From: Lytechinus pictus
Taxonomy: Eukaryota
NCBI RefSeq assembly: GCF_037042905.1
Contig: NC_087245.1
Location: 4,156,001 to 4,216,000 of the forward strand
Length of the DNA stretch: 60,000 nt
Direction: 5' to 3'
Made by a program: the position numbers and the translations under genes
Shown here: positions 1 through 60,000 of the stretch, piece by piece
How positions within the stretch are numbered: the stretch's first letter is position 1
Layout: each line of letters starts with the position of its first letter
The notes under the pieces: generated by a model
What the model was told of the DNA's origin: nothing
Database searches by the model: none
Seen by the model: only the letters and a program-made list of their open reading frames with translations

Positions 1-692
1 ATTTCTGATTTATTTTCGATAATTTCTTTTTTGAACAAGCTTCGCTTTCTTATGGGTGTCTATTACAATATTGTTTTACCTTTTATAATAATAATAAATA
101 ATTCAAATACAATCAATATTCATGACCTAAAGATACTATATATATGATTATGAGAAGGGGATTGTCTCAATTCACCATATTTCATTTTTATTCTTTGGAG
201 GTGTAAATCTATAGCAAACAAACTATATATAATAGGCCCTATCTATTCATGCACTTTGTTGAATGTTTTTCGGTTTACAAATTGTTTCCAAAATACGTTA
301 ACTTCACTCCCGATAACCGCCCATGTTGTTTTCGGTTTCGTTATTTTCAAGATTCTCTCGTTCGTGTGTCATTCATGTATGCCTTTTTGTTTTGATCTTG
401 GAGGCACGTTTTCGCTATCACATCGGAACTACAATACATCAATTTGCATTGAAAATAAAAAACATGGTCTTTTTGTTTTATAAAAATCATGGGAATGCTA
501 GAAGTTCAATTTAGATCCAATCAAGATATATTTCATTTTTTATCTCCATCTTCCTATTGTCATTAATTATTCTTCCACTTCTTCACTTCCCCGTAACAAC
601 ACCAGCCTCCTCCTGAGAAGCATGTTTTAATAATTTATGGAAAGAATACATGGTGCCGTTAATGTGGGACCTTCACATTCCTTTGGAACCCA

Positions 693-890
693 TCACGTGA
701 CCCCAATCACGTGACGTTAATCACACATTTTTCTTCGATCATGCAACAAACTAGTTCCGACATGGAGTCCTTAATGTTTAAAAAAATTGTCGGCACTTTC
801 CCAACATTACATCACCGCGTCAAGTACAATGACGTCACCACAGGCGATATTTCACATAAAGATATGCATTAACCATTATTTGATGACGTC
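693..890. promoter_or_regulatory. Candidate enhancer with E-box and CRE motif cluster
   Basis: TCACGTGA at 693-700 and 707-714, a perfect CRE TGACGTCA at 830-837, and TGACGTC at 884-890, all in non-repetitive AT-rich DNA. Motif evidence only. Confidence 0.35.
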
Positions 891-2745
891 GTGAAGGCCA
901 TTAGCAAAATTTATTGCATGACCGATTATTACCACTTAATATATATCTGTTGTGTATATTTGGTGTTAAAGGTCTCTATGGTTGGCGGCACGAGCCAATG
1001 AAGATGGGAATAAGTTTATATGATGAAATTGTCACACGATACTAATTAGATTTGTGGCGAAGGTGAAATCTGGAAAGTGCTATATGGTAAAAGAGACCAT
1101 AATATCAAGGAACCGCCATTTTCTTTGGAATTGGCATGATGTCACCGTGTGTTTTGATGGGATGTTTAATTTTAGCAGGAAGTTATGATGAAGACTGGTT
1201 TTAGTCAGATATCACGGCTTAAACAGATTGATTGCGAAACGACTTTAACAAAAAAGGCAATGATTACATTAAAATATTTTTTTTTTCGTAAATACTAACA
1301 AAACAAATCAAAACACGCGACATAGTATTTGGCTGTTTCCCTTTCGGTAATCATACTGAAAATGATTCGTGCGTGTACCTTGTGACAATAACTTAGGATC
1401 ATTACTTTATCAAAACAAATTCTGTCTTCTATCTTTAAATTTCATTCTTTAATCAGTATCATATTAAACAACATTATCCTTTTCAGATTACATTAATTTT
1501 CTAAAATCCCCTTTGGATTAGTGATGGCTTACTATACTCGGGTTTACGTCCAGATAGTTTAATTCGTTGTAAGATCGGCTGTCCAGTAAAAATTGATTTC
1601 ATTCATTTGTTCTTCTCCTGCCATTATGTGCATAACACTTGAAGAGGGCACTCAAGTTTTTCATGCCAATGAGATTTGTGTTATGGTAAAAGTCGGGAAT
1701 GCCTCTGGCAATCAATTAAATCATTCTATTTCTACCGTCCTTAATGTAAATGACACTAGTGATGTAGGAAGGAAAAACGTTAATGACCAATCAAGTATTC
1801 CTCAGTCCATCTTTTCAAAGTCGTTATGAAAATACATAGACACTTCGCTAATAGCTTTATCAAAGCATCTATTTGATGATAAATCCATGTCTATCATCCA
1901 TCGATAAAATCATACGGAAAGTTTTGCAATTTCTATATCTAAATACCCCTATAAGCTTACTTCCACATAATATTCTTTCAGATAAATGCAAAATGTTCTT
2001 CTTTAATTGGCATAATCCGCATACATCTTTTGTCTAGTTAAAGTCCAGGGCATTTTTTTAAATAAATGCATATATGCACTAAACACAGCAGTTATATTAA
2101 TATTTTTTTCTTTGAAGAAAAATAATTTAATTGATGTATATATATATTGTTTTTATCATTGTTGGTTACAGCTTTCTGAAGCGGTGAATTGAAATGAAAT
2201 TAGATTGCATAGATCAAACTGCATAGACAGCTAACATTGTATCATTATGATATTTCATTATTTTTTCATAAAAAAAAAAAAGATTTATTGATAAATAATA
2301 TTATCAAAATATATAGTTACAAATTATGTAAACGATGTCGTGAGAATTTTTCTTCAACAATATTTCTGTAATATTTGTAATATTCCATCGTAGATCGTTT
2401 GCCATTTTTATAAATAAATATAATCTATTTATTTCTGGTTTATATTCCTTAAAAAATTGGTCAACAATCTAATTTAATATTAATTTCCTGGTATTCCGTT
2501 TCCGTATGATGAATTATAGATGCCTACTTAACTATTCTGTTTTAATTAATTCATTTGATGGATATTATAAATGAAAATCTATTTTGCAGATGTGTACTTC
2601 CAATTATCAATCGATTTAATCTGTTTGATAAAATAATGTCCTCGACGTTTCAAGATGATCTTTTTCTTGCTTTACATTCCTCATTAACGATGTATATCAC
2701 AGCATCTCCTTGTACTCAGAAACAGGATAATCGTACCACTTCATA

Positions 2746-2917
2746 GTGAGTGTGTATTTGAGTTTTGTCAGACGTGTATCAATCAGATATGATTATTTAC
2801 GTCTGGGACCGACCTTTAACGTCACCATCCGAAAGACGTGACCAGGGCTCGAACCTCTGCATCAATTTGTAACTTCCCCACAGCTTGGATTACATGCGCA
2901 CGCCACAACGCCCTGTC
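2746..2917 (-). mobile_element. Short SINE with a 7SL/Alu-like 5' head, a B box and a Deu/Nin-like segment
   Basis: The minus strand reads GACAGGGCGTTGTGGCGTGCGCATGTAATCCAAGCTG...GAGGTTCGAGCCC (B box)...GTCTTTCGGATGGTGACGTTAAA...CAAATACACACTCAC (tail). Confidence 0.65.
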
Positions 2918-2974
2918 CCAACGCCCAGTGAATTATAATGTAATCGTCTTCTAAACGAAAAGACATGTCATTGT

Positions 2975-3121
2975 GAGCGTGAAAGGACTTGTCGGACGTT
3001 TCATCCGACAAGCCCTGTTTAATAAGACAGTTACCATAGTAACACTGACTATCAGCCAATCAGAATCAAGGAAAGTTGTCCGATACTCGTCGGACAAAAA
3101 TGTTGATGAATGGCTCCCCAG
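2975..3121. mobile_element. Partial hairpin MITE
   Basis: Internal inverted motifs TTGTCGGA/TCCGACAA and a right terminus TTGATGAATGGCTCCCCAG, similar to the termini of the MITEs at 35754 and 59363. Confidence 0.5.
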
Positions 3122-3439
3122 ATGTCCCATATAGTATGTATATAATATCGTCAATCAGAAAATAGAAAAAAGGAAAGGGAGATGGGGTGCATCATACATG
3201 CCAAGGTAAATCTTATTGATTTTTGATTAATTTTTGGTTCTCTTGCTGTAAGTTTTTTGTACATTTTATATTACAAGTGGAGAATTAATATGCATACCGC
3301 CTTTGTAATTCGCATCACTAACAAAATTAGGTTGGTGGGATTCGTTCCATAAGGCCATTGTTACTGTTATTTCTTGTTCGTTGTCATCACCATCTTGATG
3401 ATCATGTTAGCACTCTTCAGCTCCGCATATAATATTACA

Positions 3440-3770
3440 TTTCTTCACTTCCTCTTCCCTCGGCGTCCTTCCCTCCCCCTTTAATCTCCTTCCTCCTTTT
3501 TACTTTCGTCCTAGTTGGTTTTCTCGATCCTTCTTATTTTTACCCAAGGGACCAAGGTTTCTTCTTCTTCTCCTCCTCCACCACCTTCTTATCCTTCTCT
3601 TCCTCCTTCACCATTTTCTTCTTCTGCTCCTCCTCCTTCTCCTTCTCCTCCTCCTTTTTCTTCTTGTTCTTGTTGTTGTTTTTCTTCTCCCATTCCCCCT
3701 TCTTCTTCTTCTTCTTTATCTTCTTCTTCTTCTTCTTCATCCTCTTCTTCTTGTTTTACTCTTCTTGTAC
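3440..3770. repeat. Pyrimidine-rich (CTT/CCT)n low-complexity tract
   Basis: Degenerate TCT/CCT triplets. They account for the poly-S/P and poly-K/E ORFs on both strands. Confidence 0.9.
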
Positions 3771-4610
3771 AATTATCCATACTTCAAAAGGAAAAGGGAA
3801 AATCCCTTATTCACCTTTCTCAAACTTTAATTCTTAATAATAGTGAACATGTTGAATGCCTTTGCGGTACTTTTTATCAATTACAATCCGATCACGTTTG
3901 GATAATTTTCAAAATATGTGTAGACAATTATTATGTGCATCAAATACACACCAACGCTAATAGTTACCATTCACATTTTCTTTGAAATCTAAGTGGATGT
4001 TCGTATGATCCAGCGTAATTCCATTTCAAACCTTTATGAGCGTCCAATCTATTTTCTATTCATGATTATTCGTATTCATCAGAATTTCACTCTATCATTT
4101 GATGATGAGAAATACCTGTTTTCCATTCTTTGTTATCGCTCATGAATGTTGGAGTTTCTGAGCTGATTAATATAATCATCGTGATAATAATTAGATTATT
4201 AATGCTTTAGAACCTGATGACTGATAATACATAAAATAGGTTTATGCGACAACATTAATCGGAGCATGTTGAGATCACGAGTCTCGATTCAAAGTAAAGA
4301 TGGAGAGATAGGGGTTATGTTTGTTGATCCAAAACTACCAACATAGTGCGTGGCATTCGCACTCACCTGACAATGACCTACTATAAAATATCTCTGTAAT
4401 GAAAATAAATAAACTCTTCAAGTGGAAAAAATAGGACGGGTAGTAGTTTCATATCTTCCTAAGATTTATTTATTTACTTATTATAAAATATTTATTCAAG
4501 ATAAAACATGTATCAGCACAATGGCTGTTTTACATCATGGTCCTGAAGATCAAGTATTCTTGATAGGTCTACAAAGGATATGGCTCATTCATATGGGGGA
4601 TTGGCATGTC

Positions 4611-4865
4611 CCTGGCAAGCGGATGTGCTGGGGGTGCAGAATCACCCCCCCCCCCAAGATGGTACTTCGTGTGTTATTTACTATAGGTAGCACCCTCTTG
4701 GAAATCTGGAAGATATGTAAACATATTCTCCAAAATAACCTCTATTTTGTAGTGAAACTTGTTTTTCTTGTCAAATTATATATGGAACCAAAATCACATT
4801 CATCTTTAGCGGAATTCCTTTTTTTTTTTCTTTTAAAATCTAAGCCAGCTGAGGCAGCTCCCGGT
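4611..4865. mobile_element. Degenerate hAT-like MITE remnant
   Basis: GTGCTGGGGGTGCAG...CACCCCCC subterminal motifs resembling those of the 29840 element. The termini are decayed. Confidence 0.35.
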
Positions 4866-7173
4866 TTGGGATTAGACATTGTTATAAATTCGATATCCCC
4901 TCTTTTGAGTCAGTTTTTCTTTCTCTTGCAGAGACTAAGATAACAAAGACGATGACGACGACGACGATGATGATAATAATAATAATAATTTCTAATTAAC
5001 GATTTATTAACTACTTTTTACATGGTAGGAAGTACTCAAGTAAAAAACGCTATTTACTATAAGTCTTATATGAACATTCCAGGAATTGTTAAATAGTTTG
5101 AACAATCCCTGCCTAATTTAATAAGAATTAAATATTAAGAATGAAACTTTGTTTTTTAAAGATTTTAAACAATTGTCTTGTTTAAATCTGTTAAACAACT
5201 ACTGTAAATACCATTTATTAAACAGCACTGTATGAAAGAGTTTTTACTGTGTATAGTTCAAGCAAAATTCATTATTTTGAATTTTAAAAAAAAAAGATCC
5301 TTCGATTTCCAATCACTTTCTTTGTACATGTTAAATTAGAAAGAAAAACCCGGACCGACTTTTATTTCCTATTTTAGATGACGTCTGTATTGTTACAAGT
5401 ACCATGGGATATTATCAGAAGATTATTTCTGCAAATTGTCTGCAGATCAAACACCCTAAATCCCCTGTCTTAGAGGCTAGATGGTGCTCGGATGAGAGGT
5501 TATAAATATTTAATAACACACATTAAGAATTCATCCATAGAACAAAGGTACATGAATATATTTTCAACTTATATATGTTTTGACCACTATTTCTATGATT
5601 TTTTTTGTATTTCCATGGAGATGTGTTTAGGGTCACTGCTTATTTAGAACTGCGGTATATGAAATCATTTTATTTCAGTATTTCACTACTCATCTTCTTC
5701 AAATCATCGCAGAAACACAAGGTAACGGTAATTGAAAGCCAAAGTCTATGAACGACTCTCCGGCACCATTCTCTCCCTTTCTCTTTACACGGGCTTATCT
5801 CTCTCTCTCCCTCTTCCTCTATCATTCTTTCTCTTTTTATCCCCCTCTCTCTTTCTGTCATTCTCACCATCTGCCTCTCCCATGCTATATCTCACTTTGA
5901 ATAAAGCTTCATCATATTACAGCGCATTATGTCACTTAGAAAAATGTTCTACTCACTTTTTGACACAACAAAAATTATGTTTGCTAAAGTGAATTATCGA
6001 TTCAGGACCTATGATAATGTGTAAGAATATGTCTCATATAAAATTTATCCCAAAAGAACAAAATGGTGCCAAAATTATTATCCCTCTTAGAACTCTTCTG
6101 TAAAGAATGTGCGAGACATTGTTCAATTTCTTTAAATGGCTTGCATGCTCTGTCAGACAAATACTTTGATCCGTAAAGATGGCATAATTCTGCAATATAT
6201 AGCGCTCTATTCAAAGATTTACATCAATTTTATCATATTCCTCATTTCTGTTCACCATTATGATGGTCCTGATAATACAAAAGCAGGCTTATTTAGCTGT
6301 TTTTATTATATTAATTAGGTAATGCAGTTTACTGAAAATTATTGCCTTATTATATATGGCGAAATGATATGGTTTATAAAATTTTATAGTTCATATGCAA
6401 TTTCACGCACGATACCATGGCTATAGAAATCCTTTTACAATGGAATTGAACTATTCGACCATAAAAGGCACGTATAACAATTCGACCCCACTTATCTATA
6501 TTAAAATGAGGAAATAGGACGGATGGTGGAAGTCAAACACTAATGGAAAAGGCAACCCAGGTTGTTTGACCATCATGGCATAAACAAATTGATTGAATAT
6601 ATATTATATTTAAAACAATAAGAATTATGTGAATAACAATGAAATAAATGAAATTAAACCAGACACGAATACTATGAGGCCTTTGTACTACGTCTCAAGT
6701 CAACCTCGCACCCCCTAATCATGACGATACCGTCTTAGCATTTGGGTTACTGCGGGGGTTTGTTTTTTCTTTCTTTCGCTTTTTTTTAGGATGATTAAAG
6801 ACCACGGCATTTTAGAGCTCAGTAGCTCACCAAAAGTAAAGTAAAATGATATGTCCTGCAAAAGTTTATATGTCTTAAATAAAAATCATTTACCTTTTTT
6901 CATATATCAGAATTGCAGTATTTTTTTTATATCATACAAGCAATAAAACAGACTAAAAATATTTTTATTCATTTTTTCAAATAAATCAACTATATTGCTT
7001 ATGGTTTATTAAAACCCCCAAAATAACAACAAGGGTTTTTGTTTAGTTTGTACTCTTTTTTATCATGTGCATTTCATTAAATCAATATATGAATGAGTCT
7101 GTAAGTAGTATTGTGTGCAGTGTGTTTTCTTTATTAATACGTGATATGTATTTTTTTTTCAATGTATACATTC

Positions 7174-7234
7174 ACACACACACACACACATACACACCCA
7201 CACATATATATGTATATATATATATATATATATA
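7174..7234. repeat. Compound (CA)n/(TA)n microsatellite
   Basis: Read directly from the sequence. Confidence 0.9.
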
Positions 7235-8269
7235 TCTTTCATATATTTTTCACAGGTGTGCATAGCAGTCAATCTTGACTTGAAGGTAAACTATTCAGTG
7301 TCGCCCAGAATTTTTTAACTTTAGAGAAAAAAGAGGTTAGAAGAGAATATATCTCTTTCATAATTATAGAAAATAATACATGTTAATGGCCTCGGGTATA
7401 TCAATTTGATAATCAATTTGATAGTCCTTTAGTGATACTTTCACACCATCCTTATGGGCCTGAATACAACCATGATGAAGTAAAGAATATGTGTTGGTCG
7501 TTGACTTAATCCAATAATGTTTCATCTATGGTAATCATGATCCTTATTATCACCCTGATGTATCTTAGGCGTTGATAGATGTATTTTCATTTAAAAGGGA
7601 GGGGTCCAGTATCAAGAAATTGAAAGAACAGAAGGAAAAAATCAAGTTGTAACTCAAAATACAGAGGGGGAGACAGAGAAAAGAGACGCACGAATATGAA
7701 GAAATCCAACAACAATAGCAAGAGACAGGGGGAAAAGAGGATAGAGAGGGAATAGAAGAGAGAGAGAGGGGGAGGGTGGGGCGATTATCTCTATTATAAT
7801 TATGCCTTCATCCTCTCGTTCTCTCTCTTATTCTCTGTTCTATTCCAAACCTCCATCTCACTAATCTCGATATCTGTTGCTCCTTCCTTCCTTTTTATTC
7901 CCCCTCTCTCCACATTCTGTCTCTATGTATATTTTCAGTTTTAAGTAATTATTTATTTTATCTGTGATCCCTTTATCGTTTGAAAGTAACTTTGAATTAA
8001 AAAAGCAAGAAAAAGAAGGACGGCTAATAAACCATTTGCAGTAAGATAATGGTGGGATTCATGCAAGTCGATATTCTACTCCAATGATGCATTCCAAAAT
8101 AAGTTTGAAGATCAGTGAGTAAGACAGGTGTCAGTATAAGGGGCTACTTCTCCTTTTATTCAAGGTCTGTAATTGAACACCATCATCATTTCAAACGTAT
8201 TGGCATGTCGATCTATCCTAGGAAGGACGAGTAGCTCTAATCATTCCGCTAAATACTTTAGAATACACC

Positions 8270-8519
8270 CATTGGCGTACAGACGGGGGGAGGGGAGCTT
8301 GGGGGCGCTTGCCCCCCCCCCCCCAAAAAAAAAGGTCATGACCAAGACAAAAACACAAAGAAAGAAAATGAAACACAGAAGGGGAAAATGTTATATCACA
8401 TTTTGAATATTATGTAAAAATCTATAAAAATGTCGAAATTTTGGCTCGCTCGCTTTGCTCGTATTTTTATTTTTTTGCCCGATACATCCCCTCAAAACTT
8501 TTGGCTCATCACGCCACTG
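8270..8519. mobile_element. hAT-type MITE with 8-bp TSD
   Basis: TIRs CATTGGCGT and ACGCCACTG. Flanks AATACACC (8262-8269) and AATACACA (8520-8527) match at 7/8. A related copy lies at about 44750-44990. Confidence 0.75.
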
Positions 8520-9364
8520 AATACACATGAGAGCACTCCATTGTATGTATTTTAAGAAATAACCAAACATTTCAGATTAAAAAAAGGTATATAGAGAACA
8601 ACAAATTCTAAATTACACGAAATATGGGAGAGTTGTTTTAGCTATTTGTCAAAACCTACTCACCGAATTGCCAATTTGAGATTTACAAACTTTCTGCTTC
8701 TTCTTCTTTTTAACGGCCATAACTATTTTGTTCCTTGCCATATTTCTTTCTGACTTCCACCACTCTGTTTATATCTCTTTTATCGTTTTTTAATACTTAT
8801 TTATATATTTAAAATATAGTTATTCATTTATCCATTAATAAATTACTATATAACTTTATTTATTTGAATATTCATTCATTGACTTATTTATTCATTTATT
8901 GATTTAACAATTTTGTTATTTACTTAGTTATCCATTCATCTATTAATTTATCACAATAATCACCGACAGAGAGAGCCTATTCAAGGTAATGTGTTACAAC
9001 GAGTAGAACCATGATCACCAAAGCCATTATGACACTTTTAGAGATAGCGGGGAATTAGATTTAGATTAAAATCATGAATTATATAACATAATTCAATGAA
9101 ATGATACGATATGGGACGGTCACCTACAGTTTAGAGGATAGTCATTACTCCATCAATTACCCCCATGGGTTGGTAATGTCTAATAACACATGCATTATTT
9201 TCTTCACACGATTTCAACATAGGCTCATGCAGACACGTCCGATGAGCGATTATGTACGATGATACGAATAATTGATTATGAAGTCAGTTTGCAAACCATC
9301 ATTATATGCATGTACTAATATTGTCTTCTATTCTCCGAAATCTGCCCTAGATGTACTGTAAATA

Positions 9365-10335
9365 CAGTGCGTATCAAAAAAGGGACAGCTTTGTAAGGTT
9401 TGTCAGCATTTTGTTTTGAATTAAGATCTCTATATTTTGATATATATTTATAGATGCTCTGAAGTCTTATCTTTCAAATGCCATTTAAAAATATAAGTTT
9501 TGTTTAACGCTTCAGCGAACAAGGAACGTTTCTGTTTGGGGATAAAAAAAAAAGACTTGCGCCAAAATTTAAGGAAATAAGAAATATGATCATCAGACTC
9601 GCTAATAAGCAAATTTTTCCCTCTCTGAGTCTCCGTCAACATTCAACACTTTAACATTTTGGGCTGTTTCAAGCCAACTCGCAACACTTTAGACACTGAT
9701 AGTTTAAAAATGAGCACATGGACCCCTTATTTTTAACGTCCCTACACCTTCGCAATGCATTCCTCTACAATTTTGCCGAATTTTATGAAAATGACATGGA
9801 TTTTAAATAAAATGCAGCTTAAACTCTACTTTTTTTAATTTTCGAATAGATTCTCGTCTTTTGAAGATTTGTTTTTGGAAGTTTATGCACCATTCTTGTC
9901 AAATGAGGGCGCTGCTAACTTCAAATAGATATAGTTTGCCAATTGAAAGATATTCTCATACTTTGGTATCTACTTATATTTACATATGCTGAAAGTTTGA
10001 TGAAGTTTGACGCAATATCGACAGAGTAAAGATGATTTAAACTCATTTGGTGAATTTGTGAGGTCAAAGAGAGGCATAATTCTTTTGATTGCGCAACATT
10101 CCATATCATACAAATACAGTGAATTTGAAGTCCCGTCGAAAAAAATTAAGCACATGAACCTATAATATTTTTTGCATTTTTATAATGTATAGATACCAAA
10201 ATAACTCTCTGCAAAATTTGGTGAAAATGACATGGACTTCATTTTAAATGTGGAACGTCCTTGAATACCCCGTTTTAAAGTCAATATGCACAAATAACTC
10301 TGCTTGCGATTCGATTTCTTCATTATACGCACCAT
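9365..10335. mobile_element. Tc1/mariner-like non-autonomous element (decayed)
   Basis: Left end TA|CAGTGCGTATCAAAAAA and a degenerate right end TATACGCACCATG. An internal direct repeat (TGAAAATGACATGGA) occurs at about 9786 and 10222. Confidence 0.5.
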
Positions 10336-10456
10336 GTTCATGCTCACTAAAAAGTGCTGAAAATAAAAAATCTTTATCCTGCGCTACGAGCTCGCATGAT
10401 TTTATTAGCTGAGATACGCATCCTCTCCGTGAAATCCAGCAAACAGTTCTTAGGTA

Positions 10457-11112
10457 GGGGGGGGGGGGTAGATGTCAGGGGGTAGATGTCCTAGAGGGTA
10501 GATGTCCGGGGGTAGATGTACGGGGGGGGGGGGTAGATGTCCGGGGGTAGATGTACGGGGGGTAGATGTCCGGGGGTAAATGTCCGGGGGTAGATGTCCG
10601 GGGGTTAGATGTCCTAGAGGGTAGATGTCCGGGGGTAGATGTACGAGGGGGGGGGGTAGATGTCCGGGGGTAAATGTCCGGGGGTAGATGTCCGGGGGTT
10701 AGATGTCCTAGAGGGTAGATGTCAGGGGGGTAGATGTCCCGGGGGTAGATATCCGGGGGTAGATGTCCGGGGGTAAATGTCCGGGGTAGAAGTCCGGGGG
10801 TAGATGTCCGGGGGGTAGATGTCCGGGAGTTAGATGTCCTAGAGGGTAGATGTCAGGGGGGTAGATCGATGTCCCGGGGGTAGATATCCGGGGGTAGATG
10901 TCCGGGGGTAAATGTCCGGGGGTAGAAGTCCGGGGGTAGATGTCCGGTAAATGTCCGGGGGTAGAAGTGCGGGGGGTAGATGTCCGGGGGTAGATGTCCG
11001 GGGGGTAGATGTCCGGGGGTAGATGTCTTAGGGGGTACTTGTCCTAAGGGGGTGGATGTCCGGGGGTAGATGTCCGGGGGTGGATGTCCAGGGGGTAGAT
11101 GTCCTAGAATCC
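10457..11112 (+). repeat. G-rich minisatellite, unit about GGGGGTAGATGTCC (14 bp)
   Basis: Roughly 40-45 tandem copies with variants (GTAAATGTCC, GTAGAAGTCC, GTCCTAGAGGG), ending in GTCCTAGAATCC. Confidence 0.95.
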
Positions 11113-11509
11113 ATTCAACATTATTAATACTCAACGCTCTTTTTGTTTACCCCTCATTTGATGTAAATCGATGTAATTCTATTAAATCGTAGTTAATTTT
11201 GTTGTATTCTGCTATGTTACAATTGTATGCGATTTGTATCTGAATGATATCAAGTATCATTATGATACTTCCCTACATACCTATTTGCCCCTCCCTCTCT
11301 CATGATTTATGAGGTTATCCAAATTAGTTGATTATTTATTTTTGTTACGTTCAGTATTTGGATTCCCAATTCTGAAATGTGATAATTTGATTAAATATTT
11401 GTGATCACTCCATCTATCACTTTCATCCATCGAAATAAAAAAAATCATAAAAAGCACCGGGAATATAAACGAAGTTGTCAGGGGGAGAGGTTTCAGCATG
11501 ATTATATTT

Positions 11510-11831
11510 TGGGCGTGGACTCTCGTTTCCAGGCCTGTAACGTCATTCTCGGCTCTCCAGAAGCGGACCAATCAGGAACTTGACTATTCGTGAGCTTATA
11601 TGTGTTGAATGGGAATGGCTTTGATAATCTTCAAATAAATGTCGGTGCGCCACTTTCGTTTTGTCGGAATTCACGACGGGAAACATACTAAGAGAGATAC
11701 TGATATATCCACCAATCATCGTGTGGACAGTATTGTGTTAATCTGAGCTAATCGCAGGCCTATTATCATCAATATCAACTGTATTCTATTTCGTGTTTTC
11801 ATTCAATCGCTGACAAAAGAAGACAATAAAG
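11510..11831 (+). promoter_or_regulatory. Candidate Pol II promoter and non-coding first exon
   Basis: GC/KLF box TGGGCGTGG (11510-11518), CRE-like TAACGTCA (11538-11545), CCAATCA (11568-11574), AT-rich TATA-like stretches at about 11597 and 11633, local CpG enrichment, and a splice donor AAG|GTAAAT at 11831/11832. Confidence 0.45.
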
Positions 11832-14022
11832 GTAAATTTATGTTATTTTGAATATGAGCTATAGTTAGTATGGTAATTCTTGTAGAAAATTTTCACACCT
11901 TCTCATTTTACCCTTATCGCTTTCCATTCATCTCATTCTTTGTAACATCATTCACATGGTTGGTTGACAGCTAGCCTAGTATCGCCGCATTTTTTTTTTC
12001 GTTTGGAGGGGCAAGATATTCAAAAAGTTTTATGAATATAGACGCCTCTAGACGCGCGAGTGAGCGATACGACTAGGCTATTGACAAAGACAATGTTTTT
12101 TGTCGAATTAAACTTGAAGGAATTAATTACATCTTGCATATTAATTGTTTGGATAACAACATGTTCATTAATGTTTATGAATAAATTGTTATCGCTATCA
12201 GATTATCACTGTAAGCAGTCTGGTAGGGCATTAGACTGACAGGGAAATACATATGAATCCGTCAGAATGATGTTAACTGGGTTTATCACTGTACTTTAGG
12301 AGCAAACATTGGTGGCATGCAGCTCTTGTGAAGAATTTGTTCCTATACAATACATAAATGTTGCTCGAAATGTTGCTCATTGCATGAAGTTGCGCGCATC
12401 ACTAATCTACAAAAAAAATCTATGCATGCACAGACTGTGTGCTATATATCGCCTAAAATTGTATTGCATTGTGTCTGTCATATAGATGAAAGTTTGTTGT
12501 CTACTTTCTAATCTTAATCAAGAAAAGAAAAAATTATCTTTACGTGACGTTGAAATAGAAACTTCTTTTGTGAAATAAGATATATATGAATTAACGTATT
12601 TTTCATCAGTTTGATGTCAAATAACGAATTCAATAATTAAAAAAAAGTTATTTGTTTTAGCTGATAAGAAATACTATCGCCTTTCTCAGCAATATGAATG
12701 TGATAGTTTTTTCTTTTGAAAGGATCACCTCAAAGGTTCGTTTCATCATCTTCACATGCAAGACGAAATAAACATACAATAAATATTAAAGTATTATTTA
12801 TAACAGCAACATTAAAAAGATTTTGATCGGTAATATGTATTAAGAGGATTAAGAAAACGGGAAAAATAAAATAAATTTAAAGGGAATATTTAAAAGAAAA
12901 GGGAAAGGTTGCAGAAATCGGGTTTTTTTTAGAGAAAGATAATGAAATCATGATACTTCGTGTTGTGAACTTTTATGATGTGAAAATCACTTTATTTTCC
13001 TTTCAACATATCAACTGTCGCATTAAACCATTCTCAATGCATTAGTCTTCAATGAAATTGACAGGCTCTATGTTTATTTTCAACCCGCCTTTTGCCAAGT
13101 GGCGTTACGTTGATACGACATAAGCTAAAGTGAACTATATATTTTTTTTCTAATTTGTATTGTTTTCTTTATGCCACCTATTCATATCAATATGTTTCAT
13201 GAAATGCACTTACCATACTATTGATAAACCATAATGTAGACTAAATTATCTAAGAACTGAAATCGGTGTTACCTTTCTTCTATTTCGACTAAGAATTTTA
13301 CAGACATATCAAGGATTTAAATTATAATGCTGAGAAGAAAAAATAAATGTGTCAAAGAAATACACTACTGGTGAGATGCCGACCATTTAATCATGCATTT
13401 AGTAATGATAGTCATGATGAATGTGACAAAATTTGAAGGGATAAATGTTTATTAAAATAATCCCAAAAGTGATGGTATCGTCGACATCACGATCCTGTTA
13501 ATGTAAAAATGAACATAGAAAATACCAACTTTTCGTTTGAATAATTTATTTTGTATTGCGCTACAGGCACTCTGCTAAGTAAAGGCAATTGCTCTCTATA
13601 AAATGCAATCCTTGAAAAACATGAAATTGTGGCACAATGTCATCTTGATAAAGAAATAACTACTAAGTAATGGGATTCGAAAAGCCGACGGTTGTCGCTT
13701 TCAATATGATGTTCATAACAGAAGTAATCGTTACGTCATAATCAGAAGTGCAAATCGACATCACAGTCTTTTGGACAATGATTAAGTTTATTTTGCAATT
13801 GTTAACAATGGTTGCTAAGCGAATCAGAATAACACAGTTATTAGCGAGGAGTTGACATAAGCAATATTAACTACCAATATAGACTCTGCTTAAAATCATT
13901 GTATGTTTCCGCTTTTTAATCGATGCAATGTTATCTTAATGAATGCTTAGGCCATTAATGTTTCAAAGATAACCATTTTTTATACACGACTCTCTTTATA
14001 TATATACTGTATACATATTATA

Positions 14023-14061
<39 letters not shown>

Positions 14062-14111
14062 CTGTATTGTATACATATCATAGTGTTTTTAGAGTTTAGC
14101 TATTTCTAGCT

Positions 14112-14667
14112 AGGTGGTTTCACACAGGAATCTGCGTAGAGTTGCGTAGGGAATGCGCGAAAATTTGCTGCGTACTCGTGACAAAAAAACAATGGATCGG
14201 CGTATAGTCCCGGCGAAGGGTAGCGTACGGTTGTTACTTGTCTACGCCCACTTACGTAGGCCGTGCATACATGCCGTTGCGTACGGATTCAATATTGCAG
14301 CAGTGCTGACTTTGAAAACAAGTACTGAATAATAAATTATTCACAAAAAACACCATTCATAGGATAATAAAATACTATATTCATTGACCCTAAATAATCT
14401 TTGACCATGATCATTGATCTTAAATGACCTTTTACCTTGGCCGTGTGACAGTTGCGTAGTATTGCGTAGGCTTGCATAGACTGGCGTAGACCTGGCTCTA
14501 CGCCAACAGTGCGTAAACAATTTTTTGCGTTCCTCCCGCTTCCTCTTTTTGCGTAGAGTTACGTAGAGTTGCGTAGACTTCCGTAGGTAAAACTAATGGC
14601 GACGTAGTGTTGCGTAGTCTCTACGCAACTCTACGCAATTCTACGCAAATCTCGTTGTAAAACCCTT
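14112..14667. mobile_element. PIF/Harbinger-like MITE with TGCGTAG/CTACGCA subterminal repeats
   Basis: The left end AGGTGGTTTCACACAGGAATCTGCGTAGAGTTGCGTAG is inverted relative to the right end CTACGCAACTCTACGCAATTCTACGCAAATCTCGTTGTAAAACCCTT. The superfamily call is tentative. Confidence 0.7.
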
Positions 14668-15385
14668 TATAATGTATTTCTACCCCTATCTTCCCTCAAT
14701 ATCCCCCCCCCCCCGATATCACCAACGTGACCAGTGACCAGTGTACCTTTTCTTGCCATCAATCATCATTGTCCTAATTAATACCGATATTGGATTGATG
14801 ACTGTACTTTTTCATCAATGGTGATTCCCCCGAGGTGAAGGTGAATACAGCGGCATGCAAAAAGGGTGTATAATTCACGTAAAAATATCTCGCTATTAAC
14901 ACTTTTCATCAAATATTAAACAAAAAAATAATTGTTCCCCAGTGAATACGTGGGTTGGTTTTTTTAAATCTCTTTAACGTAAAGTTAGATTTTCAAAGTA
15001 ATTAGGAGTTTATTAACTTGACATCGCGTCGCTTCAACTGAATGTCAATTAACAGAGAAAAGTCCCATTACTGAATATCCTGTTACCAGTTTAGAAAAAA
15101 CATGAATTAAAATTGTTTGGAATTGAATACAAATTATTATACCGAATAAAGAGCAATGCAGGTCATAATTATATACCCTTGAAATTTATTTTCCAATGAT
15201 TTATTTAAAATATTGTTCTATTCGACGGTTTTGTATCATTTTTTAAACTTTAAATATTCCTACGATGATTAGACGCATTGCTCAAACTGATGTCCGAAGT
15301 AATTAATAACCCACATCTATCCCTCACACACACACACACACACATCTGCACACACACACACATATATATATATATTTATATATAT

Positions 15386-15526
15386 ACTGTAAAAACGCTG
15401 TTTAAAATTTTAACCACGTTGTCTAAGCACGTCACTCTAACAATATGTTTAAACTTTTTTAACAAGTTGTTTAAAAAGTTTTAACAACTTGTTGTTAGAG
15501 TGACAACGTGCTTATTTTCTACTGTA
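15386..15526. mobile_element. Small hairpin MITE (CACTA/EnSpm-like ends) in a TA microsatellite
   Basis: Starts ACTGTAAAAA. The inverted pair TAAGCAC-GTCACTCTAACAA / TTGTTAGAGTGAC-AACGTGCTTA is flanked by (TA)n. A similar remnant lies at about 5090-5253. Confidence 0.55.
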
Positions 15527-15813
15527 TATATATATATATATATATAAAGTATGCTTTAAATGATTCTTGACAGCAATTATTGTTAAACTACTACTACTAT
15601 TTTTATTGCATTGACTTTGGAATAAAAAAAATATATACCTTATATAGTTGTTTCATATCTAACGCTGATTAATACGTCATAAATGTATGAGGTATGCTTC
15701 TGACAAATCTCATTGAAATAATCATGATTGAATTTTACCATTTTTGTTTAAAATGGGGGAAAGATGATCTGACTATGAATCCATATATATCAATAGAATG
15801 TCTTTTTCTTTAA

Positions 15814-16377
15814 AGGGATGTTCCGGGCTGAAGATAATTATATCTAAATAAATAAAGTTAACAGAGCAAAATGCTGAAAATTTCATCAAAATCGGACAGT
15901 TGTTGAATTTTAAAGATTTGCATTGTTCTGGTGAAATAGTTCTAGGCATGTCTTCATGAATATTCATTAGGTTGGCATATGATTTCACATCCCCATTTTC
16001 CTTTTTTTATGTTATTACATGAAAGCATAATAATTGTTTCATACATGTGTAAATGATGTGTCTCTATTATTATGAAATAAGTTGCAGCAAATAATAACTA
16101 ATGCACTTAATCAGTTATTAATCCAATTGTTTTAGTTCTTGGTAGAACATATTTCAATAAACGTAAATTCATATGATAAAATACAAAAGAACAGGTGGGG
16201 ATATGACATAATCAGCCCACCTGATGAATATTCATGAAGACATGCCTAGAACTGTTTTACAAGAATAATGCTTATCTTTAAAATTCTTTTTTTTTTTTTT
16301 GGTTATCCGATTTTGGTCAAATTTCAGCATTTTGCTCTGTAAATTTTACTCTATTATCTTCAGCCCAAAGCATCCCT
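15814..16377. mobile_element. Kolobok/piggyBac-type MITE with long TIRs at a TTAA site
   Basis: TTAA|AGGGATGTTCCGGGCTGAAGATAAT ... ATTATCTTCAGCCCAAAGCATCCCT|TTGA. Inverted similarity extends about 180 bp and includes TCTAGGCATGTCTTCATGAATATTCAT. Confidence 0.8.
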
Positions 16378-19300
16378 TTGATAGCTTTTTTCTTCATTTT
16401 TTACCCTTTTCTTTTCCTTTTTAACTACTTGAAAAATCATATTATGGTCACCTCCTTCCCTCCCATGGCGCAATAATTGGTGCCGCCCCTGAGCCCACAA
16501 TTTCAATTGGTTGATTGTCAATACAGCTACGTCTAACACAAATTATGCTCCAATGTGAGTTACAATGAATGATGTTCCTAAATTTTGTTTAGTACTTGAA
16601 ACCTTTTTCTCCTCAAGGATCACGAATACATGATTATTGCTTAATCATATTAAAAGTCATAGGTTGATCACAGAGATCGATGTATATTCTTCATTAAAAA
16701 AAAACTTGATATCAAGCTATTTTATAATCATTGGGGATTTTTTTTTCTTTTAATCTACCTCCCGTTTTCCATTTTCTCTCCACTATATCATACCAATTTA
16801 ATGATTGCGTTCAAAATTGATTATCCTGAATTCATTGCGTTGTAATGATGGATTAAAATATATACTATATATTTAGTCTCGTTGATTTATGGCAATACAT
16901 CATTTAGGTTGCTTCATAAATATTATCCCACTTAGTCATGTAAACCAAGCTTACCACACTTGCTCGCATAATGCAGTGAAACTGAAACATTTTCCAATTA
17001 CTCTGGTATTTTGACGGTATTCAATGCCTAGTTGTTGGTGAATACATGATTTTAGATACAAATAAAAAACATAAAACATCGACTTATTCCATTTTAACCA
17101 CTTTCATTCGTGTGTGTCATTTCAAGTGGAGTGACTCTGTTTATGCGGTATGTACAAAACGTATACGATCTTCTACAATCGTCATAAATAGCCTTAGTGG
17201 TTAATAACCAGAAAGTGCATGTGCATCCCTCCATTAAATAATGAAGAAATCCCTTCTGTTTGAAATCACGTGCTGAATGTTATATTGTAGTAAATACAAT
17301 AATTCCCCCTACAATATGTCACATGTTTGAAATCAGTAACACATGTGCAATCAGGATAATTTCTGAAATGAGAGGGTGAAAGAAGGATAAAAATAAAAAT
17401 AGATTATACGAATTTACAAAACACGATAGTCTATTGATAATAAATATTGAACTAATGGTTGGAACTTAGATTATATAAAAACAAACTATTTACGTCAAAT
17501 CAATTTATCATTTAATTTTTTCTTCAAATTCCTGTATAGGCCTATTTCCAACAAGAACAGTGTCGTTTTTACTTAATCGATTTGGACTTAAAGTTTCATT
17601 GTTGTGAATGAAGCATTAGGAAGTATGTAACCCCGTGGGCAAGAGATGTGAGAAGCCGACCTAAAACCCATGACAAGAATGGTTGGAATGAAAATATTTA
17701 CGTCAAATTAAAATATTATCTAAATCTAATATTTATTTTCCTTCAAAATCCTGCTTAGGCCTATTTCCAACATGAGCAGTGTCGGTTTTGAGTTTTGAAG
17801 ATTTTCCTCAGCATCCTATATGTATCTTGACCGATTTCTATCTCTCGCTCGATCGTCTTTTATTGGGGGACAGGACCACAGAGCAAATGACTCAGTAACA
17901 CCAGCGAACCGACTACAGACTGAGCAATGCTTTACTTTCTTATTACCACCAATCGATTTAGATGTGACTGGGGCATTAAAGAGTATGTAACTCCACTGAA
18001 TCGATTGTTTTTTTCATTTGAATTATTAGTTTATTTGTTCAGCGACTTCCAATTTTCATATTTCAAAGATTGCTTTTATAATGTATCAAAATTTGGACAA
18101 TACAATGCTCACTTTTCAATTGGACGAACCTTTGCATTATTCAATTTGCCCCTTTAGAAATTAGATTATAATTCACCAGATAATTCATAAGAGAAAGAGA
18201 GAGAGAGAATGAGATTAACATGGCATGCCGGTGGTAGATCATGCCCTGTATACAACGCGCTGGTGAATTTATTGTTTCTCTCGTCTGATTTATTTCAATT
18301 CCTTCCTTATTTCTTTCATTAATTTCAATCTTTCTTTCTTGCTTCCTCTTTTTAATTCATATATTCCTTCTTTTATTTCTTTTCCCCTTCTTCTACCTCT
18401 CTCATGCACTTTCTCCAAACTTGTCTTTTCAAACTTGTCTGCTTTTTTTTTATTCTTTCGTTCATTCTTTCTTTCTTCATGTCTCTTTGTATTATTTTCC
18501 CTTGTTTTAGTTTCTGAAAGAAAAAATCAAGAAAAACTTGTATTTATCTAAAACACACATGAACACTAATTTCCACAAGTGAATGATTGAATAATAATAG
18601 CAGCTTCCATTTACAAGCAAAATGCAAGGGGGAGTCGTAATAATCGATCATTTGTGAATTATGATTTTGAACCTTTAAAAATCATAATTTGAAAGGGTGA
18701 TTTAAAAAAGGAAGATATATTTGAAAAGCGATATTTTGGTGACCAAGCTCGCTTGTCGATTCAACAGGCGTTGAATTATTAATCAGGTGTTCTCGAACTT
18801 GAATTGAATAAAATCAGTGGCAAGATCAATATTAGGCGATCAGAAATGTTTGGAGTCACCTGCAAACACCAGAAGCAATACACGGGACCACGCTAAAAAG
18901 ACATACACCCTCCACCAAATATCGATTTTGCATTTGTTTGTCTACAGATTTCGGTTATCCTTTTTTGTTCTGATTGCTTGAGAAGTAAATAGCACCAGTA
19001 TAACATTTCAGCTGCATTTAAATGACTATTTTACATACGCAAGTTAGATGTTCTATCGGTTTATTGAAAGCTAGACGAAGTCAATTGTTTTCTTCCCTCT
19101 TTATTCACGATCAATCGTCTAATGTTAAACACGCTAAGGTATCTGTTTCGGGATCTGTATTATTCTTTAAGCATCACAAGAAGAAGTGATTAAAGTGAAG
19201 TGATTAAATTGTCACTTTAAATCGCCTGTCGGCTAAATCCCTTCCATTCGAACTTCTCACGTTAGATACAAATGTAAACTGCTCTTCACTGAGATTGTCA

Positions 19301-22300
19301 GAAAAGTACATTTATATGTACGCTCCCGTGTCATAATCGCCAAAAGTGTGATGTAAATGACACAAAATGTTGATGTATCAACTGATTAAAAACAATCTTC
19401 TAAAGTTAATAGATGTGAATATTCTGGAATTTCTAGTTTAAGGATTCTTACAACTCATGCATGAAGCTCAAATGGCTGATTTATCTTGAGAGCAAGGGGA
19501 ACAAATCGTAAAATATGGGGAGAAAGGGGGCTTCCTGGCTCAGATGATAATTACATGCGACACCTCTGGGATGACGGTTGTGTTAAGCATCCAATAATTA
19601 TGTAAGACCTCACACTTTAAAGTTTATTGGTCACTTTATCAACAAACAATCTACAAACAATAATTTATGCACCATCTTTAAAATGGTCGTATATTGTGGA
19701 TACCTGACTGAACATTATTTAAACTAAATATCTTTTTATGAAAGAAAACTAAATTCTTATAAAGCGAACCCTCAATTTTAGATGAGTTTAATCATGGAGA
19801 TATCTACTAGATATAGACTTAATTAAAAGATGGCACACATAAAATATTCCAAAGGTGTGAGAGATATAAAAGAAAACGAAACCTGTCTGATGATTCGTCA
19901 AAACTAAGTAAGGACCTATTGGGGTATCACTTCTCAAAATGTGTGTAATGTCATTTATTGTTATGAACGAAGCATACACCACAATTCTTCAATAAAGACT
20001 AGCAGTTGTTCACCCTACTAATGCACTTTTTTAATTTCTGTTTGGTGCGAAAATCATTGTATAGATCGTAAACGTGATGAAATTTCTCAGATACTTTTGT
20101 CCCGAGGACTACAATGCCCTTTATGATCATCTAGACAATCTAAACGTAATAGGGTCAAATTAAAAAAGAAAAAGCAGTCACATTAATTTTACTGACCAAG
20201 TAAACATGCATAAAACTAATCGATTTTACGCGTGTAATTTAAAATTTTAATGACATTGGTGTTGATGAACATTTATAATTATTATCGAATTTATCTTACG
20301 TTCCATGTGGATGACAGTTAAACTGGCCTAAAGCTAAAATCTATTTTTATGATAATATCCAGTAGATTATATATGTCTATATATAAAAAATATTGAAATT
20401 ACACTAGATTTTAATCAGGTATCTTTTATGTGTAGCTAAGACATCAGATTCAGGAGACACCTATTATTCCTCAGTATGCAAGGTATTCTCTTTGTAAACG
20501 ATTTTGGTTTCTCATGAAAATTTTAATTACGCAAAATAATACTCTGACCTCCTATTTGCTCAAAAATTGTTTTACACGCTACATTCAGTTTTTGATTTAT
20601 ATGTTAATAAGAAAGTATATTGTTCATGGCAAACTGACAGGTGTAAATTTTGCATGCACTAAAAAGGATTAATAATTCATACGAGAAAATAATGTTGGAA
20701 AGAGTGGTTTACGTTATGTTTCCATGAAAACGAATTAATCAATGCGAACGACATCTCAATAATGCAAACTATATTGTCTCTTATATCGGGTATTGATCGA
20801 TCAATTTCAATCAAGTGTAGTATTCACACGAACAGGAAACGGTTTAAATTATCGTGAAATTATGCTTAAAAACAGATGACAAAATTTACATAGACTTGAT
20901 TTATATTGATAAAGCAGCTGTACGAAGAACTATATTCTTGCAGATTGCAGACGATTTTCGACACAAAGCGCAATACGTCAAAAATTATGACGTATTCGCT
21001 CTTGAAAAACACAATGTATCCTATCGACTTTCTCTCACGGTTTCATAACAGCGTATGATTAATTACTAGCATGTTTGCACACTATTCCTTTCGAAAATAA
21101 CCTTTGTGACTTCTTGTGCTTTAAACAAATTGGAAAAACAAATATAAAAATCTGATGCATTATTCTTTTAATGAATATATATTTTTTTTAATTCATAATC
21201 GAATTTCGGGATCAATTCTCATTCAAAATTCTCGGGCAGCTGTTGATTAGATTAAAAAGGATGCTTGTTAATTCTTCCGCGAAGAGGTAGATAGAATTTG
21301 ATTTCCATTATTTTTTTAATTCATGATTTCAAATAGTTATTACACAAAGCAGTTGCACGGCTGGGTATAATTCGCGCACAACCGAGTCATAATTTTGTCT
21401 TCTTTTTTTTTCTACTTATGGAAATAAATCTTTATGTAATGTTTTCACAAAATCCAATCCTATATAGGCTCTTAACTGACTTTAGTCTGGCCCTCATTAC
21501 AATCCACGTATGGGTATTTTCATTCTAAAAAAGCAGGAAAGTGTAAAAAAAAAATATTATTTCGATGAGTTTTAACAAAAATGAGCCTTCACTCACATTG
21601 TCAAGTAACCATTTTCCGTTTAAATTTCATTATTATTCTCACCTTAGTATTTTCTGCGGTTTTTTTTTTGTTTTTTTTTTGTTAAATTTAAAGTGAGTAT
21701 ATCTGTTTTTCACATTGCACATAATTATATCAATACATCCATTACGTTTATTCATAGTGGAAACTTCTCTCCCCCAATATCATTAGCTTGATTTTAAATT
21801 CCCTTGAAATAATTGTTAAACTGACACTAATCATGTTTGCATATAATTTAATGTCATAAATCAATTTATTTGTCATGAAACTTACATAGGTTGTGAATTT
21901 GTATTCACGATCGTATGGTTGGTCAAGTCAATATGATTACATCAATTCATTTGACAACGTCCCATTTCCTGGTCTCATAATGACTCTTTTATTAGCGTGT
22001 TCGATCAATCTCATGGGAAAATGTAAGACCTTGAATTCAAAACGGATGATAATTATATCGAATATAATAGAAGATAATTGGGCTTGTTAAAAGGAAATCC
22101 CCAGTGAAATTCATGTTATCCCAATAAAAATCCCATCTCAATCGACAGAATCAAATGTAATTTCTTTAGCAGTCTGGGGAAATAAATTGATTATCACGTA
22201 ATTGTCTTTGGGGGAACATTGGATAATTTTCCCTTTGATATAAATCGTCCCGCTGAATAACGAAATAGGCAGCCGTCTGTAAATATTATATGTATATTCT

Positions 22301-24039
22301 CAATATGATTTTCATTATATAATCTGGAAATATACATGCTTAAAATGCAAAAGATGATAAGTTTGGAAAATGGTCGAGAAATAACCGTGTTTTCACCCTT
22401 TTTACAAACGCTGTCATTCCTTGACACTTTATAAGAGGGTTACCCCCTTTTACCCTCTCATCTTGTTTACCATTTGACACATAATCATTATACTTTGTTG
22501 ATCAATTTATGTTGTGTGCCAGTTCTTGGATTGCTCCCATACTCTGTACCTTTCTCTAATTTGAAAAGTATTTATCAAAGCAGATGTATCTACGATAAAA
22601 TCCATTGTCAATGATTGATCATCGTTGACCATACACCTAAACCATTTATGCGACCAGTGACCATTGGTCAATGAAATGGTAATTCCATCAAACATGGAGG
22701 TTCTTTTGGTTTGAACTCAGGGGAGAGGGTGAACTTGTTAACTTTACTTTACGGACAAACAATCAATCAGTCAATTCTACTTCAAACAACACCTTTCCCA
22801 AATGGCTAAGAGGACGAGTACTATTTACCTGGTAAAGCTTTGTTTGAAAGCCGGTAAACAAAACATTACCGCAAGGAATTGGTCTACCGTCCTCTCCCAA
22901 TGTGGGTTTTTTTTTTATTCGTCCACAATGTTTGACGCCAATACAAGGGGCATGGAGTAGGCCTATCACCTTCACCGGATTTAAAATGTAATCGATGCAT
23001 TTCTCAAGCTTGGTATAGTTTTCGAAAATACAATTCATGATATATTTAATGCAAATTTTGCTCTATTTTCTCACAATCATGTAAACAGAGAAAGGATGAA
23101 ACCCAGAAGAGTTAGTTTTCAAATGTAAAAGCATATTTTTGCTCAATGCTCCAAGAAAAAAAAATAAACTTAAAGACTTAATTGTCAGGAGTTTGACTAG
23201 GATAAACTTCGTCTGCACGTTTTCATTCTAAATTGACCACTAAAATGTCGGATTAATTGTTCTTTTCTCAATTGAACTATCAGGTGACCTCGTAACACAT
23301 ATCACGTGACATTAAAAAAAAGGCAATCGATATCGCCCATGAAAGCGATATATCCCATTCGTCTCTTCACAAGTCTGGTGATCGATAGCTGAGACAGGTG
23401 AAGAACTTATCACTGGAAAGGTGTCGGTTACATAGTGTAGTCATGGTAACTTACTATTATTATACATTTTCTTTGAAATCTTTGAGTGGGATTGAGCATA
23501 AGCAAAATGAAAGATTATCAAGCAATCAATTTGACATTTTACAACGCAAGAACAAAGAATTAAACCTACCAACGTATATCATAGTACGTTAAAACGTCTG
23601 AGTGGATTTAGGTTCTATATAGTTCATGGGCATGATGAGAGAGAGAGGGGGGGGGGGAGAAAGAAAGAGAGAAAAAAAGGAGAGAGTGCGTATGAATCGA
23701 TAGTGGAAACTGGAAACGCATACGAGTAGAAAAGCTAATAAAAAGAAAAAAAACAGGGATGAAAAAATGTAGGAGAAGAAGCAAAAAAATGGAAAAGAAC
23801 AAAAAACACAGAGGTGAAGGATATGAACATTATGAAAGAAATTGAGAAATTTTGAAAATCGAGATATCGAAGATATGAAAGAGAAAAAAAAGAAATGTTA
23901 TAAAAATCAGCCTCCTGAGCACGAGAAATCCAAAGATTATGATTGTTGTTATTTTTTAAAATGTTGAACACATGAATGAGCGAGTGTTACCATGCATATT
24001 CAGAATACGTTCGTGGATGGGTGTGTGTGGGTGAGTGTG

Positions 24040-25371
24040 CGTGCGCCCAGGTAAGAATATTTGTATAAAAAATAAGATGATATTTGATAAAGATTTATTA
24101 GAACGAGGGTTAATTAAGGTTGAACATATCATTGACAATGGACATGTTAAACCGGTCGCATACTTTTTGAATCTTGGTATGGGAAGTGATCTTTTGTTTA
24201 CCATAGGTGAAATATATCATGCAATTCCAAGTGATTGGAGAAATGATTTAGGTTCGATACAGTTTTGTGAGATAGACTTAATTAATTTTAATATAAACTT
24301 GCTTCTGTTCGGGAGGGAAATTAGCTTTAAGGAGGTACCATCAAGAAAAATATATGAATATTTTATTAAAGAACTGCAAAAGTCATATGATTTACAGATA
24401 AGAGATGGAGAAAATAATTATAATTATACAGAGAAAGAAATTGGTGAATGTTTTTTTAGACCAAGAATAACATTATTAATTGGAAGACATAGGGAATTTC
24501 AATTTAAGCTTCTGCATGGGGCAATTTACACTAGAGTAAATTTGTTTAGATTTGGATTTGTTGAAGATAATCTCTGTTCGTACTGTAAACGGGAAACAGA
24601 AACATATTCACATATATTTTTGTCTTGCTTAAAGGTCAAACTGATATGGGAAACTTTGATACAGCGATTTGAATTAGATGAAATAAAGGACTTGAAATGG
24701 CGGGATATATTTGTTGGTTTGTCAGGCAATACAAATAGAATAAAAAGTTGTAATACTATTATCTTTATGGTAAAATATATATTATTTATATTTAGAAAGG
24801 AGGGGGTATTACCAACCATTGACGATATACATAAACTTATTTTAGAATATAAGGATCAAGAAAAGAAAATAGCTATTAAAATGGGGAAATTAGGGCGGCA
24901 CTTGCAAAAATGGGAAACAGTAAAATTGTGTTAAGGTTAAGTTGTAAGTCTTTATTTACTTTCAATATATGTAATGCTTCTCCCGTGAGCTTGTTATATT
25001 CAAAATTGTTTATCGAATTGTTTTGTACGTTAAAACATGATTTATTTATGATGAGTGTGGGCAGATCTTCTGGACAGTGGTGTGTTGTGTGTGTGTGTGG
25101 TGTGTATGTGTGTGTGTTTGTGTGTGTGTTGGGGCGGGGGGAGGGAGGGGGAGGGGGGAGTTTTGGTCTTTAAGATTTTTTTATTATAACTGATTTCATT
25201 GTTTTCTTTAAGATATATATGATTCATGATTTTATTAAGTTAGTGAAAAAAAAAGTGAAAATATGAAATGTCAAGTATTATATGTGATTTGAAATGTTAA
25301 TTTGAAATGTTATGTATTTTTTTTTGTTCATGAAATCAGAATAAAAACATTATTCAAAAAAAAAAAAAAAA
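24040..25371 (+). mobile_element. 5'-truncated L1/Tx1-clade non-LTR retrotransposon (ORF2 C-terminus, 3' UTR, poly(A))
   Basis: The ORF (to stop at 24934) contains REFQFKLLHGAIYT...CSYCKRETETYSHIFLSC..W, a zf-RVT type CCHC finger. AATAAA at 25340-25345, A16 at 25356-25371, and a candidate TSD GTGAGTGTG at 24031-24039 and 25372-25380. Confidence 0.9.
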
Positions 25372-28300
25372 GTGAGTGTGTAAGGGTGGGTGTGTATGTG
25401 GGTGATATGGTGTCCCTTGAACATGGTGATGTTAAATGGTGGCAACCTACCTCAACATTCTGCCGTAAAAAAATCCTGAACTGCTCAATCAATGTTACAC
25501 TAATTTCCTGGCATAAGATCTCATCTTACTTCACCCGTGATCCATTTCAGATTCCAGATAAAAATAACAAATAAAGTTTGAAGCATACTGCTGTCACCAA
25601 GCAGTCGCAGTCTAGAAAAGAAAGGGATCATAATACATAGGCTGTCTTCTTCCTTTGCTTACTATAAGGTTGAATTTGTAGGTGTTGATCATTCGCAGTT
25701 CTTGATTATAGAGTTAAATTCCCTTCTGCATCTTTTTTTAAGAGAGAAGAGAAAAAAATGATAATGATATGCTCATATTTCCGTTTTTGTTCACAAGGGT
25801 ATTGAAAAATTAATTCTTAAATTAAATGAGAATTGTATTTCGAAATGAAACAAGTAAAGCTTTTGGAAAATGATAGAAGAATACGCTTATTGACCGTAAC
25901 TATACTGTCAGTACGAACATCGTTGTAAGATTTTTCGTGATAAAATAAGTTAGATGTTATTACAAACTTTAACATGAAATATAATGTAGTGTGGCTATCT
26001 TCCAAACTAGCATATAGTAGAGTGTTCGTGACTACCCCCATATTATATACATCTACAATAATATGCCTTTTCAAATGATTCAGTTTACGGCTGCTGTAAA
26101 TTTGATATTTTTTATTGGAAAGAATGTTTATACAGTTACACTAAAAAAAATTTTTTTAGACCGTTCATAGCTTTTACTTTTTTTTTTGAAAGGCAGATTA
26201 TCAGTCGGTTATTTCTCCTCAGGCTATCATTTTATGAGTGTAGAATTTTTCTTTGTTTCCAAGAAATCTTTTCCAATTTAAAAAAAAGGCGACTTCTTGG
26301 AAAGAACCACACATGCATGATTGTATTTTGATTGGTCGAGTTGTTAGATGAAATAAAACCATGCAAACTGGAATTGTGTATTCTAATTTCAATCGGAACG
26401 TTATTGGTTGTATTGAGGACTGCAATATGTAACGTAAATTGTTTCTCTTTGTTTGGAATCTATTACCCAGAATATAAATTCTGAAATATTTAAAAACCAA
26501 TAAAGAATGAGAAGATATGACTTTGGTTATCAACTAACGTGCCTGAAGCCTATGTCTCGAGGTGCATTTTTTTTCTCCCATGGCCGGATAAAGTCTTATT
26601 TTCTGCGATTCAACATGATTTTACTATCTCTTTCCTCTCTATCTTTCATTAGTATGTGTAATAACAACCAGTTCTATCCTTATCCTTATGTAACCATTTT
26701 TGGAACGATAAAAACCTTTATAATTTCCTGCTGGATTCCCCCCACCCCCCCCCACAATCCCTGCGAGAGGTATACTTATGATACAAACATTTCATGATGT
26801 CTGAGCAATACGCAGTTGGGAAATCAAATCGAAAATGTGTATGAATGAATGTATACTGCTTTAAGATCCAGCAATAGAAAACATGAATGAACCCATGAAG
26901 TGATCGATGGCTATGTGGATGATGTTTATTTCGCATTATAGCTGTGTCTGTTAATGTTGATAAAAAGTCGGGGTGGTTTTTGCAATCTGTCGTCGGTAAA
27001 ACTACTCAAAATACCATCATTAATGCCGCCTTCGTCTTCCACTAAAAGCTTATTGCACCTTGGGACATTTAAAGAATCTCAAACAACGTCCAAGGGTGCT
27101 TAAACCAGTTTCTCTCTTCATGGTCTTGATGGGTCAACAAAGTACGTTTCTAATTGAAGCCGGAATTGTTTATCTATTATTTCATTTCAAGGAGTAATGG
27201 CCAATTTAGTAATAACGGCCTATTTGCCTACACATTAACAATCTTAGCTCATTAAATACCGATCTCGCGTGGATGCGACTCCTTGCCATGTTATTATAAA
27301 AAGTACATTCTGTGAACGATGGAAGTCTATTTTAAGATGACTTCCATGAATTAACATCATCATTTCCCAAATGTGATTGAATGTTGCCAAGGGCAAATGA
27401 ATCAATCAAACAGTGATTTTATAAAGTAATGACATCGGGTCTATTACGAAGAAGGGGTAACGGGAAGGAGAGATGTAAGGGTAGACAGAAAGGGAAAGGG
27501 AGATATAGATAGAGAGAGAAGAGTGGGGGAGAGAGGGGAGATAAAAGAAAAAAAGAGGTGGATTTGTGGAGGGAATCGCACGAGATTAAATAAAATTATT
27601 AATTGCATGATATTGAGAGGAAAAAAAACATGGACCTTAGGCCTATATACATACATGCATGAACCGAGGTACACACCCAAAACGAAAGAGTGAGGAGCTA
27701 GGAAAATGGGGAGAAACCCCCTGCACAGCCCCTGCATATAGCTATAATTATTATTACAAACTATCCCACCTCTTCATGATTTTTTTTACACGTAAACGTC
27801 AAATGAGTGTGAACAACTTTAAATAAACCCTGAACACCTTCACCTAGAATGAGACTGAAAATCGGACTTTCTAATAAGTTCTTGACCGTTATCGATATCA
27901 CATCCATCCCACCACTGGCCATGGTATGATTTAATAAAATGTCTTAATACGATCATGATTTCATGCTTCATTGGTTTATCTTATAATCCCTTGATTCTAT
28001 TATACCATACCAACGCCATGAACCTCTGAGGTCAAAATAAAGGGTAATCTTTTGCTTTCATAAAAGTTGACGTAGAATTACAAAACCGAGATGAAGACGC
28101 CTTGTCTAAATCGTTGCAAAATTTCCATTTGTATACCGAGACTTGTTGCCATGCAGGCTATCGTCATGCAACAGTACAATGGAGTTAGTTTTATGAATGA
28201 ATCGTAGGCGGTGAGGGTTGTTTACATTGGTTATAATTAGCCATAATATCCACATTCTGACTTGTCTGTTATAAGTGTACATTTGGGATTGTAACATGGA

Positions 28301-28677
28301 CGCCTGAGAGCAGACAATCCTTGGTTAGACGGAAAGTGCGTCATGTTTCCAGATCAATTAATTCAATTCCACATTGTAACGATCATTCAAAATACTCCTC
28401 AAAACGTCCACAGTGGTTTAAGATTCAAAGAGACCCTTAACAAAACGTTACCACCCAAACGCCCACCTACTAAACGTTTAAGTATTTCTCTGATTGTATT
28501 CACCTATACTGAGTTAAACTCTGGAGGACTGTAATGCGGGAGGATATGCTCTGATTACGTCATAAAGACACTTGCATCTTCAGACATGTCAGACCCTTAA
28601 CATGAAAGTCTGGAATAAAAGTAAAGGAGGGTGGTTGGTTACTCCAGTCAGAAGGAGGCTGCATCGTAGTGCCTATA

Positions 28678-29477
28678 CAGTCACACCACAGAAACTGACT
28701 CCGAATCGACCGATAAGGACCCAGACCGGACCCAAAAGTGAAATCGACAAATCATATACCAATCGAAAGCTTCTAAACTACCCGCCACAGAAATGCTATA
28801 TTAGTTTTAAGCAGTTTCGCCGCTTATCGATGAGTATTTTGCTTAAGAATAGTTGTGTTGTGTTAGAAGCGTTGTAATTCCATAGGTTTGTACACAAAAA
28901 TGGGTGATTTTTCCGCTTTTCAGATTATTATTTTTTATTTCTTCACTTTTCTCACAAACAGATGTCATAAATATCTTTCCTGCAAGCTTGAATTGATGAA
29001 ATATAATTTTTCTTTAATACTTTTTATCATTTTCTGCCCTAATTCTATCTGCATTCATAAGTAAAACTTTTCTTGACAGCAATTTAGGCCCAAGAAGAGC
29101 CACACAGAGAAATCACACAAAAGTAGTCATGAGTTGCAGGTTTCCATCCATTTTAGCACTGAATAGTGCAATTTTTCTGCAAATTGAAAAAGAAATATTG
29201 AATTTAGAATCTGAAAAGCATAAAGGTACAAACCAATGGACACAACATGACGTCACGGTCTCGAGGCCGGTAAAAGAACGTAGAAGAAAGCTTATTTTCG
29301 AAGCCCGATATTTGGAGTCATTCCTAAACAAAATACTAAAATACTTAAAGCTTGCATTTCTGTGTTAAGGAGTTTATAAGCTTTCGATTGGTAAATGAGT
29401 TGTCGATTTCACTTTTGGGTCTGATATGGGTCTTTCAAGTTTTTGTCACTCCGGTGTCGGTTTTGCCTGTGTGATTG
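28678..29477. mobile_element. Tc1/mariner-like MITE with long imperfect TIRs
   Basis: The left arm TA|CAGTCACAC...GACCCAAAAGTGAAATCGACAAATCATATACCAATCGAAAGCTT is inverted relative to AAGCTTTCGATTGGTAAATGAGTTGTCGATTTCACTTTTGGGTC...GTGTGATTG. Confidence 0.75.
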
Positions 29478-29839
29478 CAGCAATCCAATCCTACCATTGC
29501 CTGAACAATGTAGTTTGGGTGGGAGTCCAGTGCCATGAAAAAATACACTTTCATTGATATACGTAATATTTATTAACCCTCACTTTGAAAAAAAATATAG
29601 CTTCTGATATGATAAAAACGCCCTTTTGCTAGTGCCTGCAAGTCATAAACCCATTTACAAATATGTCATCAAACGTGATGTGTCAAGAGACTAATAGATC
29701 TTGTCAAAATTGCAACCAATTGGCAATTATCGTTGTAAAAAAATCAGCATAACAAATCAATAGAACGACGAAAACAAAAATCTATCAAAATTAATGAAAA
29801 ACAATCACCTCTTCCGCTCCCCCTACGTCAGACCTGCTC

Positions 29840-30007
29840 CAGGGCCCTGCATGGAAACGATTTTCACTGGGGGTGCTGATGTAAATTTGACAAGCAAAAA
29901 AAAAAAGGTTTCACTACAAAATTAAGGTCATTTTGGTTACATTTTTTCAATTTTTGCACATCTTACAGAATACCTGCAACCCAGCACCCCCGCTTCACAG
30001 GACCATG
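29840..30007. mobile_element. Short hAT-like MITE
   Basis: CAGGGCCCTG...GGGGGTGCTG is inverted relative to CAGCACCCCC...CAGGACCATG. Confidence 0.5.
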
Positions 30008-30011
30008 ACCT

Positions 30012-30302
30012 TATAATAATAATAATATAGGTATATTTACCCAGGGAAGCCTCTTCAGTTCCGAAAACTGTTCTCCCAGTGGGCCCTGCTATCATTATTA
30101 CCCCGGCTTTAGCTGGGCTGCCTAGACGCTCAAAGCATTCAAGGAATTTCTTCCAACCGGGTACCCATTCACCTCACCTGGGTCGAGTGCAGCACAGTGT
30201 GGATAAATTTCTTGCTGAAGGAAATTACGCCATGGCTGGGATTCGAACCCACGACCCTCTGTTTCAAAGTCAGAAGACTAATCCACTGGGCCACAACGCT
30301 CC
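30012..30302 (-). mobile_element. Full-length tRNA-derived SINE with a Meta-domain-like core and (TTA)n tail
   Basis: On the minus strand: A box TGGCCCAGTGG, anticodon-like arm TCTGA-CTTTGAA-ACAGA, B box GGTTCGAATCCC, core CACTCGACCCAGGTG...AATGGGTACC, and tail TATTATTATTATTA. Confidence 0.9.
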
Positions 30303-33206
30303 CTATACCCTTTGACTCAAGCTTGATAGATCTCTCACGAGATTACTCGGAAAGTGATACTACCCCAATTTCATTCATAATAAGCTAACATGAATGTACA
30401 GACAGTCTCAGCTGACTTACATGAATCTTAAAGAATGCTTTATTTCTTAATCTAGAATTTGTACATCATACCAAAGTAGATATGAAGACAGAAAGAGACA
30501 CACACTCGCACCAACACACATCGAACAATGACGTACAAGAGTCTGTCCTGAAATAAAGGATTAAAAAGAGTAAAATCAAACCCGTAATAACATGAAGCAG
30601 ATTTATGCGTGTCGTCACGAATATAAATCCTAATAATTATTTCCCAATATCCCTTTAGCAGTTTTGATTACAAGAAATCTTGATCATCTTAATGTTTTAT
30701 AAAAAGTGTGTTTGTGCAAAAAAATATAAGAAAAGACCTAGTAGCAAAATCAGAATTAGCAATGATAATCTAGCACGTAAAATAAGTAGTCAATCATGAT
30801 CCCATCAGTATATTCTTAGAATAGATAATTTGATTAACAGAAATACATATTCAATTTTATCAATTTTGATTCGACGATTAAACAAAGAGTACACATATAA
30901 GTATTGATTAAAATGAGAGGAGGTGACTTCATCAATTGCATACCCTATCCATAGTAAAACTCTTTCCCAAATTCAATGCAAAATTTGAAAATACCAACAA
31001 TTCTTTATTGTTCATCTGGTTTTCATTAAAATATGTTTGTTTATTCGTTTGATTTTATTCTTCTTATTCAAATCGTTTATTTTTCAGCCTCGTCTATCCT
31101 TAATAAATGATATTCTTAATTATCTGATAATTTTTGCAGAGGATTAGAACGAGAGGCTTATGTTCTCTTTCCAAAGCATTTTTTTTCGTTGGTGTTGGGG
31201 TGGGGTCGTTGTCTTTCTTTCATCCCGCCATGCAATGCGATGATTATCGATACTTGACAGAATCAGAACTTTTGTAATTCTATGAATGCATTTTCTCGTC
31301 TGTGAACATAGAATGAATACGTTGTACATCGTGATACAATCAAGTTTGTCAGCTAATATTTCTGTCATGTATACTGAGTGAGGAATAATGACGAAGATGA
31401 CTGAGTGCATAGTTGAAGTAGTGAAGCTCATTAATCGTACATGGCCAGATTCCATACGTTTGAACTCTGGAAGGAAATCGTGACAGACCAGTAAGGGTTT
31501 GGCCTAAATAATTTGACACAGTAAAAAGAAAAATGACAGCTACGTTAAAGTATAATCACAAGAATCGACATCACTAACCTGAATCTTATTTCACAAAACT
31601 TAAATCAATTGGATGTAAAGAGCTATCTTTTCCAAGTACGGCTGAGGATGGTCTTTACACTCATCCCATCTACTGAATCGCATATTAATGATTTTTGCTC
31701 AACATTCCACATTTCATTATAGAAATAAATCAAGCATATTCTCCTTGAAAATGACAACAAACTTGAAAACATAAGACTAAATTCAGGCAATTCTAAGAGC
31801 CTCCATCTTTCACGGAAGGACGCTTTTTTTATTGAGCTCATTAATGTATTTTCCCTTCTCCCTTCACTGCTTATGCTCGCCTATGAATTACATAGTGCAC
31901 ATGACAACGCATCACTTGAAATAATCCTGAACTGTAGCAGAATGAAGATGTCTATTTTTCTTTTAAATGGATGACATTTGGAAAGCACTCATTGAACACA
32001 AACGGACTTTCCAATAGTAAAGCTGTGTATTGAAGATGTTTGTGCATGTTTCTAAATAAACCCTATTTGTCCATCGATTGCAATTAAAATTGATATGCTG
32101 TTGAAAACTTGAAATACCGGGAAAAAATAAAACAAATACATTGAGAGCACAGAATCAAGATTCTTGCCTGCTGTTGGATATTTTCCACTTCCAAATAACC
32201 TGGAACATTGAATAATTATGATCAAAACTTTCGGGCAGGACTCATCAATGAAGCCTGAACATTTAAATCTATCTTTGAAGTTAGTTGGAATGTTAAAAAT
32301 GAATTTAGAATATACAGAAGAAGGTAATGAGTTTTAATCCCGACCACATTGCTCCTTCTTGCCTCCAGTGTGACAGAGGTGCAAGGCGCGGGGAAGATCG
32401 ATTGCGTGTGAAGTAAGGAGGAGGTCAATTGCCTCGTAGTAACAAAAGAAAATGAGCGCCAAACTTCAACATGATTCCATTGAATTTCTGTTCATTGAAC
32501 ATGCGAGGAAGCGGAATAGCTGTAAGCCAGTTTTCACTTAGCTCAATAAACAGGAAAGAAAGGTTAATAATGTGAAGATAATGCTGATGGAGAGAGTGGG
32601 GGAGTGAGATAGAGTGAGTGGGTGAGAGAGGGAGAGAGAGAGGGGGGGGGAGAAGATGGTAAGGATGATGACAATGACAATAGAATGAAAGGGAGATTTA
32701 ATATATCAATTTTAAAGGATGATTGAGGCAAATCGTCAAGTGATCCTTCTCTAAAAAAAGGTGTGTACTTTGATGGAGTTCGATTGCTAAGGCCTTGACA
32801 TAAGTGGCAGAAATGAAATCTCGAACGTGAAGATAAAGATTATGATTATGAAGGATAAGTATTAAAAAAAGTTACACGAATCTGTGGCCTTGGAACTGAG
32901 AAAGCGTATGAATAGCAAGGGGTAAAGAAGGCTTCTGCCACTCGAAAGAGAACTTGTATTACCTTGAAAGACTAAGGATGTGATTTTGTTTTTTCAGCGC
33001 GCTACAAAATTATTCCAGTATTTCTGACCTTATGAAAATCCTATAGCTTACTAATATTAATTAAGATAGAATGGACTATTGGACTTACTGGTTCTTTTGG
33101 TTTGGCTGTTAATATCGATAAATTTTAACATGGGTATAAAAGTTTTCACTTCTCACATTCGGCTTAGCAGCTGTCAAATTTATATCAAACTAGCTTTCAG
33201 ATTCAT

Positions 33207-33689
33207 AAGGCCCCCGATACACATGCGTCGGGTTTGAGGCCACCCCGACGGCTGCTTTGAAGCCGCCTTTACGCCTGCAATTTGGGTGGTGATACATTCG
33301 CTAAAATTGGACTGAAGCCGCCTCGAACTCATTATCCCCTTAATACACAGTCATGGGCTGAGGCCTGTAATCTTGTGTCTATACAATAAACCGACTTCAC
33401 GTCACTTATGACACGAGTCACCTGACTTTTCACATAAACATTTCCACTATTCTTAGTTCGGTTCATAAGATGTAAATATTGTGAGCTATTTCTAGTTCAG
33501 TGGTCAAGCCGACCTGAGTTCAGTTGGGGGTGATAAATACCAATTGCAGGATTAAAGCCGGCGTGACGCCGCCTTCAACCACATCCAAGGGTGGATTCAG
33601 TCCGAGCCGGTGTCGGTCCTGATATCCCGTAATACACATAAGTCGAGAGGCCTCGACGCCGGCGTCAGCGTAAGTGAATCACCACCCTA
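33207..33689. mobile_element. GC-rich PIF/Harbinger-like MITE (decayed)
   Basis: Repeated AAGCCG/GAGGCC/ATACAC motifs, an internal inverted pair CCTGCAATT/AATTGCAGG, and ends TAAGGCCCCCGATACAC and GTGAATCACCACCCTA. Confidence 0.55.
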
Positions 33690-34497
33690 CCTTTATACTT
33701 ATTGTAGCTCTTCAATTGCATCACTGCAATCTCAGTCCCCTTTTCAACATTTCACGCGTTGAAATCTTCAGTCCGATTACATAGAGGTTAATTCGGTTAC
33801 GTAATAGATCACATTGTGTATCAGTGTTGGGTGTTATAAGACATTTCACGCTTGCTTTCGCATTCTTCTAGAATTTGAAGGCAATTTCTTATTCACCTCG
33901 GCATTTGTAATTCTGTATAAACAAATAAAAAATATATTTCAAGCTTATGTTGCCTGATGAGAGGGGTTTCTGTAAACATGGAGATCGTCACGCTGAGCAA
34001 AGAGACATGTCAAAACAACATTGTGATACATTAATAGTTTAAGAGTGTGAAACAGATGTCACAGTTTCCGCACCATCAGACCTTCAGGCCTACCCATCAG
34101 AAACGTTTCTTGTGATTTGAGAAGATCAAAGACTCCCGATTAAAGAAATATTTAGTTTCGATGGAAGAAAATACAATATGCTACAGTTTGGTAAGATTAT
34201 TTGAATGTTTAATTTTTGGTACTTTTTTTGACAGTTATTTCAAAATGAGGATACAAAAGCACAGCTTCAAAAGAGCAAAGGTGACTTAGCTATATCTTTA
34301 CTCGTTTCATCGTCATATTGGGAGCATTAGACCGCATGGAGAAAATGAGGGGGAAAACAGAAGAGAGGAATCAAATGATAAAGAAAGAGAAAGGGGATGG
34401 GTACATAGCACAACCTCAATCTTAATAGCTTAAAATAACATTTGGCAGTCAATATGTATATATTTCAAAACAACCGTCTTTATAGGGCAATAGGGAG

Positions 34498-34800
34498 TTT
34501 CCGTATTTACTATACGGAGAAACTCTACAACACATCGATTCCTTTGAAATGCAAATAAAATCACAATGGACAGCTGAAGGGCTTTTGTCGAAAGTTGGTG
34601 GACTGGGACAGCTGATCGTCCGAAGATTTGCACCAGACGAACAATTGCAAATATGTCCTTGTCTAGAAACAAGAGATTCCGATGCTGTCCTAGTCCACCA
34701 ACTTTCGACAAAAGCCTCTCAGCTCTACATTGTGATTTGACTTGTATTTCCAAAGGAATTGGTGCATTGTAGAGAGTTTTTCCGTATAGTAAATGCGAAA
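34498..34800. mobile_element. Foldback (palindromic) element
   Basis: Arms of about 120 bp: TTTCCGTATTTACTATACGGAGAAACTCT...GCTTTTGTCGAAAGTTGGTGGACTGGGACAGC against GCTGTCCTAGTCCACCAACTTTCGACAAAAGC...TCCGTATAGTAAATGCGAAA, with a spacer of about 65 bp. Confidence 0.85.
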
Positions 34801-34904
34801 AGTCCAGATTGTCATTATGAAATAGCGAATTCACTGACAAAGCTATACGATAATTGAAAATTAATTATTATTATTACTATCGGCATCATTGTGGCCAAAA
34901 CGTC

Positions 34905-35490
34905 TTTAATATACCTAACTCTAAAATTACCCGACTTCAAAAACTTCAGAATTCAGCAGCTCGTATTGTTTCTCTGTCAAATAAACACGATCACATCACT
35001 CCTGTTCTTAAAGACCTCCATTGGTTGCCCATAAAGGATCGCATAGTTTTCAAAATTCTACTTTTAGTTCATCATAATTATCATCGATGGATCCGCACCC
35101 GATTACAACAAGTCTCTTATACACCACTATCAACCTGCACGCACACTGCGATCATCCCAATCTAAATCTAGTCTCTTGCATATCCCACTATTTAAAAAAA
35201 TCCTGGGGCGATCGAGCCTTTGCTCATGCCGGACCAGCCCTGTGGAATTCACTTCCACAGGAGCTGAAGAACTCAAACTCTGCAACATCCTTTAAGGGCA
35301 ACTTAAAATTGCATGTGTTCACCAGCAGGTACTAGGTTTGAAGTAATTTTTCCTCATTTTTAATTTACCCTTTCTTGTACTTTTCTTAGTTCTCTTTACT
35401 TTAATGTCTTGCTCTCTTCTAAGCGCCTTGAGCATTTAATCAAAATGGAAAAGACGCTATATAAATCATATGTATTATTATTATTATTTT
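34905..35490 (+). mobile_element. 3' fragment of an L2/CR1-group LINE, frameshifted
   Basis: RLQKLQNSAARIV...HITPVLKDLHWLPIKDRIVFKILL and, in another frame, GDRAFAHAGPALWNSLP...FK. The 3' end AAGCGCCTTGAG...GACGCTATATAAAT plus (ATT)n is typical of L2 elements. Confidence 0.9.
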
Positions 35491-35753
35491 TATTATTATG
35501 AAATATTGTGTGTATTTCATGCTGATCATTTGACGTTTTGACCCTACATCTTCTCGACCGATCAAGCCTTTTAATACAATATGATATTGCGCTTGTCTAT
35601 CGAGCATTTTCGTGGAAGAAAACGACAAATATTTACATGAGTATTTTTTTTGTATTGCGGGTCTATTGGAGGGAAAATTGGCTTCATGAAATTAATCCAA
35701 TCAAAATCCCCTGTATAAACGTAATACATTCATATCTAACACAGATTCATATC

Positions 35754-35954
35754 GAGGCCGTTTCATATACACATAGTGCTATTCGTAAATTAAGAGCGAC
35801 TTTAAGAACGACTGGTAATCTTTCTTACGCGCTAAATAATCACCAATTTACATGTAATGGTGAATATTATTTACCACAACAAACATGACAAAGGATCTAC
35901 AGTCGTTCTTGAAGTCACTCTTAACTTACGAACATATTTATGAAACTCCACCAG
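35754..35954. mobile_element. Hairpin MITE of about 200 bp, copy 1
   Basis: TTCGTAAATTAAGAGCGACTTTAAGAACGACTG is inverted relative to CAGTCGTTCTTGAAGTCACTCTTAACTTACGAA. Homologous to 59363-59553. Confidence 0.8.
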
Positions 35955-38526
35955 GTGTATGTATTGCTCTAATAGGTAGAGTAGGATGTGATTGGACAAA
36001 GTTTATTGATGGTCAAGGCCCACTCACACAAAGCTATATAGGGGCTAATAATTATGGTTGATTTTACGAAATATTCCAACCGTCAATGATCAATGGTTGA
36101 TCAGTATTAAGAAACCCTATTCTTGAACGTATTTTCTCTCTTATCTTTTTCCTTTTTTTATCATCATTTCCCCTTGCTCCTCTTTTTTTCTTTTATCTTT
36201 TATACTCTTCCTTTCTCCTTTTCTTCTTCATCTTCTCCCTCTCTCGTCCCCTTCCCCTTCTTCTTTAAGCTCTTTCCTAGCCTGATTTCCTTTCTCGTAT
36301 TGTGTATTTGTATTTGTGTTACAAGCTTTTGGTTTCAGGGAACTACGGCTTCTTCTGATAACAAATAATATGTCAAATATTTATATTTTTGTGAAAAATA
36401 ATTTTGTATAATTTATTGTGAAAAATTGATATTTTGATAAAAATGGAATGAAATTAATGTTTATTTGAATGAAATGGAATGGAAACATCTCTTAAAGAAG
36501 GAAATAAAAGGTGAGAATCGTTACAAGTTGAGTAAAGTAAAATAGTGATTCTTCCTATAGGGACCATCCCTTATTTGCCTGGAGTTGCTGCGTGTGTTTT
36601 ACACCATAGGCAGCATCCCCTAGAAATCAATTAGGTATGCTGAAAAGAAAAATTTTAACCAAAATCACTTTTATTTTTAGTGAATACATTTTTCCATTAA
36701 AATAAGGCAAAAAGTTTTGTTACAAAATTTTCTGATGCAATCTTGATAATTCTCTGCGGTAGAATATCATAAATAGTAAGCCGAAAGTACAACTTGTTTT
36801 CATAATTAACATTAACAAAAGTCGACACTTAAACCAGATTAACTAATAACTTCCATGATTTCAAATAAAATTTACATAATTCAATTTGTTGAACTATATA
36901 AAAAGTTTAGTTTCAAAGGGAAAGCACTTTAAATTACACAAAACTCATACAGAAAGAAATTCAAAGTTATTGTAATTGCATTCACCATAAAAGCCATACT
37001 GTAACTACTTTAAATCAAACGAAACGGAAATGTTTCTTTCCTGATTGTATTGAATTGAATTTGAGAGTAAAAGTGCAAACAGTGGCTTTACAAAATAAGT
37101 CAGAGTTAAATCTGTGGTAAGATCTAGATATGACTGTCTCTCTCTGTCTTTTTATCGCTCTTATGTGAGATGACATTTCCACGAAGGTGTGATATCCATT
37201 GACTAGGCCTACAGTACTTTTTTTTAACTTGTTATTCTCACCGATAATTAGAATTTACATATTGATCTTAGGAAAAGAACAGGATATTATTCATATTTTA
37301 TGGACAATTTGTGGCTTTTTATTATTTCTTTGATATGAATATACATTGTATACATTTTGGAGACGCTTTTAAAATGTGAGGTTTGTGATCGAATTCAAGT
37401 CTTGATTTGTCGCAAGTTTGTCTTTGCGTTTATAAGAGGACGTGAAGTGATCGCGGAACAATTTTACAAATGGGGGATTGGGACATAGCATGGTTATGTT
37501 TGTTTGTGTGCACGTTAACTAAATGTGGGCTAAGTCCCTGAGCTCCCGTTTTGCAGCTCCTGATATGTAGAGTCATTGGTAGAAGAAAGTTGTAATGGAA
37601 GGAAACTCTCCTCGTCTAAACGGTTGAATGATATCAACTTCATGCGTTTATTGATTCCCTGTTTACATAATGTCTGAACAGGTAGAGGCAAAATGTCAAA
37701 GATTAGAATTGTACCGGCAGGTAAATAACTCATTTCAGTAGCTTAACGACCAGATTTGTAGGTAGAAGAAATAAAACTCGATCAAATCAATGAAGATGTA
37801 GGGCAAATTCTTAGTTAATATAAATACCAGGGATTCTCACTTGTACCTGTTTCGGGAAAATTAATGCTTTCAGGTTTCGTGCATAGGCTGCTATAAAGGT
37901 ATGCTGAACATTAGACAACTTTCATACGAATAGTTCATTTCTTTAACGATATTTCTGTCTTCGCTTCCTTCCTCTTATTTGTTTTATCTTTTTTGAATCT
38001 TTAAATATCTCATATTCCTATGTTCTGCGTTTAAAAACTTCCTCTTTATTTCTAAAAACTTGTTACATTCATGAATTTTGTTGAACTTTTATCATCGGAA
38101 TATGGAAATAATATAGGCTTTAATAGTCCGTTGCACGTGCTGTAAGCAAAGTAAACATCAATTGTACTGTATATTTGCTGAAAGTATTCCCATCAGATAT
38201 TAGTTTATATAATGACATTTACCTTTTTTAACATTTGCTCTTTCCATTTCCCTCTCTCTTACTTTTTTATCGTCTTTGTCTTTTGCCTTGTATGACGCAT
38301 TATAATGTATATCATTTCTAATATATTTTTAAGACTAATCGTGTGTTTTGAGCAAACAATAAATAAAATAATATTCATTTTCAGTTACAGTGCTATGCTG
38401 ATAGTTCATTGTTGTGTTTCTCTATGTGAATTCGAACTCAGAAAAGATGAATTTTATTTACTCTCATTCTAAGTGGCATTGTTAGGCCTTCAAAGTCATT
38501 TTCACCAGTATGTTTATGTATGAACC

Positions 38527-39037
38527 TTAGAGACCAAATACATCTCAACAAAAGTTGTCTGGAATAAGTAGAGAAAACAAAATCAACTAACGTATCCACT
38601 GAAAACCTTATCAAAAGTCGGATGTCAGATCAAGAAATTCATGACAATTATGAAATTACATTTAATTTTGCAAAACGATTATGCACATATACTGGTTGGT
38701 ACGCAAATGAGAAAATCAGAGACGCCATCCACTTAATATAGGGAATATATTAATTTCATCTTATCTACAATGTAAAACAATACTTGATTCTTTCCTGAAC
38801 ATGTGAAATTGTTATGTCTTGTCACCCATTTTGATTCAAAGAAGAGGTTTCTTCGTGGCATCATCAGCGCTCTGATTTTCATATCACCCGCGTTTAACGA
38901 CTATTTTTTAAATAAAAATAAGCCATTTTCTTAATTGTTACGTCCAACTTTATGAAATCTTCATCATTATGCATGTTTGATTTTTTTTCTTCTATTTATT
39001 AAAATCAAATTTTGCTGTGGTGGTCTTGACCTTTTAA
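38527..39037. mobile_element. Old Kolobok-like MITE
   Basis: Right end GTGGTCTTGACCTT|TTAA with decayed inverted arms, and the same general layout as the 15814 element. Confidence 0.5.
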
Positions 39038-40765
39038 AGAAGTTATTGAGGCCACACACCTGTTATGGTCTGTAATAGGATCCAGATGGAACTAATTGAT
39101 ATCGCTTAACAGCCCTTACGAGCTGCCATATGATCTTCAAGAAGATTAAACGACGTCACAATCACGACAAAGCAAAGATTAGATCAAATAATACAGGAGC
39201 CCGAAGGTAAGAAGGGATGACAGCCAAGGAGACTGACAAATCCAGAACAATTACCAGTCCTATAACAAAAACTAAACAGAATAAATTTGGACGAAAGGGG
39301 GAAAATGAAAGGCTCATGAAACCAACAACTCTGTCTCTACATATCTGAAAGCATTAAACCGAACCAACGTCATAAAACGACTCACTCTCATTCCCTGCAA
39401 CTATATAGGTAAAATTGAGGATGAAGAACAAACATTGAAAAGAAAAAAATAAAGGAATAATACATAACTAATGGCCTTACCATTCAGCCACAGTAACACA
39501 CGAAGGGGATGACTATGTGTGTCGATGTTTTAAAAGGTCGTTTCCGCTAATGAATCATGCATAATTTCATAACAGTGTGTGAATGCACTATACATAAACT
39601 AATTCATGGAGAAATGATATGCAATTAGAATGAATTACTTTGATGCAATCAATCTTTCACGATCAGACGAATACCGATCACATCGCACGTAAAGTACATT
39701 TCAGGGATGAAAATATATTTTTAATAATCCATGTAATATGACAGAACGTCATTGTCGGCTGGCTGGTTATAGCGCTTAGCAAACAAACAAAAAATGCTTT
39801 TAAACACGTTTGAAGAATTTTTTTGATATACCATCAACTAAGAAAGATCATTTCACCCTTTCCGATATTTTGCATCATGTTTAATGAATGAATAAATAAA
39901 TATATCATATGATGATAAATATTTCCTATATAAAGAATGTAGTAAAGAGTATGCATTAATTTGTTAAAGTATCCGCAACGACACTATGGCACACATATTC
40001 GGTGTAAACCAAAGTACACTTCATTCATTGACCTTTTAAAATATCATTCTTGTGTAGAAGCAGATCTTAGTTATATCCGCCCCCACTAGTTTTCATCACC
40101 ATGAATGAAGTGATGGTTGTTCATGGGAAAGGATCTCTGGTTATCCTCCTTAGTCATTAAGATCGATCGAGTTTGTGATTCCAACCACGAAGCTATCTGT
40201 CAATCACCGGTATCTACTTACTACTGATTGGTAGCTGATAAGGACAGGTTGATTTTTCAAGAACACTTTGCGATCACAAATCAACACCAACGTAGTCATG
40301 TGGCGTCAAATGCATTTGTATTATGATTAACATTGTGGTCTAAATTTTAACAATATACATGTAGTCTAAAGTAGTGTACCCTTTGGTGACATTGATTATT
40401 GCGCTTGAAGGTGATTAGTTTTATTCATTTTGCAATTAACATAGTTATATACATCCTTCCTTTTGAGTTGTTTTTAGGAGAGACGTGAAGATGTGATAAA
40501 AGTGGGGCTGAAGTCAACTAATTATTTTTTTTTCTCAGAAGCGAGATCATCCCTAATCATTATATAGTTGGTGAGAATCGTAACCATAGACAATGTTTTA
40601 GTCTTGTTCTTCTGGGCGTTAGTGTATAATGTCCTGACCTTTATCAACTTGGTCCATATATTTACTTTTCGTGGATACTGTCATCGGTAACGTAACGTAA
40701 TAATTATAATGAGTCTTTTATCAAAGTAAATAAGTAAAACCCTTCTCCCATTCTTCTCTCTTTAT

Positions 40766-40766
40766 T

Positions 40767-40800
<34 letters not shown>

Positions 40801-40813
40801 GCTCTCTCTCTCT
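40766..40813. repeat. Compound (TC)n(AC)n(TC)n microsatellite
   Basis: Read directly from the sequence. Confidence 0.9.
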
Positions 40814-42113
40814 GATTGTTTATATAATGTGTATGGTTATGTCTTTAGGTGCAGCTATTAGCTCCAGTCGGTGTCTTTGTACCAATTACATTAATGTACA
40901 TGTCGAGTATTGTAATGAAAAGGCATTTTATCAAATACATTTTACAATAGCACAATGGACTCACCCATCTATTAATGCCCATCATCAATTTACTCATTAT
41001 ATTAAATCTGATTATTACTTCTATCTGAAGATGTCTAATTTAGAATATATTCTGTCTAAGGTCGGTTTTATACAGAACTTAAGATTAGGGTAATTTACTA
41101 CCATTATAGTAAGGTTGCCATTATGTTACGTTTTCATGGTTTCTTGCTTTCTCTATTCAATAAGGTGATTGAAAACCTGTTAAGCTGCAAGGCTTTTTTC
41201 AGCAAGTAAGAAAAATTAACTATTTGGCAAAGTAAAAGTAACAAGGATGCTACAAATCATTTAAAAAAAACGAAACGTTACATTAAACAGTGTTAGAAAA
41301 GATCAGGTATAGCAAAAACTTTAGGGGGAAAACGCTATAAAAACAAACAGAACATAAAATCTATAAACCACAATGACAAAATTACCATGTTCGTGATTCT
41401 AAAGAAAACGAGGCACAGATTAAAATCCCCCTTTCCGATTTCAAAATCACGTTTCTAATAAGATGCATTTTACCTTCCTGAACACTCCTAGTATTTCCCA
41501 TGAAGATAATGTACGGAAACAATGAAATGAGAGATAGGAAGAAGATACTGATTTTTCTCCCTGTATAAAAGCTTCCTTTAGCCAGCAGCATTTGCTCGAA
41601 GCTCACTCACTTAAATTCTAACCATTTATATCAATTAGAGGTGATGCATGTGCTATTAAAAGGAACCGATTTCCTCTTTCGTTGCCCAACTTGCCTCTAA
41701 ACTAATCGACATGGTTTCCTTCCCTTCCATACATTAAAGGGAATATCCAATTCTACTTCAACATTGAAACACAATGTTGTAAAAAGACGATTTGAAACTC
41801 CTTTAGAATAATAACAAGAACAATTTAAATCGTGGCCAAACACGAATCATGCTTGGGCTAGTTACATTTATTTCTCGCTTCAGAGGAAATGCGATCATTT
41901 CAAACAGATAAAAGTATAATTGAGAAAGAAGACACTAAACCACTTGTTAATGAAAATAGACCCAAACTCTTTTATTTTGTATTACCTAGTCATTTAAGTT
42001 ATTGATTCAATTTACTAATTCATTTAATTTTTATTCACTACCACTTTTATTTAATTAGGGGAGACTCATCAGTTGAAAATGCAATACTGAGGGCTGTTAC
42101 TGTTAGTATAGCC

Positions 42114-42398
42114 CACTGGCCGATCCAGGGGGGGGGGGGCAAAGCCGGCCCGTGCCGGCTTTTTGCCCCCTCCCGTGCCCCCTCTCCCTTACAGGCACAA
42201 TTAAAAATTTGTAATGTAAATTGCCGTTAAAGCAGAAGTGTGCCCCCCCTGAAAGTGATTTTTTTTTTTTTTGCTTTTAATTTTTTTTTGTGGACGAAAT
42301 AATTTTATATTTTGTTGAAAACTTCTTTTTTTTGCTTGTCAAATTTTTCCAGGGAATATGTCCCCCCCCCCCCTTGGGAAATCCTGGATCCGCCCCAG
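42114..42398. mobile_element. hAT-type MITE with a perfect 8-bp TSD
   Basis: TIRs CACTGGCCGATCCAGG and CCTGGATCCGCCCCAG. The TSD GTATAGCC is at 42106-42113 and 42399-42406. Confidence 0.9.
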
Positions 42399-43618
42399 GT
42401 ATAGCCAATAGCCCACTTTAAAGTATAAAACAGATTTGCAAGATGGTACGAAATAATTAACGAGGTAGCACATTATTTTAGTAACCAACCCCTTAGTAAC
42501 ACCCTATGATCGGCCCGACCTTTAATACATGCCTTTAAGAACCATCATCGATCGAAATAGAATGTTCTACCGCCAATACCTACACCTGATAACCATCCAT
42601 AGTTATAGTGCACTTGTCAATATCCATTCGTCACAAGTCTGAAGCACGAATAGTATCATATATGTGATCGGCCATACCGAAATGAGAGAGAAGTCGCAAA
42701 TCAAAATTCCTAGAAATTCGACGAACTAATAAAAAAGTCGAAATTTTGAAGGTTTTTGTTTTTTCATTTTCTGATTGTTCCATGTTTCATGATTACTCTG
42801 TGAAAAAAATGAGTGAATTTGATGACGGGAAAGTGATTAAAAAAAAGTTTTTCTGCGAGTGTTTTTTTCGGTCAGTTCGAAATTTTCTGATACTTGGCAC
42901 GCTCGACTTGATCGAATTTCGCTTCATACTAAGCTCCGCCCCTAGCAACGTACGCCATTGTTGATTGGCTATTCATTTAAACTAGAGTACAGCTGGCGGC
43001 GTCCGACCGGCCGCTCGATCGATCGATCGATCGGTTCAATGAGCTTCAAAAGAAAGATCAAAAGCATCGCTTTCAATACGTATTCTGAAATTGAAAAGGG
43101 GGCTTCTTGACAAAAGTTAACAAACGGGATTCAACTTCTAAAGGGTTATTTTTGTGATAATGGTAGTTGGTACCAGGCGGGGGCGTTAGCGATTGATTAA
43201 TAGGCCTACCTGATTTAGAGCGTATAGCTTGTCTATAATCGCGCAAAAAGTCATGCGTAAACGCAAAATTCATAACACGGTTTGTTGGCGAGGATTTATT
43301 TCATGAAACATAACATGGACATGTTGAAGATTCTCTTTATTATTTGCAAGTGATCGGGATGTTTCAAAGAGAAAACTTTATTTTCAAAAGAAATGGTTTA
43401 AAATCCATAAAAGTATTGTATGTTCGCGAATGTGGGTTAATGGATCTGCAGTATCATTAACAAAAGAAAAAAAGTTTATCATGAAAGCTTGGTGGGCTTC
43501 ATTATTTCCAATTATTTTTGCCTTCAATTTCTATCATGTTTGAATGAACGATAGAGAAAGAAATAACTGTCAGAAATAACAGGAAGTCAGAGACAGTAGA
43601 ATAATTATCAACTTCGAC

Positions 43619-43848
43619 AAGGCGCGGATCCAGGGGGGGGGGGGGGGGACATCCCCCCTTGAGAAGAAAAATAAAAAATTTGTAATGTAAAAATGCCATT
43701 GAAGCCGAGATATACCCCGGGATGTACCCCCCTTTTGAAATTGAAGACCTATTCTTTTTTTTTGCTTGAACATTTTTTGGCGGGTATACGAAATATCCTT
43801 AATTTATGGTTGAAAACCTTTTTTTGGAAAATCCTGGATCCGCCCCTG
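43619..43848. mobile_element. hAT-type MITE, same family as 42114-42398
   Basis: TIRs AAGGCGCGGATCCAGG and CCTGGATCCGCCCCTG. TSD ACTTCGAC/ACTTTGAC (7/8). Shares the internal AAAAATTTGTAATGTAAA with the 42114 copy. Confidence 0.85.
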
Positions 43849-44404
43849 ACTTTGACCAATGAAATATGGCCCGAAAGGACCATTCAGTAGGCCTGCATTT
43901 TTTTATTTTTGATAATGGTATACGGGTCTTACGATATTGATTGAAAATATTAGTCATTTAAAATACACCTATTGAAATTAACATTAACCTACAAGTCATT
44001 GTCATGTTGTCCCCTTCGACTTTGTCCAGATCTATTCTCTCTTTCCCTCTCTGTTATTCTCTTACCTTCAGTTCTTCTTTCGTCTTTCTTGTGTTTTATT
44101 TCTTCCTTTCTTCCCTTCTCCCCCTTTTCGTTTGCTCTTCTCATTCAGGCCATTCGGTCTCTTCTTTCTAAATCTCCCTCTTGTTCTTCCTCAACCCCTT
44201 TCACTTCTTTAATTCTAATTTGTTAATTCCTCTTTTGTTTGCCGTTCTAGTTCCCTTTCGATCTTCTCTTTTTTCTATGTCGATTATTTTCTCCTCCTTT
44301 CCTTCTTCTCTCTCCCCTTTGTTCACCCTCTACATTTTTTCCATATTTTCCCCCTTTTCGTTTTTTTTCGTTCTTTCCCAGTTTGATCTTCTCTTTTGTG
44401 TGTG

Positions 44405-45065
44405 TTAGCAAGTGCCATTTTTCGTACGCCAATTTTTACCCCCAAATGCCATCACGAACGTGTTTTGTACGTGCAGCGCCTTTCACACCCGAGAAGGACC
44501 CGTTTTATGCCGTTAGAAGGGGCCCCTTTGATTTCTTATACGGTGCCCTTTCTCTTATCAGTGCCCCTTTTTACCCAAGAAAGTGCCCCTTACCAACATG
44601 TTCTGTGCCCCTTTCACCTGGGAAGGACCATCAGTTTAGTCACGGTGTTAACGAGTGCCCCTTTGAAACAAGAAATAAAGCAATATACTTCTGAAGGAAA
44701 AAAGAATAATCATACGTGCATTAAGTTTCATCAGTCAGTTGAGTGGGTAGATGCGTACAGATGGGGGGACTCTTGCCTCCCCCCCAAAAAAAAAATCACA
44801 ACCAAGAAAAAAGAAAGAAAATATAAGAGAAGGAAAGAGAGATAATGATATTATTTCTGAATAGGCCTATAATTTATGTCAAAATCTAACACAAAATTTG
44901 ATTTTCGTTATAAAAATGTTCATTTTTGCTCGCTCGAAGCTTCGATACTGCAGCCAATTCAAAATTTTTCGCTCACCACACTACTGTAGATTAGTCTTTC
45001 TTTTTTAACGAGAAGGTGCCATTTTTCCCAGTGCCCCCCTTCAAATTCGCTCCACCGCGCCCCTG
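44405..45065. mobile_element. hAT-like MITE remnant with GTGCCC(C)TT repeats, containing a nested 8270-family copy (about 44750-44990)
   Basis: Repeated GTGCCC motifs and a right end CGCGCCCCTG. The nested segment GCGTACAGATGGGGGG...CCCCCCCAAAAAAA...GCTCGCTC resembles 8270-8519. Confidence 0.5.
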
Positions 45066-46129
45066 AAGTAAAGTGCTTTAAAGGGCTTGTGATTATAATT
45101 TTTAATCTATATAAAATTAAAGGCAATTAACGGGCCGTGGCAGAGAAATGAAAACCTAGGCTCCCCCTTCCCTTTCATTCCCGCCCGTGCTTCAGAGAGA
45201 TTTTAATAATTGTCTTTTAATTATATTTATCAAAGAGTTACTAACCGTCAAACGGGATGCGAAATCTGAGTTATAAGGTTGGTCAAGATTGGTGATAACG
45301 TAATAATGGCGAAATGAAAGCCAGGCACAAGACCTGTTCAAACAAAGGAGATCAGCGCTTTGTAACTTTGGTAAATTATCATTATTATCTAAAGCTCACA
45401 ATCCATCGTAGTTTGGGCGGCAAGGACCCCGTAACACAAAGGCTAATGATCAATTGTTAATACGAAATCGCGCCGGCGCTCGTCGGGCGACCGCCGGGTC
45501 TACCGTAGTCTAGGTTTTGTTACTCGCAACGTCCGGGCTTTTGTTATTTCAAAACGTGTGAAGTGTTGATCATCAACTCAGAAATGGCGTGTTCAGTGCG
45601 ATGTCGAAAGTCGAGACTGCATTTAAAGACGGATTATTGTAGCTTTTTAATCAGTTCTCGCACTGTTATCAGTGCTGGATCCGCCTATGAAAAAGTAAGA
45701 AAAACATACAAAGGGAAAACGGAAGGAAAGCAGGAAAGAAGAACATGTGAGAAAGAACAAATCATTCCAAAATACTATGCTAGCGTGATTAGTAAGAAAG
45801 GGAAATAAACAACAAAGATGACAAAATAGCAAACAACAGTGGGAAATTAAGGTAGAATGGAATGAGTCAAAAGTTCTATTGGAAAATTAAGAAAACAGAG
45901 AACTATAAACACAACCGGGCTTTTATTTCGTTTTATTTTTTTATTTTGAATTTATTATTATTATGTTTTTTTCTCTTTTTAGGGGGGTTCTCTCTCCTCC
46001 AAATTTAATCATTCAATCTTACAAAGACTTGTTGCACAAGGCATTTGCATGTTCTAATTCTTTATCTGTTACTGTGTTAGAATAAAATATTGGTTGTGTT
46101 TGATATCGATCCGAATCAGCATTCATGTT

Positions 46130-46300
46130 GGAGGTGCCGTGGCCGAGTGGTCTAAGGTGCCTGGCTATACATGGAGAGTCCGGGATCGATCCCCGCGGCT
46201 ACGACACCTTTGCTCTTATATCCTTCATTCAGATAAATGGAAATGCTGTTCGCATTATTTGTAACTAGGTGTGCACTTGTTTGTTTAAAAAAATTGAAAA
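46130..46300 (+). mobile_element. Degenerate tRNA-derived SINE (second family)
   Basis: A box TGGCCGAGTGGTCTAAGG, B-box-like GGGATCGATCCCC, a short body and an A-rich end. It does not form a complete cloverleaf. Confidence 0.7.
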
Positions 46301-48284
46301 GCGTATCTCCCCTAATCTATCCTCTGTTGGAAATAATTATAACGGGACTTTACTCAGGGTATCTCCTCGCTCTTTTTGTTGTAGAATTAAGACGTTTATG
46401 TCAAGGTTTTTTTTTTCTGCACCACTTTTAGAATCATTATAAACCTTTTTCTATTGCCTTTTTTCATTAATATACCTTTATGTATTTTGTACTAATTTCA
46501 AATCATTCCAATGCTGTAAATTATACCCCCCCCCCAAATGATCGGTAATAGATGATATTGAACAAATTATTCGCGTTTTTGTTCTCACTGTCTCAATCTA
46601 ACATAAGCATTAATAAAACATGAACACACAAGCCATTAGTAAAGGTGAGGTACAAATTATTTTGAAGGCCCATCTTACCATTATTTTTACAAGGGATAGT
46701 TTTTTTTTAACATGCGGTTAAAGTTCAGGTCATAATGACTCGCTTGATAGATTACATGTCAAGAGTCCGGGTGAGAGTAAACGCCATCGACATTCAAACA
46801 AGCCGATGGCACAATTGGAATACTCCCTCCTCCGTGGTTTTAGGTCCAACCTTTTATATCATGGCATTCTTTTTCTTTCATGAAGATTATTATAAAACCC
46901 CAGTTTAACCACTGATGTGTAGAAGATAATTGATTGACACGGAACGTTGTTTCGTCTTGCAGTCGCGCGTGACTTGCAAGTTGACTATTGTTCTCAAAGC
47001 AGCCTCCTCATTGGTTAATCGTTTCGCCTTTTTTGGCAAGCGGTTACTAGGGCATTTCGGTTAGCTCGGCGGTGGCAAAATAGATTTTTTCATGGAGCAG
47101 GGTCAAAACGGAAGTCAAACTTCAAAGGCGTTTTTCTCTTGATTTTTATTTTCAAGAGCCCAATTCTTCTTGCATTCTAAGGCTAATATCTCTACTAATA
47201 TTTACTTTTAAGGGTCGAGTGATATATCAAATTAAAGGTAAAGAAACGGGGAATAATAATCACTAAAAAAATTGGATTTGGAACATTCCGACTTGTCTCT
47301 CATTTCGGTGTGTCGAGTCACATATATCTTGATATGAGATGACAAGTCGAATGTCATGTAGGGGATTCGTGACGGCATGCGACTCTTTTATGGATATCGA
47401 TATCAATATCGATCCTTAAGCACTTCTCGTTTCTTGGTACGTTCACCTTTCGGGAATCACGTGATCAGTCAAATTTAAGCTGTGTTTCGCCCCGTTAGCC
47501 GATTATCTACAGTAGATATGAATGTATTTTCCCCCGATAAGCCATTAAGAACTCAATTTTACATTATAAGAAGTAGATAGAAAGATGCATTATATTAGCC
47601 TACATTTTTATATGGCCAATTTTGCTTGCTAGATCTATTTTATACCGCTTATAATTATAGAGAGCAAGAAAGGCTTTCACTTTCATACCCCCTTTCTTCT
47701 CAAAAGAGATGAAGACATCATAGGTATATTGATCTTAACTAGATAATCATATCAAATCTTTTCACAAGAGAATCTCAAAGAATTAAAGAGATTTACTCTG
47801 TACATAAACAGAAAACCATACTCATTTTAAAACGATATTTCATCCAAGTCAAAGTGAAATGTCAATAATTATGTTGTATGAAGAAAGTATGACTCAATCT
47901 TTTGCTTCGTTTATGGGTTCACGAATGTGTCAGTCAGTGACTGAAGTGTTTTCTTGCATTCTTCATGAAGATAAATTAGTTCGAAGCCTTAAGGGATTTG
48001 AAAAATTCATGCAATTCATCTGACCTGCATAGGCTGCATGTAAAGTCAATGGCCTATCTATTAATATTTTGCTGTTTTTTATAAACAGTATAAATTCACT
48101 GAAAATGGCGGTAGTATTTTTAGTTTGGTAAACAACGCTCATTTTTCTATCATTTCGAAGCGTATAATGTCATTATTTTCATAAAATAATTTTGTAAGTG
48201 ATCGACAGGAAAAAATTATTATTAGGATTACTGTGAGTGAGCTACTCTTTTCCTAGGAATGTTATCGTTTTATCTCTTCATACT

Positions 48285-48930
48285 CGGGGGCGGATCCAGC
48301 CTTCGCCAATAAGGGGGGGGGCGAAATATTTTTTACCCATATTTTTCCCGATCGGCCGCTGAAAGTTGATTTTTATTTGTTTCTTAGAAGGGGTAGTCCT
48401 AACAGTCACTTGTTAGCTTTATTCTCACAAAATTCTCACAATAAATAATAATCTCATAAATGAGCCCTAATTGACAAGTACGAGCGCGAAGAGCGAGCTA
48501 TTTTTTAAAAGGAAATTTCATGAATTTTGTCCTGAAAATTGAACATTCTGAGCAATGATTGTGATCGTAAACAAGATGTCTATGTAACTTAATAATCACT
48601 GCGAGTGCGAATATTAGTACATTGTTAGTACATTCTGGCCTGATGGGAAAACAGACAAAGAGGGTAGGTATATAACTAAACATTTCATGCGAGCGCGAAG
48701 CCCGAGCGAAAAAAAAACGAGATTTAGACCTAAAAATAGGACACACTATTCATGTTTCGTAAATCACAAAAAGGATGACTAATTGGGTATCTTCTTACAT
48801 TAATAATACAAGCGCGAAACGCGAGAAGGAAATTTTTGATATTCTGATATGAAACTGGATAATTCAAGCACGTTTTGAATAAAGAACAATTAAACTCCGT
48901 ATCTATTGTGTGCGCGTGTTTTGATACTTG
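48285..48930. mobile_element. Truncated hAT-like element with GCGAGCGCGAAGCGCGAGC-type internal repeats
   Basis: Left TIR CGGGGGCGGATCCAG. The motif recurs at about 48481, 48601, 48688 and 48811, and related fragments occur at about 10380 and 12050. Confidence 0.6.
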
Positions 48931-49855
48931 TCCGATGAACGTTCTTCGAGCAAGACGTATAAACCTCCGCTTGAAATGCGGATGCGATGAATGAAAGTGA
49001 CCCACTAGTTCCCCAAACTCATTATCTGGTTTATTTGCTAAATCCCCTTTCCCATCTACCTGATGAGTATCATTGCGTATCCGGCGGAAACCTATGGTAT
49101 AAGATTCACTCTTAAGATTATCTCAAATGTTCGTACCAATCATTCAAGCTTGAACTCATGAGGCAAGGCTTATGTCAAACCAAATTGGGAAGTTAGAGAA
49201 CCTCTCATGTTCATGAAACAACATCTATAGTACTTCAGTCACTTCAGAGGCATATCTCTGTCACAGAGGGGAAAAAAGCCAATTTAGCTCATAAGGCGCC
49301 ATGTTCTTGGATGTAAATGTCAATGATGAGATTAGTTACTATCTGTACCAGACATCTTTATTTTGATCAGGGTTTTTTTTTATTCGGAAAGGGGCGCAGT
49401 ATCAGACTCTCTGTTCATCCTAAAGCCAATTCCCTGTCTTGTGAATAAAAGATGTGTGATGTCTGTCAGGAATCTGCAAACGAGGAAGGGTTTACTTTGA
49501 AACTAAAAGTAAAAAACAAACCATCAGCCTTAATAGTCCCACCTTAAGTCCTCAAATACATATTTCTAGCCAGATGCATTACCCAAAATGCAACATTCTC
49601 TGCAGCGTAGCCTTTAGATATAGGCCCAGTTGAAGGATGAAACACTTAATCCACTACGCAGTACACTCATATCGCAATAATTATCTTAATATATCAAATA
49701 GCAAAACATGCATTCTGAATGAAAGGTAAATATAATCATTCAGTTTGATGCTCTTTTTCTATCAACACTGACTGTATAATACTGACCAATGGAAAAGCTT
49801 TGTGCCAAAGTATATAAGCTCCATGTATCCTGACTATATCCATGATTTTCTTCGC

Positions 49856-50106
<251 letters not shown>

Positions 50107-50902
50107 ATTCTTTCGGATACACTCTGTTATTGTTTCCACTGTCATGATTGTATAGGTACTGAAATGAAATGTAAATAATTGAAAATCACTTTCTTCTTTA
50201 AAGTGCAAAAAACAGTCGTTCTCCTATATACAGCAGCAAAACTAATTTGTTACCAGTACCCATTAAGTGCTCTGCTTCACTGCCTATATCTTTAAACGAA
50301 TTGTCCGTTAATTCCAAGCAAACTAATTTTCTACTGTTTTGTCATAGTATGTATAGGCATTGCATTGTGTATTTTAATTGTTTTTTTTTTTATAATTGTG
50401 ATTTTATAATGTTTGAATTGTGAATAATAGCATAGCTCCCTTGTAAAGCAGGCCTCTTGCTTGAATGGGACTACCCTGCTTTTTTAAAAGAAAACATGAA
50501 TAAATAAATAAATAAATAATTAAATTAAAAATAAATGAATAAATAAATAAATACATGTAGATAGATAAATAAATAAATATATATATAAACAAACACAAAC
50601 TTGATTAATCGCAGCAGCAGGAAATCTGCTCTGCAGCATAAGGACTATAGTAATCTCAAAATATGTTAATAAGAAGATATGAAATCTACTTTCGGCATAA
50701 CTTGAAATTCCGCAGATATAAGTCTTATGTCAGTCACTGGACCAAATGGTAGACGAAATTGTTGAATGTTGAAAACTATCACGTTCTTAATTGACCATGT
50801 CGTTATATTTCTATTTATATTTAATTCACAGGTCTCTCCCACGACTTGAGACGTTTAAATCACATCGTCTGAAAACAGACTATCTCCAACTAACTTGCCA
50901 AC

Positions 50903-51021
50903 ATGTATCATAAAACAACAACAGTTGCTCTAGCTGTTCTACTTATTGCCTTAGTCTCATTCTCAGATGCTACAAATTACTGGAGAATCGCAAAAGGCAG
51001 AAACGCTCGATACACAGCCAG
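50903..51021 (+). CDS. First coding exon of a putative neuropeptide/peptide-hormone precursor (exon begins at 50832)
   Basis: Acceptor TTAATTCACAG|50832, a 71-nt UTR, start context GCCAACATG, translation MYHKTTTVALAVLLIALVSFSDA-TNYWRIAKGRNARYTA (signal peptide with an S-x-A cleavage site), and a phase-2 donor CAG|GTAGGA. Confidence 0.8.
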
Positions 51022-51445
51022 GTAGGAGTTTTACATTAATTATTTCATTTACAGGGGCCTATACACATTGGTTGCTATGTACTGAACATGACGAGGTTGG
51101 TGTACAGTTTATGATATCTTTAGGAAACATGAAACGTATTCTGCTCGATCCCACTCATCGCAAATGATATCGTCCTTTTCCATGTCACCTTTTAGTGATC
51201 TGTAACCCGAGGTCATAGGTCGAATGTGATAGGTGACATCCTCTCAGTTTTAGCAATACGAAAATTTAGAGTATTAAATGTACAATCATCACATCTTGAA
51301 CATAAAGTATGTTTCTATTTACCATCAAATGATGTATTTGATTGTTGAATAGAAACACGAATTGCACAATATATGCATTCTTCCTGATATCTCAAGTGCA
51401 AATTACTTTAGAAATGATAAAGATATTTTTGATGTTTATATCTAG

Positions 51446-51568
51446 ATCACCAAGGCTGTACGACTCACTGAAGAACACACAGGTTAAAAGGTATGGTGGA
51501 ATTGAAGATGTGGAAGCGGCGGAGAATACCATTGATAATTGGCTAAGAGATTGGATCATCTCAAACAG
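51446..51568 (+). CDS. Second coding exon of the precursor, containing the KR dibasic site
   Basis: Acceptor TTTATATCTAG|, 123 nt, phase 2 to phase 2, open in the required frame (R)SPRLYDSLKNTQVKRYGGIEDVEAAENTIDNWLRDWIISN, donor CAG|GTAAAA. Confidence 0.75.
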
Positions 51569-53128
51569 GTAAAATACTCATTCAAGTCTAGTACTTTTAT
51601 ATCACTCAACTTAATATATTAAATAAACTAAAAAATATGATGTATGACACCTAACCTAAGTTGTCAAACAACATGTATATGCAGGGGCTGCGGAAAGAAA
51701 TTGGAAGTGCGTGGGGTATAGTATAGCCAGTACTAATACCGACATTTTGTGAGATATCATGCCACCAACAATTTCATTAATAACTAATGTAATATTAATC
51801 TTGATGCTTCATTTTCAAGGACGATGCCAGATTATATTGATGGGGGTAAGACTTGTTATGTCATTTTATTTCTTAATGGAAAGTATGGGTGTCGTAACTA
51901 CGACCAAGCTACGATGATACACCAACCTGGTGGACTGTACTTTAACGGATGATGATGATGATGAAGCTCTCCAATACCTTCTAGTTTTGGGGGCCATGTC
52001 TTTCCTTTTCCCTCTGACATTTGTGTTTTAAACACTCCTGGTAATTTTGTTTAACGCTTCATCTATAATTTCTGAAGTCTCGTGATAATGATTTTACTGT
52101 ATGCCCCAAAGCTACGTCAGTGTCCTTGTCCTTGAAATCAAAGTAAAGGTGCTTTCTTATTTTCGGATATATATTTAACAATTGTCATTATTGTCAAAAA
52201 CATTATTCTCTTTACCTTACATTGTTCTGCTGGAATTTAAAAACATTTCTTACGACAGTATTGCGTGATTTCTTTTAGAGCATCAATAAATCTCTCACAT
52301 TCCAATTTTCCATTAATTCTAGCCGTCAGGCAGTCATGTTTCCATTATTTTATATTCCGTCAGTTCAACTGAAAGATCTATGACATCGATTTTGTGATAG
52401 CTGCATCTCGATTCGATCAACACTGATATAAAACTATGCCAGAAAAAAATAAACCTTCTTTATTATTTAAACAGTAGCAAGAGAGAAAGAAAATGTGACG
52501 TACATGACATCATAAATAAATTTGTGCTTTGGTTGTAATGAAAGACAGTTTCATTGATTTTCTTTTATTTCATGGAAGCAATCATAACTATAGTATTGTT
52601 TTAGTTTGTTTGTTGTTGATATTTATCTTGTATTATGTTCGGTTGTCATAAGATAAGGTATATATTTCAATTTGCAGTAGTGGCATGATGATATTTGATT
52701 CAGTATTCCTTCAGTGATTATTATGATGTTTCAATTTAATCAAATTGTTTTGACATATTCTCTCCCGAGTCTGTGCCCTGTTTTGCTCCATTTTCAATTC
52801 CTCCATCTCATTCCCTCTATTGGTTTACAATAATGAGGACAGTGAAAAGATTTGTAAAATCTAGTTTATAGAATAAATCTGAGGATAAGAAGGATGATGT
52901 GCATTTTAATGTATACTTGTAACTAAAAATATTGAAGAACAGAGAATATGTATTATTCACGAAAGAAGGATCTTATTTTGTTAAAAGACTAAAGCATAGA
53001 CAGATCTTATAATATTATCTCAATGTATACATTAAGAGGATTCTTCATGAATACTAGATCTCATTTGTATCATAGCTTGAGGACATTAAATACAATCCAT
53101 TTTCACTTTCATTGTTTCAACTTAACAG

Positions 53129-53180
53129 GAATTTCATCAGAGGCACTCTTTTTGACGACACCTTCACAAATGAAGTATAA
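53129..53180 (+). CDS. Third coding exon of the precursor with the stop codon (exon continues to 53215)
   Basis: Strong acceptor TTTCATTGTTTCAACTTAACAG|. The phase-2 join gives (R)NFIRGTLFDDTFTNEV with TAA at 53178-53180. A consensus donor GAG|GTAAGT at 53215/53216 implies a further 3' UTR exon. Confidence 0.65.
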
Positions 53181-56100
53181 AGCCTTTCAATCTCCCATAT
53201 TGTCTTTTTCTTGAGGTAAGTGTCCAATCAGAAAAAAAGACACGTCGAGATTATCTAGGAATTTAGTCCAAAAAATCATGAAAGCTTGAAGCAATAAATT
53301 GTTAAGTGGGTTGTATTGTGAATTAAGAATGAAATATATACAGTAAATACAGTAGGGGACATATTAAAATTATTTGAAATGTCATGATGAAGCCCCATCT
53401 GATCAAGATGTTGATGACTCAATTTTTCCCCCGAGAAATAAGAAACTTTTTACTATTGATTTAAAATGGTTTTCCAGGAAAGAACAGCAAAGGCAAAGAC
53501 GACAATGCAATATAAAATGCCAACAAGGTTTCACTTTACGAGCAATACGTTCTGCTACCTTCTTCTTCTTTTTGTTTTAGAGAGTATTCACAATGGGTAT
53601 GATCCAATTTTCATTGTTGCACCCGTCCCCCTTCCTCTTTCCTTTTTCAGAATTATACGCCCGCTTTGTGACCTACCGAGTTCAAACAAACGTTTTACTT
53701 CAATAATCATGATAACGCATTTCCAGTAATGTGATTGACCACTCTAATAAAACGATTACAATCTCTCTGATATAAGGACAGTGATGAATGATGATCGTAA
53801 TTATTTCATATAATGATATCGTATTTAATGATATTACATGAGCGATCCGCTGTAGATATGACATCCTTAATGAAGCTGGAAAGGGAGAAACTTTTGAAAA
53901 GCCATTCGTTATTGCCAATTTGATGATTTTGTAGAGGTCCAGTCTGTATTAGGTTATTGATGGTATACTAATCAGGGGGATAAACTAATTATACAGTATT
54001 TTAGTAACAGAACTGAGAGTGTCATGTTTAATTACAATGATGGAGACGTTCGATACGGAAATCTGATAAAACATTTTAATCATGCACATTAACGATAATT
54101 GATGAGGGGTTGAATGTTAATTCATTGAATCTAATATAGGATAAGTGATGTTAGGAGTGAAGTCATGCAGGAATTATTAGAAATTTACCTCGATTATATT
54201 TTTATATGATCATAAATAGTTTCAAGTTTCAACCCCAATAGTGTATGCTGTATAAATGATAACTGGTGAAATCAAATTAGCGAAATTACTAAATTAATAA
54301 GATTGTACTTACATTATGTATCTTTGAACTGGCTTTCATTAGAAAGTGAATATTCAAGGGTGAATCTTAGTCAACTTGACAACTTATTTCATTAACTTTA
54401 TAATATGAATATTAACAAAATTGCGGCTTCTTTGAATAAACTCTTTGATGTTTTAGAAATTACGTGATATTAAATATGCTACGTTGGTATATGTTTTAAG
54501 GATGTCAAAATTTACCGTTCAATTGTCATTTACCCATGTATTTTTCTTGTAAATAGTAATTACTACTATAATGAGAATATGGTTATAATGTCATTGATTT
54601 AGGGTAAAATTATGATGTTATTCTGAAGATAGTATTGATTCACATTGTTATTTTACCATTGAAGTCTATTTATGTACTATTATTACTTTAATTCGAAAAA
54701 AAATCACGATTATATTTTATATAATAATTTTCTTTTTATTCAATTTTCTACTCTTTTTTTTTTATCTCACGTATGCTTCTGTTCTTCAATTGTCACTTTT
54801 CATTCGTTTTTTTTAATTATTTTTTTTCTTTTATCATCATTTTCTTAAAACTAAAATAAATCAAATACTGGTATCTCTTTTTTTCTCGTCTATTTTGTTT
54901 GTCAAATTTAGTCCTGAGACCAACCAGTCTATGCCTGTTTTCCCAAATGCCACCGTGGTTCATGACGCTCCCTTTTTTCCTCAAAGATGAAGGGCGACCC
55001 CACTCACCATATATACATGTAGTTCATCACTTCTTCCAAAGCCAGGAAATATTATATTACGTTTGCATCATACATACTAAGTATTCATGGTTAAAAGTTG
55101 CATTTTACAGAATAAATGATCTTTTTGAAAACATGTGCTCACTCAAATAATGTAATTTGAAACATGCATGATTTAGCGCAAAGTAATAATATTTTTATCA
55201 ACTATAATTTTATGTACACTGACAATCCCATTTCGTTCAAAATGTTTGTTATTGTCATTACAATGTAATTTTACTTATACATAGTTTAGATACTGAAGAC
55301 CAACGCCTTTGTCTATAACTTTTTTTTTATATCAGTGATCGTTTATTTACCAGTTGGTTTTGATAATTTTTATTTTCCGTACAAAATATATTTAAAAGAA
55401 ACTTGACTGTTTATATTAAGGTCGATCATTCAATCTTTCAACTCATATGTTCAGATATGTATGGCTGATATACCACCAGTCTGTGATGGGCTTAGTAATA
55501 TCATATATGAAGCTTTCCAGAGACCAAGCTCGTGAATTTGAAATTATGTGTTGTGATTAGTTAATACCCTAAAAACGACGAAAGACAATATAGTTCTGCT
55601 ACGACATTGGGTAATATTCTGAGGTATGAAGGTGGAACTTATTATGATATTAATCCACTGATGCATTTGATTGTACTCATATGTGATAAGTGTCAAGGTA
55701 TACATGGTATCGCAGCCCTAAGCGTACCCCTATAGCGTGAAATGTTGATTGGATAAGAAAGATTACACATTCATGATTAGGAGTGTGGCTGTTCTGTTGA
55801 GTAAGTATAGCATACCATTATCTCTGATTACATTTTGATATTACAATTAAAAAAACACTTCATCTGAGATTAATCTGTACTCAGTTGAATATTTGAATGA
55901 ATTAATTATGGAAATTACAATCGATGCGTTACACATTAAAACTTAGGCAAAACTTATTTGGAGAATGCGTAGTTTGAAATATTCATAGAAGGACATTAAA
56001 GAAATTATAGAAAAGGGTAATATCATTCTCAAATCAAATAATGGGGATATGTATCAGCCTCAGTGAACAGAGGATTTGTTTATTTTTTTAAAATCATAAT

Positions 56101-57807
56101 CAGTCCTATAAGTTGGTTGGATATTGAGACTTCATAAAAAATTATTTCAAACCCTATATAATGTTCATGTACATGGATTCTAACGCCCTATATTGTCACT
56201 CGGCCTTACACCCAATTGATCTGACCCCATTCTCCATTGCCCCCCCCCCCCATTCCCGCTGCCACGCCCCCGTTCTCCTCCCCTTTCCCTCACACACTTC
56301 CTATCAATTTATTACCACTTCAAACTTCTTGATCTTTGATAATTGATTTCCTCTGCCAAGTACATTGCCATTACCCTAAGGCGAATCTTTGAAAAGGAGA
56401 ACCTAATTGTCTCGATGGTCATTCTAGAGGCAAAACACAAATTATGCGGTTGTATTCACACGCATATGAAAGGTTTGCACCCATCTTTGACTGGGTTATA
56501 TGCCTTCTAACTGGTTACCCCACCCCCATCCCACTCCGCTCTCTGCATCAAATTCACGATGAAAAAAAAACCTGACTCTCTTGGAGTTTAATTTTAACAT
56601 TCACTAATGATCTATTTTACTGTAACAAAACTTAAAAAATTGTTACATTTTTTATATGGGAACAAAACTAATTTGATCACTTGAAATTGTATTTATAATG
56701 TTTGTATCCAGGATACACCGAATGTGTTTGATAAGACATATATGTTTTAAGTGCAATGATTTTCTTCAAGTAATTTTTGGACATATTCATATCAGACGAG
56801 TCCCTGCATTGTAATAGATGATCATAAGGAAGAAGAATTCGAGCCATTTTTTGAATTATTATAAAGGATAGATATAATATAGAAGTGACTCTAAAAATAT
56901 TTTGCTTGATCAAATTCCTAATATACTGAATACGAAGTTTAGTTATGTAAGGTTAAATAACGAATGTAATGAGGGCGTGTGCTCTTATGATAACATTTCA
57001 ATCGCACTTAATCATATTAATATAAGATAATATACATGTAGATTACATTGATTAAATTCATAACGAAGAAATTGTTTATATCATTTATTTGAAATTGCCG
57101 ACATTGATATCTTAAAGAGATCTTAGTAATCATTATACTTTTCAAATTCTAATGTATTGTACAAGAATAATTATTGCCATTGCTGAAATAATGTAGAAGC
57201 ACACAATATTTATCCAGCGCCACCTTATCCATGTTTGTATTATCCTTTTAAGAGTAGTGTGTAATGTATAGTTGATATAATGTGTAGATTTAACAAATAA
57301 CTCAAGATTATTAATGCTGTTTTATTCATCTTGTATTATAGTATGTAAATAGAAATATTTTCCTTTGCTTCCTCTTATAAATGGAATGATTACTTATTGA
57401 ATATTCTGAATATTGTTCATGAATAATGTTTCCTCGTCAAACAGTGTTATATAGGTTGTAGATCGAGAAAATTCTTAATTGAATTGATATTCGAATGCAT
57501 TGTATATATTTGTGTGATCATTTTCTGGGATTATAATATTCGGATTATCAAGCAAGTATTAAACACTTTAACTGCTTAAATAGAAAATCAATCCTCGCTT
57601 TCAAGGCGGTATGACGAGTATATATTAACATGATAATAGTGAAGGAGAAAGACATTAATCATGATTCATTTCACGTGAAGATGTTAAAACTACTATCATG
57701 TCACAAAATATTGTTTGATTTTTTATTTCACGTCATGTCATGTTTTGAAAACACGGTCGATAGATCTCTATCCTCATCAGCCACCCCATGGCATGAGCAT
57801 CAGGACG

Positions 57808-58485
57808 ATCACCACCGCCACTACCAACACCACCATCACCACCACTACCAACACCATCACCACCACTACCACCGCCACTACCAACACCACCATCACCACC
57901 ACTACCAACACCACCATCACCACCACTACCAACACCACCATCACCACCACTACCTTCACCACCATCACCACCATCACTACCACTACCAACACCACCATCA
58001 CCACCACTACCAACACCACCATCACCACCACTACCAACACCACCATCACCACCACTACCAACACCACCATCACCACCACTACCAACACCACCATCACCAC
58101 CACTACCAACACCACCATCACCACCACTACCAACACCACCATCACCACCACTACCAACACCACCATCACCACCACTACCAACACCACCATCACCACCACT
58201 ACCACCGCCACCACCAACACCACCATCACCTCCACTACCTTCACCACCATCACCACCACTACCACCGCCACTACCAACACCACCATCACCACCACTACCA
58301 ACACCATCATCACCACCACTACCACCGCCACTACCAACACCACCATCACCATCACCACCATTGCCACCACCACCAATACCATAACACTATCACCGCCACC
58401 ACCATCATCACCCGTACAACCTCCACCACCGTTACCACCAACACCACCATAACTACCACTACAATCACCACCATCGCCAACACCA
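57808..58485. repeat. 24-bp minisatellite CAACACCACCATCACCACCACTAC built on (CAC)n
   Basis: A homogeneous core at about 57985-58200 with degenerate flanks. It is stop-free in several frames. Confidence 0.95.
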
Positions 58486-59362
58486 TTAAAGAAAACACAC
58501 TCATCAATCGTTTTAACCTATTACTGTTTATCTTTGTCAATTAATAAATTCTTGCAACCTTACAATAAGTGTCAATACGGTGTATTGAGAAGAAAAGCCT
58601 TTGTGATGCTGATTGAGGGAGACAATAATTGAGAGAGAGAAAGACAGAGAAGGGGGCATACGTACAGACACATAGACACACAGGTATTGCGACAGAAGAA
58701 CAAATTTGTAAGTCATGAAGACATTACAACCAATAAAACAACAGTTCTTTTTTATATCCTCTTTATTAATCATAAATCATCTGTATAGAATTTATTCATA
58801 AAAACAATGCATTAAATGAAACTATACATCTCAATACTAATGTGTATATAAATTTGCCTACACCTAATTTCACATAAATAAGACATTATAAATACAAAGC
58901 CATTACTTAACGTAATATATCTTTCTCATCGCCGTATCCTGTACTATTTTGTTTCCCAAGGAGCAAACTGCCTAAAAAATTCTAGAATGAATGAAATAAC
59001 GAAATGAAGCGACCGAGATGATTGTGGAGGAAATTTTGTAAGTTTAAACAAGAAAATTAGATTCCAGTGAAGCCCCTACCCCCCCCCCCCTGCGTACGGC
59101 TAATTAATTGTTAAGAAGATTGAAATATATTCGTGCATAAGATACAGTATTGCATCGAATATCTTATTTTATTCATATGAATTACAAATTTCAATGGGAT
59201 GGCAAAAAACCCATTATGGCTTCAATATCTGTTGGATCGTTATATGACCATTTAACGCAATTTCGAAGAAGATAGGAGTAGAATAGTACTTTGTTTTTAA
59301 TACGTTAAAAAATGTATAATTTATGTTTTTAGAAACACATAAATCGATGAAAAACTTATCAA

Positions 59363-59553
59363 CCTGGGGGCCGTTTCATAAAGCTGTTCGTGAGTTAAGA
59401 GCGACTTTAAGAACGACTGGTGAATCTTTCTTACATGCTAAATTATCACCAATGAACATTTAATGGTGAATATCATTTACCACAAGAAAGGATCACCAGT
59501 CGTTCTTTAAGTCACTCTTCACTTACAAACAGCTCTATAAAACACCAAGCTGG
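59363..59553. mobile_element. Hairpin MITE of about 190 bp, copy 2
   Basis: CCTGGGGGCCGTTTCATAAAGCTGTTCGTGAGTTAAGAGCGACTTTAAGAACGACTGGTGA is inverted relative to TCACCAGTCGTTCTTTAAGTCACTCTTCACTTACAAACAGCT. Confidence 0.85.
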
Positions 59554-60000
59554 TCTAATGAGATTTCAACTGAAATGGAAACTTATTGATTTATTAAGGA
59601 ATGAAATCTAAACATTGATGACATTGCTCGTATTCGATGTTTATGAGATTTGGTTATCGTAGCACAACTCATCAACTGGGTTGATTCATGATCCAGAAGA
59701 GCCAAAATGGCGTTAAGTTATGTCTGACGATCTGTCCTATCCCGTCGCCCTATACATCCTTGCTATTCAATAGACTGACTTAATAAAACATTATACCATT
59801 TTTTATGATAAGTATTTCACTCAACGGGACGAACAAAAATGTAATTTTTCTTTCATCTCATTTGACCCAACCATTTTCACATCAATGTTCTCAGTCAGTT
59901 GATAACAATATATGCATCATGAATTTACGTTTCACTGATTTACTATTGAAGTGTAGGCCATTGTAGTCAATAATTATCAGGAAGAGGTGAGAAGGGTGGG

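Follow-up and report, generated by a model that had tools for sequence, protein, structure and literature searches.

The 60,000-nucleotide stretch analysed (the window) carries a genuine single-copy gene of five exons on the + strand, at about 34133–55135, and its spliced mRNA is present with identical junctions in two related sea-urchin species. The mRNA (~0.7 kb; model 682 nt) has a 97-residue prepropeptide as its predicted product, probably the precursor of a secreted peptide that is restricted to this lineage and of unrecognised family. As judged from sequence, the nearest known system is the echinoderm AN peptide family, and processing into signalling peptides is a possible, tentative reading of the precursor.

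Gene structure and transcription

Four RNA-seq runs (X21, X5, X24 and X1) were aligned to window positions 50600–57700. The gene model and a repeat lying within it are as follows.

34133..34190, + strand: exon 1, non-coding (5′ end is a minimum)
34191..50831, + strand: intron 1, GT..AG, 16.6 kb (RNA reads and splice-site sequence)
50832..51021, + strand: exon 2; 71 nt of 5′UTR, then ATG at 50903; ends in phase 2
51446..51568, + strand: exon 3; residues 40–80
53129..53215, + strand: exon 4; final 16 full codons, TAA at 53178–53180, then 35 nt of 3′UTR
54912..55135, + strand: exon 5, 3′UTR (3′ end approximate)
51905..51965, no strand assigned: dispersed repeat of ~60 bp in intron 3, outside the mRNA of the gene

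Junction 51021/51446 was found in four reads each of X21 and X24 and in one X5 contig, junction 51568/53129 in ten X21 reads, two X24 reads and one X5 contig, and junction 53215/54912 in nine X21 reads, four X24 reads and one X5 contig. Run X1 had zero depth over every exon in the aligned interval, where it gave intron and repeat pieces only. The RNA is assigned to the + strand because the first mate of the stranded run X21 lies on the minus strand for all exonic reads and the introns have GT..AG ends. Donor sites (exon/intron) are G/GTAAGA after 34190, AG/GTAGGA after 51021, CAG/GTAAAA after 51568 and GAG/GTAAGT after 53215; tatatctag precedes 51446 and acttaacag precedes 53129 at the acceptors. 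Four X21 reads splice an upstream exon, with sequence ...GCTACAGTTT, to 50831/50832; GCTACAGTTT is unique in the window (34167–34189; 0 expected), which places exon 1, and 58 nt of this exon are present in an organism-B contig. Near the 3′ end, where exon 5 carries AATAAA at 55111–55116, X21 depth falls from 7.6 (bin 54866–55102) to 0.18 (bin 55103–55339). The transcript is real with near certainty, and its strand and four introns are established.

A preliminary description of this DNA had drawn by eye three exons with GT–AG sites, joined in phase into 97 residues. All three junctions of that model proved exactly right: both of its introns are spliced in X21, X5 and X24, its start coordinate, 50832, is a genuine acceptor (four X21 reads), and the encoded sequence is as claimed. 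It lacked the 5′ exon 16.6 kb upstream and the 3′UTR exon; the gene is 'hidden', as it was called there, in that an ORF scan misses it as spliced, and the word means nothing beyond that.

Peptides from both larger coding exons match only themselves in the 811.7-Mb assembly of the same genome. ORFs of at least 75 aa in intron 1 contain no Pfam domain found by search. The intron 3 repeat shows a read pile-up in all four runs, with unlike flanks on both sides, and has 196 candidates in its own genome, of which 40 were scored (91–100% identical, on many contigs). Transcription of the + strand goes on downstream of the gene, at 55.4–56.5 kb.

Coding capacity and predicted product

The coding parts (50903–51021, 51446–51568 and 53129–53215) join in frame into 97 codons, the longest ORF of the mRNA model. 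Exon 2 would encode the signal peptide (residues 1–23, 50903–50971) followed by residues 24–39, and exon 3 includes the codons of K54-R55 (51486–51491), with the acidic C-terminal peptide starting at 51492. The main ATG has A at −3, in agreement with the good start context noted earlier, and an in-frame stop 12 nt upstream (50891–50893); the TAA lies 35 nt ahead of the next donor, also as described. Two upstream ATGs in exon 1 (34161 and 34178) open frames of 15 and 17 codons that end before the main ATG in the mRNA model.

The gene is very probably protein-coding. When the 682-nt mRNA model was shuffled with its dinucleotides preserved, 80 of 5,000 shuffles held a closed ATG ORF of at least 97 codons (1.6%; a modest result). 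Between organism B and the window, 10 of 384 aligned exon letters differ, and of the six coding differences listed four (V8, L14, R55, G58) are synonymous and the other two (E60D, L88I) are conservative replacements, giving dS ~0.060 and dN ~0.009. For these six, the probability of at least four being synonymous is P = 0.028, rising to P = 0.13 if the three of the ten between-species differences that are not listed are all non-synonymous. The coding part varies mainly at synonymous sites between the two species; downstream non-coding transcribed pieces differ at 26 of 354 letters, plus gaps, and among the differences listed between X21 and the window none lies in the CDS and several lie in the 3′UTR. 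A non-coding or weakly translated RNA with a chance ORF would be consistent with the proportion of shuffles reaching 97 codons, the two uORFs, the downstream + strand transcription and the failure to find homologues in libraries poor in echinoderm proteins. This explanation is nevertheless improbable, given the good context of an ATG that immediately follows an in-frame stop, the signal-peptide-like opening, the synonymous excess and the better preservation of coding exons than of downstream transcribed DNA.

The N-terminus has K4, a 16-residue hydrophobic core (residues 5–20; top 15-residue Kyte–Doolittle window 2.55, residues 6–20) and S-D-A before residue 24, and was called as a signal peptide by rule of thumb rather than from predictor output; the preliminary description had likewise considered it typical. 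Under the −3/−1 rule small residues precede the signal-peptide cut, which S-D-A satisfies, and the product is likely to be secreted. Residues 5–20 could instead be the uncleaved signal anchor of a single-pass membrane microprotein, with a C-terminal flank (R28, K31, R33) as positive as the N-terminal one (K4 plus the amino terminus). However, a membrane span of 16 residues would be short, and small residues at −3/−1 together with a very short n-region, both seen here, are typical of cleaved signal peptides, making an anchor very improbable.

The remainder has the composition first described, with a basic half (residues 24–55; 32 residues, charge +8) ending in KR, an acidic half (residues 56–97; 42 residues, charge −6) and no cysteine. 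Candidate peptides are bounded by the dibasic site K54-R55 and by further basic residues with convertase-type spacing (positions 31, 33, 36, 40, 43 and 81). K54-R55 is preceded by Val, not Gly, and so has no amidation signal; the sole possible one is the monobasic G32-R33, which could give an amidated octapeptide. Amphipathic windows (18 residues, hydrophobic moment 0.5–0.6) cover residues 57–88. AlphaFold2, run on the 40-residue exon 3 piece alone and without an alignment, predicts helices at positions 2–15 and 19–39 of that piece (mean pLDDT 74) with a break at Y-G-G, so that the helices flank KR-YGG.

Relatives and comparison with AN peptides

Searches used single-exon peptides of 39–40 residues, with low sensitivity, against libraries that a control showed to contain few echinoderm proteins. 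Pfam gave no match at or above cut-off for the exon peptides, 1.84 billion representatives gave none to the 40-residue exon 3 peptide, and a word-indexed library of longer proteins gave none; the best PDB match, a phage coat protein (E-value 0.78), was taken as chance. None of the motifs KRYGG, WLRDW, NWLR, NFIRG and DSLKN occurs in the examined supplements of PMC5627052, PMC9793003 and PMC6586643. No match to a described precursor was found, in line with the candidate novelty proposed initially, and the searches gave no relative and hence no peptide signature conserved across classes.

The echinoderm AN precursors include SpANPP, ArANPP, AjANPP and crinoid PCNP1; the one in this genome (G000:C11, ORF L007:721-1692) is a single open frame of 307 residues with nine units after KR and an A-N-Y-F-R unit start. 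The predicted mature protein starts T-N-Y-W-R, against A-N-Y-F-R in the own genome and A-N-Y-W-R in the crinoid; the basic part (residues 24–55) is 32 residues ending in KR, the length of six of the nine AN units; and acidic sequence follows a basic-rich peptide, as in AN precursors. The AN-type succession of an N-Y/F-aromatic-R start, basic residues and acidic sequence in the place of the spacer is present. The family was examined only once a screen across many families had shown a four-letter match, and owing to this post-hoc choice the following small shuffle counts overstate support: 11 of 20,000 shuffles scored as well for residues 24–28 against the A-N-Y-F-R unit start, 136 of 5,000 for the first 12 residues after KR against the AN spacer start (x-x-x-I-E-D-V), 126 of 20,000 for the whole unit in register (9 of 5,000 with gaps), and all but 37 of 5,000 were outscored by the mature protein with an AN-unit profile.

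The unusual whole-unit score is due to the first five residues only. Past this motif, residues 6–30 compared with AN unit positions 6–30 are chance-like (1,446 of 5,000 shuffles ungapped, 754 of 5,000 gapped). Standard local alignments with the AN precursor likewise score at chance level (596 of 3,000 for the N-terminal half, 687 of 3,000 for the mature protein), and a search of the own genome with the exon peptide did not recover the AN gene. AN precursors contain multiple Ala-Asn or Gly-Asn peptides after dibasic sites, whereas here there is one candidate unit rather than nine, opening with Thr (Thr-Asn) and lying directly behind the signal peptide instead of behind KR. The peptide is not followed by G-K-R, and the coding sequence is interrupted by two introns, unlike the single open frame of the own-genome AN precursor. 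On neither the repeated units nor similarity beyond the N-terminal motif does the gene group with AN precursors.

Opioid-type peptides have Y-G-G-F right after a dibasic site, in a precursor with a cysteine-rich N-terminal part. The K-R followed by Y-G-G found here is similar, but the fourth residue is Ile (Y-G-G-I) and there is no cysteine, and the tripeptide was taken as chance. Orphan echinoderm candidates, as presented in the relevant parts of PMC4772807 and PMC9793003 (Arnp21 of Asterias rubens; PCNP2-20 of crinoids), are of similar size (83–157 residues) and share a signal peptide, one or a few dibasic sites, a lack of outside relatives and nomination from sequence only. No sequence similarity to them was seen, and most of those presented there carry a Gly amidation signal or cysteines, neither of which occurs at the KR site of this protein.

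Possible processing and function

In the proposed pathway, residues 1–23 would act as a cleavable signal peptide directing the product into the secretory pathway, and a prohormone-convertase-type enzyme would cut after K54-R55, at the predicted break between the two helices. The products would be a basic N-terminal peptide and a C-terminal one of 42 residues that is acidic, amphipathic and helical; additional cuts may occur at R-N-A-R36, R-S-P-R43 or G32-R33, the last of which, if used, would yield an amidated octapeptide starting T-N-Y-W-R. The released peptides may serve as neuropeptide- or hormone-like signals outside the cell. Of the two, the N-terminal one is more likely to be active, given its AN-like start and the usual view of acidic stretches in such precursors as spacers. 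An undescribed two-product echinoid system, in which a diverged, single-copy AN-type peptide (starting T-N-Y-W-R, possibly as the amidated octapeptide) and the 42-residue helical peptide freed at K54-R55 each have a role, the latter as a ligand of its own, appears unlikely; the length and helical character of the 42-residue peptide are within the range of secretin-class receptor ligands.

The layout was initially considered typical of neuropeptide and hormone precursors, but it also fits an uncleaved small secreted protein or a host-defence precursor. If the 74 residues worked as one intact protein, such as an extracellular matrix or binding factor of the embryo or the adult, the basic and acidic halves might pack as a charge-complementary helical hairpin, as suggested by helices predicted on either side of the Y-G-G break, nearly cancelling charges (+8 vs −6), a KR lacking an amidation signal and halves that are equally conserved (listed non-synonymous changes: none in the N-terminal half, two conservative in the C-terminal half). 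Set against this, a loop-exposed KR is typical of convertase sites in secretory proteins, the predicted fold spans just 40 residues (mean pLDDT 74) and a structural role would come without any fold or family match in the Pfam and PDB searches, so that a protein acting uncut is also unlikely.

Several marine-invertebrate and fish antimicrobial peptides share this order of parts: signal peptide, cationic peptide, basic site and anionic extension of similar absolute charge. Residues 24–53 (~+7) could accordingly be a cationic peptide masked by the anionic propiece until cleavage at KR, and a single-copy, lineage-restricted gene for which no relatives were found (in libraries poor in echinoderm proteins) would suit such a role. 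The cationic part, however, is poorly hydrophobic (mean Eisenberg H −0.3 to −0.9 in amphipathic windows), contains proline and is unlike typical helical membrane-active peptides, while conservation seems purifying rather than diversifying; a host-defence role is therefore quite unlikely.

For the signalling-peptide precursor itself, a neuropeptide reading is plausible from the sequence. The parts of PMC9793003 and PMC4772807 that describe echinoderm neuropeptide precursors nominate them by a signal peptide and dibasic-bounded peptides. As worded in the corresponding part of PMC9793003, the operational class comprises a signal peptide plus peptides bounded by mono- or dibasic sites, with a C-terminal Gly ahead of the cleavage site frequent and not obligatory. 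In sea-urchin larvae, identified neurons produce AN peptides, whose function and receptor are unknown (PMC6224346 and PMC9793003).

The gene would be ordinary if it encoded no more than a small lineage-restricted secreted protein, of which animal genomes have many. Should its product be a signalling-peptide precursor, it would be a second gene whose peptide starts in an AN-like way and would add one more candidate to the echinoderm neuropeptide list, which serves to trace the evolution of peptide signalling in deuterostomes.

Structure and transcription of the gene

The gene is real. It occupies about 34133–55135 of the window and comprises five exons:

34133 or earlier to 34190, + strand: exon 1, non-coding
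50832–51021, + strand: exon 2, coding from 50903
51446–51568, + strand: exon 3, coding
53129–53215, + strand: exon 4, coding up to the TAA at 53178–53180
54912 to about 55135, + strand: exon 5, 3′UTR, with AATAAA at 55111–55116

The reading frame opens with an ATG at 50903 (A at -3), 12 nt after an in-frame stop. From here, 50903–51021, 51446–51568 and 53129–53215 join in phase (2/2) at consensus-like GT and AG sites into a frame of 97 codons, the TAA lying 35 nt ahead of a strong donor (GAG/GTAAGT), so that the three-exon model of the preliminary description reads in the sequence as described there.

Four public runs were mapped onto 50600–57700: X21 (stranded RNA, organism A), X5 (contigs) and X24 (RNA), both from organism B, a sea urchin related to A, and a fourth run, X1. 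The contig runs used, X1 and X5, came from 20 contig sets holding 5–13% of words. Both predicted junctions between coding exons (51021/51446 and 51568/53129) were recovered in X21, X5 and X24, as was a third.

Table. Support for splice junctions of the gene (all with GT..AG ends).
Junction; X21; X5; X24
51021/51446; 4 reads; one 503-nt contig; 4 reads
51568/53129; 10 reads; same 503-nt contig; 2 reads
53215/54912; 9 reads; same 503-nt contig; 4 reads

X1 had zero depth over every exon, contained repeat and intron pieces only and is uninformative. The first mate of X21 exonic reads was on the minus strand in all and on the plus strand in none, and this, together with the splice-site orientation, assigns the transcript to the + strand. 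Coverage in X21 was ≤0.1 immediately 5′ of 50832 and zero within introns, except for a repeat at about 51905–51965. Four X21 reads run upstream past 50832 into sequence from outside the mapped stretch. This sequence occurs once in the window (34167–34189), just 5′ of a donor (G/GTAAGA, after 34190), indicating that the gene opens with a non-coding exon followed by an intron of 16.6 kb; since the organism-B contig has 58 nt of this exon, it starts at or before 34133. At the 3′ end, X21 depth drops from 7.6 to 0.18 at the AATAAA of the exon starting at 54912, and the resulting mRNA model is about 0.7 kb (682 nt). The exon model originally proposed was thus exact at every junction and incomplete at both ends, lacking exon 1 and the 3′UTR exon. 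Two uORFs precede the main ATG, one of 15 codons from an ATG at 34161 and one of 17 codons from an ATG at 34178. The window gave no match in Rfam or in a tRNA scan, so no known snoRNA or miRNA is hosted by the gene.

Repeats and other features of the window

Two microsatellites, (AT)n (49859–50106; 248 bp) and (AATA)n (50499–50593; 95 bp), lie <1 kb 5′ of the acceptor of exon 2. A dispersed element about 60 bp long (51905–51965), with a GATGATGATGATGA run, lies in intron 3, and reads of all four runs pile up on it with differing flanks. The own genome holds 196 candidates, 40 of which were scored and are 91–100% identical, spread over many contigs; the element is a short repeat, transcribed and very well conserved. 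In intron 4 (53507–54162), contigs of X1, which is only guessed to be RNA, are present, though none covers exons, and probably derive from DNA or from unspliced transcripts.

Beyond the last-exon AATAAA, + strand RNA extends over 55472–56550 (X21 depth 1–3.5), including organism-B contigs at 55472–55988 that are about 7% different from the window, with small indels. No junction into this RNA was found among those listed, and it could be a long 3′UTR form or a separate non-coding transcript. Another organism-B contig matches 57034–57551, with 24 mismatches and 29 gap letters; it is followed closely by a tandem array (57813–58483; 28 copies, period 24, CACCACCACTACCAACACCACCAT), several reading frames of which are open, with ORFs of up to 309 aa rich in His, Thr or Pro.

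Elsewhere, a 299-aa open frame (24035–24931, + strand) with a zf-RVT domain (zinc-binding domain of reverse transcriptases; E 4.8e-09) matches the C-terminal part of an endonuclease/reverse-transcriptase protein of 1252 aa at 73% identity and is therefore a LINE fragment. GC rises locally to 0.43 at 10001–12000 (GC skew +0.24), a region that includes a repetitive Pro/Thr/Ser-rich open frame (10475–10852, minus strand).

Coding potential and features of the predicted protein

The 97-codon ORF, the longest of the mRNA model, is likely, but not proven, to be coding. Among 5000 dinucleotide-preserving shuffles of the 682-nt model, 80 yielded an ORF this long or longer. Under the rival reading, the RNA is non-coding and the ORF is there by chance. 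Between the organism-B contig and the window, 10 of 384 mapped exon letters differ. The six differences listed all fall in the CDS, four being synonymous and two conservative (E60D, L88I), which gives dS about 0.060 and dN about 0.009 (P = 0.028, changing to 0.13 if three further CDS-exon differences are all non-synonymous). Divergence is greater in downstream transcribed DNA (55602–55988), where 26 of 354 letters differ in organism B, plus gaps.

Residues 1–23 contain one Lys and a hydrophobic core of 16 residues, with S-D-A ahead of the predicted cut, and read as a signal peptide by classical rules; a signal-anchored microprotein is a less likely interpretation of such an N-terminus. Residues 24–55 (32 residues, net charge +8) end in K-R and are followed by 42 residues (56–97) of net charge -6, an arrangement that might alternatively belong to the precursor of a host-defence peptide, the acidic part being its anionic propiece. 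Amphipathic windows extend over 57–88 (hydrophobic moment 0.5–0.6), and AlphaFold2, run on 40 exon-3 residues alone and no alignment, placed helices on either side of a Y-G-G break just after K-R (mean pLDDT 74); an uncleaved small secreted helical protein is a further rival. The whole protein has no cysteine and one proline. The layout claimed beforehand (signal peptide, basic half, KR, acidic half, no cysteine) agrees with these values, the signal being assigned by rules.

Both larger coding-exon peptides match only themselves in the 811.7-Mb own-genome assembly, and the gene is therefore single copy; a second match of the exon-2 peptide (C3:29185642, E 5.8), with no ATG before the hydrophobic stretch, was dismissed as chance. 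Single-exon pieces of the protein were the queries for Pfam, HMMER, fold tools and ESM Atlas. The exon-3 peptide had no match among the longer proteins of a word-indexed library or among 1.84 billion representative proteins, and Pfam (E up to 10) returned sub-threshold noise only (DUF2542, 14.6 bits; VipB_2, 12.4 bits). The best PDB match, MS2 coat protein (E 0.78), was taken as chance, and the best ESM Atlas score (0.82, bacterial hypothetical proteins) was below the level often reached by shuffled proteins. A control query, the window's LINE reverse-transcriptase ORF, found four proteins only, all ‘ena’ (0 NCBI, 0 UniRef), so echinoderm proteomes are thinly represented and these library negatives say little on echinoderm orthologues.

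Resemblance to AN peptides and interpretation

Four 8–9-letter motifs of the protein are absent from a searchable literature of about 8.4 million full texts, and five of six short motifs from the supplements of echinoderm precursor papers (PMC5627052, PMC9793003, PMC6586643). In these supplements N-Y-W-R occurs only in a crinoid AN peptide precursor, at unit positions 2–5. Passages of PMC9793003 and PMC6224346 describe AN peptides as an echinoderm-only family, without known receptor, expressed in identified sea-urchin larval neurons; the peptide sequences are not printed in PMC6209648 or PMC6224346. The own-genome precursor was located by a degenerate pattern (101 matches vs 108 for a control pattern), seven of its matches clustering on contig 11 at spacings of 81–96 nt, exactly 96 nt for six of them:

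C11:24993120–24994091 of G000, the L. pictus assembly (721–1692 of L007, the locus cut from contig 11): AN precursor, one open frame, 307 residues from Met, nine AN units

Its presence in the assembly is consistent with an echinoderm. Six of the nine units are exactly 32 residues, in which a peptide starting A-N-Y-F-R is followed by G-K-R, then by an acidic spacer of 16 residues, and last by K-R. The present protein's basic part shares this length and the terminal K-R, and starts T-N-Y-W-R. Similarity was assessed with shuffles of the present protein against the own-genome precursor; the resulting figures overstate support, since the AN family was chosen via the same N-terminal motif. Local alignment was at chance level (shuffles as good in 596/3000 for the N-half, 687/3000 for the mature protein and 344/3000 for the C-half). 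In-register alignment to the units was unusual (126/20000 ungapped, 9/5000 gapped), as were the first five residues alone (11/20000), and the protein's score of 4.5 bits against an AN-unit profile was matched in 37/5000. Resemblance to the start of the AN spacer was seen in the 12 residues that directly follow K-R (136/5000). Homology past the first five residues was rejected, shuffles being as good in 1446/5000 (ungapped) and 754/5000 (gapped). What is left, at the level of sequence, is that the predicted mature N-terminus begins like an AN peptide, a resemblance rather than established homology.

The best reading is a secreted prepropeptide that would be cut at a putative K54-R55 site, and perhaps at G32-R33, R36 or R43, with the products as predicted signalling peptides; of these, activity would more likely lie in the N-terminal, AN-like one. 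We infer all steps of this reading after transcription and splicing. The ‘neuropeptide system’ proposed in the preliminary description draws solely on generic architecture and a five-residue resemblance. Most likely, the gene encodes a lineage-restricted precursor of secreted peptides, with some bearing on echinoderm neuroendocrinology.
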